From assembly GCA_965227295.1 (NCBI GenBank), contig OZ245742.1, positions 3,200,001-3,264,000 of the forward strand: 64,000 nt of DNA, given 5' to 3'. How positions within the stretch are numbered: position 1 is the first letter of the stretch; each line of letters starts with the position of its first letter. This document shows, piece by piece, positions 1-64,000 of the stretch. The position numbers and the translations under genes were made by a program. The notes below the pieces were generated by a model, which made no database searches, was not told the DNA's origin, and worked only from the letters and a program-made list of their open reading frames with translations. Origin of the DNA: Leptonemataceae bacterium. GTDB lineage: Bacteria > Spirochaetota > Leptospiria > Leptospirales > Leptonemataceae.

Positions 1-2
1 TT

Positions 3-263
3 TTGTTTTATGTGAGCTATCTTTTTTTTCGCATGGGTGTCTACGACGGCGGTCTCGCCGCGGCCGGCGGTTTCTTCGAATGGAACGAACTCACGAGTTA
101 TCACTGGGACGCCGAGGCGGGGTTGCTGTACTTCTTTCGCCGCGAATCCCGCTGGCACGCCGCCCCGCCGGTGATCTTTCGCATCATGGATAACCAGCGC
201 GACGGCCTGGAACGATTGCTGTCGCGTAAGTTACACGAGAAACTCGCCGCGCGGAACGGCTAA
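3..263 (+). CDS. 3' end of a hypothetical membrane-associated protein (partial at window edge)
   Basis: Open frame from the window edge to TAA at 263; aromatic-rich, protein-like composition (GGFFEWNELTSYHW). Confidence 0.55.
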   Translation: MFYVSYLFFRMGVYDGGLAAAGGFFEWNELTSYHWDAEAGLLYFFRRESRWHAAPPVIFRIMDNQRDGLERLLSRKLHEKLAARNG

Positions 264-281
264 GTGTTGCTCGATTGATGT

Positions 282-962
282 TTATTTCTGCGCGGCCACG
301 CGCGCGCAGATGTCCAGGGCCTGTACGACGAAGCCCGGCTCCGACATGCGTTCGCTTCCGAACGTGGGCATGACCATGTTATCGTTCAACACGAGTTCGA
401 TGACGTCCCCGGCGGCGCGGACGTCGGTGAAGTGCCAGTTACGTCCCAGGCGTTGGAGTTCTCCGTCGGCGACCACTTTTTCGGCAAACGTGCGGTCCGT
501 ACCAAAAACCCGGGCCCTGCCCACGCGCAGATCCTCGAACTCCGGCAACTCCACGTTGCGTTGTTCGAACATGTCCATGAGCCACTGGTCCGTCCGCAGC
601 GGGCCGACGTGTTCCTTAAGCATGATTTTAGGAAAGTTAGCGCCCGGCACCCGCATCTGTACGTGCAGGGTCTGGTAGAACGTGTTGCGACCCTCCAACT
701 CGCGGACCATGCCCCAGCCGCTCTCGCCGGAAAGGATGAGTTTGCCGTAGTTCGTACCGAGGCCGAAGTAGACGTCCGTGGGATAACCTTTGTACTCGCC
801 GGTGAGTCGATTGCCCTGGAGTTGCAGGCCGGTGCGTCTTAAGAGATCCGGTACGAAGTTGCGGGCTCTACGACTGCCGCGTACCGCACGGTAGATCATG
901 AACGGGACAAAGAGGCCGAAGCCCAGGATTAAGAAACCGATGAGGATGGCGACGCCGAGCAT
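282..962 (-). CDS. Hypothetical protein with N-terminal membrane anchor
   Basis: 226 aa ORF; hydrophobic N-terminal helix followed by a basic patch; no family recognised. Confidence 0.7.
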   Translation of the reverse strand: MLGVAILIGFLILGFGLFVPFMIYRAVRGSRRARNFVPDLLRRTGLQLQGNRLTGEYKGYPTDVYFGLGTNYGKLILSGESGWGMVRELEGRNTFYQTLHVQMRVPGANFPKIMLKEHVGPLRTDQWLMDMFEQRNVELPEFEDLRVGRARVFGTDRTFAEKVVADGELQRLGRNWHFTDVRAAGDVIELVLNDNMVMPTFGSERMSEPGFVVQALDICARVAAQK

Positions 963-1028
963 GGCGAAAATATGGTTGTAGGATTGGACCGGTCAAGTGG
1001 AATCCGGGAGCGTGAGAGGTTGTTTGCA

Positions 1029-1310
1029 ATGAACGGAGACGAGGTCGTATCGATTTTCTTATTGTTACTGCTTTTGGGTTTGCCGTTCACGGCGCTGTGG
1101 ATCTACGCCCTGGTGGATTGCGCGCGCAACGAGCCCGCCGCCGGTCTCACGCGCATGAACTGGCTGTTGGTGATCGCCATCGGCGGGGCCTTCGGCGCGG
1201 CGTTGTATTTACTGTATCGCCGACCGCGAAGGCCGAAGCGCGATGCCGTGTTGGACGATCCGGAGGGACGTTCGATCTTCGTGCGGCGGCCGAACGACTG
1301 GAAGTCTTAG
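1029..1310 (+). CDS. PLDc_N-like small membrane protein
   Basis: LWIYALVDCARNE...WLLVIAIGGAFGAALYLL pattern; ATG at 1029 preferred over the ORF-track start. Confidence 0.75.
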   Translation: MNGDEVVSIFLLLLLLGLPFTALWIYALVDCARNEPAAGLTRMNWLLVIAIGGAFGAALYLLYRRPRRPKRDAVLDDPEGRSIFVRRPNDWKS

Positions 1311-1338
1311 GTTCTTGTGGCCGCCGGTTAGTGCCGGC

Positions 1339-1572
1339 TCAGCGTTGCGCCGCGGCCCCGCCTACGACTTCGTAGACCGCCAGGGTAAAGTCGGGTCGCT
1401 CCCGATACACGCAGAGTTCGCCGGGTTTCAGGGCCGTAACGGGAATGCTGCGCATCGTATTTTCGCCGGGAATCTCTCCGGCATTGTCCACAAGCTCGGG
1501 AGAAACCTGTACCTCGGCCGTCTCGGGGACTTCGGTGATTTCTTCGGTGAGTTTGTTTTGTAGTTGGATCAT
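1339..1572 (-). CDS. Small acidic hypothetical protein
   Basis: 77 aa ORF with ATG and upstream GAAGG; fills the gap after the CDGSH gene. Confidence 0.55.
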   Translation of the reverse strand: MIQLQNKLTEEITEVPETAEVQVSPELVDNAGEIPGENTMRSIPVTALKPGELCVYRERPDFTLAVYEVVGGAAAQR

Positions 1573-1611
1573 GCCTTCAGCATAGTAAAGTTACGCCGGG
1601 CTCGCCAGGGT

Positions 1612-2277
1612 TCACTCCGCCGTAAACCCCGCTCCCTTGTGACTGCCGTCGCAGAACGGCTTGTTCTCCGATGCTCCGCAGCGACACAGCGCGGCCTTTT
1701 TGCCGGACCAGGCCGGACGCCCGCTTCCCGCTAAGATCGAAAAACTACCGGTTAAGAGCAGGGGGCCGTCTTTCGCCTTCGCGATCTCAAGTTCACCGCC
1801 GGCATTTTCCAGTGTCGCGCCGTCGCCGCTTTCGCCGACGGCGCCGTGATCGCGGAACTCTCCGTCGTTGTGGGAATTGTCGCAGAAGGGTTTGTTCTTC
1901 GAAAGGCCGCAGCGACACATGGCCGCGCGGAACTGTACGCCGGGCATTTCGTTAAGGTCGACTTCCTGGATCTTAAGCTTTCCGCGCACGTAGAGGGGAC
2001 CGTTATTTGCCACCATGACCGTGTTGTGCTCCGGGGCGCTTTCCGCCGCGCCGCCGTCCTTGCGATGATAACTCAACGCGCCGCTGGGACAGCGCTCGAT
2101 GACGTCGACGACTTCGTCCATGCCGTTGCCGGCCTGATCAGGCTGGCACCAGGGCTTGCGGCCGCCGACGAATAGATCGCCCTTTGCGCGCCCGCATTCC
2201 CCGACGTGGATGCACAGGCCGCCGTGCCACTTCACGTCTGCATTGCTGCCTTCGTAGGTGTAGACTTGTTTTGACAT
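1612..2277 (-). CDS. CDGSH iron-sulfur protein with N-terminal divergent 4Fe-4S (DUF1271-type) domain
   Basis: CIHVGEC...CPSGAL plus two CRCGxSxNKPFCD(N/G)SH motifs. Confidence 0.92.
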   Translation of the reverse strand: MSKQVYTYEGSNADVKWHGGLCIHVGECGRAKGDLFVGGRKPWCQPDQAGNGMDEVVDVIERCPSGALSYHRKDGGAAESAPEHNTVMVANNGPLYVRGKLKIQEVDLNEMPGVQFRAAMCRCGLSKNKPFCDNSHNDGEFRDHGAVGESGDGATLENAGGELEIAKAKDGPLLLTGSFSILAGSGRPAWSGKKAALCRCGASENKPFCDGSHKGAGFTAE

Positions 2278-2424
2278 ATCACTTAAACAAAACAATCTTC
2301 CCGGCGATGTCTAGCCGTAATCGCGGTCTCAAATTGAGAAACATGAATGAGTGTTTGTTTGGCCGCCGTGCCCGGCGGCGTCGGGAGCCGCCGGGCACGG
2401 CGGCCTCACATCCTGTGCATGATC

Positions 2425-3126
2425 TCACCAGGTCTCGCCGAACGGTCGCACGTCGACCTCGAACGACCACGCGCTCTTCGGCTGTTGCGTAATGTTCCAA
2501 ACGGTCTCCGCGATTTCTGCCGGCTTCAGAAAAAACGAATCGTCTTTGTCCGGCACCATCTGGCGGGTGCGGGGGAGATCGACCATGCCGTCGATGATCA
2601 AGAGCGCGACGTGTACGCCCGCCGGCCAGAGATGCCTTGCCAGGCTCTGGGCCATGTTACGCTGGGCGGCCTTGGCCGAGGCGAAGGCCGTGAACTTCGC
2701 CCCGCCCCGGAGTGAGGCCGTCGCGCCGATGAACACGATGCTGCCCGCGCCGCGGCTCTTCATTTTCGGCAGGACCTCTTTCGCCGCCGCAAGTCCGCCG
2801 AGGGCGTTGACCTTCCAGGCGTTTTCGAAATCGTCGAGGGACGTTTCTTCCGGATTACCGAAGACTCCGGAGCCGGCGTTGTAAATCAGGACGTCGACCT
2901 CGCCGAGATCTTTGCGAATGTTTGCAAACGTCGCCTGGATGCTTGCGGGATCGGCGGCGTCGCATTCGTAGTAGCGCGAGTCCGGCAACTCGCCGGCGAT
3001 TTTTTCGGTGGTTCGGGGGCTGCGGGACAACAAGGCCAGGGCGTAGCCTTGCTCCGAGAATTTGCGGGCGAAGGCCTCGCCGTTGCCGGGGCCGACGCCG
3101 AGAACGACGCATACGGGTTTGTTCAT
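2425..3126 (-). CDS. SDR family oxidoreductase
   Basis: GVGPGNG, YNAG, GATASLRG, FASAK; ATGA overlap with the upstream stop. Confidence 0.92.
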   Translation of the reverse strand: MNKPVCVVLGVGPGNGEAFARKFSEQGYALALLSRSPRTTEKIAGELPDSRYYECDAADPASIQATFANIRKDLGEVDVLIYNAGSGVFGNPEETSLDDFENAWKVNALGGLAAAKEVLPKMKSRGAGSIVFIGATASLRGGAKFTAFASAKAAQRNMAQSLARHLWPAGVHVALLIIDGMVDLPRTRQMVPDKDDSFFLKPAEIAETVWNITQQPKSAWSFEVDVRPFGETW

Positions 3127-5597
3127 GATTCCTCCGTGTTGTCCTGTTTCTTTTTCTTTTTTCCGCGCCGCAACCAACCGCCCTTCGCCTTCGCCTCTTC
3201 CTCGTGTTTCAACAACGGCAGCAGATCCGCGATCGTCACTTCTCCCGCCACGCGATCCAGTTCCTTAAGCATCGCTTGCTGTAACTTAGAGACGCGCTTG
3301 TGAAAACGGCCCTCCGGCAGAATCGCGGATTCGGGAATGTGCAGCGCGTTCTCGACGATGAGCCGTTCCAGGGAGCTTACGTGAATGTCCGAGGGCGGAC
3401 GGACCGGGAAGTACTCGCCGGCCACGGCGTCGTAGCCGATCATCTGCGCGCCGACCAGGCGGTCCCGGGCGTACTCCAGCTTCATGGCGTCGCGCCGAAA
3501 AAAACGCAGGGCCTGTTCATCGGTGAGCGGGCGTTTGCGATCGTAGAGATGATGATACGTGAGCGAAATCAAAAGCAGGAAGTTCCACAGCAACGAGTCC
3601 TCGGCCTCTTCTTCGTTATGCGCGAGGGCCGCCGTTCCCATATACAGGTACGGATGTTGTAAGACGTAGGCCACCTCCAGTCCGAATAAGATGATCTGAG
3701 CAGAAACTAAGATCACGAGCAGGCCCAGGGGAATGGCCGCCCACACGCCGTAGATGTAGCCGGTGGTGGTGGAGCCGGCCATCCAGGTGCGGAAGATCAC
3801 GATGAACACGACGAGGGCCACCGAGGTAAGACCCGCGCCGATGCCCGCGGCCCGCCAGTCCACCGAGGCGAACGGGACCAACGCATAGGCCAGGGCAATG
3901 ATCAAAAAGATCGTCAGCAGCAGGAACACGCCCAGGACCAGGCGCAGCAGGATCGAGCGCACGCTGTGAAAGCGCGCTAACATCTCGTAATCGAAAGCTA
4001 CGTACGGGTGCCGGTTTTCGTCGAGGTTATCCTCGAGAATCTTCGCGGCATTGATGCGCAGGATCGAGGCCTCTTCGCCGGCCAGGAGGACGCCGCGGCC
4101 GTTCAGACGATGATGCGCGAGAAAGACATTGCTTTCCAGGGCCGACGTCTGCGTGCGCAGCCAGGTGCGCCCCCCGTCCACGGTGTATCGAAACAGGCCG
4201 CCCGAACCGTAGAGCATGCCGGTGCCGTCCTCGTCGATGTAAAATCCCCGCACGGACTGGTCGAAGTTCGCGCGCAGACTTACGTACGTCTTCGTACCGT
4301 TGGCGTTGATCCAGAACGTGCCGTTGGAGCCGCCGAAGTACATGTTGCCTTCAGCGTCCGCCTGCATGGCCCCGATGTTCACCACGCGGTTCTTGAATCG
4401 CTCCAGATACGAATTGGACCAGTTGTTTCCGTCCGCCGAGTAGATGTAGCGGCCCTTGCCGGTAATAAAATATCCATTGCGAAAGATGTTCTTAGCATCC
4501 GGCGAAATGTTGTTAATGAAAAAGATCTTTCGATAGATGCCGTCCAGGGGGGCGTAGCGCCAGTCCGAGTACTCCGCGCCGTCGCCGGTGCGGTAGATGA
4601 GCCCGGAACGGGAGCCCTCGTTGACGAGTAAGATGAGCCGGCCGTCCGCGTCCACGTGCATGTCGCTGAGCTGCGGATTGCGGGAACCGGTGCCGGACTT
4701 GAACTGAATCTTCTGGAAGCGAAAGGTGCGGCCGCCGTCGTCCGAGTAGAACAGGGCGCCCGTCTCCGAGATGACGTAGAGCGTGTCCCCGCCGTAGCCG
4801 ACCTCCTTCAACGAAAAGAAGTCGTCCACCGTGAGCGGTGTGCCCGGGTACTGCTCGGCGATGATGTCGTCCGCGCCGCCGATGCGCCGGGAGTCCGGAT
4901 CGATGTACAGGTCCCGAAAGGGCGCCTGGGCGTCGACGATGTTGCGCAGGTTGATTTCGCTGAAGTCGCCGGAGCGCTCGGCGTCTCCGGTCGTGGTGCG
5001 CAGGATGCCGTTGGACGCCACGATCCAGTAGCGCCCTTCGACTTTCAGGATGTCGTTGAGGTTCGGTGGGCGGATCTGATTTAGGAAGAACGACGCGCCG
5101 CTGGCGATGACGTAGATCAACGTCGGCAAAATGGCGAACGAGGCGATGTACAGCGAGAAGCGGTATACCATGGGCCGCGCCTTACGTGCGCGGTAGATGA
5201 AGTTAAAGGCGTCTTCTAAGTGGATCAACAGGTTCGTCGCGGAGTACACGACGAAGACCAGACCGACCCCGGCGATGGTCGTGGCGTTGTCCAGGATCTC
5301 GTCCAGGATCGACAGCACCTCGTTCGTTTCGGTGAGGCCGTAAGCCGCGAGAAAGGCGGCCACGTTCGTGCGGATGTCCGCCTTGTCGATGGACGCGAAG
5401 CGGATCAGCACCGTAAACACCGGGATGATCGAGATGACGATGGCGTAGGCGATGGCGTTGGCCCGCACGGTGCAGTTGTCCGCCAGGAATTTCTCCAGCG
5501 CCGCCCGAATGATCTGATACGTGGTGCGGAACGTCGGAAACGTGCGCTGCCAGAGATCTTTGCCCTTAGAAATTGTTGATGTTAACGTAGTGTTCAT
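3123..5597 (-). CDS. YihY/BrkB family membrane protein with large inserted beta-propeller-like domain
   Basis: ANAIAYAIVISIIP, LEDAFNFIY and YGVWAAIPLGLL YihY motifs flanking BNR-like SDDGGRTF/TVDGGRTW repeats; start at ATG 5597 (the longer ORF start lies inside a repeat). Confidence 0.85.
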   Translation of the reverse strand: MNTTLTSTISKGKDLWQRTFPTFRTTYQIIRAALEKFLADNCTVRANAIAYAIVISIIPVFTVLIRFASIDKADIRTNVAAFLAAYGLTETNEVLSILDEILDNATTIAGVGLVFVVYSATNLLIHLEDAFNFIYRARKARPMVYRFSLYIASFAILPTLIYVIASGASFFLNQIRPPNLNDILKVEGRYWIVASNGILRTTTGDAERSGDFSEINLRNIVDAQAPFRDLYIDPDSRRIGGADDIIAEQYPGTPLTVDDFFSLKEVGYGGDTLYVISETGALFYSDDGGRTFRFQKIQFKSGTGSRNPQLSDMHVDADGRLILLVNEGSRSGLIYRTGDGAEYSDWRYAPLDGIYRKIFFINNISPDAKNIFRNGYFITGKGRYIYSADGNNWSNSYLERFKNRVVNIGAMQADAEGNMYFGGSNGTFWINANGTKTYVSLRANFDQSVRGFYIDEDGTGMLYGSGGLFRYTVDGGRTWLRTQTSALESNVFLAHHRLNGRGVLLAGEEASILRINAAKILEDNLDENRHPYVAFDYEMLARFHSVRSILLRLVLGVFLLLTIFLIIALAYALVPFASVDWRAAGIGAGLTSVALVVFIVIFRTWMAGSTTTGYIYGVWAAIPLGLLVILVSAQIILFGLEVAYVLQHPYLYMGTAALAHNEEEAEDSLLWNFLLLISLTYHHLYDRKRPLTDEQALRFFRRDAMKLEYARDRLVGAQMIGYDAVAGEYFPVRPPSDIHVSSLERLIVENALHIPESAILPEGRFHKRVSKLQQAMLKELDRVAGEVTIADLLPLLKHEEEAKAKGGWLRRGKKKKKQDNTEES

Positions 5598-5601
5598 GAA
5601 A

Positions 5602-5715
5602 CTCTTCGCGTGAGGGATGCGGAGGGGGCCGAAGGCCGTCTCGCGCCGGCGCGAGACCGAAGCGATAGCGGAGCCCGGAGCAGCCCGACCCCGCGCGCCG
5701 CGCGGGGGCACGCCC
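5602..5715 (+). repeat. ~110 bp structured intergenic repeat, family A copy 1
   Basis: Aligns end to end with 18863-18972 (ctcttcgcg..agggat..cggaggg...gcgatagcggagcccg.agcagcccg...cgccc); contains a perfect 20 bp palindrome at 5638-5657. Confidence 0.9.
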
Positions 5716-5744
5716 AGAAAATTTTCACCCGATCCACTACACTG

Positions 5745-6545
5745 CTATTCGGGTCGTTCCCGAATCACGGCAACTTCGGACAGGGCCACCGCATCGGAGG
5801 TTACGCCGGTGCCCGGATAAAAGTCCAGCACTTCCAGGCGCAACCAGAGTTGCCGCACATTGTGCGGAAAGCGTTCCGAGGGCTGCGGCGGGGCCAGGGC
5901 GGTGGCGGGGAAGTCCTGGGCGCCCATGCGATCGGCCAGGGTGACGACTTCTTCGCCGGCGTAGACCGGCTCGCCGGCCAGGCGATACTCGCGATCGAAG
6001 TCCACGACCTGCTGCCGAAAGTAGATGAGCCGCACGCGGCGGGGCCGGGCGTGGCGGCGGAAGTCCTCGGGCGACGCCTGGTTTCCGCTCCAGATGCGAA
6101 TCGACCGCAGCGGATGCGGCTCCGGCGGTCGGGCCGGGAAGTGGCTCAGGCCGGCCTGGAGCTGGACGAACATCACCGCCGGATTCCAGGGCCAGGGCGC
6201 CCCGTCCGCCGGGCCGGTTCCCGGGGGGGAATTGTCGGAACTCCTACGTGACGGGTCGGAACTCCGCCGGGCCGGGGCGTTGAGGTCCGGAACGGCCGTG
6301 GAGGGATCGCCGTCGATGAGGCGGCGCGGGTCCTGAGCGGCTTGTTCCGGCGCCGCGTAGGTGGAAGAAGAGTAGATGAGCCGGCCGGTCATGGATTTGA
6401 GGGCTTCGGCGCGCCCCGCCGCGCGGCTGACCAGGAAGGTCGAGGCCGCCAGCGCGCCCGCAACGATGAGCGTGGAGGTCCACGGGAGCAGTAAGCGGCG
6501 ATCCGGCATCGGCGGCACACTGGCACGCGGGGCGGCATGCTTCAC
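5745..6545 (-). CDS. Exported protein with discoidin / NADase-type glycan-binding-like domain
   Basis: Signal/TM segment; LIDGDPSTA, IRIWSGNQ, ARPRRV, LRLEVLDFYPG..ALSEV; start uncertain. Confidence 0.65.
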   Translation of the reverse strand: MKHAAPRASVPPMPDRRLLLPWTSTLIVAGALAASTFLVSRAAGRAEALKSMTGRLIYSSSTYAAPEQAAQDPRRLIDGDPSTAVPDLNAPARRSSDPSRRSSDNSPPGTGPADGAPWPWNPAVMFVQLQAGLSHFPARPPEPHPLRSIRIWSGNQASPEDFRRHARPRRVRLIYFRQQVVDFDREYRLAGEPVYAGEEVVTLADRMGAQDFPATALAPPQPSERFPHNVRQLWLRLEVLDFYPGTGVTSDAVALSEVAVIRERPE

Positions 6546-6648
6546 AGTAAAAAATGGATGATCGTGGACCCCCGCCTGAAAATCCTGTACAGTAGAGGAA
6601 AATCAATCCTCGTTCTTAACCCCAGGCAGCCCCGGCCGGACCAAAGTC

Positions 6649-9522
6649 ATGATCCAGAAGACCTTCAACCTCCTTTTCGGTACCAAACACGAGCGCGACA
6701 TCAAGAAGATCGTCCCGCTCGTAAACGAGATCAACGCCCTCGAACCGGAAATCCAGCAACTCTCCAACGAAGAACTGGGCGCCCAGACCGCGAAGTTCCG
6801 GGCCCTGCTCGCCGACGGCAATACCCTCGACGACATCCTGCCGGAAGCCTTCGCCACCGTTCGCGAGGCCGCCTGGCGAACGCTTGGTATGCGCCACTTC
6901 GACGTGCAGCTCATTGGCGGCATCGTCCTGCACAGCGGAAAGATCGCGGAGATGAAAACGGGGGAGGGCAAGACCCTCACGTCCACCTCGCCCATCTATC
7001 TCAACGCGCTCTCCGGCAAAGGCGTACACGTGGTCACCGTGAACGATTACCTGGCCCGCCGCGACGCCGCCTGGATGCAGCCCGTCTTCGATCTGCTCGG
7101 CCTCAGCGTCGGTGTGATTCAACACGATATGGATCACGAGGCGCGCCGCCGGGCCTATGCCTGCGACGTCACCTACGGCACGAACAACGAGTACGGCTTC
7201 GATTACCTGCGCGATAACATGGTCACCGAGAAGACCTTTCGGGTGCAGCGCGAACATCACTTCGGCATCGTCGACGAGGTGGACTCGATCCTCATCGACG
7301 AGGCGCGGACCCCGCTCATCATCTCCGGGCCCACCGAGGAGAACACCGAGAAGTACGGCATCATCGACAAACACATTCGCAAACTCATTGCCGCGGAAGA
7401 ACAGCGCATCAAAGAAGACGGCCCCGCCCCCGCCCCGGAAGTGGAGCCGGGCAAAGAAGAACCTCACGTCACCCACGGCTATTTTTACGACGTCGATGAG
7501 AAGTCGCGGAACGTCCTGTTGACCGAGGACGGCGTGCATCGCATGGAAGAGATCCTCGACATCGAGAACCTCTATTCGCCGGAAAACCAGGAACTGGTCG
7601 CCCACGTTTCGCAATCGCTTAAGGCGCACTTGATTTTCCAGAACGACGTGGACTATGTCGTCGAAGACGGCGACGTGGTGATCGTCGACGAACACACCGG
7701 TCGCAAGATGACCGGCCGCCGCTATTCCGACGGCCTGCACCAGGCCCTCGAAGCGAAAGAACACGTTACCGTTAAAAAAGAAACGCAAACGCTCGCGAGC
7801 ATTACGTTCCAGAATTTCTTCCGCATGTACGACAAACTCTCGGGCATGACCGGCACGGCCGACACCGAGGCCACGGAATTCCGCAAGATCTACGAACTCG
7901 ACGTCGTCGTCATTCCCACGAACGTGCCCATCGCGCGCATCGACTATCCGGATCGCGTCTATCGCACGCAGCAGGAAAAGTTCAACGCCATCATCGAAGA
8001 GATCGAAGAGGGGCGCGAGCGCGGCCAACCGTGCCTGGTGGGCACGATCTCCGTCGACGCGTCGGAGTACCTCTCCGGCCTGTTAAAAAAACACGGCATT
8101 GCGCACAACGTACTCAACGCCAAACACCACGAACGCGAGGCCGAGATCGTGCGGGACGCCGGTAAACCCGGTCAGGTGACGGTGGCCACGAACATGGCCG
8201 GTCGCGGCACCGACATCGTCTTAGGTGGATATCCGCTGTACTTAGACGATCTGGAAAAACTGGAGGTCGAAGGCCCCACGGATACCGTCGTCGAGAAGTT
8301 CCGCGAGCTTATGCTGAAAAAGCAGTTCGACGCCGCGGCGAACATCGTCGACGAAATCCCCGGCACCCAGGACAAACAGTTCTGCAAAGAAATCTACGAT
8401 CGTTCGCAGATCTGGCTCGAATCGCACAACAAAGTCAAAGCGGCGGGCGGCCTGCACATCCTGGCCACCGAGCGCCACGAGTCCCGGCGCATCGACAACC
8501 AGTTGCGCGGTCGCGCCGGACGTCAGGGCGACCCGGGTTCCTCGCGTTTTTATCTTTCGCTGGAAGATCACCTCATGCGTATCTTCGGCGGTGAGCGCAT
8601 TAAGAACCTCATGGCCCGCCTGGGTATGGAAGAGGGCCAGGAACTCGAAGCCGGCATGGTGGACCGCGCCATCGCTCGCGCGCAAAAGCGGGTGGAATCG
8701 CACAACTTCGACATTCGCAAGCACCTCCTCGAGTACGACGAGGTCATGAACCGCCAGCGCGAGTACGTTTACGAAGAACGTAACATTGTCCTCGATAACG
8801 TCGATCTGCGCAAACACCTCCTCACCTGGGCCGATGAAGTCATCGAAGAACAGATCCTGAACTTTTGCGAAACCAACGATCCCACCCGCTGGGACCTGGA
8901 CGGCCTGAACGAATGGCTGCGCCTCGGCCTCACCATCGACGTCCCGCTGGATGCAGCCGAGTTCGAAGGCGATCGCAATCCGCAACTGGCGCTGTTCAAC
9001 AAAGTTCGCGACGCGGCCCACTCGGCGTACGCGCAGAAAGTCGAAGAAGTCGGCGAGGAACCGTTCAGCTACGTGGAACGTCGTCTGGCCCTGGACGTCA
9101 TCGACGCGCGCTGGAAGGAACACCTGTACTCCATGGACCAACTGCGCGAAGGTGTGTGGGCTTCGGCCTACGCGGAACGCCAGCCGCTGGTACAGTTCAA
9201 GCTCGACGGCTTTCGAATGTTCGACGAGATGGTGGCGTCCATTAAAGACCAGGTAACTTCCAATCTCTTTCGCGTGCGCGTCGAGGGCACTTTCGTCCCC
9301 GAGGAACAAACCGAACCGCGGCGTCGCAACCAGGGCACGGCCATGCACGCATCGGTGGACGGTTTCGCCGGCGCGGCCCAGTCCAACAACGGCGGCCGCG
9401 CGGCCGGCGGCCAGGCCTTCGCCGGCGCGCCGAACGCCGGTAACAGCGGCGCGGCCCCGGGAACTACGGTTTCCTCCGGCGGAGCGACGAAGCGCCGCAA
9501 GTCTCGCAAGAAGCGCCGCTAA
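6649..9522 (+). CDS. secA: Preprotein translocase ATPase SecA
   Basis: [56 protein letters not shown]. Confidence 0.99.
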
Positions 9523-9542
9523 AGTACGGAGAGGCGTAGTTA

Positions 9543-10481
9543 GTGAAAGAACGTCCGCCGGAACTCGGAGCGCTGCTGCGTTCTGTGATCGAAACCTCCG
9601 TGCGGTTGTTCCCGCACATCTGCGTGATCGGCACCCTCCAGAGTCTCGTGGTGGTGGCGCTATTGTACGGCGCGCTGCATATCACGTTCCATTACGTTTC
9701 TGCGGCTGCCGCCGATTATGCGGCCAATGGCGATATCGTCAGTACCGGAGACATGAGCGGCATCCTGGAAAACCTGGGCAATCTATTCCTGCTGCTCCTG
9801 GCCGTGTGGGTAGCCCTGACCGTGCTGCGTGCCGTGTTCAAGTTGCTCGCAGCCGTTTTCGTGGAAAGCGGGCCCGGCGGATGCCTGCGCACATCCGGCG
9901 ATGCCGTGCAGCGTTTCTTCACGGTGGCGCCGTTGTTCGTGGTGCTGTTTTTGTTTACCCGGCCGCTGACGTTTGTCGGCTACTTCGTCGCCGGGCTGCC
10001 GGGTTTGTTGATGTTGAGTGTCTTCAGTTTGCTCGCCCCCCTTACGGTCTACGGTGGCTGGAGCTTCCGGCGCATCCTGGCGCCCCTGGACCGCGTTGAT
10101 TCGGAGCGGGGTGTGAAACTCTTTGCGGTCTACGTGCTGGCGGGCACGATTTACCTGGCCCTGCCGGCCGCGGTGCTCTTCGTCTGTTACCTGGGCGGAC
10201 TGTTCGGCGGTGTCGAGGCGGCCGTGGAGCAACTCTCGCCGGCGACGGAGCCCGAGTCCCTGTACGAGGCCGCATACTCGACGCCGGCATTGATCCTCGT
10301 GTGCTCGACGGTGATCGCGTTCAGCCTGGGCGACCTGGTATCGACGGTGGCCGTGAGCGCCACGATGCTCGCCTATCGCCGCGCGGACGAGGCCGGCGGC
10401 GTTGCCGCGGCGGATCGAACACTAACCACTGATGAAGCAAACTTAACGGAGCAACCGCGGGAGCGCGGTCCGTATGATTGA
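9543..10481 (+). CDS. Multi-pass hypothetical membrane protein
   Basis: 312 aa with about 6 hydrophobic segments; GTG start 20 bp after the secA stop, GGAGAGG upstream. Confidence 0.75.
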   Translation: MKERPPELGALLRSVIETSVRLFPHICVIGTLQSLVVVALLYGALHITFHYVSAAAADYAANGDIVSTGDMSGILENLGNLFLLLLAVWVALTVLRAVFKLLAAVFVESGPGGCLRTSGDAVQRFFTVAPLFVVLFLFTRPLTFVGYFVAGLPGLLMLSVFSLLAPLTVYGGWSFRRILAPLDRVDSERGVKLFAVYVLAGTIYLALPAAVLFVCYLGGLFGGVEAAVEQLSPATEPESLYEAAYSTPALILVCSTVIAFSLGDLVSTVAVSATMLAYRRADEAGGVAAADRTLTTDEANLTEQPRERGPYD

Positions 10482-10958
10482 TCAGTTCGTCGGCGGTTCG
10501 GGCTTCCGCTCCGGCTCCGGCTGCTCCAGCTTCTCTGCTTTCCCCGGCGGATACTCTTCGTACTCTTCTTCCTGAGCCACGAACGGCCGTTCGTCGCGTT
10601 CGAATGGATAAAACCAGCGCGCCACGTAGGAGCCCACGAAGATCAGCGGCGTGGCCACGAGCTTCGGAATCGCCACCGTGCGCGAGAGCATGACGTTGTG
10701 TTCGGTAAAATCCAGATAAACGTAATCTACGGCGTCCCGGCCGGCGGGCACAACGGCTTCCACCGTGCGAATGCCCTGATCCGCCGTGGCAACCACGGGC
10801 AGGGCCACCGCATGCAGCGGCCAGGTAACCAGACACTCGGTCACGCTTTCCGGAAAGAACGCTTCGACGTACGCCTCGCTGATGTAGGGATCGGCAAGAA
10901 AGCCGCAACGACTGCCGAGGGCGGCGACGAGGGTTACGAGCAGGATTCGAACACGCAT
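10482..10958 (-). CDS. Putative lipoprotein (paralogue 3 of a tandem family)
   Basis: Signal peptide ending in Cys (ALGSRC); C-terminal TPLIFVGS motif shared with its neighbours. Confidence 0.75.
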   Translation of the reverse strand: MRVRILLVTLVAALGSRCGFLADPYISEAYVEAFFPESVTECLVTWPLHAVALPVVATADQGIRTVEAVVPAGRDAVDYVYLDFTEHNVMLSRTVAIPKLVATPLIFVGSYVARWFYPFERDERPFVAQEEEYEEYPPGKAEKLEQPEPERKPEPPTN

Positions 10959-11480
10959 CTATTGCGGCTCCTTGAGTTCGGTCGGTTCGACGATTTCGCC
11001 GTCTTCGGGTTCTTCCGCCGATTCCGCGTTGGGCGGGCCGATCAAGCGCCCGTCCTCGTCGCGCTGCCATTGCCGACCCCACTCGGGCCAGGCCCAGGCG
11101 GCGTCTTCCGTCGGCTCCACGGCGAAAGTCGTTCGCAAGATCCAGGAGCCCGCAAAGACCAGGGGTGTGAGCGCGGTCTGAAACGGTAGAATTCCCAGGT
11201 TCGAATAGTAACCGTCGAAGTCCGCTGTAAAAAAATCGGCGGCGTTTTCGTAGGCCGAGGGCAAATGCACGGCGGGCGCCACGATAAAGTTGTCCACGGC
11301 GAGGGTCCCGATGCACAGCGGGATCAACAGCGGGGTGGCCACCCATTGCAGGACGGGGTCGTCCGGTGTCAGATTGCGGTCGGTGTAATTTGTCACCGCC
11401 ATGTGGTTTAGATCCGTGGAGGCGCAGTGCAGGGAGGCGCCGAGCAACGCAAGGATCGTAAAACGGTAGATGGTTTTCAT
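10959..11480 (-). CDS. Putative lipoprotein (paralogue 2)
   Basis: MKTIYRFTILALLGASLHC lipoprotein signal; TPLVFAGS motif. Confidence 0.8.
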   Translation of the reverse strand: MKTIYRFTILALLGASLHCASTDLNHMAVTNYTDRNLTPDDPVLQWVATPLLIPLCIGTLAVDNFIVAPAVHLPSAYENAADFFTADFDGYYSNLGILPFQTALTPLVFAGSWILRTTFAVEPTEDAAWAWPEWGRQWQRDEDGRLIGPPNAESAEEPEDGEIVEPTELKEPQ

Positions 11481-11502
11481 GTGATGTTAGTGTGTGTAGC
11501 CT

Positions 11503-11889
11503 TTACCAGATCGGCAGCGTGATGTGCGCTACCATCGCTCCGACGAAAAGAACCGGGAAAGTGATGATGCGCATGGGAAAGACCAGTACCTCGCCGACAC
11601 CGGCAAAGGGCACCTCGGTGAAGACGAATTCGGCGAGTTCGAAGGACGGCTCAATGGCCCGCACCGGGTTAATGAGGGCGCCGTCGATCAGGAGTGTTGT
11701 GAGGCCGACGGGCATGGCCACCGGTGCCAGAGCCACCCGGGCCGCGGGAGACTCCGGTGCGGCGTGTTCGTCCAGGGCGCCGGTAAGTACACGATTTTCC
11801 TGCTGTAGTACCGCGCAGGCGGACGCCGGTAGCGCGCAGAAAACAACGAGCACAAAGAGCCGAAGGATTAACATCACTTGATTGAGCAT
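11503..11889 (-). CDS. Putative lipoprotein (paralogue 1)
   Basis: ATG at 11889 overlaps the upstream TAA (TAATG); signal ending ASAC; FPVLFVGA motif. Confidence 0.75.
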   Translation of the reverse strand: MLNQVMLILRLFVLVVFCALPASACAVLQQENRVLTGALDEHAAPESPAARVALAPVAMPVGLTTLLIDGALINPVRAIEPSFELAEFVFTEVPFAGVGEVLVFPMRIITFPVLFVGAMVAHITLPIW

Positions 11890-12266
11890 TAGTTGGAGCA
11901 CTCCTCGGAAACGAGCAGCGGGCAGACGAGCAATGAACCGGCGGCGGGCAGCAGACACGAGCGCGCCGCGGAGTCGTTGCCGGAATTCAGTGTGGTGCAG
12001 GCCACGGTATACTCCAGCAGGGCGATGCCGCACAGTGCGGCCTGATCCCGTTCGCTCCGGCACTGGTTCACCGAGCCGCCGGCGGTGCAGGCGAGGCCCA
12101 GGGCCAGGGCCCAGGCAACGAACAGCGGGCCGGAGCGCAGCACCGCCGAAACAGTTGCCCGCAGGCATTGTCGCGTAGTTTTTCTCGTTGGATGCGTGGG
12201 CTGCATGGATTTTTTCGTCGAGGAATACGGCGAAGCACGGAACATGGCCCTGCGCGGCGCCCGCAT
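11889..12266 (-). CDS. Small Cys-rich putative lipoprotein (true start probably internal)
   Basis: LFVAWALALGLAC lipobox-like segment followed by six more Cys; stop coupled to the next start. Confidence 0.55.
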   Translation of the reverse strand: MRAPRRAMFRASPYSSTKKSMQPTHPTRKTTRQCLRATVSAVLRSGPLFVAWALALGLACTAGGSVNQCRSERDQAALCGIALLEYTVACTTLNSGNDSAARSCLLPAAGSLLVCPLLVSEECSN

Positions 12267-12307
12267 ATTTCATGGGCGGCTGCCGTCTGCGTGTCTATAA
12301 AAATCCC

Positions 12308-12592
12308 ATGCTTTTTTTGCGCTCCAGCGGTTACGCCGAATACGGAATGGTCTTCTGGGAATTGGAAGGCGAGAGCATCGATTTCACCGAGGGGGAATTC
12401 GAAGATCTCGTTAGCCATCTGCGCAGCGGGCGGTTGTTCGAGTTTCTGCGTCATCGTCGACCCGCGCTGCGGGATTTCCTGCTCGAACGCTTCGCCGACA
12501 GCATGCGTGAGGGCGATCTCGAAGAAAGCGACCTCGAGGACGTACTGGAGAGCCGGATTTTGGACCTGGAACGGCGCATTCGTCATGCCTAA
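12308..12592 (+). CDS. Small acidic hypothetical protein
   Basis: Protein-like helical composition; stop overlaps the TetR start. Confidence 0.6.
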   Translation: MLFLRSSGYAEYGMVFWELEGESIDFTEGEFEDLVSHLRSGRLFEFLRHRRPALRDFLLERFADSMREGDLEESDLEDVLESRILDLERRIRHA

Positions 12593-13112
12593 TACGTCGA
12601 GTCCTGCTAAAACGCTCTGGTTCGAAGAAGGTCTCGCGGTCCTGGGGGAATCCGGATCGCAGCATCTGACGATCGACGTACTCTGCCGTCGCCTCAAGCT
12701 CACGAAGGGCGCATTCTATCATCACTTCGGGAGTCGGGAGATTTACAGCCGGGAGTTGCTGGAGTTCTGGGAGGAGCGTTATACCAGGGCTTTCATTGCC
12801 GAGAGCGCGCGCGGCCGTGACGCCGACCAGAAGCTGCGCCGCCTGGGTAACCTGCTGACCCGCGGCTCCTTCCGGCATGAGATCGCCATTCGCGCCTGGG
12901 CCCTGACGGACGCGGCCGTTCGCGACGCTCAGGAACGCATCGATGCCGCACGTTTCGAGTACGTGCGTTCTCTGTACGTCGAAAAGATCGGCGATCGTCG
13001 GGAGGCCGCCCTGCGCGCCCGCATCTTGTTGTGCGCCTTTGTCGGCGCCCAGCAGATCATCCCGCCCATCACCGGCCGGCAATTGCAAAGGATCTTTCGC
13101 GAGCTCGCCTGA
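12585..13112 (+). CDS. TetR/AcrR family transcriptional regulator
   Basis: LTIDVLCRRLKLTKGAFYHHFGSRE HTH; EIAIRAWA; start ATG 12585. Confidence 0.93.
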   Translation: MPNTSSPAKTLWFEEGLAVLGESGSQHLTIDVLCRRLKLTKGAFYHHFGSREIYSRELLEFWEERYTRAFIAESARGRDADQKLRRLGNLLTRGSFRHEIAIRAWALTDAAVRDAQERIDAARFEYVRSLYVEKIGDRREAALRARILLCAFVGAQQIIPPITGRQLQRIFRELA

Positions 13113-13199
13113 GCAAGAAGCGGAGTACCGCGCCGCATCCTCCGTGCTTTTCTGAAAGCAGCCGGCTCATCCCAGTGCCGGCAGGAGGTAAAATCAAAA

Positions 13200-13964
13200 G
13201 TGAGTACGTTACAAAACAAGGTGGCCATCGTAACCGGGGCGAGCTCCGGCATCGGTCGGGCGACGGCGAAGCTGTTCGCGCGTGAGAAAGCGAGCGTGCT
13301 GGTTGCAGCAAGATCAAACGCAGCCCTGGAGGAACTGGTGCGGGAGATTGCGGAAGACGGCGGCGAAGCGGTTGCCGTCAGCGGAGACGTCCGCGATGAA
13401 TCGTTGCAGCAGGAACTCGTGAGACTTGCCCGGGAGCGCTTCGGCGGCCTGGACATTGCATTCAACAACGCCGGGGCGCTGGGGGAACTGGCCGGTGCCG
13501 TGGACCTGTCTCTCGCCGGCTGGCAGGCGACAATCGATACGAATCTCACGGCATCGTTCCTGGCCGCGAAGTACCAGTTGCCGGCCATGGTCGAACGGGG
13601 CGGGGGCTCGATGATCTTTACATCGACGTTCGTCGGCCATACCGCCGGGCTCCCGGGCATGGCGGCGTATGCGGCGAGCAAGGCCGGGCTGCTGGGGCTG
13701 ACCCGGGTCCTGGCGGCGGAGTACGGTCGCCAGGGAGTGCGCGTCAATGCGCTCGTGCCCGGCGGCGTCGATACGCCCATGGGGCAGTCCGTCGCGAATA
13801 CGCCGGAAGTCCTGGCGTACGTCAGTAATCTGCATGCCCTGGGTCGCATCGCCACGGCCGGGGAAATCGCGCAAACGGCGTTGTACCTGGCCTCGGATGC
13901 CTCCAGTTTCACCACCGGCTCCGCTCTGATGGCGGACGGGGGTGCTTCGATTTATCGGGCCTGA
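13200..13964 (+). CDS. SDR family oxidoreductase
   Basis: TGASSGIG, NNAG, YAASK; AGGAGG RBS upstream of GTG. Confidence 0.95.
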   Translation: MSTLQNKVAIVTGASSGIGRATAKLFAREKASVLVAARSNAALEELVREIAEDGGEAVAVSGDVRDESLQQELVRLARERFGGLDIAFNNAGALGELAGAVDLSLAGWQATIDTNLTASFLAAKYQLPAMVERGGGSMIFTSTFVGHTAGLPGMAAYAASKAGLLGLTRVLAAEYGRQGVRVNALVPGGVDTPMGQSVANTPEVLAYVSNLHALGRIATAGEIAQTALYLASDASSFTTGSALMADGGASIYRA

Positions 13965-13970
13965 GCCTGG

Positions 13971-14009
13971 AAATTCGCCGGACTGTCCGCAGGGCGGCGA
14001 ATTTTTGTT
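13971..14009 (+). terminator. Probable intrinsic terminator
   Basis: 10 bp arms aaattcgccg/cggcgaattt running into a T-rich tail, 6 bp after the SDR stop. Confidence 0.6.
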
Positions 14010-14041
14010 GCCAGAGAACATACCATAAGGTATGGTATGTT
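14008..14041 (+). promoter_or_regulatory. Sigma70-type promoter overlapped by a palindromic operator
   Basis: TTGCCA-N17-TATGGT; perfect inverted repeat AACATACCATA-agg-TATGGTATGTT at 14017-14041. Confidence 0.7.
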
Positions 14042-14055
14042 ATTCAGGAGGCTGT

Positions 14056-14700
14056 ATGAGCAATCACAACGTATTTTTGGAAATGCTGCGCGCCGTTGCG
14101 GGGCTGGAAATCCGCAACGTGCACGAACGACGGATTCCCGGCGCGGATCGCGGCCGGGCCGCCGCTTTGATCGACGGCCTGGCCGGGCCGGAGGATCGCT
14201 TCTGGCCGGGGAATCGCGGCTGGCCGCCCATGCGTTTCGCCCGCCGCGCCGGCGGTTTGCGGGAGGGGCTCCGCGGCGGGCACGGGCCGATCGGTTACGT
14301 CATTGACGAATACGTTCCCGGGCGGCGCATCGTGTTTCGTTTTACGCGGCCGGCCGGTTTTGCCGGCGTCCACTTTCTGGAGGTCGTAGATGACGCAGAA
14401 GCGATTGTGCTGCGCCACGAAATCGTGATGCACGTGCACGGGCTCGCGAAGCTCTCGTGGCCCCTGGCGTTTCGCCGGCTGCACGACGCGCTGCTTGAAG
14501 ACGCCTTAGATAACGCGGAGCGCGAGTTAAGCGGTATGGTTGCGAATCCGGCGGCGTGGTCGTGGCAGGTCAAACTGCTGCGAACGTTTTTCACGCCGGC
14601 CGGGGAGAATCAAGACGCAGGTACGGTAAGGCGTCCGGGCCGAAGCGAACAATCTCAACAAAACGACCTTCCGCAACTCAGAAGAGCCGTGCCCAAATGA
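14056..14700 (+). CDS. SRPBCC-like protein
   Basis: IRNVHERRI, WPPMRF, GGHGPIGY, FRRLHDALLEDALD; AGGAGG RBS before ATG 14056. Confidence 0.75.
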   Translation: MSNHNVFLEMLRAVAGLEIRNVHERRIPGADRGRAAALIDGLAGPEDRFWPGNRGWPPMRFARRAGGLREGLRGGHGPIGYVIDEYVPGRRIVFRFTRPAGFAGVHFLEVVDDAEAIVLRHEIVMHVHGLAKLSWPLAFRRLHDALLEDALDNAERELSGMVANPAAWSWQVKLLRTFFTPAGENQDAGTVRRPGRSEQSQQNDLPQLRRAVPK

Positions 14701-14739
14701 TATCGATCTACACCGCCACTAACTTAATATTCGGGGCGG

Positions 14740-15378
14740 CTAATTTTCACGTTTGTGGATAACCCGCAGATAAAGCACGAGCGCCACGAAGTCGTAGAGG
14801 GCATGCAGTAAAATCGGCGCGAGCAGGTTGTCCGTGTACTCGAGGACGAAGCCCATGTAGGACCCCATGAGTCCGGCGACAACGGCGTAGGTGGGGGTGA
14901 TCCAGTGGGCCAGGCCGAAGATGACGTTCGAAGCGACGATGCCGGCTACAACGTCGCCGCCGAAAACGTAGGCGCACACCGGCTGGAGCAGGCCCCGAAA
15001 GAGGATCTCCTCGCCGAAGCCGGCCATGAGCGAGATTAACAGCAGCTCAAAGATTGTTAGTTCGCGAAAGAGCGGCAGGATCACGCTGTCCAGGCGCCGG
15101 CGGATGCTGCGAAACGGCCCCACGGGCAACGTGGTGATGATGCCGAAGAAGGCGAGCAGGGGCAGCGTGAACAGGAGCGCCAGGCCCAGGTCCCCGCCGA
15201 GTTCCACGGGGTCCAGTTGCACCCGGGCCAGCGCCGGAAAGCCGCTCAGCCAGCCGATGAATACGGCGGCGAGGCCGAGGCCGCCCTCAAACCACACGGC
15301 GATGTCCACAATGCGGCGTTGTTCTCGCGGGTCCGGGGAATCCGGGGATGGTGGTTCTTCGGAGAAAGGATCGTTCAA
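14740..15378 (-). CDS. CPBP (CAAX/Abi) intramembrane metalloprotease
   Basis: GEEILFRG, FGLAH, HALYD motifs. Confidence 0.92.
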   Translation of the reverse strand: MNDPFSEEPPSPDSPDPREQRRIVDIAVWFEGGLGLAAVFIGWLSGFPALARVQLDPVELGGDLGLALLFTLPLLAFFGIITTLPVGPFRSIRRRLDSVILPLFRELTIFELLLISLMAGFGEEILFRGLLQPVCAYVFGGDVVAGIVASNVIFGLAHWITPTYAVVAGLMGSYMGFVLEYTDNLLAPILLHALYDFVALVLYLRVIHKREN

Positions 15379-15401
15379 GGGTAAGTTGATTTTCCTGAAT
15401 G

Positions 15402-16043
15402 TTAGTTCAGGGTGGGGTTCTGATCCGTTTCGGCGAAGACACGGTAGATGCCGCCCTTTTCTTTCAGGGCGTCTTTCCAGCCCTGTTCCGGGTCCGCGTG
15501 AAAGACGATCTTCGGTGTAGCCGGGTGGATGACCCAGGAACCCATTTGCATTTCTTTTTCCAGCTGGCCGGGCGCCCAGCCGCTGTAACCCAGAAACAAA
15601 TGGATGCTCGGATGATCGTCGGCGGGGATTTGCGCCCAGCTCTCTTCGTCGAAAAGATACTCCACGTTCTGAAACGACGGCTCAAAGACCACGCCCTTCA
15701 CCGGACGCATGATGCTCTCGCTGCTGTCGTGGCTCTCGGGCATTTCCGAATGCAGCACGAAGAGATACTCCTGCTGCACCGGGCCGCCGACGTAAATGGG
15801 CGTGCTCTGACCGCGCGGGGTGTTGTACTTCGGCATGATGTCGCCCAGCGTAAGTTTCGAGCGACGGTTCACCACGAGACCGAAGGCGCCTTCTTTGTTG
15901 TGCTCCAGCATGAGGACGACCGTCTGAAAGAAGTTCGGATCCGGCATGTTGGATTCGGAGATTAAGAAATACCCCCGCAACGAAGAGGGAAACTCTTCGT
16001 CGCCGTGATTCGAGGGACGATGAAAGGGATTGCCCGCGGACAT
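15402..16043 (-). CDS. YqgE/AlgH family protein
   Basis: DPNFFQTVV, GAFGLVVN, GGPV, GYSGWAPGQLEKE. Confidence 0.95.
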   Translation of the reverse strand: MSAGNPFHRPSNHGDEEFPSSLRGYFLISESNMPDPNFFQTVVLMLEHNKEGAFGLVVNRRSKLTLGDIMPKYNTPRGQSTPIYVGGPVQQEYLFVLHSEMPESHDSSESIMRPVKGVVFEPSFQNVEYLFDEESWAQIPADDHPSIHLFLGYSGWAPGQLEKEMQMGSWVIHPATPKIVFHADPEQGWKDALKEKGGIYRVFAETDQNPTLN

Positions 16044-16091
16044 GGTGACACGGCAGTCTGGCGGATTTAAGAGCGAGTAGCAAGCATGATT

Positions 16092-17678
16092 TTACGCCGG
16101 CGGATGCTCATACAGCGGCACTTCCGGATTATTCTTCAGGAAGTTCTGCATGCGAAATTCGCTCTTAAACAGGACCACCGGCCGGTCCAGTTGATCCTTA
16201 ATGACCCAGTCGTAGCTTGAGAATTTATCGCGGTCTTCTTCGCGAATCCAGCGCGAGCACTCGTAGCCGAGCATCTCCACGCGGCACGGCGCGCCGTACT
16301 CGTCCTGCATACGAAACTGAAAGACGTCGAACTGAAGATTGCCCACCGCGCCGAGTACGCCCTGGCCGTCCGGGGACTGAAAGACCTGGACGACACCTTC
16401 CTCGGACAACTCTTGCAGTCCTTTGCGGAACTGTTTCAATTTGGAAGTATCCGTGGGAACCAGGCGTGCGAAGAGTTCCGGCGCGAACTGGGGAATCGAT
16501 TCAAACGACGGGGTGGGCCCCGAAGATAACACGTCACCGATTAAGAACGTGCCGGGGTTGATGAGGCCGATGATGTCGCCGGGATAGGCGATGTCCACCG
16601 TGTTGCGGTCCTGGCCGAAGAAGGCCACCGGCGAAGAGAGGCGTACGTTTTTCCCCAGGCGATCGTGGTTCACGGACATGCCCCGTTCAAAGACGCCGCT
16701 GGTAACGCGCAAAAAGGCGACGCGGTCGCGGTGCTTCTGGTTCATGTTGGCCTGGAGCTTGAAGATGAATCCCGTGAACCGACTGTCGGCCGGTGCTAAT
16801 GTTTCCTCAGAATCTTTTAAGGGCACCGGTCCGGGCGGCGGGCAGAGTTCCAGGAAACGATCGAGAAAGAGCTGTACGCCGAAGTTGTTCATGGCGGAGC
16901 CGAAGAAGACCGGAGTGATCTCGCCCTTGCGAAAGGCCTCCGGGTCGAACGGCGGCAGAGCCTCCTGCGCGAGCTCGGCCCCTTCTTTGAAGATTTCGTA
17001 GAGCTCCTCGTCCATGATGCTCGCGAGTTCCGGATCGTCGAGGCCCGAGGTTTCTTCCGGCGCCATGTAGGCTCCGCCCACCGTACGTTCGAAACGATGC
17101 ACCAACTGCGAACTGAGATCGTAGACGCCCTTGAAGTCACGCCCTGAACCCATGGGCCACAGCATGGGCGAGGCGGTAATGCCCAGGACCTTTTCGATGT
17201 TGTCCATCAACTCGAAGGGATCCAGGGCGGGCATGTCCATCTTGTTGATGAACGTGACGATGGGGATGCGGCGTTCCTGGCAGACGCGAAAGAGTTTGAT
17301 CGTTTGCGGCTCCACGCCCTTGCCCGCGTCGAGCAACATCACGGCGGCGTCCACGGCCATGAGCGTACGGTACGTATCCTCGGAGAAGTCTTCGTGGCCG
17401 GGGGTGTCGAGGAGGTTCAGGATGTGGTCTTCGTAGCCGAATTGCAGGGCGGCGGTGCTCACGGAGATGCCGCGTTCCTGTTCCATTTTCATCCAGTCCG
17501 ACTTCGTTTTCTTGCGGTCCTTGCGTGCGCGCACGTGGCCGGCCAGGTGAATGGCGCCGCCGTACAACAGGAGCTTCTCGGTCAACGTCGTCTTGCCGGC
17601 GTCGGGGTGTGCAATGATTGCGAATGCGCGCCTTTTTTTGATCTCGGCGGCGATTTTAGGATCGGTGGCGGTGCTCAT
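16092..17678 (-). CDS. prfC: Peptide chain release factor 3
   Basis: HPDAGKTTLTEKLLL, SDWMKMEQERGIS, DTPGHEDFSEDTYRTL, GAVGNLQFDV. Confidence 0.98.
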   Translation of the reverse strand: MSTATDPKIAAEIKKRRAFAIIAHPDAGKTTLTEKLLLYGGAIHLAGHVRARKDRKKTKSDWMKMEQERGISVSTAALQFGYEDHILNLLDTPGHEDFSEDTYRTLMAVDAAVMLLDAGKGVEPQTIKLFRVCQERRIPIVTFINKMDMPALDPFELMDNIEKVLGITASPMLWPMGSGRDFKGVYDLSSQLVHRFERTVGGAYMAPEETSGLDDPELASIMDEELYEIFKEGAELAQEALPPFDPEAFRKGEITPVFFGSAMNNFGVQLFLDRFLELCPPPGPVPLKDSEETLAPADSRFTGFIFKLQANMNQKHRDRVAFLRVTSGVFERGMSVNHDRLGKNVRLSSPVAFFGQDRNTVDIAYPGDIIGLINPGTFLIGDVLSSGPTPSFESIPQFAPELFARLVPTDTSKLKQFRKGLQELSEEGVVQVFQSPDGQGVLGAVGNLQFDVFQFRMQDEYGAPCRVEMLGYECSRWIREEDRDKFSSYDWVIKDQLDRPVVLFKSEFRMQNFLKNNPEVPLYEHPPA

Positions 17679-17687
17679 ATCTCGTTG

Positions 17688-17820
17688 GCCACAGAGGCAC
17701 AGAGTGCACAGAGAAATTTACATGATGCGAATGCGGGCGGGCTAAGCCGGCTGTCGGTCGGGCGAGCGCGATCGTCCACCCCATCAAACGCAAACTCTGT
17801 GTCCTCTGTGCCTCTGTGGC
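17688..17820. repeat. Intergenic inverted-repeat element (26 bp arms)
   Basis: gccacagaggcacagag-tg-cacagag (17688-17713) versus ctctgtg-tc-ctctgtgcctctgtggc (17795-17820). Confidence 0.85.
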
Positions 17821-17925
17821 AAAAGGTTGCAGAGGCTCCCGCCAGATTCGTTCCGGAAGGCCCACCGTCAATCGAATGCTTTTTTCCTGGCGTTGTGGTT
17901 CGCGCACCGTTATAATGGAGGAAGT

Positions 17926-18831
17926 ATGGAATCGTGGGAGCCGGAAGAGAGTTTCGAGAAGGCCGATTTTCCCGTTCGGAAGAAGAAGGCAAAGCCGTCG
18001 CAAAAGAAGGCCGCGCCGGAACAACGTCCCGCGCCGCCGCAGCGTCCCGCGCCGCCGCAGCGTCCGCCGCAGTCCTCCCGCCCGGCCCGGCCGGCATCTC
18101 CCACTCCGCCGCCGACCTCGCCGCCGGCCGGTTCCGATGAAAAGATTCGCATTGGTCAGTGGTCGCCGGACCTGGAGTTCGCTCAGGCCGACTTCAAGGG
18201 CGTGCCGAAAGAGGAGACCCTGGAAAGCGGCGACGACAAGCGCAGTGCCGACGCCATCCAGGATATTGCCCGGCGCGCGCAGCGGCCGAAGCCCGACTCC
18301 GATGCGCCTAAGCGTGCTCGTTCCTGGCAACCGCCCCGGGTGGATCGCAGCGACGAGGCCAGTCCCGGCAAGCCGTTGTTCCCGCGGGTCTCGGGTCAGG
18401 CAGCGAAACACGTGGTTCGCCGCAAAACGCCCGATCCGGACTCCGCCGTCCCGGCCAACGCGGCCTCCCGCTCCGCCGCGAAATCGGGCGCGCGGAACTC
18501 CCAGGCGGGACCGGGCTTCACGGAACGCATTCTACAGGAACTGGTCATCCTTCAGCGCGAGAACGCCCGCCACATCCTGCGTAACTGGTACTGGGAAAAA
18601 CAGAACATGGCCCCGGAGGGTTTGCGGCACATCGCCCCTTACGATCGCATTTTCATTGTGCTTTCCGGTCTGGGGCCGAAGGTCCTGGAAATTCTCTACG
18701 AGTCCATGACGCCCGCCGAGCGCCGGCAGATGCAGGAAATCCTCACCGAACCGCGCCGTCGTTCTCCCGCGGCGAATGAAATCATCACTGTACGAAATGC
18801 CTTCATGCAACTGATCCGCGGCGACGCGTAA
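17926..18831 (+). CDS. Pro-rich hypothetical protein with C-terminal FliG-N-like helical domain
   Basis: GGAGGA RBS before ATG 17926; disordered N-terminus; C-terminal RIFIVLSGLGPKVLEILYESMTPAERRQM. Confidence 0.7.
   Translation: MESWEPEESFEKADFPVRKKKAKPSQKKAAPEQRPAPPQRPAPPQRPPQSSRPARPASPTPPPTSPPAGSDEKIRIGQWSPDLEFAQADFKGVPKEETLESGDDKRSADAIQDIARRAQRPKPDSDAPKRARSWQPPRVDRSDEASPGKPLFPRVSGQAAKHVVRRKTPDPDSAVPANAASRSAAKSGARNSQAGPGFTERILQELVILQRENARHILRNWYWEKQNMAPEGLRHIAPYDRIFIVLSGLGPKVLEILYESMTPAERRQMQEILTEPRRRSPAANEIITVRNAFMQLIRGDA
18025..18072 (+). repeat. 18 bp in-frame tandem repeat (RPAPPQ)
   Basis: cgtcccgcgccgccgcag twice plus a partial third copy. Confidence 0.85.
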
Positions 18832-18862
18832 ACTGATCTGTGTCAAATTTTGACAGCAGCGC

Positions 18863-18972
18863 CTCTTCGCGCCAGGGATACGGAGGGTCGCGAAGCGAGT
18901 CTTTGCGCAGCAAAGACCGGAGCGATAGCGGAGCCCGTAGCAGCCCGGTCGCCGCGCAGCGGCGAGGCGCCC
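18863..18972 (+). repeat. ~110 bp structured intergenic repeat, family A copy 2
   Basis: Homologous to 5602-5715 with different but still paired stems. Confidence 0.9.
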
Positions 18973-19040
18973 CTGAAAAAAGAACCTGCATTTCCAGTGG
19001 AAATCTACCACGTAAACTTTGTATCAGGTAATACTAGTTT

Positions 19041-19140
19041 GGGCGTTCCCCTTCGCGCTGCGCGCTCCGGGGCGCGCTTTCGGCGGGGAACCAACTGGCG
19101 CAGCCCCGACAAGCGGGCCACCCCTCCAATCCCTAACGCA
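19041..19140 (-). repeat. Family A-related repeat, copy 3 (inverted relative to copy 2)
   Basis: Minus strand reads gcgttagggattggagggg...ggggaacgccc, matching the ends of copies 1 and 2; the interior carries the ggggaaccaactg...gacaagc module. Confidence 0.7.
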
Positions 19141-19252
19141 AGAATTGACATACGGGTGCGGCCCGCCGGCCCGGCAGCGGACGGAATCACCATCCCGATG
19201 CCTCCCGCACTCGCTTGACCGGCCCACGGCTTTTCAGATCTTGTTCCAATAT

Positions 19253-20737
19253 ATGGCCAGAAGACAGATTCGCACCGGCGTCATTGCGGCGGCGGGCAAA
19301 GGTACCCGCGCGTATCCCCGGACGTCGTTCATCCCCAAGCCCCTGTTTGAATTCGAACACGTGACCCTGCTCGAACGCAACGTCGAGATCCAGTTCAAAA
19401 AAATCGGCGTGAAACGGGTCATCGTCCTGGTGGGCCATCTCCAGGAACACGTCATCGCCGAGGTGGATCGCATTCGCCGGAAATTCCCGGGCCTGGAAAT
19501 CGAAACGGCGCAGTGGACGAAGCAGGGCCTGGGCGCCGACGTCGCCTCGCTCCGGGATCGTATTGACGGGGATTTTTCGCTGATTCTGGGCGACGAGTTC
19601 TACTATGACACGAACCACGACCTCTTAAAGAAACTCTGGGCCGGCAAACCGAAGTCGGATTGCCTCATCGCGGTGCTGCCGTCGCTCTTCGTTTCGGACA
19701 TCCGTAAAAACTACTCCGTAGAACTTAAGGGCACCCGGGTGGTGGACCTGGTGGAAAAACCTCAGGACCCGCCGAACAATCTACTCGGCCTGGGCTCCTA
19801 CGTATTCTCGCAGCGCTACTTCGAGTACTTCGACAAAACACCGCCCTCGGAACGCAGCGGCGTCGTGGAGCTCACCGAGGTCATCGATCTCATGTCCCGC
19901 GAACTGGAAGTCCACGGTGCTAAGTTAACCGGGCGTTACTTTAACATCAACTCGCTGGCGGACTACTACGCCGCGAACTACATGATCCGCACCGAGAAGT
20001 TCAACCAGTACCGAATCTCCATGGTCATTCCCGCGCTGAACAACGCGGCGACGCTGCCGGACGTGCTCAGCGATTTTCAAAAGCACGTGGACGACATTGT
20101 CGTGGTGGACATGGGTTCCACCGACGGCACGCCGGATCTTGTTAAAAAAGTGAAGGCGCCGAAGGGCAAGACGTTACGCGTATTCAAAGAAAGCGTTCCG
20201 GCGGAACATGCCGGCGTGAACTACGCCCCCGCCATTTACGGCGCCATGCATCAGTGTAAGGGCGACATTATCGTCGTGGCGCCGGCGGACGGTTCCTTTC
20301 GTGTCGTGGACCTGCCGAAGCTGCTCGAGTACTTAAAGGACTCCGACATGGCCGTGGGCACGCGCACCACGCGACAGCTCATGGAACAGGGTTCGAACCT
20401 GAGCGGCCTGTACCGCTGGCTGAACGTCTTCTTCGGGAAACTGGTGGAGATTCTCTGGTGGGGCCAGGAGCCGCGCTTTACGGACATCGGCTGCATCTAT
20501 CGCGCCATCTGGAAGGAATCGTTTAAGAAGATCGCGCCGGAGCTGAACGCGAAGAACAAAACGTTCTCGCTCGAAATGATGATCGAGATCATGCGTTATC
20601 ACATGCGGGTCATCGAAGTGCCGGTTTCGTTCTACAAACGCTACGGCTCAGTGCAGGAAGAGACCATGGGCGACAAGTGGCGCTACTTCTTCTCGGTGCT
20701 GCGCATGATCTTCGTGCGCAAGTTTCTGAAGAAGTAA
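19253..20737 (+). CDS. Sugar-phosphate nucleotidyltransferase fused to a GT2 (DPM1-like) glycosyltransferase
   Basis: AAGKGTR..PKPL, LVEKP, SGVVELTE, then VIPALN, VVVDMGSTDGT, FTDIGC, RVIEVPV. Confidence 0.9.
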   Translation: MARRQIRTGVIAAAGKGTRAYPRTSFIPKPLFEFEHVTLLERNVEIQFKKIGVKRVIVLVGHLQEHVIAEVDRIRRKFPGLEIETAQWTKQGLGADVASLRDRIDGDFSLILGDEFYYDTNHDLLKKLWAGKPKSDCLIAVLPSLFVSDIRKNYSVELKGTRVVDLVEKPQDPPNNLLGLGSYVFSQRYFEYFDKTPPSERSGVVELTEVIDLMSRELEVHGAKLTGRYFNINSLADYYAANYMIRTEKFNQYRISMVIPALNNAATLPDVLSDFQKHVDDIVVVDMGSTDGTPDLVKKVKAPKGKTLRVFKESVPAEHAGVNYAPAIYGAMHQCKGDIIVVAPADGSFRVVDLPKLLEYLKDSDMAVGTRTTRQLMEQGSNLSGLYRWLNVFFGKLVEILWWGQEPRFTDIGCIYRAIWKESFKKIAPELNAKNKTFSLEMMIEIMRYHMRVIEVPVSFYKRYGSVQEETMGDKWRYFFSVLRMIFVRKFLKK

Positions 20738-20761
20738 GGCCGTTGTTGCCAGGCGTTGCGA

Positions 20762-21637
20762 CTAAACCGATTTCAGAAACTCGACGATGAGTTCATTGAC
20801 CACCGCGGGGCGTTCGCGATGCAGGAAGTGCCCGGCACCGTCCACGCGCTCCACGCGTAAACCTTCCGGAAAGTTTTCCCATTCAAACATCGTATCGAAC
20901 ATGCGCGTATCGAGGCAGCCGTCCTTCGCTCCGGTGAGGGCCAGGGTGGGAACGTTTACCGGGCCGAAGAGCAGTTCGTAGCTATCCCGTCCCGCGGCGC
21001 TGAGAAAATCCAGGAGGGCGCGATAATAGGAAACAGCGGCCCCGGGAACGCCCGGTGAACGAAAGGCGGCCTTCACGGTTTCGAGTTCGTCCGCGGAGTA
21101 CTTCCAGCCGGGCGACCAATCATCCCAGAGCTTGTTGATGAGCGCGTAGTCGTCGTTCTTGAGGGCGTGCTCCGCCAGGAACGGCAACTGAAACAGCAGA
21201 ATATACCAGGACTTTAAGATCTGTTCGGGGTAAGTTACGAGACTGCAGAAGTAGTCGCGCAGGCCCGGGATGGCGAGCGACGTAAACGACAGGAAACGTT
21301 CCGGACGGCGCGCCGCCGCGGCGTAGGCGATGAGCGCGCCCCAGTCGTGGCCCACGAGGTGCGCACGTTCAATGCTGAGTTCGTCCAGCCAGGCGAAGAC
21401 GTCCCCGGCGACGGCGGACATGTGGTAATCGTTTTCGAGACTCTGGGACGATACCTCGTAGCCGCGAATCGTCGGAGCGATGGTGCGGAAGCCGGCGGTG
21501 TTTAAGGCCGGCACGAGCTTGTGAAAGCTATGCCGCGTGTCGGGAAAGCCGTGGAGCAACAGCACTGCCGGTCCGTCGTCGGGGCCGTCGATGTCCGCGG
21601 TAAAGCGCAGATTGTGATTGTGAAGGATGGTTGTCAT
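20762..21637 (-). CDS. Alpha/beta hydrolase (epoxide hydrolase-like)
   Basis: LHGFPD, GHDWGA, KSWYILLFQLP, GAGHFLHRE. Confidence 0.95.
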   Translation of the reverse strand: MTTILHNHNLRFTADIDGPDDGPAVLLLHGFPDTRHSFHKLVPALNTAGFRTIAPTIRGYEVSSQSLENDYHMSAVAGDVFAWLDELSIERAHLVGHDWGALIAYAAAARRPERFLSFTSLAIPGLRDYFCSLVTYPEQILKSWYILLFQLPFLAEHALKNDDYALINKLWDDWSPGWKYSADELETVKAAFRSPGVPGAAVSYYRALLDFLSAAGRDSYELLFGPVNVPTLALTGAKDGCLDTRMFDTMFEWENFPEGLRVERVDGAGHFLHRERPAVVNELIVEFLKSV

Positions 21638-21650
21638 ATCGTTCCAGCGT

Positions 21651-23657
21651 CTACGAGTCCTTTTCGTCCGTCGCGCCTTCCCGGGCTTCGCGGACTTTCT
21701 TGAGATACTCGCGGTCTTGTTTATGCAGGGCCTGCTTGCGAAAATACGGGAAGATGTAGTTCAGGATTTCCGTGAACGTAATCAGAATGCGTTCGCGGTT
21801 GTACTCCACCTGCACGTCGGCGAACTGTGAGATGGAATGTTTCAATGTCTCCATGGAGTTGCCGAAGTAGTACTGCTTGATCGAATCCACGCCGCGAACC
21901 AGGAGCGGAATCAAATGCACCCGCTCCGGTTTCAGCTCCTGCACGCAAAGCGTAATGGCCGTGATGGTATCCATGCCCTGGGGGACGACGCGGTTCTCGA
22001 ACCACTCCGGCAGGTCCTCGGGAATGTTCTCCTCGGGGTCCGTCTGGAAGTGGACGGCCAGGGGCATGTGTCCGCTCTTGATGTAGTTCTTCAGAAAGTG
22101 AATAACGCCCGGATGAAACTTCGAAATAAGCAGCATGTTCTTGCGGTCCACCGGCAGGCCGAAGAAGGCCGGGTAGTTCAACGCGAAGGCCAACGGTACC
22201 ATGTTCACCTTTTGTCGCCACAACCCGTAGACCGCCTCCGAGAACAGGAAGAGCACCATAAACAGCACCATGAGAATGACGATGAACCAGGCGCCCTCGA
22301 AGAACTTGTTGTACACGATGTTGATGAGCATGAACATCATGATCAAAAAGCCGATCACCGTCATGGCTGAAATCTTACGCGCGCGCAACTGGCGCAGCAG
22401 GTAGCTGGCGATGTCGATGGTCATGGCCGTGATGACGGCCAGGCCGTACATCGCTTCGATTTTGTGCGACGACGGAAAAAAGTACAGGATGATGAACGAC
22501 AGCACGCCGAGCAGGATCGTCGCCCGCGGATTATAAACGCCGTGATGACCGCCCAGACCGGCGACGGGTTTGGTGCGCCGCCAGGCCGTGTCGCCGATGC
22601 CCCGGGGAAAGAAGCCGGAACGGGACGCGCGCAGAATTTCCAGGGGAAAGTCCGACTGCGCCGTCTGGGCCGCGAGCAGGAGCATGACGGCGGTGAGCAC
22701 GCCGAAGGGCACGCCGAGGCTGTCCCCGCCCAGGGTCGTGGCGATTTGCAGAGGCACTAAGATGTGGCGGTCGTACGTTACGCCGAGACCCATGAAGTTG
22801 ATGAGCTGCATGGAGTAGGTCGTGAATACCAGGGCGTAGAGCATCCACATGGACACCCGGATGGCCTTGCCTTTGTGATACGGATAGTTGACCGAGGCGT
22901 AACCCACCTCGACGCCGGTGATCAGCGTCGCCCCGGCCGCCACCGCGGTAAAGATGACCGGCCAGAAGTCCGAGAACGTAGGGTTTTCGAGGATTTCCGG
23001 CGGGATGGTCGGCCAGACCCAGCCGTGAGTTGCGATGAAATAAATGCCGCTTCCCTGGATCAGCAGGTTGCTCACATAAAAGGCCACCACGGGCCAGATC
23101 ATGAACTTTGCTAAGTTTCCGAGACCGTATCTTTGTACGATCGAAAGCAGAAAGATGAACGAAACCGCCACCGGGAGCCGCTGCTCCACGGGAATGAAGT
23201 ACATGGCCTCCACGCCGGCGATCAACGAGATGGCCTGGGTGGCGGGGAAATCCGAGAGCAGCGACGACGTGCCCATCTTGCCCATGAACTGTACGGACTT
23301 CTTGAGCCAGGGCGTGCGAATCTGTTCGCTGGTGATGTGCGAAGAAACGAAGGCGCCGCCGCCGAGGACGCGGTGCACGTGATGCCGCGTCATGCTGTTG
23401 TATACGATGATGGCGATGAGGTAGACGCCCATCACGATGCCGCCGGCGATGAACGTGGCCACCATGCCCGTGCGAAAGTCGTTGGCGAAAAGGACGATGG
23501 TAATGGCGATGAGGGCGTCGGCACCGTAGGCCAGGGAGGAGCCGGGGTCCGTAAGGATCGTCGCGAAGATGAGGCGGATGTCCTGCCAGAGCGAAGGGGG
23601 CGGGCCGTCGTGGTGTTCGTCGTCGGAGGACGGAGGTGGTACGTGGTCGTCGCTCAT
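21651..23657 (-). CDS. APC-superfamily transporter, KimA/YdaO-like (possible K+ uptake)
   Basis: TDPGSSLAYG, GGGAF, ITGVE motifs; about 12 TM segments and a soluble C-terminal domain. Confidence 0.75.
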   Translation of the reverse strand: MSDDHVPPPSSDDEHHDGPPPSLWQDIRLIFATILTDPGSSLAYGADALIAITIVLFANDFRTGMVATFIAGGIVMGVYLIAIIVYNSMTRHHVHRVLGGGAFVSSHITSEQIRTPWLKKSVQFMGKMGTSSLLSDFPATQAISLIAGVEAMYFIPVEQRLPVAVSFIFLLSIVQRYGLGNLAKFMIWPVVAFYVSNLLIQGSGIYFIATHGWVWPTIPPEILENPTFSDFWPVIFTAVAAGATLITGVEVGYASVNYPYHKGKAIRVSMWMLYALVFTTYSMQLINFMGLGVTYDRHILVPLQIATTLGGDSLGVPFGVLTAVMLLLAAQTAQSDFPLEILRASRSGFFPRGIGDTAWRRTKPVAGLGGHHGVYNPRATILLGVLSFIILYFFPSSHKIEAMYGLAVITAMTIDIASYLLRQLRARKISAMTVIGFLIMMFMLINIVYNKFFEGAWFIVILMVLFMVLFLFSEAVYGLWRQKVNMVPLAFALNYPAFFGLPVDRKNMLLISKFHPGVIHFLKNYIKSGHMPLAVHFQTDPEENIPEDLPEWFENRVVPQGMDTITAITLCVQELKPERVHLIPLLVRGVDSIKQYYFGNSMETLKHSISQFADVQVEYNRERILITFTEILNYIFPYFRKQALHKQDREYLKKVREAREGATDEKDS

Positions 23658-23685
23658 ATTTTATTGTGCTGTGTTTTTTATTGAT

Positions 23686-24012
23686 TTACGCCTGGCGCCG
23701 ATTTTCGTCGCGGAGATACTCGCGGACGAGGAGGGCCATGCGTTTCGGGTCGGTTTCCAGGCGGTTCTTCATGCCGTCGAGCATTTCCCGGCGTTCGCGT
23801 TTGCTGAGTTTGGGAGCCGGAATGTACCCGGCTTTCCGGTTGTGGCCCGGGCCGGACCGGACCGCCGGCGCTTGCTGTCGCCGCGGGCTTCTCCGTCGCG
23901 GGGCCGGTCGGGGGCGTTCATGTTCGCCGGGGTTGCGTAAGCCCAGGGAGAGGGCCAGGGCCAGGAACATGCCGGCCAGGGCGATCAGCATGATCAACGA
24001 GGAAGTATCCAC
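23686..24012 (-). CDS. Small single-TM protein with FliF C-terminal-like motif
   Basis: N-terminal TM, basic linker, C-terminal LETDPKRMALLVREYLRDE. Confidence 0.65.
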   Translation of the reverse strand: MDTSSLIMLIALAGMFLALALSLGLRNPGEHERPRPAPRRRSPRRQQAPAVRSGPGHNRKAGYIPAPKLSKRERREMLDGMKNRLETDPKRMALLVREYLRDENRRQA

Positions 24013-24117
24013 ACGATTATTATAGAAGGCATCTCAGTACCGGCGAGGCGTTCAATCACTTTTAGGCGTGCTTGGATTTCCAATTGACTCCAGGCTGCGC
24101 ACCGATTCCCTGCAAAT

Positions 24118-24411
24118 ATGCTCACCGACGACGAGTTCCAGAATCTCGCCCGACTGGCCCGCCTCGATCCGGCCGACGCTTCCCTGGCGAACATCCGGGA
24201 CGACTTCAACAACATCCTCGATTACGTGAATCAGATCAACGCCGTCGACACTTCGTCCGTGGACGCGAGTTATTCTAAGTCGGAGACGCGCAATGCCGTG
24301 CGTGCGGACGATACCGGGGAAGTGCTCACGCCGCGCATCATCGGAACCTTTGCTCCGCAGTGGGAGGCCGGTCACTTCGTCGTGCCGGGTGTCCTTGATT
24401 CGGAGGGCTGA
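24118..24411 (+). CDS. gatC: Asp/Glu-tRNA amidotransferase subunit C
   Basis: LARLARL, ILDYVNQINAVDT, RAD, FVVPGV; directly upstream of gatA. Confidence 0.95.
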   Translation: MLTDDEFQNLARLARLDPADASLANIRDDFNNILDYVNQINAVDTSSVDASYSKSETRNAVRADDTGEVLTPRIIGTFAPQWEAGHFVVPGVLDSEG

Positions 24412-24423
24412 CGTCATCATCCT

Positions 24424-26175
24424 ATGAGTATCAATCGACAAACCTTAGTGCGCACCGCCATGGAACACTCCCGGGCTCTCGAAGCCGGTGAGTACAGCGC
24501 GGTGGAACTCGCGGACGCCTGCCTTGCCGCGGCCGATGCCGAAAAAAACGCCGGCGCATTTTTACAACTCGACGCGGCCTACATTCGCGAGCAAGCCGCG
24601 GCTTCGGACGAGCGGCGCAAACAGGGCCGGAGCCCGGGACCGCTCGACGGCATTCCCGTCGCCGTCAAAGACAACATCTGCGAAACCGGGCTGAAGTGCA
24701 CCTGCGCGTCGAAGATCCTGGAAAACTTTACGTCGCCGTACGATGCGACGGTCATCAGCAAACTGCGCGAGGCCGGGGCCGTGCTCTTCGGTCGCACCAA
24801 CATGGACGAGTTCGCCATGGGGTCCTCCACGGAAAACTCGGCCTTTCAGCAGACACTCAATCCCTGGGATGCGAAGCGTGTGCCCGGCGGTTCTTCCGGC
24901 GGCAGCGCGGCCGCGGTGGGGGCGGGCATTGTGCCCCTGGCGCTCGGTTCGGATACCGGCGGTTCCATTCGCCAGCCGGCGGCGTTCTGCGGTGTCGTCG
25001 GACTCAAGCCGACGTACGGCCGCGTGTCGCGCTACGGCCTCGTGGCCTACGCATCGAGCCTGGACCAAATCGGCCCGTTCGCGCGCAGTGTGGAAGATGC
25101 GGCGTTGCTCCTGCATACCATCAGCGGCCGGGACGCCCGGGACAGTACCTCGGATCCCCAGGCGGACAAACACCCGCTCGTCTACGAGTTTCCGGACATC
25201 ACGGATGCGGAGTACAAAAAACTGCGCGTGGGGCTGATACTCCCGGACGACGGCGCGGCCGGATACGATCCGGCGGTCATCGAACGCTGTCGCGCGGCGG
25301 CGCAGTATTTCGAAGGGCGCGGCGCTAAGATTGTCCCGCTAAAATCTAGGCTTGAAAGGTCACTGATTCCGATCTACTACATCCTCGCCACGGCGGAAGC
25401 CTCTTCAAATCTGTCGCGGTACGACGGCGTGCGCTACGGGAATCGTGCCCCGGATCCCGAAGACCTCATGGACCTTTACGTGCGTACCCGGACCCGCGGC
25501 TTCGGTCCCGAGGTCAAGCGGCGCATTCTGCTCGGCACGTTCGTATTGTCCTCCGGCTACTACGACGCGTACTACAAATCGGCGCAGAAGGCCCGGCGCA
25601 TCATCCAGCAGGAGTACGCCGGTTTTTTTCAGAAAGTCGACGTGATTCTCTCACCGACGTCTCCGGGTACGGCCTTTCCCATCGGCGACCGCGTGGACGA
25701 TCCCATCGCCATGTATCAGAGCGACATTCTTACGATCGCCGCGAATCTCACGGGCACTCCCGCCGTAAACGTCCCGGCCGGCCTGGACGCTCACGGCCTG
25801 CCCATCGGCTTGCAACTGCTCGGCGCGCCGTTCCTGGAGAATCAGTTGCTCCGAATTGCGCGCGTCCTGGAGGGCGTGCCGGGTTTTGCGCTGGATTACG
25901 TTGCACGCGATGGTGCGTCCGCGGGAAAGCCTGCGTCGGCGCCGGTTAAGTCGAAATCCGCGCCGGCACAAAAGAAAACGGCTCCGAAGAAAAAGGCCGC
26001 CGCGAAAAAGAAAGTCGCTCCGAAGAAAAAGGCCGCCGCGAAAAAGAAGCCGGCTGCTAAGAAAAAGAAAGTGGCGGTTAAGAAGAAGGCCGCGCCGAAG
26101 AAAAAGCCTGCTGCGAAAAAGAAGGCGACCGCTAAGACGAAGAAAAAGGCCGCTAAGACAAAGAAAAAGCGGTAA
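24424..26175 (+). CDS. gatA: Asp/Glu-tRNA amidotransferase subunit A with Lys/Ala-rich C-terminal extension
   Basis: KDNI, GGSSGGSAAAV, GSDTGGSIRQPA, SSNLSRYDGVRYG, EVKRRILLGTFVLSSGYYDAYY. Confidence 0.97.
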   Translation: MSINRQTLVRTAMEHSRALEAGEYSAVELADACLAAADAEKNAGAFLQLDAAYIREQAAASDERRKQGRSPGPLDGIPVAVKDNICETGLKCTCASKILENFTSPYDATVISKLREAGAVLFGRTNMDEFAMGSSTENSAFQQTLNPWDAKRVPGGSSGGSAAAVGAGIVPLALGSDTGGSIRQPAAFCGVVGLKPTYGRVSRYGLVAYASSLDQIGPFARSVEDAALLLHTISGRDARDSTSDPQADKHPLVYEFPDITDAEYKKLRVGLILPDDGAAGYDPAVIERCRAAAQYFEGRGAKIVPLKSRLERSLIPIYYILATAEASSNLSRYDGVRYGNRAPDPEDLMDLYVRTRTRGFGPEVKRRILLGTFVLSSGYYDAYYKSAQKARRIIQQEYAGFFQKVDVILSPTSPGTAFPIGDRVDDPIAMYQSDILTIAANLTGTPAVNVPAGLDAHGLPIGLQLLGAPFLENQLLRIARVLEGVPGFALDYVARDGASAGKPASAPVKSKSAPAQKKTAPKKKAAAKKKVAPKKKAAAKKKPAAKKKKVAVKKKAAPKKKPAAKKKATAKTKKKAAKTKKKR

Positions 26176-26192
26176 GATTCTTTGGGGTTCTC

Positions 26193-26494
26193 GGTGGGGA
26201 ACCAACTGCCGTGGCCTCAACAAGCAGGGCCTTGCCGACACCGGACATCGGTTTGCGACTCAGCTACCGTAGCGTATCTTGCGTAATGATTTTTCCGAAA
26301 CGAAGACGCCATTCCGGTCCGCCTTGCCATGCTCCTCCGCATAACCTCCGTTCGTCAGCTGGAACCAGTTGTGACCATACCGGGCTTAATGTACACTGGC
26401 CGCCACTTACACTGGGATCCGGGACGGCCGCAGGCTACCCGAGCGTTTCCGGTAATTCAAGAGCTGCGGTTCGCACACGCGGCCGTGAGAAACA
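26193..26494 (+). repeat. Family B (~310-330 bp) repeat, solitary copy preceded by a hairpin module
   Basis: gaagacgcc.ttccggtccgcctt...cagctggaaccagttgt...ttcaagagctgcggttcg...gccgtgagaaaca matches the units at 54945-56335. Confidence 0.9.
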
Positions 26495-26711
26495 TTGTTG
26501 TTTCGCACATTAATGCAAGACGGAATCCTCCGAAAAGATGACAGAGTGTTTGCTTTCCACTGAATGCCAGGTGTTGATTGAATGTTTCACCGCGTTAGTC
26601 CCCGCTAATACGGAGTTATGGGACGAGGTCCTCGCGCGGATCCTTACATCATTCACTAATTTTTTGTGAAAATCATTTACGTCCGCACTGCCTGAGCTTC
26701 ACTGGAACGAT

Positions 26712-28262
26712 ATGACGCACCTCGCCGAAGGGCCGGCCCTGGCCAACCGAATTCGCTGGATCCTGCTTGCGGCCCTGCTCGTTACGGCCCTGGCCTTTGT
26801 AGGCCAACAGGGCCCTGTTCAAAACGGCATCATCTTCGGTCTCCTGCTGCTCATGGCCGCCGGAGCCGCGTATTTTACTTACCGAAACCGACCGGGCAGG
26901 CCGGCGCCGTTGCAACTCGGTCGTCGTCTGGTCTTTCTCGACGCGCTGATCCTGGCGGCGCTGATCATCGCCGCCGTCACGACACCGGAACGTTCCCATG
27001 CAATCGTCGTCGCGCGTTCCGCGGTGGTCTTCGGTATTTTCTTTTATCCGCTCATCAACGCGACGTTGCTGTTGTCGGGAACGCTGGTACGCATCGCCGG
27101 CGCTCTGGCCGCCGCCGCCCAGGTCGGTATCTTCGCGGCCGTCATGCTCAGTCACGGCATGGACCTAACGTTCACGGGCGGCACGGAAGCCATGTCCGTT
27201 CTGGCTTTAGTTCTTCGAACGATCATGCCGGCCGGGGCGGCCTTCGTACTGCACCGTCTGGTGCGCATCCTCCTGGACCGACAGACGGACCTGGAGGATC
27301 AAGAAGACGAAAACCGCCGCGCCTACGAACGCCTGGATCGCGAAACGCAGGAACGACGCAAGGCGGCGGAGGTTCTGGGCGAAACGGTACAACGCATCGA
27401 CGGGTTCTTAAAAACGTTCAACGGCGAATTGCATCGCCAGGTGGAAGCCTTTGAACGTATCAGCGGGGCGGTGACGTCGTTTTCGAACGGCATGGAATCT
27501 TCGCGCAGTCGATTGAAAATGCAGAACGAGAAAATCGAAAACATGACCCGGGAATCCAGCATTCTCGAAGCGGGCTTCGACTTCGTTACGGAGACCGTCG
27601 ACGATCTCAACCAGCGCATGATGGAAACCTCGCGCTCCGGCGACGAGGTCAGTCGCACGGTGGCGGACGTTAACTCATCTTTACAGGAGATTAACGCCTC
27701 GTTCAAACGCATGAGCGAAATCAACCAAATCATCTCCGAAATCGCCGATCGCACGAACCTGCTGTCTCTGAACGCGGCCATTGAGGCGGCCCGGGCGGGC
27801 GAGTACGGCCGCGGATTCGCCGTGGTGGCCCAGGAAGTCGGCAAGCTCGCGGACAACAGTGCCGAGAACGCCGGCATGATCGGCGGCATCATCACCGACA
27901 GCGGCACCTACGTGGAACGCGGCGCCTCCGGTGCGCATAAATCCGACGCCATGGTCAGCACCCAACAAAACACCATGCGCGACATCAGCATGAACTTTCA
28001 GCAACTCAACCTGCAGGTCGGCCGGCAGCAGGAAGTCACGAAGGGCTTTTACGTTTCCCTGCGGGAATTGCGCAGCATCTCCCGCGAACTGGACGCCACC
28101 GTGGAAGAACAGGGCGGTGGTCGGGACGATCTACAACAGGCCCTGGCCGATCTTAAAGACGGCGCATCGACCCTGGTCGGCATGGCCGTGGACATGCAGC
28201 ACACCGTGGGGAAACTCGAAGAACAGGCGGCGTACCTCGCCGGAGATGCGCCGGAACCGTAA
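26712..28262 (+). CDS. Methyl-accepting chemotaxis protein with multi-TM input region
   Basis: [37 protein letters not shown] signature. Confidence 0.96.
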
Positions 28263-28274
28263 GTGGCGGGCAGG

Positions 28275-29297
28275 TCAGGCCGCCGTGGCCGGCCAGTGGA
28301 AGTACACGAGAAACGTGTCGTCCTGGATCATCGCCCGGATGTAGTTGCCGGCGATGCCGTCGTTGACCGACAGGAGGCCGTAGGCGTGGGCTGTAATCTC
28401 CGCGCAAATGCCGAGGCCCAGGCCGGTGCCGTGCGTGGTGAAGTCGTCGCGAAAGAGATGGCCGAGGTCTTCCCGGCCGGCCCCGGACTGGCGCAGCGCG
28501 TCCGCGTGATCGCTCGTAATCCGGTTAAAAACCATAAATCGTAAGTTTGCCTGATCATCATCTAAGCTCAGGGCGCGCAGTCCCACCAGGCCGTCGATGG
28601 CGTGACGCACGGCGTTGTTGATCAGATTGTACAGGAGCCGTTCCAGGGTACTGAACTCCAGGCAGGAGTCCGCGATGTTGCCGTCATAAAAAGAAACGAA
28701 ATCCAGACGCGTGCCGCGCGGGGCACCGCCGCGAAGCAGCCCGTCCTTCCATTTTTCGACCAGCAAGCCCACATGATGGGCCTTGCCGCTCACATCCGCG
28801 ACGCGCCGCGGCTCGTCGATGTCTCTTAAAAGATTGCGCATTACCTTGAGGCAGTCGCGGTTCAGGTAGTAAATCATCGCCGCGTCTTCGGCTTCGATCT
28901 CGCCTATGCCGGCCAGTTGCAGACAGGCGGACAGAGGCTGAAACGGACCGCCCTTGATGTCGTGCACGATGCGCCGGAGCGCCGGACTCGCCTCCCGGCT
29001 GGAGTACGTGGCGTGGCCCAACGAACGAATGTCACCGAGGATGCCGGACCAGTTCACGCGCCGGGTAAAGTCCGCGACGATGTCGGCCCGGCGATTCTCC
29101 GCGGACCCGAGGAGTACGTCGAGTTCGATCAGCACGCCGTAGGTATGCTTGAGGACTTCGCGATCCGGCGGGGCGAAGGCTTCCAGGTTCGTGCCCAGGT
29201 CTGCGCCGGTGTAGCGCGCGTCGCGGTAGCTTTTCAGAGCTCCCGGAGGAAGCGCACGCAGATCGGCCTCGTCTGTGGAGAATCTACTTCCTGCCAT
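28275..29297 (-). CDS. Cytoplasmic histidine kinase-like ATPase
   Basis: IVHDIKGG (H box), LYNLINNAVRH (N box), FTTHGTGLGLGI (F/G2 boxes). Confidence 0.8.
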   Translation of the reverse strand: MAGSRFSTDEADLRALPPGALKSYRDARYTGADLGTNLEAFAPPDREVLKHTYGVLIELDVLLGSAENRRADIVADFTRRVNWSGILGDIRSLGHATYSSREASPALRRIVHDIKGGPFQPLSACLQLAGIGEIEAEDAAMIYYLNRDCLKVMRNLLRDIDEPRRVADVSGKAHHVGLLVEKWKDGLLRGGAPRGTRLDFVSFYDGNIADSCLEFSTLERLLYNLINNAVRHAIDGLVGLRALSLDDDQANLRFMVFNRITSDHADALRQSGAGREDLGHLFRDDFTTHGTGLGLGICAEITAHAYGLLSVNDGIAGNYIRAMIQDDTFLVYFHWPATAA

Positions 29298-29341
29298 AGA
29301 GTGTCATTCTTGCGAGCGACGGCGAACCTGTCCCGAAATTT

Positions 29342-30577
29342 TTAACCGCGCAGTTTCAGATAACGTTTCTTGCCGATCTTGAGATCGTAAGATCCAGGAA
29401 ACGTAAGTTTGTGTTCGATGTCGTTCACGACCTCGAGCTCCTGGCCCATCTTTACGGCGCCGTCTTTGACCAGGCGACGTGCCTTCGTCAGCGTCGGTTC
29501 GATGCCCGAGTCCACCAGCAGACGGACCAGCAGATGTTCGCCGGCTTCATCAACGGAATGTTCGGGCGTGTCCGGGGGCAGGACCAGTTCGTTGCGTTTT
29601 TCACTCTTTTCTTTTTCCCACTGACGGCGAGCATCCGCGCCGGCTCCGCTTTCGTGCAGGGAGTCCGTAATGTCCGCGGCCAGGAGCTTTTTCGCTTCGA
29701 AGGGATCGGCCTGGATGCGCGCGTCGATTTCTTTCTCCGGAACGTCGGTCAGCAAAATGTAGTACTCGCGCATGAGTTCGTCGGAGACGGACATGATCTT
29801 CGCAAACATTTGGTACGGCGCCTCGGTGATGCCCACGTAGTTATCGTAAGACTTCGACATCTTACGTTCGCCGTCGAGGCCCACCAACAGCGGCACCGTA
29901 ACAATGGACTGGGCCTGCTGGCCGTAGGCCTTCTGAAGTTCCCGGCCGACGAGGAGGTTGAACTTCTGATCGTTGCCGCCCAATTCCACGTCGGACTTAA
30001 GCGCGACGGAGTCGTAACCCTGCACCAGGGGATACATGAACTCAATCAGCGAAATGCTTTCCCCGGCCCGGTAACGTTTTTGAAAGTCGTCCCGTTCGAG
30101 CAACTGCGCCACCGTATAACGGGCGGTGAGGCCGAGCACGTCTTCGAAGCGCATGTCCCGGCACCACTTCGAGTTAAAGACGATCTCCGTCTTCTCACGA
30201 TCCAGAATGCGAAAGACCTGTTCCTTGTAGGTCTCCGCGTTGCGTTCGACGTCCTCGCGCGTCATGCGATTGCGCGTGGCGGAACGGCCCGTGGGATCGC
30301 CGATCATACCGGTGAAATCGCCGATCAAAAACTGTACGTGGTGACCGAGTTCCTGGAAGTGGCGCAGCTTACGCAACAGCAGGCTGTGGCCCAGGTGCAG
30401 GTCCGGGGCCGTAGGATCGAAGCCGGCCTTGATGCGCAGGGGCTTGCCGGACTTCCGGCTTTCTTCGAGGCGATCCAGGAGTTCCTCTTCCGGGAGGATT
30501 TCACTGCTGCCGCGCCGGATCTTTTCGAACGCGGCCAGGGTCTCTTTCGCGTAGGATTTTTTCTCCGAACTTGCCAT
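29342..30577 (-). CDS. tyrS: Tyrosine--tRNA ligase
   Basis: [32 protein letters not shown]-terminal S4-like domain; start ATG 30577. Confidence 0.98.
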
Positions 30578-30615
30578 ATGCGAGGATACAATCCGGCGTG
30601 CGGGCGCCGTGGCAA

Positions 30616-31008
30616 CTACTTCGAAGCGCAGAGACGGATCAAATCCGGCTGCAACGTTTCGAACATGGGGATCTGGGCTTCCTGCCAGGTCACCTTCGGC
30701 GAGTATTGAATGGTAACGTGATAACGTTCGCCCGGCGGAAGGCGGTCGATGTCTTTCAAGAAGCGAATCAAGATGCGCAGGCTCGACGAACTCATCAGCT
30801 CCAGCGCGGCCAGGTCGATCCACAGATGATCGCTCTTTTGTTCGCGCAGTTTTCGTTGGGCTTGCTGGAGATACGGCAGCAGGTCCGTGGTCGGATCCGC
30901 GATGTACAGCGAGCCCTTCATGTGCAGGGCCAGGCCACCGTCGGCATGATCGGCGGCGTAGATGTGGGCGTTCCCGTGATGAAAGTCGGCGAGACCGAAG
31001 CGGTTCAT
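30616..31008 (-). CDS. STAS/SiaC-like small protein
   Basis: [18 protein letters not shown] resembles the STAS phosphoacceptor loop; ATGA-coupled to ubiX. Confidence 0.65.
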
Positions 31009-31640
31009 GGTTCTTCCTCCAACCAGCCGCGAAAGAGCCGGTGCCGAATGCCGAAGAGCGCGAGCACCCGGCCGGCAATAAAGCGACCGAGGTCGTCGAT
31101 GCTTTGCGGACGCTGATAAAAGCCGGGGCTGGCCGGCAGCACGATTCCGCCGGCCTCGGTGAGCGCGGTCATGTTGCGCAAATGAACCAGGCTGTACGGC
31201 GTCTCCCGCGGAACCACCACGAGGCGGCGCCGTTCTTTGAGACAGACGTCGGCCGCGCGTTCGATCAGGTTCGTCGTGTAACCGTGGGCGATTGCGGCGA
31301 GGGACTTCATGGAACACGGGACGATGGCCATGCCGTCCGAAGGCGTGGAGCCGCTGGCGGCCTTCGCCCCCACGTCGCGGTGATTCTGCAAAACGAAACG
31401 ATGCCGCAGTTGATCCTCCGGCAGGCCGTCGAGGACGACATCCAGGTACTCCTGCGCGCTCTCGACACGCACCGGCATTTCCTCGGAGAAAACCCGCAGG
31501 GCCGTATCGCTGACGATGAGATGCGAGGTGCCCTCCGCCGCGACGGCCAGGCTTCGCAACAGATGAAAACCGTACAACGCCCCGCTGGCCCCGCTCACAC
31601 CGAGCACGAGAGAAACGCTTTGCCTGGATGCCGTGGTCAT
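31005..31640 (-). CDS. ubiX: Flavin prenyltransferase UbiX
   Basis: [42 protein letters not shown]. Confidence 0.96.
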
Positions 31641-31664
31641 AGGGTAATATCAAACAAACGAAAG

Positions 31665-32570
31665 TTAAGCAGTGAAACCGTAGCGCTGGAGGGCGTCGAT
31701 CAATACGCCCAGAAACAGAATCGAGCTGATCGAGGCGTTCACGTGAAAGAAGGCGATGGGAATGCGATCCAGACGCCCGCCGCTCACCAGCCGGTGTTCC
31801 ACGACGAACAGCGCGGCCGTAATCGCGGCCGCCGCGTAAAATACCGGCCCGCTTTCCGAAACAAAACCCGCGCCGAGGAACGCACCGAGGGCGATGACGT
31901 GCGCCAGGCGCGCGATCCACAGCGCCGCCGGAACACCGAAGCGGGCCGGTACCGAATGCAGGCCGGCGTTGCGATCGAAGTCGTGGTCCTGGCAGGCGTA
32001 GAGAATATCAAAGCCGGCAATGTAAAACATGAGACCCGCCGACCACAACACCGGCAAAAGATCGATGCGTTCCAGCATGGCGATCCACACCGCGGACGGC
32101 GCAATGCCGATGGCGAGGCCCAGGAAGAAGTGACAGAGAAACGTAAAACGTTTCGTAAACGAGTAACCGAAGACGAAGGCCAGGGCCACCGGGGCGAGTA
32201 CGGCGCAGAGCGGATTGATCCAGAAGGCCGCGGCAAAAAAGATCGCCGTGGAAACGAGGACGAAGGCCCGGGCCTGGCCGAGGCCGATTTCCCCGGCGGG
32301 GATTTCCCGGCTCGCCGTGCGCGGATTGCGGGCGTCGATGTCCCGGTCCACGATGCGATTGAAGCCCATGGCGGCGCTCCGCAGCGCGGCCATGGCCACC
32401 ACGACCTTGCCGAGCATCCACCAGAACTCCGCGTTCGGTGCGCCGCCTGAGATGAGCCGGGTTTCGGGCAGGGCCTGGACGAAGGCGATGCCGGCCATGG
32501 GCAGGGCGAAGAGCGTATGCGAGAACTTGATCATACGCAGATACCGGGAAACCGAAGCGAAGACGCCCAT
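31665..32570 (-). CDS. UbiA-family polyprenyltransferase (MqnP-like)
   Basis: IKFSHTLFALP, RSAAMGFNRIVDRDIDARNPRT, AGFDILYACQD, IAFFHVN. Confidence 0.93.
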   Translation of the reverse strand: MGVFASVSRYLRMIKFSHTLFALPMAGIAFVQALPETRLISGGAPNAEFWWMLGKVVVAMAALRSAAMGFNRIVDRDIDARNPRTASREIPAGEIGLGQARAFVLVSTAIFFAAAFWINPLCAVLAPVALAFVFGYSFTKRFTFLCHFFLGLAIGIAPSAVWIAMLERIDLLPVLWSAGLMFYIAGFDILYACQDHDFDRNAGLHSVPARFGVPAALWIARLAHVIALGAFLGAGFVSESGPVFYAAAAITAALFVVEHRLVSGGRLDRIPIAFFHVNASISSILFLGVLIDALQRYGFTA

Positions 32571-32627
32571 ACGCCCGACAATCTCCGACGACGGGCTGCT
32601 TCGTTCAAGAATATAAACAGTAGAATC

Positions 32628-33419
32628 TTACAGAAGGCCGCACGTATCGAGACGTTCTTGAAAGCGGGCGAGGCCGCGCAGATCGCCCTCACTCACACGG
32701 TAATGTAAGATCTGTGTAAGATAGCGCCGCGCGTCCGGATAGCTGGCGGCGGCGACGATGTCGTCGATGGACGTTTCGCCGGCCTGGAGGGACGCTTCGA
32801 AGACCGAGTCCTCGACGGGCGCGGAGAGCGGATAGGCCCAGAGGGCAAAGATGAACGGCAGGCCCTCGCTCTCGTACCACAGCCGCGCCAGATCGTACAC
32901 CTCGAAGCGTTCCCGGTCCTCGGCCGGGCGGTCGAGGAAGGCCAGGGCCCCGTCCCCGATCAAGAGACCGCCGTGGTTCTTGTCCAGGCGGTCGGGAATT
33001 TCGCCCGGGGACAGCGACGTGATTTCGGGTAGCGTGCCGTTCCGGGCGTGATACAATACCTGGAGCAGGGCCACGGACGTCCGGGAGCCCACATCCGCGA
33101 GCACGCCGGAGACCGGGCGCAGGGGCGGAGCCGGCTCCCCTTTTTTATAGGAACTCTTACATTGCAAATACAGAATGGAATCGGCCTCGGTCCGGGTGCA
33201 GACGCCCACGCTCCGGCAGAACGAAAAACGTTCCCGGTTGCGCAGGCACTCCACGGAGCTGATCAGGGCCGCGTCGAGTTCGCCGGCGCCGAGCATGGCA
33301 TACAGTCGGGACGGGATTTCTTCGATACATTCTACGGACGCCGGAGTTCCCGGGGCGCCGGTGCGAAAGCCGTGGTCCAACGGGCGGGCGTTGAGATATC
33401 GAACCAGGCCGATGCGCAT
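32628..33419 (-). CDS. mqnA: Chorismate dehydratase MqnA (futalosine pathway)
   Basis: YLNARPL, SRTSVALL, LLIGDGAL, GLPFIFALW; start ATG 33419. Confidence 0.9.
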   Translation of the reverse strand: MRIGLVRYLNARPLDHGFRTGAPGTPASVECIEEIPSRLYAMLGAGELDAALISSVECLRNRERFSFCRSVGVCTRTEADSILYLQCKSSYKKGEPAPPLRPVSGVLADVGSRTSVALLQVLYHARNGTLPEITSLSPGEIPDRLDKNHGGLLIGDGALAFLDRPAEDRERFEVYDLARLWYESEGLPFIFALWAYPLSAPVEDSVFEASLQAGETSIDDIVAAASYPDARRYLTQILHYRVSEGDLRGLARFQERLDTCGLL

Positions 33420-33496
33420 GCCGTCCACTTTCCCGGGGCCGGGCGAGCAGGCGAGCACTTCGGTGGACGGCACTCGTCCAATCATGGAGAAAGAGT

Positions 33497-34267
33497 ATGA
33501 TGAACCGCCAGGGACAGATCATCGCCGTCGCTGCCGTCCTGGCCCTGCTGCCGGCCGGCCCGATCGTGCGATCCGAGCCGGGCGAGACCGTGCGTCGAGA
33601 AGCGCTTCCGTTGCGTTTCGGCTGGGGACGAACCTACGAGGATCTGCGCCACATCCTGTCCGGCGGCAATAATGTCCTGGAGGACAGCCCTGGAGAACTC
33701 ATTCGTCTGCGGGCCGGGGACGGCTGGGAGGTCCGCTATCGTTTTTACCGCGACGAAAAGATAGGTGACATAGTTCTCACCGAACGGGAGACGGAAGCGG
33801 GAAAACGAGCGGTGCTGAAAGAGCTCGTCCTGGAACCGGACGGCCCGCCGGGGGATGCCGTGTTGTTCGCCGCCGTGATCCTGCTGCCGGGGATTCCGCT
33901 GGATCCACCCCGGGGCGCGGAGGACGCGGAGAACGCCCTGTTGCAGAAGTTGACGGAACTCTACGGAACGCCCGCCCGCTCGGAGCAGCCCCGGGGCGTG
34001 CGCAAGAATTTTGCCGGTCAGGCCATGCCGGATGAAGGCAAGCCGGGGCCCGCGTCGGCATATCTGGAGATGGAGCGGGACGACACCCTGGTGCGGGTCT
34101 ACTACCGCATCCAGGGGGAGCGGCGCTACGCCGTACGTCTGAGCTTTGCGTCGATCCGGCTGAGCCGGGAACGCAACCGGGCTATCGAAAAACTCCGCCG
34201 GGAAGCCGACCGGGCCATCCGCCGGAAGATTGACGCGGCGAACCGCCGGCTACAGCGTGCGAAATAA
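33497..34267 (+). CDS. Exported hypothetical protein
   Basis: Signal-like N-terminus, RFGWG..Y, LTELYG; GGAGA RBS. Confidence 0.7.
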   Translation: MMNRQGQIIAVAAVLALLPAGPIVRSEPGETVRREALPLRFGWGRTYEDLRHILSGGNNVLEDSPGELIRLRAGDGWEVRYRFYRDEKIGDIVLTERETEAGKRAVLKELVLEPDGPPGDAVLFAAVILLPGIPLDPPRGAEDAENALLQKLTELYGTPARSEQPRGVRKNFAGQAMPDEGKPGPASAYLEMERDDTLVRVYYRIQGERRYAVRLSFASIRLSRERNRAIEKLRREADRAIRRKIDAANRRLQRAK

Positions 34268-34278
34268 CAACAGATCCC

Positions 34279-35070
34279 ATGTCGGAACCGCAACACAGAG
34301 AACGCCGTTTTACCAGCGGTCGCTTTGAGTATCGCCTGGAGGTCTACGGAGACGCCCGCCTGTTCGATCGCGGCTCCGCGGACGACGATGCCGGCAGTCC
34401 CACGGCAAGCGTCCTCCTGTATCCTGCCCGGGAGGATCGGAGCATGCGTCTGGCCCTGGCCAGTATCGGCCCGGATCCCCGGCGCTCCTCCGGCGAGGAC
34501 CGGCCGTTGAGTACCACCGATCTGTACGAAGCCCTGGAGCAGCCGGACGATTCCATGCAACACAATGTGGCCGCGGCCGGTGCCTCGGCCTACGGTCACA
34601 AGACTCAACTGCAAATCGGAGTCATCGAGGTGTCCGCCGGTTCCGAGGGGGACAGCGACGATGACGGGGAAGACGAGATGCTCACGCGCATCATGCCCAA
34701 GCGTTTCCACGCCGCACTAGAACAGGAACGCGAACGCCAGGGCCGGCTCACCCACATTCAGATTTGCACGGGCGGGCTGCCGCCGCTGATTCACATCTAC
34801 GACGGCGGAGACGGCATGGTCTTTCCCGTACGTTCCTGGGTCCCGGCCGGCCTTTTTCCGGACTGGCAGCCGTTGTGCCAGAACATTGACTGCGAGGCCG
34901 GGGACCGCCTCATCCTGCACACCGAGTATCCCGTGGACCGTCCGCACGGTCTGCGGGAGTTTCACGACAGCCTGCGCGCGGGTAAGCCGAAGTGGGACGA
35001 CTTCACGCCGGGCAGCGGGATGCACTGCATCGTCCTGCATGTCGATGGCCTTGCGGAGGACAGGGGGTGA
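34279..35070 (+). CDS. Hypothetical protein with degenerate SpoIIE/PP2C-like C-terminus
   Basis: ICTGGLPPLIH and GDRLILHTE resemble the SpoIIE motifs NAGHPP and GDxLxLYTDG. Confidence 0.55.
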   Translation: MSEPQHRERRFTSGRFEYRLEVYGDARLFDRGSADDDAGSPTASVLLYPAREDRSMRLALASIGPDPRRSSGEDRPLSTTDLYEALEQPDDSMQHNVAAAGASAYGHKTQLQIGVIEVSAGSEGDSDDDGEDEMLTRIMPKRFHAALEQERERQGRLTHIQICTGGLPPLIHIYDGGDGMVFPVRSWVPAGLFPDWQPLCQNIDCEAGDRLILHTEYPVDRPHGLREFHDSLRAGKPKWDDFTPGSGMHCIVLHVDGLAEDRG

Positions 35071-35708
35071 TCTACCGGCAACCGGTCGGAAGGATCGCCG
35101 CCGCCCTGGTGTTGGCGGCCAGCTTCAGCGCCTGCCTCGAAATCGAAGTTGCGGCTCCGTTGCTCCAGCGCGTGGATGCCGTGCCCGATCCCGGCCCGGC
35201 GGCGCCGCGGGCGGAGATCCGCATTGTCGGGGACAACGTCGATGACTCTGCCTGGGTGAAGGCACTGACCATCTCACGATTCTTTTACAGCAGCGTGGAG
35301 AATCAGAGCGGCTCTCTGCGGGAACTGCTGCAACCCGCGCTCCGCGAAGTGCTGCGGCAGAAGGGCTTTCGCGCGCCGCTCCTCGAACAGGGCGGGGCCG
35401 GTGAATACGTCCTCCAGGTCGACGTCGAACGGGCTATTTTGTTGTGGCTTCCGCCCCGGGAGTTCATTCAAACGCCGAAGCCGCGAGCCCGGGGGGAAGT
35501 CCGGGTGGACTTCCTCTTTCGCGCGGTGTTGTTGGACGCGGACGGTCGGGTGCGCTACGAGCACGAGTTCGCCGATGAGCGTTCGGTGACGGTACTGCCG
35601 GGTCAGGAGGGGCCGTCCCTGGCGAAGGCGGCAGAGCAAAGTCTGGCCGGTTTTGTCCAGGCCTTGCTGGTGGAACTGCCACGGCTGGCCGCGCTCAGGA
35701 ATGGATGA
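35067..35708 (+). CDS. Putative lipoprotein
   Basis: GTGA overlap with the upstream stop; LVLAASFSAC lipobox. Confidence 0.7.
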   Translation: MIYRQPVGRIAAALVLAASFSACLEIEVAAPLLQRVDAVPDPGPAAPRAEIRIVGDNVDDSAWVKALTISRFFYSSVENQSGSLRELLQPALREVLRQKGFRAPLLEQGGAGEYVLQVDVERAILLWLPPREFIQTPKPRARGEVRVDFLFRAVLLDADGRVRYEHEFADERSVTVLPGQEGPSLAKAAEQSLAGFVQALLVELPRLAALRNG

Positions 35709-35714
35709 CATGAT

Positions 35715-36095
35715 ATGATGGTATACGTCTCGTTACTATGTTCCGTGGTGCTCGGTGCCTTCGGGCAGATTTTCATGAAAGAGGCCATGCGGGCGGTGGG
35801 CCCGTTTCCCGGTTTCACCACGGTGCCAGATCTGCTTTTTTTCTACGTGAAGGCCGTGGTGAGTCTGCCGATGTTCGCGGCAGTGGGATGTTACGGCCTG
35901 AGTTTCGTACTCTGGCTGGGGGTGCTTTCCCACGCGGATCTGAGCTTTGCGCGGCCGTTCGTGTCGCTGGGCTACGTCATCGTGATCATTTACGGATTTT
36001 ATACCGGAGAAAACATGACCGGAGAGCGTCTCCTGGGCATTGCTCTCATAATCGGCGGCCTTTTTTTCGTTGCCAGGAGCGCGGCGGGCACCTGA
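35715..36095 (+). CDS. Small 4-TM DMT/EamA (ArnE/ArnF-like) transporter
   Basis: GQIFMK, YGLSFVLWLGVLS, DLSFARPFVSLGY, GE..T..RLLGIALI. Confidence 0.85.
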   Translation: MMVYVSLLCSVVLGAFGQIFMKEAMRAVGPFPGFTTVPDLLFFYVKAVVSLPMFAAVGCYGLSFVLWLGVLSHADLSFARPFVSLGYVIVIIYGFYTGENMTGERLLGIALIIGGLFFVARSAAGT

Positions 36096-36124
36096 GGTCG
36101 GTGCAGGCTGCCGGGGAGACGAAC

Positions 36125-36355
36125 ATGCGACTAAAATCACACAGCTTGATGCTCGGGTACCGGGAGTTCCAGGCCTGGTTGCGGCGCCAGGACGGCAAGG
36201 TGGTGGTCGTCCTGGAAGAGCTTGGCCCGATCCAGGTGGTCGACTACATTAAGAACGGATTCTCCGTGAAAGAGGCCACGGAGGAAGAGATGCATGCGCT
36301 CGTGAAGGCCGGCTACGAAAGTTCCCGGCTCCTGCTGCGAAACTATAAATTGTGA
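36125..36355 (+). CDS. Small hypothetical protein
   Basis: GGAG RBS, ATG 36125, 76 aa with protein-like composition. Confidence 0.65.
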   Translation: MRLKSHSLMLGYREFQAWLRRQDGKVVVVLEELGPIQVVDYIKNGFSVKEATEEEMHALVKAGYESSRLLLRNYKL

Positions 36356-36383
36356 AGGCGGGCCGGTGCGCGGCCCGGCCGTC

Positions 36384-36725
36384 TTACTTCTCGTCTTTCA
36401 GCTTTTGCAGACCGGTCATGAGCGTCTTCGCGGTCGGTTGTAACTTTTTCGGCAATGTGTTGTACATGATGGCAACTTCCATGGCTTCGTTGGAGAGTTT
36501 GCCGGACGCCTGCTTAATGAAGATGGGCGTTTTCCCCGTCATGATCCATTCGGCGCTGATTCCGTAGCAGGCCTGAATTGCCAGGGCCACCACTTTGCGA
36601 ATTTTGTGGTGACCGGTAAAGTACATGGCGACCGATGAAAGGGAGATACCCAACGTGCTGCTCAACTCCTGACGCGACACGTTGATTTTTTTCATGATCT
36701 TTTCGGTGCGCTGTTCTGGCGTCAT
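36384..36725 (-). CDS. XRE-family HTH transcriptional regulator
   Basis: SRQELSSTLGISLSSVAMYFTG, YGISAEWIMTG; AAGGA RBS. Confidence 0.88.
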   Translation of the reverse strand: MTPEQRTEKIMKKINVSRQELSSTLGISLSSVAMYFTGHHKIRKVVALAIQACYGISAEWIMTGKTPIFIKQASGKLSNEAMEVAIMYNTLPKKLQPTAKTLMTGLQKLKDEK

Positions 36726-37003
36726 ACGATTTCCTTCTTAAGTTCCTGAGTTATATTATGCCGGGGCGGGTGTACCGTTTCACCACCGGTGCGATGCGAG
36801 GTACGCGAAAGTCAATTAATGATGAACCACATAAATTAACGCAAATATTCGCGCAATAATATATCCCCAGATCTCTACGAATGAGAAAAAAAATCTCAAT
36901 TCTTTAAACTTTCTGCATCGGCGGCTTCGGAGCGAACTCTCTTACGCACTTCTAATCTTAACAAAATATTAGTGACACAAGAAAGAGAGTTCTTATGTTT
37001 TCT

Positions 37004-39679
<2,676 letters not shown>

Positions 39680-39829
39680 CTATGCAGGTTCCTTGGGTCG
39701 TGATTCTGTTAGGATCGTTGTGTGAACGATCTTGTTCATTAAGATAGTAAGACATTCACGAAAATGTAGTTTCGAGCCCAGAGTTGGCGATTCGCTCCGG
39801 TTTTCAAGAATTATACGACCAGGTCGACC

Positions 39830-40063
39830 TCACTCCCGGGCAATTTCCACGATCTTACGCCGGCCGCCGGTGCCGTAGACGATGTGGATGTAACTCCGGG
39901 GAACGCCGTAATGCCGGGCGAGGGCCTGGATGACGGCGGCATTGGCTTTGCCTTCCCGCGCCGGCTCGCGCACGCGGACGATCAGGGTTGCACCGCTTTC
40001 CCCGGCGGGGATTTCGATACCCGGCCGTTTGCTGCCGGGCTTTACCAGAATTTCGATTCGCAT
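39830..40063 (-). CDS. DUF167 (YggU-like) protein
   Basis: VKPGSKR, EPAREGKANAAVIQALA, G..GRRKIVEI. Confidence 0.9.
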   Translation of the reverse strand: MRIEILVKPGSKRPGIEIPAGESGATLIVRVREPAREGKANAAVIQALARHYGVPRSYIHIVYGTGGRRKIVEIARE

Positions 40064-40064
40064 G

Positions 40065-40650
40065 TTACTCCCGAGGGGCGACCGTGCGAGCGCTTTCGAT
40101 CAAGAATTCGTGCACGGAATCATCCCCCTGGGGGCCGTCGGTGATCTTGATGCGTCCGGGATAGTGTACCGTGCGGCTCCCATGGAGCTTCGTACGGCCC
40201 TCGTGAAAAAGCGCGCCGCTGTATCCTCTCAGCACTTCGCGATAGGTAAACTCGACGATCTCGGTCTGTCCAGTGTCGGCGGCAATCCATAGGACATATT
40301 GATCGTTGTTTGGATCGGGGGCGCCGCTTGTGCTGCCGGGGGCGGCAAAGACAAGATCGTAGCGCCGGCCGTCGCGAGTGCGTTCGTCCACGTGGGCGAC
40401 AATGTGCGGCGCGGTCCTGTCCTCCAGCATGGCGGCCAGGCGCAGCGGGAGTTCCAGGTAGAGATGAAAGGACTCGAGATAGAGGCTGACCTCGCCGTCG
40501 TCTTCCGCGGGGCGCGGCGCATCGCGTGCGCCGGTATAGCCACGGCCGCGGTCCACGCCGATGATCGTTCCATCCGACGTCTCCGCTTCGATAAATGTGC
40601 TGCGAGTGAATGTTAGTGAAGACACAGCCCCGTTCTCTAATTGCACGCGC
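40065..40650 (-). pseudogene. Probable 5'-truncated gene (C-terminal part of an exported/lipoprotein-type protein) abutting a repeat pair
   Basis: The coding-like 3' part (YLESFHLYLELP, YDLVF, DQYVLWI, EFTYRE) runs upstream into family B repeat DNA; no signal peptide or clear start. Confidence 0.55.
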
Positions 40651-40654
40651 AGTC

Positions 40655-41060
40655 GCCGGATTAACACTTTTGTGGGTACAGCTGGTTCCAGCTGACGCGC
40701 GGAGGTTATGCCGGGGAACGTGGTAAGGCGGACCGGAACGGCGTGTTCTTCGTAAGAAACGCTGCGATATCCGAACCGCACAACCAGCGTCCGGGTCGAA
40801 CGCCGTGTTCTTAACAAAACGAATCACCACAACTCCCGCTAAGCTGTAGCCAAAAAAACACTCCGCCATTTTGCAACTTACTTTCTGTGTCTCACGGTAA
40901 ACGTCGCGAGACAGCCGTTTTATTCGTTCGGGCACGGCCCGAACCGTGGCGCAAGTTGAGGCCAGAGTAAAGTAATCCTTTTTTGGGTACAACTGGTTCC
41001 AGTTGACGAGCGGAGGTCATGCCGGGGAACGGGGTACGGCGGACCGGAACGGCGTCTTCG
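40655..41060 (-). repeat. Family B repeat, tandem pair on the minus strand (one full, one partial)
   Basis: Reverse-complement anchors at ~41059 and ~40748 (about 311 bp apart); same internal motifs as the 55 kb array. Confidence 0.9.
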
Positions 41061-41119
41061 CCGTACGAAACGCTACGACGTTGGCGGTGCCTGTTTTGCG
41101 GGGCGGGTGTGCCTTCGTC

Positions 41120-42136
41120 TCAGGCCGCCGTGATGCCGATCTTTTTTTCGAACTCGGGATTTTCGCAAACGTACTGCGCCGCGTCGACCTGACGGTGATG
41201 ATCAAACAAGAACGTGGTGAGTTTGCCGGCAAAGCGACCGTTGTACTTCGCTTCCACGAACTTCAACCAGGCCATGACGTCCATGAGCTCGTGGCAGATG
41301 AACTCATAGTTCGTGCCGTTCGCGTCGAATTTGCTGCGGGGGTTGTAGAGCTTTTGCGCGTCGGCGAAGAGAATGTTGCGCGTGGTGACCGGATAAAACC
41401 AGCGCGCGATGCCCAGGCGGGCCAGCCAGTAAATGCGCCGGGTATCGTTGCGGAAGGACGTCGTGCGTGCGTCGCAAATGTAAGCGAAGAACTCCGGCGT
41501 AATCTCCGCGATGATGCGCTGATTGCCGACGCTTTCGCCGGGATAGCTGACCTGGTGATCCATGAGGAAACGTCGTTCGCCGTCGTCGGGTTCGAGGACG
41601 AAGTAGCCGCCGTTTTCGAAGATACCGGCGAAGGGGCGTTTGACCGTGAAGAACTTCGGCTTGCCCGTGGGGCGCAGCAGCGGTTTCGCCGCGTCCAGAA
41701 ACGGGCGGTTGCAATGATCGTACGTCGGAAAACTCGGCAGCGAAACCTCGAAGTCCGCTTCGATGCCCAGGGCGAGCAGGAAGGCGAGGACGTGTTCGAT
41801 GATCTTAATTTCCCCTAATTGAATGTTATGGGCGCCCTTGCGCGCGTGCTCCGTTTTGAGCGGGAGCATTTCCCCGTTGTAACGAAAGCCCGGATGATTG
41901 CCGAGGAGTTGCTGCTCTTCCGCGGACCGGCTGCTCCAGGGAGACACGCGAATCGTCATGGGTTTGTTTTCGAAACTGGCCATGCCGTCCACGGTAAACG
42001 GCGAGGCCAGGGTATACGTGCGATCGCGATCGAGGTTCGGTGTGGGGTCACGAAAAAACTCCGGCGGTTGCAGCGGATTCTTGTGACGTTCCGCCTGGAG
42101 GGTGCTCAGTTCTTTGCTTCGTGTTTCAATGCGCAC
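41120..42136 (-). CDS. Divergent LpxC-family (UDP-3-O-acyl-GlcNAc deacetylase-like) protein
   Basis: IIEHVLAFL, EITPEFF..I.DART, EFICHELMD correspond to LpxC TVEHL, ARTF, EFVRHKILD; GTG start 3 bp after the kinase stop. Confidence 0.75.
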   Translation of the reverse strand: MRIETRSKELSTLQAERHKNPLQPPEFFRDPTPNLDRDRTYTLASPFTVDGMASFENKPMTIRVSPWSSRSAEEQQLLGNHPGFRYNGEMLPLKTEHARKGAHNIQLGEIKIIEHVLAFLLALGIEADFEVSLPSFPTYDHCNRPFLDAAKPLLRPTGKPKFFTVKRPFAGIFENGGYFVLEPDDGERRFLMDHQVSYPGESVGNQRIIAEITPEFFAYICDARTTSFRNDTRRIYWLARLGIARWFYPVTTRNILFADAQKLYNPRSKFDANGTNYEFICHELMDVMAWLKFVEAKYNGRFAGKLTTFLFDHHRQVDAAQYVCENPEFEKKIGITAA

Positions 42137-42139
42137 GGT

Positions 42140-43672
42140 TCAGTCCTTCGGGCGGCGTTGCTTCATCCAGTCCGGCAGCGGCGCGCTCTTCGCGTCCGGT
42201 CTCGGAGCGCTCTTCTTCGGTGCGGTTTTTTTCGTGCGTTTCGTGGTGCTCTTTTTCGCGGTACCGCCGGAGGATTTGGTTGTATGCTTCGGCTTCGGAG
42301 CCGCTTTTACCGGCTGCGCGGGTTTCGCGGGTGGCGGATCTTGTGGTTGTTGCGCACCGCCCTTGTTGCCGGCGGTCGGTTCGAACAGAAAGCTCATGAC
42401 GCCGCTCTTGATTTTATCGAAGGCGTTGTCCTCGCCTTCCGCCGGTGTCTTCGCCGGGCCGTCCTGATTTGTGCCGCTGCGAGAACTTTCGACTTCTTCA
42501 AAGAAAAAGTCGATGATGCCCTTCTGAAAGTTCTCCGCCACCGTGCTGGCGGCACCCCAACTGCCCTCGGGTTCCGGACGTTGGTGCGCGGCCGCGGCGG
42601 GCTCTGCTGCGTCGACTTCTTCCTCGTATTCTTCGTCTTCGACGAGGACGTCCTCCTGGCTCTCGTACTCCTGGACCTCATCCTCGGAGAGAGCGACCAC
42701 CTTCGAGATGATCGAAGTGTACTGTGAGTCGGCGTCGGTTTCTTCGGTGATGCGCAGCCAGCCCATGATGTCGGAGTCGCCGGCGATCTTTGCCACGGCG
42801 TTGATGCGCAGCGGGTCTTTTATGGCGCAGGCCTCGGCGAGCAGATTGGCGAGAGCCTTAATGTGCGCTGTGCGAGACTTAAGATGCTTCTTGATGATTT
42901 CGGACTGCTGCGGGTTCTCGTGATCGGCCTTTTTCAAAACGAGGCGCCGGTCGTCGTGATGTTGATCCCATACTTCGGGCTCGATGATCGCGAGCTGGAA
43001 AAGAATCGTGAGCAGCGCAAAATCGTCCAGCGTGGGGCCGAAGTTCGACTGCGTGCGCGCGGGATGCTGGTAGTCCGCCAGGCCGATCTCGGTGGCGTTC
43101 TTGCCTTCCAGGGCGGGAACGAACATGCCGTCGTAGTCGATGAGCGTGATGCGGTTGTCGTCCTGGACGAGGATGTTGCCTTCCTGCAGGTCGCCGTGGG
43201 CCATGTTCCACTGTTGCAGCGTGCGTACGACCGAGAAGATGTTGCCCGCAAACTCGGGCGCGCTCTGCATAATGCCGTCGTCCGCCAGGTCGCTGCTGAT
43301 GGCGCGATCGAGTCCGAGGCCGCGGCCCCATTCCATGACGACGGCGGGATAGTGGCTTTTGCCGACCTTGATCCCGTCCTCGACGTACTGAAAGTCCACC
43401 AGGAACGGAAACTTCGTAATCGCCAGGGTGTCGTGCAGCAGACGATAGCGTTCCGCACGACCGGGTACGTCCCGGGTGAATACCTTGAGTGCGAACTGGC
43501 GATCGTGGGCGTCCTTGAAACGAAAGACCGCTCCGAAACCGCCCACGGACATGAACGGCGCGCCACGGCGGTTGAGGAAGATCTTCATCGTCTGAGATTG
43601 AAAGAACGGGATCTGAAGATTCGCGGCGTCCATCATGGACGCCATGTAGGCACGCAGGGGAGGGTATTCCAT
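42140..43672 (-). CDS. Ser/Thr protein kinase of TerY-P triad type with acidic/low-complexity tail
   Basis: GGFGAVF, ALKVF, MEW, HGDLQEGNILV, LIDYDGMFVP, YQHP. Confidence 0.92.
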   Translation of the reverse strand: MEYPPLRAYMASMMDAANLQIPFFQSQTMKIFLNRRGAPFMSVGGFGAVFRFKDAHDRQFALKVFTRDVPGRAERYRLLHDTLAITKFPFLVDFQYVEDGIKVGKSHYPAVVMEWGRGLGLDRAISSDLADDGIMQSAPEFAGNIFSVVRTLQQWNMAHGDLQEGNILVQDDNRITLIDYDGMFVPALEGKNATEIGLADYQHPARTQSNFGPTLDDFALLTILFQLAIIEPEVWDQHHDDRRLVLKKADHENPQQSEIIKKHLKSRTAHIKALANLLAEACAIKDPLRINAVAKIAGDSDIMGWLRITEETDADSQYTSIISKVVALSEDEVQEYESQEDVLVEDEEYEEEVDAAEPAAAAHQRPEPEGSWGAASTVAENFQKGIIDFFFEEVESSRSGTNQDGPAKTPAEGEDNAFDKIKSGVMSFLFEPTAGNKGGAQQPQDPPPAKPAQPVKAAPKPKHTTKSSGGTAKKSTTKRTKKTAPKKSAPRPDAKSAPLPDWMKQRRPKD

Positions 43673-43698
43673 AAAGCTATTCCATTTTATATTAGCGA

Positions 43699-44535
43699 TT
43701 ATGACGAGTTCGGCGAATTGCCTTCCGTATTTGGAGTTGCGTCCGGGCCCGCGGGCACGGACGGCTTAAGCGGCGGCTCCGGAAAATGCAGGTCCGGCCG
43801 ATCGGTAAGACAGCAGAGGGTGACGTCGTCGTTCTTCATGCCGCGATTTTCGCGCAGGTCCCGGACAATCGTGCGAAAGTCCTCGGGGCTATGGGTGCGC
43901 AGAATGCGACGTATGAGATTGGCCGCTTCGCCCGCCGGAAGTTTGTAGAGGTACTCGCCCAGGGCATCGGAGACGAAGGCCAACAGATTCGAAGGCGAGG
44001 TGAGATGCACGTCCCGGGCGATCGTGTAGGGGCTGCCTTCCTGGAGACGCGCGTTGGAGCGGAGCATCTCCGGCGTGTTGCCGAAACCTTCCCGGGCGGA
44101 CGGCGGAAAGATGTAGTCCACCTCACCGGAACGATCGAAGACGAACAACGAGACGTCGCCCACGGCGTAGAGATTCAGACGCATGCGACCGAACCACCAG
44201 GTGGGCCGCTCGATGACGGCGGCCAGGACCGTTGCGTAACTTCCCTCCATGAGAAACTTACGCAACGCCGTGGGCCGGGAGATCTCCGGTTGAAAGGTTT
44301 CGCGCAGGGATTGCAGGCCGCTCTCGAAGTCCTCCGGTGACGTCAGCCAGGCCGAGTCGAAGCCGCGGGTGATGTGATCCGACCACTCCTTCGAGAAGAC
44401 ACCAGTGGACGCGCCGTCGGAGAGCGTGAGCATGAGCGCGCCGGTGTGGATTTTCTTAACGTAGACCGAGTCTTCGTTACGGTCCTCTTCCACGCCGGCC
44501 TTGGCGGTTTCGAATGTACGATATGCGAGGGGCAT
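43699..44535 (-). CDS. PP2C-family phosphatase (TerY-P triad type)
   Basis: NEDS, LSDGAS, YATVL, VGDVSLF, VSDALG, KNDDVT. Confidence 0.9.
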   Translation of the reverse strand: MPLAYRTFETAKAGVEEDRNEDSVYVKKIHTGALMLTLSDGASTGVFSKEWSDHITRGFDSAWLTSPEDFESGLQSLRETFQPEISRPTALRKFLMEGSYATVLAAVIERPTWWFGRMRLNLYAVGDVSLFVFDRSGEVDYIFPPSAREGFGNTPEMLRSNARLQEGSPYTIARDVHLTSPSNLLAFVSDALGEYLYKLPAGEAANLIRRILRTHSPEDFRTIVRDLRENRGMKNDDVTLCCLTDRPDLHFPEPPLKPSVPAGPDATPNTEGNSPNSS

Positions 44536-44552
44536 GTTTCTTTCCTTTTTTT

Positions 44553-44655
44553 ACTCCGAGGACCGAGGTTTTGCGGGGAGGGCGATCGTAGCTGGAAAGC
44601 GAGCAGGCTATGATCACTCTCTGTTTTTGTTTCTCGGTACCTCGGTCCTCGGAGT
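44553..44655. repeat. Perfect 17 bp inverted repeat between the vWA and PP2C genes
   Basis: actccgaggaccgaggt (44553-44569) / acctcggtcctcggagt (44639-44655). Confidence 0.85.
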
Positions 44656-44661
44656 GGAAAA

Positions 44662-45441
44662 TTAACTCTTCAATCTCGTTCCAATGTCGAAGAACTTCGA
44701 AAGATCCTCCGGCTTCGCGTTGAACATGTAGCCCCGTGCTCCGGCGGTGACGCTCGGGTACTTTTCCTGCGCGCGTTCCAGAAAGGAATCGGGCAGGACG
44801 GTGGACATGTTGAACAGGCCCTTCGCGAACTCACTCGTGGTGGGCTCGTCATCCGGGAACGCCAGCGCGCCGCCGGTGTCGCTGGAGATGTGGATGTTCA
44901 TGACGATCACGGGTCCGTCGTCGGTGTAGACGTCCGCCATAATGGACTGAGCCGTCGCCACGGGATTGTCCGCGGTCCACTGTCCGTCGCTCACGTGAAT
45001 CAAGACCGGCGGGAACGACGCCTTATGTCCGGCGCACCAGCTCGACAGGTCTTTCTTCGCGTGCTGGAAGCCGGCCTCCATGTCGGTGTTCCATTCCCGC
45101 GTCGGATCGTCGACCCACACGGGCTTCTGAATCTGGATGCCGTCCAGTTCCATGGTGCCCAGGGACTTCGGATTGTTCGCCAGATCGATGACGGACTGGA
45201 TGGGCAGCAGATCCACGGTGCCTTCGCCGTAACCGATCATGCCGATCTCGAAGTAGGCGCGGATCTCGTCGCCCTTTTCACACGAGAGGATCAACTGGTC
45301 GATGGCGTCGTTGGTGATCTGCGCCAGGTACTGGCCCTTGGTCTTGCCGGAATTCGCGTACTGCTCGGACATGGAATACGAACAGTCGACGAGAAAGAGA
45401 ATCAAGGCGGGGTTGTTGCGAGATATCTCGGCTGTATACAT
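44662..45441 (-). CDS. vWA-domain protein (TerY-like)
   Basis: YTAEISRNNP, MIDAS DCSYS, TDM, VSDG; AGGAG RBS. Confidence 0.92.
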   Translation of the reverse strand: MYTAEISRNNPALILFLVDCSYSMSEQYANSGKTKGQYLAQITNDAIDQLILSCEKGDEIRAYFEIGMIGYGEGTVDLLPIQSVIDLANNPKSLGTMELDGIQIQKPVWVDDPTREWNTDMEAGFQHAKKDLSSWCAGHKASFPPVLIHVSDGQWTADNPVATAQSIMADVYTDDGPVIVMNIHISSDTGGALAFPDDEPTTSEFAKGLFNMSTVLPDSFLERAQEKYPSVTAGARGYMFNAKPEDLSKFFDIGTRLKS

Positions 45442-45468
45442 GCGTTTCTCCTGAGTGATTGTGAAAGT

Positions 45469-46254
45469 TTATGACTGCTGATTGCCTTTGAGTTTGTCCA
45501 CCAGGGTCTTCAAGGAAGCGGCCACCTCGGAGTGCGCTTTCTCGAATGCGGCCCGGACCTCGACGGTTTGTTCCTGGGCCCGTCCGGCGTTGATGCCCAT
45601 GTCGATTTTCTTTTGCTTGAGCTGTTCGATCTCGGCCTGGAGTTCCTGGATCTTCTTTTCGTTCTCGGCGATTTTCGCGTCGATTTCGGACTGGCGCTTG
45701 TGCGGATCCTTAATGTTTTCTTCGTAGAACTTATCCAGTTCCTTTTCGAACTGCGCCTTCTGGACGGCCATGACCTTTTCGTAGTGGCGATAGTTGGCGA
45801 TGAGCGTGTTCTTCGTAACCCGCATGGTTTCCGCGGAGAGCAAGGCCGTCTGCAGGGCCTCGCCCTCGTTTTTACCCTCACCGATGAATCGTCGGTAGAG
45901 CTCCTGGAATTCGAAGAAGTCGAAGCCCGGCAGGTTCTCCGCTTCCAGAGCGCGGTTCAGGCTTTCGATGAACTCTCTGTAAACCTTTTCGCTGTGTTCC
46001 GGAGACGACGGAGCACCGGACGCGTTCTCGGAAGACTGTGTGCCGGAAGCGGAACTGCCGGCACGACGGATGACCGAGGACGACGGCGTGCTCGGCGAAT
46101 TGCCGGCGGCGGGATCAGCGGGATCGCTCGTGGCCGCCCCGCCCGGATCTTCGGCGGGGTCCTCGGAGACCGCGCCCGCGGACGGCGGCGTCGGCGGCAC
46201 GGTGCTGCCGCCCTCTTCGAAGATCAGGTTCATAAATCGATCAAAAATGGCCAT
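45469..46254 (-). CDS. Coiled-coil hypothetical protein with N-terminal amphipathic helix
   Basis: MAIFDRFMNLIFEE, low-complexity linker, NLPGFDFFEF, long heptad-rich C-terminus. Confidence 0.85.
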   Translation of the reverse strand: MAIFDRFMNLIFEEGGSTVPPTPPSAGAVSEDPAEDPGGAATSDPADPAAGNSPSTPSSSVIRRAGSSASGTQSSENASGAPSSPEHSEKVYREFIESLNRALEAENLPGFDFFEFQELYRRFIGEGKNEGEALQTALLSAETMRVTKNTLIANYRHYEKVMAVQKAQFEKELDKFYEENIKDPHKRQSEIDAKIAENEKKIQELQAEIEQLKQKKIDMGINAGRAQEQTVEVRAAFEKAHSEVAASLKTLVDKLKGNQQS

Positions 46255-46279
46255 AACATCATCTCAGCAAACATTAGAA

Positions 46280-47119
46280 TCAAACCCGCCCGTCGCCCGG
46301 GTCCAGGTTCATGATCGTTTGTTCGAGAAACTCCACCACCTCTTTGAATTTTTTCGATTTCTTGAACGCCGGCGGGCGGTCGTGCACCGGCTCGTCGATT
46401 TTCACGCGCTCCACGATGGAACCCGGGTTCGCTCGCATCACCCAGATCTCGTCCGCGAGGTAGACCGCTTCGGTGAGATCGTGAGTGACCATAAAAAACA
46501 CGGTATGCGGATGCTTGCGCGCCAGGTCCAGAAAGATCTTTTTGATCAGCAGTTCCATGTCCAGCTTCGTGCGGACATCCAGTTTGCCGAAAGGCTCATC
46601 CAACAGGAGCAGCGACGGATTCGACATGAGGCTGCGGGCGATGGCCACGCGCTGGAGTTGCCCGCCGGAGAGATCGGGCATCTTGCTGTACTTTTGCGCA
46701 TGCTCTTCCAGGCCGACCAACTGTAACATTTCCGTGGCGCGTTCGTAGCGTTCTTTGCGCGGCACGCCCTGGACTTCCAGCGCGAAGGCGACGTCGTCGA
46801 TGACCTGCCGCCACTCGAAACCCATGGGCGTTTGAAACACCATGCCGATGCCCTGATTGCCCATCACACGTCGCTCGTTGATATAGATGTGACCGCCGGT
46901 GGGTTCCTGCAGGCCGGCAATGCAACGCAGGATCGTCGACTTGCCGCAGCCGGACGGTCCGAGCAAAACGATGAAGCGCCCGGCCTCGCCCTCGATCAAA
47001 AAGTTCACGCGATCGAGCACGACAATCGCCGAGCCGTCGTCGCGTCTGTAGGTTACGGTTAGATCTTCCGCGCGGACAATGTCCGGCAAATCGGTGTCGA
47101 TGAATTCCACCAGGCTCAT
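46280..47119 (-). CDS. ABC transporter ATP-binding protein (NitT/TauT type)
   Basis: GPSGCGKS, LSGGQLQRV, LLLDEPF, VTHD. Confidence 0.96.
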   Translation of the reverse strand: MSLVEFIDTDLPDIVRAEDLTVTYRRDDGSAIVVLDRVNFLIEGEAGRFIVLLGPSGCGKSTILRCIAGLQEPTGGHIYINERRVMGNQGIGMVFQTPMGFEWRQVIDDVAFALEVQGVPRKERYERATEMLQLVGLEEHAQKYSKMPDLSGGQLQRVAIARSLMSNPSLLLLDEPFGKLDVRTKLDMELLIKKIFLDLARKHPHTVFFMVTHDLTEAVYLADEIWVMRANPGSIVERVKIDEPVHDRPPAFKKSKKFKEVVEFLEQTIMNLDPGDGRV

Positions 47120-47937
47120 GCCGACGTCTCCCGGCTGTACTTGTGCGGAAAGAACACGCGGTCTAAATACAGAAACGATCGGTCCTGCAGGTATCCGATC
47201 AGGACGACCGTAAACAGAAGCGCGAACATCCAGTCCGGTCGCGAGTTACGCTGGGCGAGCCACATGAGCGCGCCGATGCCGCCGACGTTCGGATCGAACT
47301 CGCTGCCGCGGTTGAGCATCTCCGCGATCGTAATGTAGGTCCAGGACACCGCTACAATCACGCGGATGTCGCCGAAGATGTTCGAGAACGCGGCGGGCAC
47401 GAGTACTTTGAAAACGATCTGGACTTTCGAAGCGCGCAACGACTTCGCCGTATCCACGAGTTGTTCGTGCACCTGGTCGATGCGATCCACCACCAGCGGC
47501 AACAGATATACGATGATGCCCACCGCCAGGAACATGATCTTCATGGTACTGAAGATACCGAAGTACAGAATAAACAAACCCGTCAGCGCGTTGATGGGCA
47601 GGTAGCGCGCGGCGTCGATGTAGGGTTTCAGCAAGAAGCGTACAAACGGAACCGCGCCCATGGCGACACCGATCACCATGCTGAACGTGATGGCGATGGC
47701 GTAGCCGCTGAAATTTAAGAAGAGCGAGTAGAGGACGTTCCGGAGCAGGGCGTGCTGGACGTGCAATTCCGGGAACGCGAAGAAGACGCCCACCGGAGAC
47801 GGTAGAATCTGCGGGGCGATGAAGCCACCCACCGTAAACAACGACCAGATGAAAACTAAGAGGACGAGCCCCGCGATCTGCACTCCCAGGGACTCGAGCC
47901 GGGAAGGAGTACCGCGGGGCGTAAAGAGTTCCGACAT
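47116..47937 (-). CDS. ABC transporter permease (NitT/TauT type)
   Basis: ILPSP, RYLPINAL, LVDTAKSLRAS (EAA loop), WTYITIAEM; overlaps both neighbours. Confidence 0.95.
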   Translation of the reverse strand: MSELFTPRGTPSRLESLGVQIAGLVLLVFIWSLFTVGGFIAPQILPSPVGVFFAFPELHVQHALLRNVLYSLFLNFSGYAIAITFSMVIGVAMGAVPFVRFLLKPYIDAARYLPINALTGLFILYFGIFSTMKIMFLAVGIIVYLLPLVVDRIDQVHEQLVDTAKSLRASKVQIVFKVLVPAAFSNIFGDIRVIVAVSWTYITIAEMLNRGSEFDPNVGGIGALMWLAQRNSRPDWMFALLFTVVLIGYLQDRSFLYLDRVFFPHKYSRETSA

Positions 47938-49511
47938 TACTGCTGAACCACGATGTCCGTGCGTCGATTGGCGGCCCGGCCCACGGCCGTGGCGTTGGTG
48001 AGCAGCGGTTTATCCGGACCGTTGCCGACGACGATGAACTTGTCCGCGTCGAACTCGTAGTTCTGCACCAGGTAATCGCGCACGGACTCGGCGCGTTTCT
48101 GCGACAGGGCCACGTTCGTGGCGCGGCTGCCCGTGTTGTCCGTGTTACCCTCTATGCGAATGCGTGCCTTGCCGGCACCGCGGATCATGGGCACGACTTC
48201 TTTTAAGATGATCGTTTGCGCCGCGCCGGAAATGGAAGCGCTGCCCGTGGCGAAGTTGATCGTCACCGGCTTCGATGCGATGATCGTCGGGTTGTCGATT
48301 TCGTCCTGGGTGGGGGCTTCGAATTCCAGGCTCTCGGCGTAGTGCCGGTCGCCGGTAAGGTTGATGCTGCGAATGAACGTAACATCGGAGATGACTCGCC
48401 ACGGCGGGGCGTTCCGTGCGAGACCGACGCTCGCGTAGACCTCGGTCATGCGCCGATAGAGATCTTCGCCGGTGTTGCCGGTGCGACCGAAGAAGTTCAC
48501 GTTGTCGCCGTAGGTCGTGAGCCGCACGTTGTTGATGGCGTTCTCACAGAAATCCCGCGGCATCTGGAGACCTTCCGTGAGGATGTCGACGGCTTCCTGT
48601 TTCGCGCTGTCGCTGGAATTGATTTCGGCCGCGCCGATCATCCAGCCGGCGACCAGGGCCTGGGTTTCGGCGGGATACTGGCGCAGGAACTCCTCTTTCG
48701 CGAAGAACACGTCGGCAATGATGTGTGACGCCTGTTTCGTGGAGACCAATCGCTTCGAGCCGGGCACGGCTTCGACGCAGGCGTCGTCGTCCGGCGACCA
48801 GACCACGGCGGCGTCCACGCTGCCGGTCTTAAACGTTTCCGCGGCTTTGATGGCATCGGAGACGGGGACCAGCGTTACGTCCTTCTGGCTCATGCCGCCG
48901 GAATCGAGCAGCCACAACAGAAACGTATGCGAGGGGGTCCCCTGGGCGAAGGCGATCTTCTTGCCGCGCAGGTTTGAAACCGTATCGATACCGGGCCGCA
49001 CCACGATCACGTCGCCGCCGCGGGACCAGTCGGCCTGGAAGACGACTTTTGGTTTGTAAGGGGCGAGGCCGGCGCTTTCCGTCGGGAAGGCGTCGATGGT
49101 GGTCCACAGGAAATCAACGTCGCCGTTTTTCCAGGCGGCCCGCGACGCGTCGAAGTCGTCATTCACCACGAACTCCACTTCGATGCCGAATTCTTTTTTG
49201 TACATCGAGTCCGGGTTGGGACGGAAGCCGCGGTTGAAGTACTGACCGCCGGCGTAACCGCCCCAGGTGACGACGCCCACACGGATCGGCCGGCCCAGGG
49301 GATCGCCGGGATTTTCCAGCTTGCGCGCGTTCGGGTTGCCCGCGTCGGGATCATAATCCCCGCCGGAACCCGCGGCCTTGAAGATGCCCGAGGGCACGTC
49401 CCCGCCGTACGAAACGGACGGCGCGTAGGACCAGATGAGCCAGCCCAGGCCGAGAACGATGGCCAGGATGATTAAGAACTTCGGTAACGGTTTGAGTCTG
49501 CGTTGTGCCAT
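47937..49511 (-). CDS. Membrane-anchored ABC solute-binding protein (NMT1/SsuA-like) fused to an OmpA-type peptidoglycan-binding domain
   Basis: N-terminal TM; WGGYAGG, DWSRGGD, LRGKKIA, DAAVVWSP; C-terminal NFATGSA, IEGNTDNTG, LSQKRAESV, ANRRTD. Confidence 0.92.
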   Translation of the reverse strand: MAQRRLKPLPKFLIILAIVLGLGWLIWSYAPSVSYGGDVPSGIFKAAGSGGDYDPDAGNPNARKLENPGDPLGRPIRVGVVTWGGYAGGQYFNRGFRPNPDSMYKKEFGIEVEFVVNDDFDASRAAWKNGDVDFLWTTIDAFPTESAGLAPYKPKVVFQADWSRGGDVIVVRPGIDTVSNLRGKKIAFAQGTPSHTFLLWLLDSGGMSQKDVTLVPVSDAIKAAETFKTGSVDAAVVWSPDDDACVEAVPGSKRLVSTKQASHIIADVFFAKEEFLRQYPAETQALVAGWMIGAAEINSSDSAKQEAVDILTEGLQMPRDFCENAINNVRLTTYGDNVNFFGRTGNTGEDLYRRMTEVYASVGLARNAPPWRVISDVTFIRSINLTGDRHYAESLEFEAPTQDEIDNPTIIASKPVTINFATGSASISGAAQTIILKEVVPMIRGAGKARIRIEGNTDNTGSRATNVALSQKRAESVRDYLVQNYEFDADKFIVVGNGPDKPLLTNATAVGRAANRRTDIVVQQ

Positions 49512-49557
49512 AACTTTTACTGATTTTACTTTAGTGTTTTGAGTGATGCGCCGCGAT

Positions 49558-50610
49558 TCAGGCCCCGGAGCGGGCCCGGGACTGGTTTTCCTGCCGGAAG
49601 CGTGCGAAGACGTCGTGATACTTGCCGCCCTCGCTGCCCAGATCCTCGGCGACGCTGTCGGCCGGTTTGCTGTCGAGGTGCGGGTCGGCCTTCACTTCCC
49701 GGCCGCCGAGATTTACGGAGCCGGTCTGCTCCCAGGTTTCGAGCATGCGCAGCCCCTTGTCCAGAGCCACCTCGTCCTTGAAGTCCAGGTTCTCCATGAT
49801 GTTCGAAGAAATGCGTAAGTAATTTTCGATTTGTCCGAGTTTTTCACCGACGTCTTTTTCAACGTAATCCTTCGCCATCTCGAAGAACTCGTAGTCCACG
49901 CCGCTGCCGGAGAGGGCGCCGGTCGCCTGAGACATGGCCTTCGAGGCGGCGCGCATGCTTTCGAACTCCATCTCCGTAACTTTGATCTCTTCTTTGAGAT
50001 CGTCGATGGAAATGCCCACGGCGTCGTCGACCTTGGCGAGAATCCCCAGTAAGTGTTCCAGGCGTTCGGCCAGGGGGCCCAGGCGCTGGTTTACGCTTTC
50101 CAGGCGGCCGGCCGTGCGCGTATGCAGTTGCACCTGGCGGTCGCGGCCGGTCTTTTTGGCGACGCTCGCCTTGTGCATGGAAAGTTCGATTTGTTTGCTG
50201 TTACTGGATATGACCTTGTTCAGGCGGCCGCGCACGCCGGCGACTTTCGAGATCTGACTTTGCAGATCTTCCTGCTTGTCGCGCAAAGCGTCGAGGTAGT
50301 TCTTCATGATGCCGATGGGATCGATCTCGATGAAGAGGCCCGTGAGGAAGCGCATGACGCTCTTGTAGCCGTGCCAGATGAGTCTCCGGAAACGTTTGTC
50401 GAGAGCCACGTAGATGATGGCCGCGAGAGCCACGCCCAGGATGGCGGCATAGAGCGCGTTCTGCAAGAGGACGATGATGAACGGCAAAAGAAAGAACAGG
50501 CCGATCCCCGCGCCGATGACAATCAGCGCCAGAAAGAACATGCCGGTCTTGCCTTCCGGGCGTTTCCAGAAAGAGAGGGGATCTTTGCCGTCGTGGATGG
50601 AGTTGTCCAT
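49558..50610 (-). CDS. Two-TM coiled-coil protein, PspA/IM30-like
   Basis: Two hydrophobic helices, then EIDPIGIMKNYLDALRDK (compare PspA EDPxxxL) and long heptad helices. Confidence 0.8.
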   Translation of the reverse strand: MDNSIHDGKDPLSFWKRPEGKTGMFFLALIVIGAGIGLFFLLPFIIVLLQNALYAAILGVALAAIIYVALDKRFRRLIWHGYKSVMRFLTGLFIEIDPIGIMKNYLDALRDKQEDLQSQISKVAGVRGRLNKVISSNSKQIELSMHKASVAKKTGRDRQVQLHTRTAGRLESVNQRLGPLAERLEHLLGILAKVDDAVGISIDDLKEEIKVTEMEFESMRAASKAMSQATGALSGSGVDYEFFEMAKDYVEKDVGEKLGQIENYLRISSNIMENLDFKDEVALDKGLRMLETWEQTGSVNLGGREVKADPHLDSKPADSVAEDLGSEGGKYHDVFARFRQENQSRARSGA

Positions 50611-50640
50611 AGTGTTTGTTAGTAATTCCTGAAGTGAAGT

Positions 50641-51483
50641 TTAGGCCTGATTTTTCGCGCTGCGAAAGACGTCGGTGGCGTCGAAGAACTCGGTGTCGTG
50701 CACGCGCAGGCGGCGAGACTCCCCGCGCAGATACGTCTCCACGGCGAGGTGTTCCCACCAGGCCGCCATGGCCATGCAGACCGCGAAGTAGCCGCGAATG
50801 AAACGGTGGATGTTCTCGCCGTCGATGTAGGGGGCGATGCTGTTCTTCAGTCCTTCCTCGTGGCCGATCTCAAAGTCCTTGTGGCCGTCGATGTAAAGGT
50901 TCGTGAGGCTGCCCTTACGCAAGTCGTCGTTCAGCAGTTCTTTGTAGCGCCGGACGAACTTGTCCAGAATGCGAAACTCGGCGATGGCCGTACCTTCGAA
51001 GGCCAGCAGGGCGCCGGCGGAGTAGGCGTTGTCGTCGTGCTTGAAAATGTTGCGCATTTTTTCGAGGAAGCTGCGCGTTACGGCGGAATAGGTGACGCCG
51101 TCCGTTTCGATGCCCAGATCCAGCCGGTAGCCCTGACGCATCATTTCTAAGTGCGGAATGTGTTTCGTTTCGGAGCCCTTTTCTTCGGCGATGTTGTGTT
51201 CGATCTCTTTCTTGAGTTCCGGCCAGTCGTGGTTACGGATCATGGCGTCGAGGAGCATGTGGATGGCCTCGTTCGAAAAACCGGAGTACTCCACAATGAC
51301 GAAAGCAAGCTGCTGGTGATCCCAGTCCATCATGGAGCGGACAACGGCGTTGTCCTCGGGATTCAACGTGGTGAAAACTTCGTCGCGATACTTCTGCAGC
51401 ATCGGAACGGCCTCGTCGTAGGTCCTGGGATGTTTTTCGAGGAACTCTGCGATCGTACGACTGACGCGGGAAAAGTCGATCAT
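50641..51483 (-). CDS. Heme-oxygenase-like diiron oxidase family protein (CADD/PqqC-like fold)
   Basis: NIAEEKG...PHLEM, LLAFEG, YIDGHKDFEIGH pattern of Glu/His ligands; start ATG 51483. Confidence 0.8.
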   Translation of the reverse strand: MIDFSRVSRTIAEFLEKHPRTYDEAVPMLQKYRDEVFTTLNPEDNAVVRSMMDWDHQQLAFVIVEYSGFSNEAIHMLLDAMIRNHDWPELKKEIEHNIAEEKGSETKHIPHLEMMRQGYRLDLGIETDGVTYSAVTRSFLEKMRNIFKHDDNAYSAGALLAFEGTAIAEFRILDKFVRRYKELLNDDLRKGSLTNLYIDGHKDFEIGHEEGLKNSIAPYIDGENIHRFIRGYFAVCMAMAAWWEHLAVETYLRGESRRLRVHDTEFFDATDVFRSAKNQA

Positions 51484-51559
51484 GTCCGGATACCGTGGGG
51501 GATGGGATGAGTCGCGCCAAAACGCGGCCACCCCAGGGTCCCGGGCGAACAGCATCGCG

Positions 51560-52549
51560 TCAAATGAAATTCCCGACGTCTTTGATCGACGCCGCCGCGC
51601 GGAACACGGAGAGAAGGCGCTCCAGGCCCACGGCTATGCCGCTGCACTCCGGCAGGCCGGGGTCTTCCAGCGCGGCGAGCAGGCGACCATCGGCCGTCAT
51701 CAGCGGCTTGCCCAGGCGCCGGCGGAGTTCGTTTTCGTACGCGAAGCGACGGCGGTGTTCGGCAACGTCGCTTAACTCAAAGTAGCCGTTGCCGAGTTCA
51801 AAGCCGTTCCAGTAGATCTCGAAGCGCCGCGCCCGGCCGTCCTCGACCCGGGCCAGGGCTGCAAGTTCCGGCGGATAATCGTACACGAACTCCGGGACGC
51901 CGCGACCCAGGTGCGGCTCCACAAGATTCAGGAAGACGGTGAAGAAGATTTCATCGTACAACCAGTCGGAAAGATCGCCGTCTCCGGCCAGGCGCCGGTC
52001 CCGGACGCAGCGTTCCAGGTCCGCGCGTTCCCAGGAGCGAAGACCGGCGAATTCGGCGAGGAGATCCAGGACCCGTCGCCGTGGAAAGCGGTCGTTCGGG
52101 ATCTGCGCTGCCGTCTCCGGCACGGCGAAGTCCCGGCCGAGTTCGCGGAACAGGGCCTCGCATTGATCCATGAGGGCGAATTCGTCGGCGCCGACCAGGT
52201 ACCATTCGAGCATCAGGAACTCTTCAGAATGGAGCCGGCCGGTATCCCCCTCGCGGAAGCAGTGGGCGATCTGATAGACGGACCGCCGCAGTTCCGTGAG
52301 GAGAATCTTCATATTATACTCCGGGCTCGTGATCAAATAGCCGGCCCGGGCATCGGTCGGCGGCGGGGCCTCCGGGCTCTTCCGAACACCGGCGCGCTGA
52401 ACGGAAAAGGAGTCCAGGTGAGCTTCCACCGCCCCGTGGACGTTCAGGAGAGGGGTCTCCACTTCCAGGAAGCCCTGCTGATCGAAGAATTTCCTGATGG
52501 CGGCGCGAAACTCGTGCTGGAGCCGGACCCGTTCGAGAAGATCGGACAT
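51560..52549 (-). CDS. epmA: EF-P lysine aminoacylase EpmA (GenX/PoxA)
   Basis: FLEVETP, LITSPEYNMK, CFREGD.GRLH..EFLMLEWY, RFEIYW.GFELGNG, SGIAVGLERL; no anticodon-binding domain. Confidence 0.95.
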   Translation of the reverse strand: MSDLLERVRLQHEFRAAIRKFFDQQGFLEVETPLLNVHGAVEAHLDSFSVQRAGVRKSPEAPPPTDARAGYLITSPEYNMKILLTELRRSVYQIAHCFREGDTGRLHSEEFLMLEWYLVGADEFALMDQCEALFRELGRDFAVPETAAQIPNDRFPRRRVLDLLAEFAGLRSWERADLERCVRDRRLAGDGDLSDWLYDEIFFTVFLNLVEPHLGRGVPEFVYDYPPELAALARVEDGRARRFEIYWNGFELGNGYFELSDVAEHRRRFAYENELRRRLGKPLMTADGRLLAALEDPGLPECSGIAVGLERLLSVFRAAASIKDVGNFI

Positions 52550-52620
52550 CAGGCCACACTCCCCAAACGAGATCCGGTGTCAAAACCAACGAAAAAGATT
52601 GGACGGATTGATTTTTACCT

Positions 52621-52650
52621 TTGACAAAATTGTCGCAGCCTGGTTACTTT
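52621..52650 (+). promoter_or_regulatory. Possible sigma70 promoter of the sigma-factor gene
   Basis: Perfect TTGACA at 52621 and TACTTT 18 bp downstream. Confidence 0.45.
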
Positions 52651-52692
52651 GTCAGAACCGCATGCGGCAAGAAGCCCCAGGATCACATCATT

Positions 52693-53646
52693 ATGGAAAA
52701 TAAGACAATGACCCTCGCACCCGAACAAGCAGTGGAGGCCGATCAACAAACGGCATCTCAGGCAATTTCCGGAGGCAAGACTGGGATCGCCGCGAAGAAG
52801 CGCCGCAAGACCAGCGTGGAAGCCAACGATAACATTCTGAACTGGTACCTGAACGAAATCCACAAGATCCCCATGCTCACCCGGGAGCAGGAAACCGACG
52901 TGGCCGAAAAAGCCCGGGACGGAGACCAGCGGTCGCGGGATCTCCTGGTCCGCTCTAACCTGCGTTTTGTCGTGACCGTGGCCCGGCGCTATCAGTCATA
53001 CGGCCTCACCATGATGGACCTCATCAACGAGGGGAATCTCGGGCTCATCAAGGCGGCGGAGAAGTTCAACCCGGACCGCGGCTTTCATTTTATCTCGTAC
53101 GCGGTGTGGTGGATCAAACAGTCGATCCTCTTCGCCATCCAGCAGAAGTCCCATCTCATTCGCCTGCCGTTGAATCGCACGGCGGAGCTGCGTCGCCTGG
53201 AAGAAGCCGAGCGCTGGATCGACAACCAGGACGGCATGGACAGCACCGTCGAAAGCCTGGCCCAGGTTCTCGACATGAAGACGGAAGACCTCGCGCACCT
53301 CATGACCATGAGCCGGGATCACCTCAGCCTGGACGCGCCCATGGCGGACGGCGAAGATTTTTCCCTGGGCGACAACATCGAAGACGCGAGCGCCGTTTTG
53401 CCGGAAGATAAAATGGAATTCAGCGATCTGCGTCGGGAAATCGACACCTGCATGGACGGCCTCACGAAACGCGAGCGCAAGGTGCTGGCCATGCGCTTCG
53501 GCCTCGGCGGCGGCCCGGTCCTTTCGCTGCAAAAGATCGGCAAACGCATCGGCCTTTCGAAAGAGCGTATCCGCCAGATCGAGAAAAAGGCCATCCGCAA
53601 AATGCGCACCGGCGAGTGCGGTCAGTACTTAATGGCGTATTTATGA
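52693..53646 (+). CDS. RNA polymerase sigma70 factor, RpoD/RpoS-like, lacking region 1.1
   Basis: YLNEIHKIPMLTREQE, NLRFVV, DLINEGNLGL, FISYAVWWIKQ, SKERIRQIE; ATG 52693. Confidence 0.93.
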   Translation: MENKTMTLAPEQAVEADQQTASQAISGGKTGIAAKKRRKTSVEANDNILNWYLNEIHKIPMLTREQETDVAEKARDGDQRSRDLLVRSNLRFVVTVARRYQSYGLTMMDLINEGNLGLIKAAEKFNPDRGFHFISYAVWWIKQSILFAIQQKSHLIRLPLNRTAELRRLEEAERWIDNQDGMDSTVESLAQVLDMKTEDLAHLMTMSRDHLSLDAPMADGEDFSLGDNIEDASAVLPEDKMEFSDLRREIDTCMDGLTKRERKVLAMRFGLGGGPVLSLQKIGKRIGLSKERIRQIEKKAIRKMRTGECGQYLMAYL

Positions 53647-53755
53647 TAAGGTGCACCGGCGCGCGGAGCGAGCGAAGAAAAATACATCGTGTCCTCGGTG
53701 CCGCGGTGGTAGATTTCTCTTTGACCGGCGATCGTAAGACCTTCAGCCTGTCTCC

Positions 53756-54925
53756 ATGCTGCGTATCGTCGGCCTGTTCACCGTTCTATTCACGATCCTG
53801 CTGACCATCTTCTGGACGCGCTCCATCGATGAAGCCGCGCGCCTTACGTTCGTCTGGCGATACGATCTGCGCGCGAATACCTCCACCACCCTGCCGTCCG
53901 ATCTGCGCGGCGAACTGAACCGAAGCGGAGATGTGCCGTTCAACCTGGTGCTGTCCCGGGAATCGATTGCGGGCACCGAAGAACAGCCGCCGTCGTTCGG
54001 CGAGGCGCCGGTACTGAAGGGGCCGGGCGTCGGCGAGGTCCCGCTGGCGGAGGATCGCCGCATCTTTGTTCCTTTCCTTGCGGGCGGTTATTTTTCGTAT
54101 CAGAAAGTGGGCCGCGAGTTGATCTTTCACGGCCGGACCGGCGAAGAACTCTGGCGCAAAGAGTACAAACCGTATCCCGTCAGCGATCCCTGGGGGCGCA
54201 TCGTGTTATTGCTGACCGGCGACAACAATCGTGTGGATCTCATCGATGCGAACGGCAACGTTACCGGCGCGGGCAGTGTCTCCGGGAACTTCATGACCGA
54301 CTTCGATTTCTCGGCGGCCGGGCCGGCGGCGATTAGCTTCTCCGGAGGTGAAGTTTACGTCCTCGACGTGAGCGGCCGCATTGTTCTGAAACTCGCTCCG
54401 GAACAAAGCGCGGTTCCCATGTTCGTAAAGAGTACGGCGATTTCGCCGGACGGAAAAATCGTGGCGGTGCATTTGCTGGAGGGCGATGCGGACGTGCTGC
54501 GCGTCTTTCGCGTGCCGGAGCCGGACGACGCGGACGCCCCGCCGTCCACCGAGGCGACTCAGCTCGACGTCATCGACCTCCAGATCGCCTATCCGCATCT
54601 CCTGCACTTTTCCGTAAGTAATGCGGGGCTCTTGCTTGCGGCTCCCGATCGTACGCTCTTTCACACCTTCGATGCCGGCGAATCCTGGGTGCGCGAGCGG
54701 GAAACCGGCGCGGTCTATCGTCCCGTTTATGCCGCGACGGATTTCTTCGCGTACGGCGACGGCAACGAAGTCATCGTACTGAATCACGCCGGTCGTGAAG
54801 TTGTGCGCATCCCCGTGGATACGGCCGGCGAACACTTTCGCCTGCTGCCTGGTCCGCGGCCTTCGATCTTCGCGATCCACAGCGACGAGCGCGTCGAGAT
54901 GTACGAGTACGTCTTGCCGAATTGA
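53756..54925 (+). CDS. Membrane-anchored beta-propeller-like hypothetical protein
   Basis: N-terminal TM; repeated beta-rich units (GEELW, IDANG, ISPDGKIVAV). Confidence 0.75.
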   Translation: MLRIVGLFTVLFTILLTIFWTRSIDEAARLTFVWRYDLRANTSTTLPSDLRGELNRSGDVPFNLVLSRESIAGTEEQPPSFGEAPVLKGPGVGEVPLAEDRRIFVPFLAGGYFSYQKVGRELIFHGRTGEELWRKEYKPYPVSDPWGRIVLLLTGDNNRVDLIDANGNVTGAGSVSGNFMTDFDFSAAGPAAISFSGGEVYVLDVSGRIVLKLAPEQSAVPMFVKSTAISPDGKIVAVHLLEGDADVLRVFRVPEPDDADAPPSTEATQLDVIDLQIAYPHLLHFSVSNAGLLLAAPDRTLFHTFDAGESWVRERETGAVYRPVYAATDFFAYGDGNEVIVLNHAGREVVRIPVDTAGEHFRLLPGPRPSIFAIHSDERVEMYEYVLPN

Positions 54926-54927
54926 GA

Positions 54928-56335
54928 GCGGGTGCGGATTCGCTTGATGATTTTTCCGAAGCGAAGACGCCGTTCCGGTCCGCCGGGCGCGCCGGCGCAC
55001 TCGCTCCGCCCCGCGGATAGAGCGGGGCTCCGGAGTGCGCCGTCGCTTGATGATTTTTCTGAAAGGAAGACGCCGTTCCGGTCCGCCTTACCACTTTCCT
55101 CTGCCTGACCTCCGCTCGTCAGCTGGAACCAGTTGTACCCATAAATGCACTAATCCAAACTGGCCTTCACTTACTTCACAATTCGGGGCGTGTGCGAACG
55201 AATAAAACGTTTCAGGTAGTTCAAGAGCCGTGTTTCGCGGCGTTTGCCGTGAGACACACAAGGTAAGTTGCGCAATGTTGAAGGGACTTTTTTTGCTACG
55301 GCTGAGCGGGAGTTGTGAATTTTCGTTTTGTTAAGAATGCTGCATTCGACCCGGACGCGGGTTTGTGGCTCAGCTACCGTTGGCGAACATCTCGACGAAG
55401 ACGCCGTTCCGGTGCGCCTTACCACGTCCCCCGGCATAACCTCCGTGGGTGGGGAACAACTGCCGCGGCCACGACAAGCGTGGCCTTGCCCCTGGAACCA
55501 GCCGTACCCATAAAAGGCTTAATGTACACTGGCCTTTACTTACACCACGATTCGGGGCGTGCGCAAACTACCCGCGCGTTTCCGGTACTTCAAGAGCTGC
55601 GGTTCGTTGCGATTGCCGTGAGAAACATGGAGTAAGTTGCGTAACGGTGGAGGGACTTTTTTTGCTACGGCTGAGCGGGAGCCTCAATCTCGCTTCGGCG
55701 AGACTGAGGGAGGCGGGACATGTCCGCCTTCAGAAACGTTGTGGATTTTCGTTTTGTAAGCAGCGAACCCGCACCCGCTCCGCCCCGCGGATAGAGCGGG
55801 GCTCCGGGGTGCGGATTCGCTGCGTGGTTTTTCCGAAGCGAAGACGCCGTTCCGGTGCGCCTTACCACATTCCCCGACATGACCTCCGTGGTCGCCTGGA
55901 ACCAGCCGTACCCATCAAAGGCTTAATATAAACTGGCCTTCACTTACTTCACAATTCGGGGCGTGTGCGAACTGCCCGGGTGTTCCCGGTAATTCAAGAG
56001 CTGCCGTTCGTTGCGCTTGCCGTGAGACACACAAGGTAAGTTGCGCAATGTTGAAGGGACTTTTTTTGCTACGGCTGAGCGGGAGTTGTGGATTTTCGTT
56101 TTGTTAAGAATGCTGCATTCGACCCGGACGCGGGTTTGCGGCTCAGCTACCGTTGGCGAACATCTCGACGAAGACGCCGTTCCGGTGCGCCTTACCACGT
56201 CCCCCGGCATAACCTCCGTGGGTGGGGAACAACTGCCGCGGCCACGACAAGCGTGGCCTTGCCCCTGGAACCAGCCGTACCCATAAAAGGCTTAATGTAC
56301 ACTGGCCTTTACTTACACCACGATTCGGGGCGCCT
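54928..56335 (+). repeat. Family B tandem array (4 units plus a 5' fragment) with 773 bp higher-order periodicity
   Basis: Anchor gaagacgccgttccggt at 54963, 55066, 55397, 55840, 56170; 55244-55559 and 56017-56332 differ at only 2 positions by eye. Confidence 0.95.
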
Positions 56336-56343
56336 GCGAATGC

Positions 56344-57387
56344 TTACGGCTCGGCCTGGAAAATCGAGATGGCCCGGTTGCGCATGCCGGGTTCCGTGGG
56401 TAGAATGCCGATGATCTCGGTCTTTTCGCCGGGGGAAATGTTGAAGATCAACTGGTCCGCCTGTTCGCGGCTGATGTACAGGCCGCGGCCGTGGGTATCG
56501 ACGAGGCCCAGGGGGAGGCCGGTCTCCGGATCCGGCGTTACCTGGCGTTCGAGCCGGTACAGAATCTCCTCGCGATCCATGGTGCCGTGGTAGTCGGTAA
56601 TCGAGACGACGGCGTTGTCGCCGAGGACACCGAAGCTGACGTCGAAGGCGTCTTCGTCGGCCATGGGCTGATACTCGCCGGGAGCCGTCCCCGGTCGCGC
56701 AATGCCGGAAACACGTTCGCGTTCCCGAACCTCTTCACGGTCCCGGCGCGGCGCGTGGATCATGGCGTTGGCCGCGAGTTCTTCGAGGACCAGGCGTACC
56801 ATCGAAGGCGCTCCGCTTTCGATCAACAGATCGCCGGCCATGTCGCAGATGGCGTGGTTTTCCTCCGGCGTGGTGACGCGGCAGACGTAGAAATGATCGA
56901 CGTCCAGTTTCTCTTCCGGCAGGCGCCGGTGCAGGCGATGGATGTCCGAGATGGACAGCGGTTCGGCTACCGTGCCCGGGAAATACTGCTCAATTCCGAA
57001 GATTTCTTTCGTTAACAGTTTGCGCGCCATCACTAAGATGAATCTCAGATCCATGGCGGTGGACTTCGGGATGATGTTCCAGACCCGCTCGTTGCGCACG
57101 AAGGCGATGTAGTCGTCCACGGAGTAGGCAGTCATCAGCGCAAACTGCATGTCCGGGTGACTCTGGCGCAGCAGTTTGATCAATTGCAGGCCGCCCATGC
57201 CCGGCATGCGAATGTCGGTGATGACCAGATCGATCTTTTCGTTTTTGCAGATGCGCGCGGCCTCAAAGCCGTCGGCGGCGGCAAACGTGCGAAACTCACG
57301 CGCCAGGTAATCCTTAATGGAGTACCGGATCGATTCAATGTCGTCCACAACGAGGATCGAGTGTTTGTCCGCTGCGTCGCCGTTCAT
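56344..57387 (-). CDS. Response regulator with C-terminal HATPase/anti-sigma-kinase-like domain
   Basis: LVVDD, ITDIRMPGMGG, MTAY, IPK; then EELAANAMIHA, ITDYHG, GRGLYI. Confidence 0.92.
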   Translation of the reverse strand: MNGDAADKHSILVVDDIESIRYSIKDYLAREFRTFAAADGFEAARICKNEKIDLVITDIRMPGMGGLQLIKLLRQSHPDMQFALMTAYSVDDYIAFVRNERVWNIIPKSTAMDLRFILVMARKLLTKEIFGIEQYFPGTVAEPLSISDIHRLHRRLPEEKLDVDHFYVCRVTTPEENHAICDMAGDLLIESGAPSMVRLVLEELAANAMIHAPRRDREEVRERERVSGIARPGTAPGEYQPMADEDAFDVSFGVLGDNAVVSITDYHGTMDREEILYRLERQVTPDPETGLPLGLVDTHGRGLYISREQADQLIFNISPGEKTEIIGILPTEPGMRNRAISIFQAEP

Positions 57388-57391
57388 AGTT

Positions 57392-58513
57392 TTACTGTCT
57401 TAGCCCCGTGCGGGTCAGGGGGAGCGCGATGTAGAACCTCGTCTTCCCTTCGAAGGAGCGCACGTGAATCCGGCCGTCGTGTTCGCGGACGATGCTGTGG
57501 CAGATGGTCAATCCCAGGCCGGTGCCGCGCTGGCTGCGCCCGGTATAGAAAGGTTTGAAGATGTTCTTCAAGTTCTCCGGCTGAATTCCGCCCGCGTTAT
57601 CCTCGACGATTATGTGCACGGATTTCCTGACGCGCCGTACGTCCACCCGGATATAACCGGCACCGTAGTCCAGTGCTTGAATGGAATTTCGAAAGAGGTT
57701 AATGAACAAACGTTCCACCTTTTCCGGATCGAAGGCGAAGATGATGCTCTCGCCCTCGAATTGAAATTCGGTCTGGCGCGAGAGCACCGGGTAGAGCCGT
57801 CGGGTCGTGGCCGCGGCCTTCTCCGCCGTTTGCAGGATGTCCGCTTTGGCGAGACGCAGTTGCCCGGGCCTGGAAAAACTGAGAATGTCCTGCACGATGC
57901 GCGAAGCCTGTTGCAGATCTTTCTTCAGGATGCCCATGCGCTTTTGAATTTCGCCGGCGTCCATGGCCTCCAGGTTCGCCTGAAGATTCTGAAGATTGAG
58001 CCCCATGCCGGTGAGGGGATTGTTCAGCTCGTGGGCAATCCCGCTGATCATGATGCCCAGGGCCGCCAGGTTTTCCTTGCGCAGGGCCTCTTCCTGTTTC
58101 TGGCGCCGGGCGGTGATGTCCTCGATGGTTTCGAGCATCATAATGCGCGGACTGTCGGCGCGAGAGAAGGTGATGCGCAGAGAGGCTTCTTCGCCGCCTT
58201 CCCGGCGTTGCTGGATGAGTTTTTCTACGGGACGGTCGTGGTAGAAAACGCGCTCGGCGTCGTTGAAGGCCGGGCAGTACGGGCACGGCGAGTTGCGGCC
58301 GTAGAGTATTTCGTAGCAGGATTGCTCCGTGGCCGGATCATCGCCTTCATTCGGGGCCCCCGAGTGTGTGCCGAGGTAGTTCCGACCGGCACGGTTGTAG
58401 GCGACGATGCGAAAGCCGCGGTCTACCGCGAAGAGCGGCAGCGGGAGCGCGTCGATGATCGTGCGCGAATCTTCGCTGGAAAGTTGAAGTCTGCGGATGC
58501 CGGCGTCGGCCAT
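57392..58513 (-). CDS. PAS-domain sensor histidine kinase
   Basis: CYEILYGRNSPCPYCP, IAHELNNPL, NLFRNSIQA, EDNAGGI, GTGLGL. Confidence 0.95.
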   Translation of the reverse strand: MADAGIRRLQLSSEDSRTIIDALPLPLFAVDRGFRIVAYNRAGRNYLGTHSGAPNEGDDPATEQSCYEILYGRNSPCPYCPAFNDAERVFYHDRPVEKLIQQRREGGEEASLRITFSRADSPRIMMLETIEDITARRQKQEEALRKENLAALGIMISGIAHELNNPLTGMGLNLQNLQANLEAMDAGEIQKRMGILKKDLQQASRIVQDILSFSRPGQLRLAKADILQTAEKAAATTRRLYPVLSRQTEFQFEGESIIFAFDPEKVERLFINLFRNSIQALDYGAGYIRVDVRRVRKSVHIIVEDNAGGIQPENLKNIFKPFYTGRSQRGTGLGLTICHSIVREHDGRIHVRSFEGKTRFYIALPLTRTGLRQ

Positions 58514-58545
58514 GACTCAGACTTGCCCGCGCGCCGGTGCAGCGC

Positions 58546-58581
58546 AAATAAAAAAGCCGCCCTCTCCAAAGAGAAGGCGGC
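58546..58581 (-). terminator. Intrinsic terminator after the FcpB-like gene
   Basis: Minus strand gccgccttctc-tttg-gagagggcggc followed by TTTTTTATTT. Confidence 0.85.
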
Positions 58582-58618
58582 CCACGGCTACAGGAAGGAG
58601 CGTTGCGGCCTTAGCGCG

Positions 58619-59548
58619 TCAGTAGTCAAGACTCTCTTCGAGAAGTTCGATGACCTCTTCGTTGTAGTCGTTGTCGCCTTTGGAAGCGTAGTTCGCCACC
58701 ATGCGATACAGACGGAAGAAGTGATCCATGAGTTTGACGTAGAACTTCTGCTTGAACCGCTTGCGGTGCGGGTTCGTGGCCGTGTTGGACATCATGCCGA
58801 GTACGGTGACTTTGGTCGGCTTCTGATTGTAGCGGTGCAGGATGACCAGATCGTCCATGGCCTGCGTATTCGGGGACGGATCCACAATGAGCTGGGTGTT
58901 CGTAACGCCCTCACGGAAGTTGTCCTCGACGATGCGGGTAAGGACGCTGTGGAGCGTCAGCAACTCGCCCTGCTTGAGTTCGCCCTCGGCTCCGTCGAAA
59001 AAGAGCGTTACGCTCTTCCGGCGGGAACCCACCACGCGACGAACACCGTCACGGTCGTTGCTGTAGATGAATGCATACTGAGTCAGCTCGACGCCTTTCT
59101 TGTCACCACCGAAGCTCGGATCCTTCGAACCTTCCTGGTTCCAGGCGCCGATTTCTTTGGCCTTCCCGATGCGCTCGTCCATCAGCGCTTTGACTTCCTG
59201 GTGAGCGCCGAAGGTATTCAGGAGGAACTCCTGATCGTTGACGACAAAGCGGATGTAGGTATTCCGCGGGGTGTACTCCACGTAGCGGAACGTGTAGTCG
59301 AAGTTGAGGGGGTCCTCTTCTTCTTTGAATTTCGTCGCACGGTCGATTTCGGTCATGCGGACGAGGAAGCCCATGGCGCGGAGGCGCTGGTAGGCGTCCT
59401 GGATATTCTTTTCCTGGTTCGCCTCGGTGGTCTGCAGGTCCGGGAACTCTTCTTTTTCCTCGGCCCGATTCACGAGGCGCGGCTGTGCGAACAGCGCGCT
59501 CATGAAAAACAGCGCTGCCAGAGCTACGACCCATTTCGTTAATTTCAT
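58619..59548 (-). CDS. Exported protein resembling Leptospira FcpB-like (flagellar sheath) proteins
   Basis: Signal peptide ending LFAQ; C-terminus NTATNPHRKRFKQKFYVKLMDHFFRL...LEESLDY recalls the FcpB C-terminus (from memory); AAGGAAGG RBS. Confidence 0.7.
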   Translation of the reverse strand: MKLTKWVVALAALFFMSALFAQPRLVNRAEEKEEFPDLQTTEANQEKNIQDAYQRLRAMGFLVRMTEIDRATKFKEEEDPLNFDYTFRYVEYTPRNTYIRFVVNDQEFLLNTFGAHQEVKALMDERIGKAKEIGAWNQEGSKDPSFGGDKKGVELTQYAFIYSNDRDGVRRVVGSRRKSVTLFFDGAEGELKQGELLTLHSVLTRIVEDNFREGVTNTQLIVDPSPNTQAMDDLVILHRYNQKPTKVTVLGMMSNTATNPHRKRFKQKFYVKLMDHFFRLYRMVANYASKGDNDYNEEVIELLEESLDY

Positions 59549-59768
59549 GTCTGCCTTCCTTGCACTTATGTCCCGGGAAGGCCCGCGCCGCGGCGAGCAC
59601 AAGAACCCCGGGAAATCCTTCGATTTCTGTTCATTACATTATTGGTCGGAAACCGCCTCGAATTTAAGGTTTCCGGCCAAAAAACGCCAGTGTTTTCGAT
59701 TTTTTTAGAGGGAAAATTTTGCCGCGGCGCCCCCTCCGGGCCGCCTCCTGCGGTTCTGGGTGGGGGAT

Positions 59769-60146
59769 TCAGGGAGCCGCAGGGGCTTCTTCGGCCGGAA
59801 CGCTGTCTGCCGGCGCTTCGGTAGCGCCGGCGTCGGCCCCGCCGGGGACTGCGGAATCGCTGAAGTTCAGGCCATCGTCGGCCTCGGCCGGGTTGACGTC
59901 GATTTGCGGTCCGGAGTCCGCGAAGGCCACCGCTGCTGCCAGGGCCAGGACAAAAAAGATGCCCGCCATCCACCAGGTCGCCTTGGTAACGACGTCCATC
60001 GTAGAAGCGCCGAACGGGGTGGTGGAGCCGCCGCCGCCGAAGATTCCCACGCTGCCGCCTTTGCCGGACTGGATCATCACCAGGAAGATGAGGATCGCGC
60101 AGGCGATGAAAAAGAGAACGAGGATGAGCGTCTGGAGAATCTGCAT
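59769..60146 (-). CDS. secG: Preprotein translocase subunit SecG
   Basis: LVMIQSGKGG..GIFGGG...FG...VTKAT; two TM segments. Confidence 0.95.
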   Translation of the reverse strand: MQILQTLILVLFFIACAILIFLVMIQSGKGGSVGIFGGGGSTTPFGASTMDVVTKATWWMAGIFFVLALAAAVAFADSGPQIDVNPAEADDGLNFSDSAVPGGADAGATEAPADSVPAEEAPAAP

Positions 60147-60211
60147 TTCAGTGCCAGGTTTTCCGGCCGAATCAGGGCCGCAAGCGAGATTCGGGGTCGG
60201 TGATAGCGGGC

Positions 60212-61369
60212 TCAGTCGTCGGTGGATTCGCGCAGGGCGTCCAGGCCCGGCAGGCTCCGACCCAGTAGAAAATCCAGAGCCGCAGCGCTGTTCCCGCTGA
60301 CGTGGGCGAACTTTTCGGCCAGGCCGCTATCGTGGATGATGCGCAGGGTATCCACTCCGGCGGCCACGGTGTGGGCTTTGCTTTTGGCCAGGGCCGCGGC
60401 CAGGGAACGACTGCCCTTCTGAAAACGATCGATCTCCACCGCTCCGGCCGGTCCGTACCAGAACACGCAACCGGCCTTCCGGACGGCCTTCTCGACGGCC
60501 GCGACACTCTTCGGGCCGATGTCCAGAGCCATCCAGCGATCCGGGATGGCTCCGGCGGCCACGGTCTTCGTTTTGCCGTCTTTGGAAAAACCCTCGGCGA
60601 CGACGTGATCCACCGGCAGAAAGAATTCGGTTTCGCTGAGCTCGGCTTTTTCGATCATCTGGAAGGCCGGGACCTCCAGTTCTTTTTCTACGAAGGACGA
60701 CCCCACGGGCAGGGCGCGGGACTTCAGGAACGTGTAGGCCAGGCCGCCCGTGACGAAGATCGAATCGATCTTATCGATGAGTTTGCCGAGCAGGGCCAGC
60801 TTGCGTTCCAGTTGCACGCCACCCAGGATTAGAACGAAGGGGCGGTTCTCCCGGTTCAGGAGCGCTTGCAACGCATCGACTTCTTTATAGAGTGCAAGGC
60901 CGGAGTGGGCCGGGAGCAGTTGCGGCAACTTCGTGAGGGAGGCATAGTTTTCGGCGGAGGCACCGAAGGCATCGTTCACGAAGTGATCGGCGAGGCCGGC
61001 CAGTTTCTTCGCGACGGCCCCGTCGCCTTTGGCCTCGGCGGCACCGTAGACCCGGAAGAGGTTTTCGTACAGGCCGACGCCGCCGGCCGGAATGCTGCCG
61101 TCTTCGCTGAACTCCACATTCAGGCCCAGGGCTTCGGTGCACGCTGTCGCGAGTTCCGCAAAGCCCGGCGCCCGGTCCGGAGTTCCGGCATGGCCGGCGA
61201 TCAATACTTCCGCCCCGCGACTGCGCAGGAGTTCGACGGTGGGTTTAAGTGCATTCAGCAGCGCGGTGTTTTGTACCCGACCGCCGCCGTCCAGGACATC
61301 GGCCAGGTCGGCGCGCAGCAGGACGCGTTGATCTTTCACCTGAGCATTTTCTAACCGGGGCAGAGACAT
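60212..61369 (-). CDS. Phosphoglycerate kinase homologue with degenerate active-site motifs
   Basis: PGK scaffold (RVLLRAD, FVNDAFG, RPFVLILGG, LPVDHVVA, LDIGP, LPGL) but most substrate/catalytic motifs altered. Confidence 0.88.
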   Translation of the reverse strand: MSLPRLENAQVKDQRVLLRADLADVLDGGGRVQNTALLNALKPTVELLRSRGAEVLIAGHAGTPDRAPGFAELATACTEALGLNVEFSEDGSIPAGGVGLYENLFRVYGAAEAKGDGAVAKKLAGLADHFVNDAFGASAENYASLTKLPQLLPAHSGLALYKEVDALQALLNRENRPFVLILGGVQLERKLALLGKLIDKIDSIFVTGGLAYTFLKSRALPVGSSFVEKELEVPAFQMIEKAELSETEFFLPVDHVVAEGFSKDGKTKTVAAGAIPDRWMALDIGPKSVAAVEKAVRKAGCVFWYGPAGAVEIDRFQKGSRSLAAALAKSKAHTVAAGVDTLRIIHDSGLAEKFAHVSGNSAAALDFLLGRSLPGLDALRESTDD

Positions 61370-61442
61370 ATTTTCGGAAAGAGCAGCGTTTCCGAATGCA
61401 GGCATACGGGAAAGTAGTTTTTACCGATGCAGGCGGTCCGAG

Positions 61443-64000
61443 TCAGCTTTCGGACACGCGGACGCCCAGGATGCGATAGTTCGTGCGGCCGTTGTGATGC
61501 GTGCGGCTGTAGACGAACTTGAGGACGGAGAACTTTTCGTAATCGGTTTCCGTTTCGTATTCGTACTCCCAGAGATAACGCCAGAGAGAACCGCGGGCGG
61601 AGAAGCCGCGCTCCGGTCGGCGAACGTTTTCGTAGACGGCGCCCAGCAGAATCCGCTGGGAGTACTCGTCGGCATAAGTGTCGGAAAACTCGTGGTACAG
61701 GGCGCCGCCGCCGATCAATTGGTAACTTTCGTTCGGTGTATGTTTGCCCCCGCTGAGGAGCGGGGCGAGAAACCAGGTGGTGCTCCGGGCGGTGCTTTCG
61801 TGTTCGTACCACCACAGCGGAAAAAAACTGTTATGCAACGTGTCGGTGTCGTGTTCGTGGGAAGCCCAGAGGATGTTGGCCGAAAAGCGTTCTTCCTCGG
61901 AACGCACGCCGGCCAGCAATCCGTAACCTGCGTTCATGTGAAGTTTGTCGGGGCCGGTCTCCAGGCTCAGGGAGTTCAGGAGGAGTCCGTAGTCCGCGTA
62001 AGCGCCGCGCACGTCGCGGTCCACCAGGTAGAGGAAGTTGTCCCGGGATTCATCGCCCGCGCGGCGGACGTAAAGTCCGCCGGCAAAGAGCGTGAACTCC
62101 GCAGGTCGCCCGGCGACGTCGCCGGTGGATGCCGGTGTGTACCAACTGTACGCGATGGGTAAAAGATGCAGGGACGTCGTTTCTTCGCCGGGATCGTGGC
62201 CGTAATAGATCGGTGCGACGTAGGTGTAGGCGGAATCGCCGCGGGCCATGTCCTCGTGATAACCGCGATGGGCGAAGACGGGCATGAGCCACAAACGTTC
62301 CAGGCCGCGCTTATGATCCGTGCTGAGATCCGCCAGGAGCAGCAGGTTCGTATGCGTACCGACGGCGTCGCTGCTGTGATAGTAGCCGGGGCCGAAATGT
62401 GTCGCATTGCCGCCGCCGAAAAAGCCGAAGTACAGCGGTGCGACGTGAAAGTGGTCGTTGCGTTCGTAGAAGAGAATCGGTGCCAGGTGCGCGGCGCTCA
62501 GTTCCTGCGCCGCCGGCTCATCCTGCGCAGCGTCCTCCGTATAAGGGACATCATAATCCAGCTGAGCCAGGCCGAGCCAGCTGTATGTCGATTGATCCGG
62601 CGAGCTGTGCGCATAGATGCCCGGTGCCGGAAGGAGCATGGTGTCGCTGTTCGCCGCCGTGTCCTGGGATCGGTAGAACAACGGCGTGATCGTGGTGCTG
62701 CTCCAGCGTTCTGCCGTGGCGACGTTCGCATTGGCGCCGGTATCGCCGCTCGCCGCATTTCGATACCCGTCCACGCGATCGGCGCGGTACCAGAAAAATG
62801 GTAACATGCGTCCGCCGTAACTTTGCGGCGAGCTGTGAAAGTTGGCGAGGGGCCACAGGGCCGTGTGTTCGAAGGAATCCGCCGCGGCGTTGTGTTCGTA
62901 AATATAACCGGCCCACGCAAAAGACACGTAGTTTTCGGTCTTGTTCGACGAGATGTAATGCAGCGGCGAGACCTGGCGGTGGGCCGTCTGTTGCCCTTGC
63001 GAATCGTAGCGGTAATCGTAGAAGAGCGGCAGGAGCCAGCTCTCCGTTTCTTCGAACGCCGTGCCGCCGCCTGCGCCGTCGTGTTCCCGGGCCCGGTAAT
63101 AAAAACCGGGCAGGGACAACCAGCGAAACTCCCGGCTGTTGTCGTAGCGTGTTTGTTCGTAGGTATGGTACAGCGGAACCAACGCTTGCGAGGTTTCATC
63201 GGGTGTTTGGTGAAGATAAAACATCGGCGCGATGGTGAGGCTGCTCCAGGCGTTGTCGGGATCTTCGGCATGCGGATCGCGCTCGGCGCTGTGCCACACG
63301 AGCGGTAAGATGCGACCGCCCCGGCGGTCCGGCGAGCTGTGGTAGTTCGCGATAGGCCAGAGTACCGAGTGTTCGGAGCGTTGCTCCTCGGCATCGTACT
63401 CACGCAAATACCCGAGGGCGAGATACGCTTCCGTAAACGATTTGCCGTCGCGCTGGCGACCGTAGAGCGGAATAAAACCGGGGAACAACGCGAAGTACTC
63501 CGTGTCCTCGCTCTCATTTAAGTAAGAAAGAAACATGCCCGGTACAACCAGGGTGCGGTTCTCGGACGCCTCGTCCCAGGTCAGCCAGGAAAGCGGCAGC
63601 ATGCGAAAGTGGCGGCGGGTATCGGCCTGTTCGTAGGCGACGAGTCCGAAGAAACTCTGGATTCCCCAGAACGTGCGGGCGTTTTCCCGGGAGACGTCCC
63701 GGCGCCGTTCATCGGCGTCTGCCAGGCGATCTTTCGCGCGCCGCCGCTCCGGCTCATCATCGGCGACGTTCGGTTGCTTCGTGCCGTTAAGATCAAACTC
63801 CGCAAAGTTAGCGTTCGGCTCTGTGTCTTTCGGCGCGTCGTCTCCCGTAAGCACGATGCGCGTCGAGAATCGAAACAGACTGTAGAACAGGGCGATGTCC
63901 TGGTCCACGTACCACTCGTTCGTTTCGTTGCGACCGAGGGTGGGCAGCATGCCGCGGTTCCGGCTGATGGAAAGCCCGCTCGCGTTGACGTGGAGATAAC
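61443..64000 (-). CDS. Large aromatic-rich repeat protein (5' end beyond the window)
   Basis: Frame stays open from ATG 63950 to the window edge; many xxP(L/F)(F/Y)Y repeats. Confidence 0.85.
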   Translation of the reverse strand, partial: YLHVNASGLSISRNRGMLPTLGRNETNEWYVDQDIALFYSLFRFSTRIVLTGDDAPKDTEPNANFAEFDLNGTKQPNVADDEPERRRAKDRLADADERRRDVSRENARTFWGIQSFFGLVAYEQADTRRHFRMLPLSWLTWDEASENRTLVVPGMFLSYLNESEDTEYFALFPGFIPLYGRQRDGKSFTEAYLALGYLREYDAEEQRSEHSVLWPIANYHSSPDRRGGRILPLVWHSAERDPHAEDPDNAWSSLTIAPMFYLHQTPDETSQALVPLYHTYEQTRYDNSREFRWLSLPGFYYRAREHDGAGGGTAFEETESWLLPLFYDYRYDSQGQQTAHRQVSPLHYISSNKTENYVSFAWAGYIYEHNAAADSFEHTALWPLANFHSSPQSYGGRMLPFFWYRADRVDGYRNAASGDTGANANVATAERWSSTTITPLFYRSQDTAANSDTMLLPAPGIYAHSSPDQSTYSWLGLAQLDYDVPYTEDAAQDEPAAQELSAAHLAPILFYERNDHFHVAPLYFGFFGGGNATHFGPGYYHSSDAVGTHTNLLLLADLSTDHKRGLERLWLMPVFAHRGYHEDMARGDSAYTYVAPIYYGHDPGEETTSLHLLPIAYSWYTPASTGDVAGRPAEFTLFAGGLYVRRAGDESRDNFLYLVDRDVRGAYADYGLLLNSLSLETGPDKLHMNAGYGLLAGVRSEEERFSANILWASHEHDTDTLHNSFFPLWWYEHESTARSTTWFLAPLLSGGKHTPNESYQLIGGGALYHEFSDTYADEYSQRILLGAVYENVRRPERGFSARGSLWRYLWEYEYETETDYEKFSVLKFVYSRTHHNGRTNYRILGVRVSES

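Follow-up and report, generated by a model that had tools for sequence, protein, structure and literature searches.

The TerY-P triad, in which a vWA protein is combined with a PP2C phosphatase and with a Ser/Thr kinase, was reportedly described by Anantharaman, Iyer and Aravind in 2012. It was also defined by Gao et al. 2020 (summary in PMC7699616). According to the literature, the three genes alone protect P. aeruginosa from Autographiviridae; the triad is considered a stand-alone phosphorylation switch, with protection against T7-like phages shown elsewhere, and it also acts as an accessory of other systems, e.g., CoCoNuT types II and III-A. The OB or zinc-ribbon domain of TerY-P kinases is thought to bind nucleic acid.

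A second set of relevant systems combines ESCRT-III-like proteins with ABC transporters. Ravi et al. 2024 (mSystems, PMC11237479; section 18 and Table S3) describe an operon type closely similar to a part of the locus considered here, exemplified by OGG56892.1 of Candidatus Handelsmanbacteria, and the authors suggest there membrane remodelling linked to solute transport. In huge phages, 15 PspA genes adjoin complete ABC systems, and PspA-type genes of phages larger than 200 kb also lie beside SBP-like genes and often beside TerD and vWA genes, as stated in a preprint by Yuan and Chen 2026 (bioRxiv 10.64898/2026.10.24.761521). Both sets of genes adjoin each other in the window, i.e., the whole stretch of 64,000 nucleotides that was analysed. 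We regard them as two already-described modules that are probably separable neighbours, not one new system.

Organization of the locus

All eight ORFs of the interval 42140..50610 are present on the minus strand, and the coordinates, spacing and inverted repeat given for them in the earlier note were reproduced. The boundaries proposed there hold for the eight genes; the co-oriented, tightly spaced run that encloses them is longer, comprising 11 genes from EpmA to an LpxC-like gene. EpmA (51560-52549, co-oriented, minus strand) opens the run; 4 bp separate its end from a CADD-like/heme-oxygenase-like gene (50641-51555), which in turn ends 30 bp before the start of the gene for an ESCRT-III/PspA-like protein, TMCC. 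Gaps of 46 bp (TMCC/SBP-OmpA), 25 bp (ATPase/CC2), 27 bp (CC2/TerY, between the modules), 126 bp (TerY/PP2C, containing the inverted repeat) and 26 bp (PP2C/kinase) separate the following genes, with overlaps of 1 bp at the SBP-OmpA/permease and 4 bp at the permease/ATPase junction. Spacing by itself cannot delimit a system here, since it equally takes in EpmA and the LpxC-like gene. GC content is even over all 11 genes (0.58-0.64), and no terminator-like site was found between the two modules.

The divergent LpxC-like gene (41120..42136, minus strand; Pfam LpxC 1.7e-13) lies 3 bp past the kinase gene and is a flanking backbone gene belonging to neither module. Its homologues with a named source (9 of 26) come from Leptospira, Leptospirales and other spirochaetes, plus one "bacterium". 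The remaining genes of the window are housekeeping ones (SecA, RF3, aconitase, PGK); no further defence matches were found among them, placing the TerY-P triad outside any defence island. An Rfam scan of the window returned no riboswitch or any other Rfam family.

The gap between the TerY and PP2C genes holds a stem-loop (44547..44661, minus strand) built from a 23-nt inverted repeat whose arms (44547-44569 and 44639-44661) are 91% complementary. The repeat is unique within the window (2 matches against 0.19 expected), and the sense-strand RNA is predicted to fold with -51.9 kcal/mol (z = -6.5). It is not terminator-like, as the sense strand continues with an A-run instead of a U-run.

TMCC and its helical partner CC2

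TMCC (49558..50610, minus strand) is predicted to consist of an N-terminal two-TM hairpin, corresponding to a hydrophobic stretch at residues 20-74, and a cytoplasmic ESCRT-III/PspA-like helical domain. Searches against Pfam and NCBIfam gave zero family matches, including PF04012 (PspA_IM30) and Snf7, and its alignment profile (A1) retrieved no PspA or Vipp1 among PDB sequences (best E 0.18); PF04012 was found in 7 of 120 TMCC relatives among the matches listed. The AF2 model is of moderate confidence (mean pLDDT 72.9, rising above 90 across residues 110-190). Its first 13 Foldseek matches are all Vipp1 or PspA, followed by ESCRT-III proteins; the best one is Vipp1 7o3w_A (E 2.9e-4, 213 columns, TM-score 0.58 on target), and PspA 7abk, CHMP1B and Snf7 are also among the top matches. 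The modelled TMCC thus has an ESCRT-III fold with a long helical hairpin and following helices. The label "PspA-like" is used here because of the two-TM stretch, the AlphaFold model and the Foldseek matches, which bear out the earlier reading of a 2-TM PspA-like coiled coil despite the silence of Pfam and NCBIfam.

The gene CC2 (45469..46254, minus strand) encodes a protein with a short N-terminal helix, a disordered S/T/P-rich linker of 80 residues and, at the C-terminus, a helical domain that contains a GFDxxEF motif. Its AF2 model (pLDDT 78.5) comprises a small helical bundle and a 110-residue helix; a fold search with this model produced no significant match (best E 1.6), and CC2 is unrelated to TMCC by hhalign. 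The family is conserved (alignment A2), so that what had been listed simply as a coiled-coil protein is a genuine family with a helical model and with homologues encoded upstream of TMCC.

Transporter genes and the heme-oxygenase-like enzyme

The gene at 47937..49511 (minus strand) encodes a putative signal-anchored periplasmic SBP of the NMT1/SsuA/TauA type that carries a fused OmpA-C domain for peptidoglycan binding. The protein has a hydrophobic N-terminus (residues 6-33), Pfam matches to OmpA (9.2e-18), NMT1 (1.8e-9) and Phosphonate-bd (2.9e-8), an NCBIfam match to SsuA_fam (4.4e-22, under the cut-off), and PDB matches to OmpA-like domains and to 3e4r, 2x26 and 6ssy. It is followed by a type-I ABC importer permease resembling SsuC/TauC/SaoP (47116..47937, minus strand; Pfam BPD_transp_1 4e-16; NCBIfam SaoP 6.1e-27 and SsuC 1.1e-20, both under cut-offs) and by a TauB/SsuB-like ABC ATPase (46280..47119, minus strand; Pfam ABC_tran 9.8e-29; NCBIfam taurine ATPase 7.4e-54, under the cut-off). 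The ATPase retains intact Walker A (GPSGCGKS at 54), signature (LSGGQ at 150) and Walker B (LLLDEP at 171) motifs. Judging from these domains, the three proteins have the composition of a NitT/TauT-type type-I ABC importer, the substrate of which cannot be named, since every NCBIfam equivalog score is below its cut-off.

The gene at 50641..51555 (minus strand) encodes a CADD-like/heme-oxygenase-like di-iron enzyme (Pfam DUF3865 5.8e-31, Haem_oxygenas_2 6.3e-8; PDB match 3b5o, "CADD-like protein", 2.6e-22) and is a possible accessory of the transporter-containing module. In four Bacteroidota loci, another PF14518/TenA-like gene stands between permease and ATPase; its product has no pairwise similarity to the CADD-like protein of the window.

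Conservation of the cassette in Bacteroidota and megaphages

We surveyed the best 80 of 555 confirmed TMCC relatives (35-42% identity to TMCC); all 80 loci belong to distant Bacteroidota and none to the window's own clade. In 61 of these 80 loci, and in both phage loci described below, the gene immediately upstream of TMCC is a CC2 homologue. SBP-OmpA follows TMCC in 23 of the 80 (21 of the 68 with at least 2 kb downstream), a permease is present in 8-9, and an ATPase match in 12-13, 8 of which are near-full-length, downstream of TMCC and in SBP-OmpA loci. Among the 19 SBP-OmpA loci with at least 6 kb downstream, a permease is nearby in only 7 and an ATPase in only 6. In a quick tree, all SBP-linked TMCCs (21/21) fall within a single clade of 42 rows (SH-aLRT 100).

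Megaphage Lak-B7 possesses the whole cassette, CC2-TMCC-SBP-OmpA-permease-ATPase, in co-orientation. Its CC2 and TMCC were matched by hhalign (98.8%, E 4.5e-17 and 99.9%, E 1.1e-35, respectively), its SBP-OmpA is 38% identical across 465 residues (E 1.6e-88), and the permease and ATPase match with E 8e-35 and 8e-40; TMCC matches were found in 15 Lak records. Ralstonia jumbo phage RsoM2USA encodes CC2 (94.3%), TMCC (100%, E 1.9e-40) and an NMT1_3 SBP, with no transporter within 20 kb of the ESCRT-III-like pair. As judged from these neighbourhoods, the genes for TMCC, SBP-OmpA, permease, ATPase and CC2 form a cassette, a unit that occurs without TerY-P.

The TerY-P triad

The next three genes form a predicted TerY-P triad, matching the vWA, PP2C and kinase profiles of PADLOC models PDLC02222-02224, which were used together with the Gao et al. 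2020 definition. This assignment had been made earlier from the sequence and is confirmed by the PADLOC profiles, all three of which match strongly, although the Pfam matches are weak. The TerY-like vWA protein (44662..45441, minus strand; PADLOC TerY 5.9e-58, Pfam vWA E 0.0024) has an intact MIDAS with DxSxS at 19-23; D19, S21, S23, T119 and D152 are invariant across 17 homologues. Its ribosome-binding site, AGGAGA, is located 5 nt ahead of the ATG. The PP2C-family phosphatase (43699..44535, minus strand) matches PADLOC PP2C over residues 11-243 (1.3e-20) and Pfam PP2C_2 under the cut-off (5.8e-4, 19.9 bits).

The Ser/Thr kinase of the TerY-P type (42140..43672, minus strand; PADLOC STK_OB 7.7e-50, Pfam Pkinase 2.5e-9, 37.3 bits) has its kinase domain at approximately residues 40-290. 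It contains GGFGAV at 44, ALK at 61-63, HGD..N at 159-166 and DYD at 179, which we take to be the G-loop, Lys63 and the HGD..N and DYD catalytic motifs. The STK_OB profile is matched at positions 1-280 of 562 only; past residue 290 there is no Pfam domain, neither an OB fold (Gao type) nor a zinc ribbon (CoCoNuT type), and the protein ends with an acidic stretch and a K/P/A-rich tail. Its closest representatives carry C-terminal FGE-sulfatase or Lcl_C modules, or a similar tail.

Linkage of the two modules and alternative explanations

Homologues of TerY, PP2C and the kinase are absent from all 80 surveyed Bacteroidota loci (best 80 of 555; tblastn E<=1e-5, phmmer E<=0.1) and from both phage loci within +/-20 kb (tblastn E<=1e-3). 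Only two other contigs are likely to carry relatives of both TMCC and TerY, as deduced from equal contig size and source: one of 281,909 bp (TMCC 63%, TerY 69% identity) and one of 12,311 bp (TMCC 53%, TerY 65%). The TerY subfamily comprises 29 clusters at 58-75% identity, 13 of them on contigs 12 kb or longer; a TMCC relative is found on an equal-sized contig for only 2 of these 13 and for none of the other 11. The 26 LpxC-like homologues all lie on contigs that differ in size from those of the TerY and TMCC relatives; as none occurs on the 281,909- or the 12,311-bp contig, the TMCC/TerY pairing may outlast the flank. The neighbourhood survey that the earlier note had called for thus recovered CC2 and SBP-OmpA beside TMCC, but not vWA, PP2C and kinase genes in Bacteroidota or phages, and the idea of both modules working as one system loses ground. 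The juxtaposition is limited to a narrow Leptospirales-like clade, and its simplest and rather probable explanation is neighbourhood, possibly with co-transcription; functional coupling of the modules seems unlikely, though far from negligible.

The first module (about 51555-45469) is an envelope cassette centred on membrane-anchored TMCC and its soluble partner CC2, joined to a peptidoglycan-tethered NMT1/SsuA-type SBP and a type-I ABC permease/ATPase, perhaps with the heme-oxygenase-like enzyme as an accessory. Starting from the gene associations and folds observed, we infer the following mechanistic steps. SBP-OmpA, bridging the space from the inner membrane to the cell wall, may report or capture a periplasmic ligand, and the ABC pair may import it or spend ATP on signalling its presence. 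TMCC and CC2 could assemble there on the cytoplasmic face and stabilise or reshape the inner membrane. The second module (45441-42140) is a TerY-P triad of MIDAS vWA, PP2C phosphatase and Ser/Thr kinase; in this kinase, a disordered basic tail has replaced the OB fold usually found at the C-terminus.

The transporter genes could alternatively serve plain nutrient salvage, with SBP, permease, ATPase and heme-oxygenase-like enzyme forming a NitT/TauT-type importer of a sulfonate, pyrimidine or similar compound and the ESCRT-III-like pair merely adjacent. The best matches of the SBP (SsuA/TauA/NrtA), permease (SsuC/TauC) and ATPase (TauB) fit this role, as do the intact ATPase motifs, the TenA/PF14518-type enzyme inside the transporter operon of four Bacteroidota loci and the CADD-like neighbour here. 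We nevertheless consider it improbable: TMCC and SBP-OmpA are neighbours in two bacterial phyla as well as in Lak megaphages, import needs no peptidoglycan-binding domain on the SBP, and the window contains no riboswitch or other Rfam family. Moreover, SBP-OmpA stays next to TMCC without a permease (12 of 19 Bacteroidota loci) or without an ATPase (13 of 19) within 6-10 kb. Together with the transporter-less SBP of RsoM2USA, this lends some support to the earlier suggestion that SBP-OmpA is more than a part of a nutrient importer.

A composite system, in which the TerY-P switch was recruited to the ESCRT-III/ABC cassette in this clade, is a less probable reading than separable neighbours. The triad would sense metal, phage or envelope damage and phosphorylate the S/T-rich linker of CC2, or TMCC, turning remodelling on or off; alternatively, a defence response might act through the cassette as its effector. 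Such a reading could draw on the two further contigs inferred to carry both modules, the 27-bp CC2-TerY junction with its good ribosome-binding site, the lack of any terminator-like site between the modules, the 80-residue disordered CC2 linker, the use of TerY-P as an accessory elsewhere, and the PspA-TerD-vWA neighbourhoods reported in the preprint on huge phages; a kinase without an OB fold or zinc ribbon may also have a different target. However, triad genes are lacking at every surveyed Bacteroidota and phage cassette locus, 11 of the 13 TerY clusters on longer contigs have no TMCC companion, S/T/P-rich linkers also occur in long-form CC2 of Bacteroidota and Lak phage with no kinase nearby, and the spacing argument would draw in EpmA and the LpxC-like gene as well. 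There is a small chance that this spirochaete-like clade captured TerY-P as the cassette's regulator, or the cassette as TerY-P's effector. If true, phage or envelope damage would elicit a phosphorylation-gated remodelling of membranes, which would be the first identifiable output for TerY-P; with the cassette also present in megaphages, this envelope machinery would be contested by phage and host alike.

Comparison with known systems

The earlier note knew of no description of the two modules as one system. We likewise found no paper joining an ESCRT-III/ABC module to TerY-P in the literature searched, but the former module by itself closely resembles the TM-Snf7/PspA + PBPB-OmpA ABC operon of PMC11237479 and is not new. 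The window shares with that operon, as given in the sections cited above, a TM-anchored ESCRT-III-like protein, an SBP joined to OmpA, a permease and an ABC ATPase, all co-oriented, and with its Salinibacter example a coiled-coil third protein. By their descriptions alone, TMCC would correspond to "SIG+TM+Snf7" and CC2 to the "Rmar_0091 coiled-coil" of Ravi et al. 2024. Unlike the operon presented there, the window has neither a separate soluble PspA nor a (double) AAA+ ATPase in Pfam scans of the called ORFs, and the gene order differs.

The Lak-B7 cassette places an ESCRT-III-like gene by an ABC system, as in the neighbourhoods of Yuan and Chen 2026, and the cassette of huge phages may already have been described by these authors; section 9 of the preprint names neither the CC2 partner nor the OmpA fusion. 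With TerY-P the window shares adjoining, co-oriented MIDAS vWA, PP2C and Ser/Thr kinase genes; it differs from the Gao type in a kinase without OB fold or zinc ribbon, and from known TerY-P loci in its position outside a defence island. With the classical Psp/Lia systems (PspFABC, LiaIHGFSR) it shares, according to the TMCC model, an effector of ESCRT-III fold probably acting at the inner membrane. No PspB, PspC, PspF, LiaI/F or two-component partner adjoins the cassette, and TMCC would be permanently anchored via two TM helices, whereas the Psp/Lia effectors attach via an amphipathic helix.

Locus Organization

The eight minus-strand ORFs described in the earlier note were all found where it placed them. 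Five of them form the first module and encode TMCC, a two-TM ESCRT-III/PspA-like protein (49558..50610), SBP-OmpA, an NMT1/SsuA-type binding protein fused to an OmpA-C domain (47937..49511), an ABC permease (47116..47937), an ABC ATPase (46280..47119) and CC2, a helical partner protein (45469..46254). The remaining three form the TerY-P triad, composed of a TerY-like vWA protein (44662..45441), PP2C (43699..44535) and a Ser/Thr kinase (42140..43672). The spacing was confirmed: in gene order, 46 bp separate the first two genes, the next two junctions are overlaps of 1 bp and 4 bp, and the remaining gaps measure 25, 27, 126 and 26 bp. Also confirmed was the 23-nt inverted repeat (44547-44569 / 44639-44661), which lies in the 126-bp gap that separates the vWA gene from PP2C. 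This repeat has no second instance in the window, and its sense-strand RNA has a folding energy of -51.9 kcal/mol (z = -6.5 against shuffles); since it is followed by an A-run, the stem-loop is not terminator-like.

The co-oriented run exceeds the eight genes first noted and comprises 11 genes, from EpmA to an LpxC-like gene. EpmA (51560-52549, minus) is separated by 4 bp from a CADD-like/heme-oxygenase-like gene (50641-51555, minus), which in turn ends 30 bp before TMCC; the LpxC-like gene (41120-42136, minus), very divergent in sequence (Pfam LpxC, 51 bits), starts 3 bp past the kinase. These three genes are packed as closely as the others, and therefore the limits of a system cannot be drawn here from tight spacing alone. 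The 11 genes are uniform in GC content (0.58-0.64). The remaining genes of the window are housekeeping ones (SecA, RF3, a class-I aminoacyl-tRNA synthetase, aconitase, PGK). No Rfam families were detected in the window, and a scan for minus-strand promoters at 39.6-53.8 kb, uninformative for this organism, found none.

We considered the LpxC-like gene as a possible fourth TerY-P gene and rejected it. Among its 26 homologues, nine carry a source name, and these come from Leptospira species, Leptospirales or other spirochaetes, plus one record given simply as "bacterium"; no homologue at all lies on a contig of a size matching that of a TerY relative. These spirochaete sources and the lack of matching contigs mark it as a backbone gene and indicate that the window probably comes from a Leptospirales-like organism. 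The protein has no sequence match in PDB, and the gene is a lineage-specific paralogue.

Two non-coding copies of a 106-nt direct repeat, 87% identical to each other, lie downstream of the LpxC-like gene (40662-40767 and 40973-41078) and have no Rfam match. At 0.50, the third-position GC of a 290-aa ORF overlapping this repeat region (40120-40992, minus) falls below the 0.76-0.83 of its neighbours; the ORF has no family match and is probably not a gene. On the other side, a sigma-70 family factor (52621-53646, plus) is divergent from EpmA, and its match to the PADLOC model MzaA (4.5e-44) is confined to positions 433-657 of the 683 in the profile, where the C-terminal, sigma-like portion of MzaA lies. 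Only a domain is matched, and the gene does not represent a defence system. No defence model other than those of the triad had any further match in the window.

Proteins of the First Module

SBP-OmpA contains an OmpA domain (Pfam, 9.2e-18) and also matches NMT1, Phosphonate-bd and NMT1_2; the closest solved binding proteins are of the SsuA, TauA and NrtA type. The permease and ATPase belong to the Pfam families BPD_transp_1 and ABC_tran, respectively. Their best NCBIfam models are SsuC/TauC/SaoP and TauB/SaoA, every one scoring under the curated cut-off. The Walker A, signature and Walker B motifs of the ATPase are intact.

TMCC possesses a hydrophobic stretch fit for two TM helices. It matches no Pfam or NCBIfam family, and a profile of its relatives retrieved no PspA or Vipp1 among PDB sequences; PF04012 was found in 7 of the 120 TMCC relatives listed. 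The AlphaFold model has a pLDDT of 72.9, exceeding 90 across residues 110-190. The top 13 Foldseek matches to this model are all Vipp1/PspA (best E 2.9e-4), followed by CHMP1B, Snf7 and Asgard ESCRT-III proteins. The description "PspA-like" proposed earlier is thus valid at the level of fold but not of sequence family. ESM Atlas matches to TMCC are unnamed clusters, one of them half viral, and a search against plasmids gave no match.

CC2 belongs to a conserved family; a short helix at its N-terminus is joined by a disordered, S/T/P-rich linker to a helical domain at the C-terminus. A fold search with CC2 returned nothing significant, and its ESM Atlas matches are Bacteroidota clusters only, all unnamed. 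A relationship between CC2 and TMCC themselves was rejected (hhalign probability 13%). Judging from gene order, we infer that CC2 may bind TMCC.

Distribution in Bacteroidota

A profile built from 27 TMCC relatives and run against a species-representative genome set yielded at least 555 confirmed loci and at least 599 stretches, and the best 80 of these loci were examined with 10-kb flanks. All 80 belong to Bacteroidota (Saprospiraceae, Lewinellaceae, Haliscomenobacter and similar), with 35-42% identity; the window's own clade contributed none. In tblastn (E<=1e-5), TMCC was detected in 80 of the 80 loci, CC2 in 47, SBP-OmpA in 32 (with both domains in 23), the permease in 9 and the ATPase in 12. 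The corresponding phmmer counts (E<=0.1, 1142 called ORFs) were 78, 61, 33, 8 and 13 loci, TMCC ORFs being called in 78 of 80 loci (L070 and L076 were dropped). TerY, PP2C, the kinase, the CADD-like protein and the LpxC-like protein were found in 0/80 loci by tblastn and in none by phmmer; EpmA was likewise absent in tblastn (0/80) and gave one weak phmmer match (E 0.0021).

ORF clustering placed a CC2 homologue immediately upstream of TMCC in 61/80 loci. In the 68 loci that extend at least 2 kb downstream, TMCC is followed by SBP-OmpA 21 times. Where an SBP-OmpA locus extends 6 kb or more downstream (n = 19), the permease is present in seven cases and the ATPase in six. In a quick-method tree of 84 TMCC rows (P0004 and P0007, two close TMCC relatives, omitted), all 21 SBP-linked TMCCs fall into one 42-row clade with SH-aLRT 100, and the window clade forms a long branch separate from all Bacteroidota TMCCs.

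Four loci (L008, L020, L043, L065) carry a PF14518/TenA-like heme-oxygenase-like gene between the permease and the ATPase. The CADD-like gene just upstream of TMCC in the window is another member of the same Pfam family. The two proteins have no pairwise similarity, so that a shared accessory role rests on the Pfam superfamily only.

In 11 Bacteroidota loci (L006, L028, L029, L031, L034, L052, L053, L056, L062, L078, L080), another, paralogous CC2-TMCC pair lies immediately after the genes for SbcD and SbcC. Its CC2 is short (183 aa), without the N-terminal linker. Several single genomes contain both SbcD/SbcC-linked and SBP-OmpA-linked pairs.

Homologues in Huge Phages

A tblastn search of a phage collection with TMCC gave 16 records, of which 15 are from Lak megaphages and one is the Ralstonia jumbo phage RsoM2USA. 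RsoM2USA (MG752970.1) encodes CC2, TMCC and a binding-protein region at 2357-7233 of locus L081 (gp57-gp52). Its homologues of TMCC and CC2 are gp54 (hhalign 100%, E 1.9e-40) and, immediately upstream, gp55 (94.3%, E 1e-7), and gp52, two genes past TMCC, is an NMT1_3-type binding protein without an OmpA domain. A Ro60/TROVE-vWA protein and a 2H phosphoesterase are encoded just upstream of this pair.

The Prevotella phage Lak-B7 (MK250026.1; read with translation table 15) carries the whole cassette of five genes at 19701-27068 of locus L083, all co-oriented, in the order CC2, TMCC, one small ORF, SBP-OmpA, three small ORFs, permease, ATPase; the four small ORFs are unassigned. CC2 is of the long form (hhalign 98.8%, E 4.5e-17) and is followed by TMCC (99.9%, E 1.1e-35); SBP-OmpA (527 aa) is 38% identical to the window protein over 465 residues (E 1.6e-88), and the permease and ATPase match with E 8e-35 and 8e-40, respectively. 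TerY, PP2C and kinase matches are absent within +/-20 kb in both RsoM2USA and Lak-B7. With occurrences free of TerY-P in phages and in two bacterial phyla, the cassette represents a self-contained mobile unit. A recent preprint reports 189 PspA genes in huge phages, 15 of them adjoining complete ABC systems, with TerD and vWA genes common near huge-phage PspA (Yuan & Chen 2026, bioRxiv).

The TerY-P Triad

Identification of the vWA, PP2C and kinase genes as a TerY-P triad was borne out by PADLOC models (5.9e-58 for TerY, 1.3e-20 for PP2C, 7.7e-50 for the kinase). The MIDAS residues of TerY are invariant across 17 homologues, and kinase motifs are present in the Ser/Thr kinase. The latter aligns with the STK_OB profile over positions 1-280 of 562 only; an acidic stretch and then a K/P/A-rich one make up its own C-terminus. 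We hypothesize that a nucleic-acid-binding C-terminus has been swapped here for a basic disordered tail. The closest 50%-identity representatives of the kinase are P0216 and P0217 (of similar size), P0218 (359 residues) and FGE-sulfatase or Lcl_C forms. Two of the representatives, P0219 and P0220, are 52-55% identical to the window kinase over the kinase half and bear a C-terminal FGE-sulfatase or Lcl_C (DUF1566) domain, which suggests that the sensor end is exchangeable within this TerY-P subfamily. TerY has three distant matches in plasmids (26-37% identity). Published accounts describe the triad as attached to other conflict systems and also as a stand-alone defence.

Relationship between the Two Modules

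The earlier note proposed that the two modules act as a single system. TMCC has seven close relatives (52-69% identity), and for five of these the contig measures at least 12 kb. Close TerY clusters number 29 (58-75% identity, the next being at 39% or lower), 13 of them on contigs of this size; those with names come from Leptospirales, Spirochaetota, Desulfobacterales and Schekmanbacteria MAGs. Two pairs of TMCC and TerY relatives apparently share a contig, P0006/P0126 (281,909 bp) and P0008/P0133 (12,311 bp), with the same source. Both genes would thus be present on two of the five TMCC contigs and two of the 13 TerY contigs, co-location being deduced from the coinciding size of the longest contig, a measure that says nothing of order or adjacency and is blind for multi-contig clusters. 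As none of the 26 LpxC-like homologues lies on a contig of matching size, the TMCC-TerY pairing may outlast that flank, and this possible persistence is the best point favouring coupling. The 27-bp junction between CC2 and TerY, the S/T-rich linker in CC2 and the frequent travel of TerY-P with other systems are also consistent with it. Set against these two relatives, TerY, PP2C and kinase genes accompany TMCC in none of the 80 Bacteroidota loci, the best of at least 555, and in neither phage locus. We consider coupling in the window's clade unlikely, and the joined modules are weakly supported as a functional unit. Most likely, TerY-P would operate as a phosphorylation switch of its own.

Possible Function and Comparison with Described Systems

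The core of the first module is the CC2-TMCC dyad, often extended by a peptidoglycan-tethered binding protein and less often by an ABC pair, and independent of TerY-P in the 80 Bacteroidota and two phage loci examined. We speculate that TMCC is anchored in the inner membrane and holds its ESCRT-III-like domain on the cytoplasmic side, and that CC2 regulates it or co-assembles with it. SBP-OmpA could bridge the inner membrane to the cell wall, supplying a periplasmic input which the ABC pair would import or signal. The tie of CC2 to TMCC in 61/80 loci and two huge-phage groups, the frequent retention of the binding protein beside this dyad without a nearby transporter, and the Lak cassette together point to an envelope function for this ABC-type binding protein instead of a nutritional one, in line with the non-nutrient role suggested earlier.

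The cassette offers a defined three-to-five-gene set for testing the membrane positioning of bacterial ESCRT-III proteins. Were the two modules coupled, this locus would also provide a handle on the TerY-P mechanism; if they are only neighbours, it is one more example of two described modules.

A literature search of limited reach found no papers naming "TerY", "PspA" and "PP2C" together. Ravi et al. 2024 (PMC11237479) describe a Salinibacter operon with the order PspA, coiled-coil protein, TM-Snf7, and propose that membrane remodelling is linked to solute transport. The observations of the earlier note are confirmed, and its interpretation is supported in part. The join, which the earlier note regarded as undescribed, is apparently new in print, as far as this search can tell. 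Each of its halves belongs to a type of module described before.
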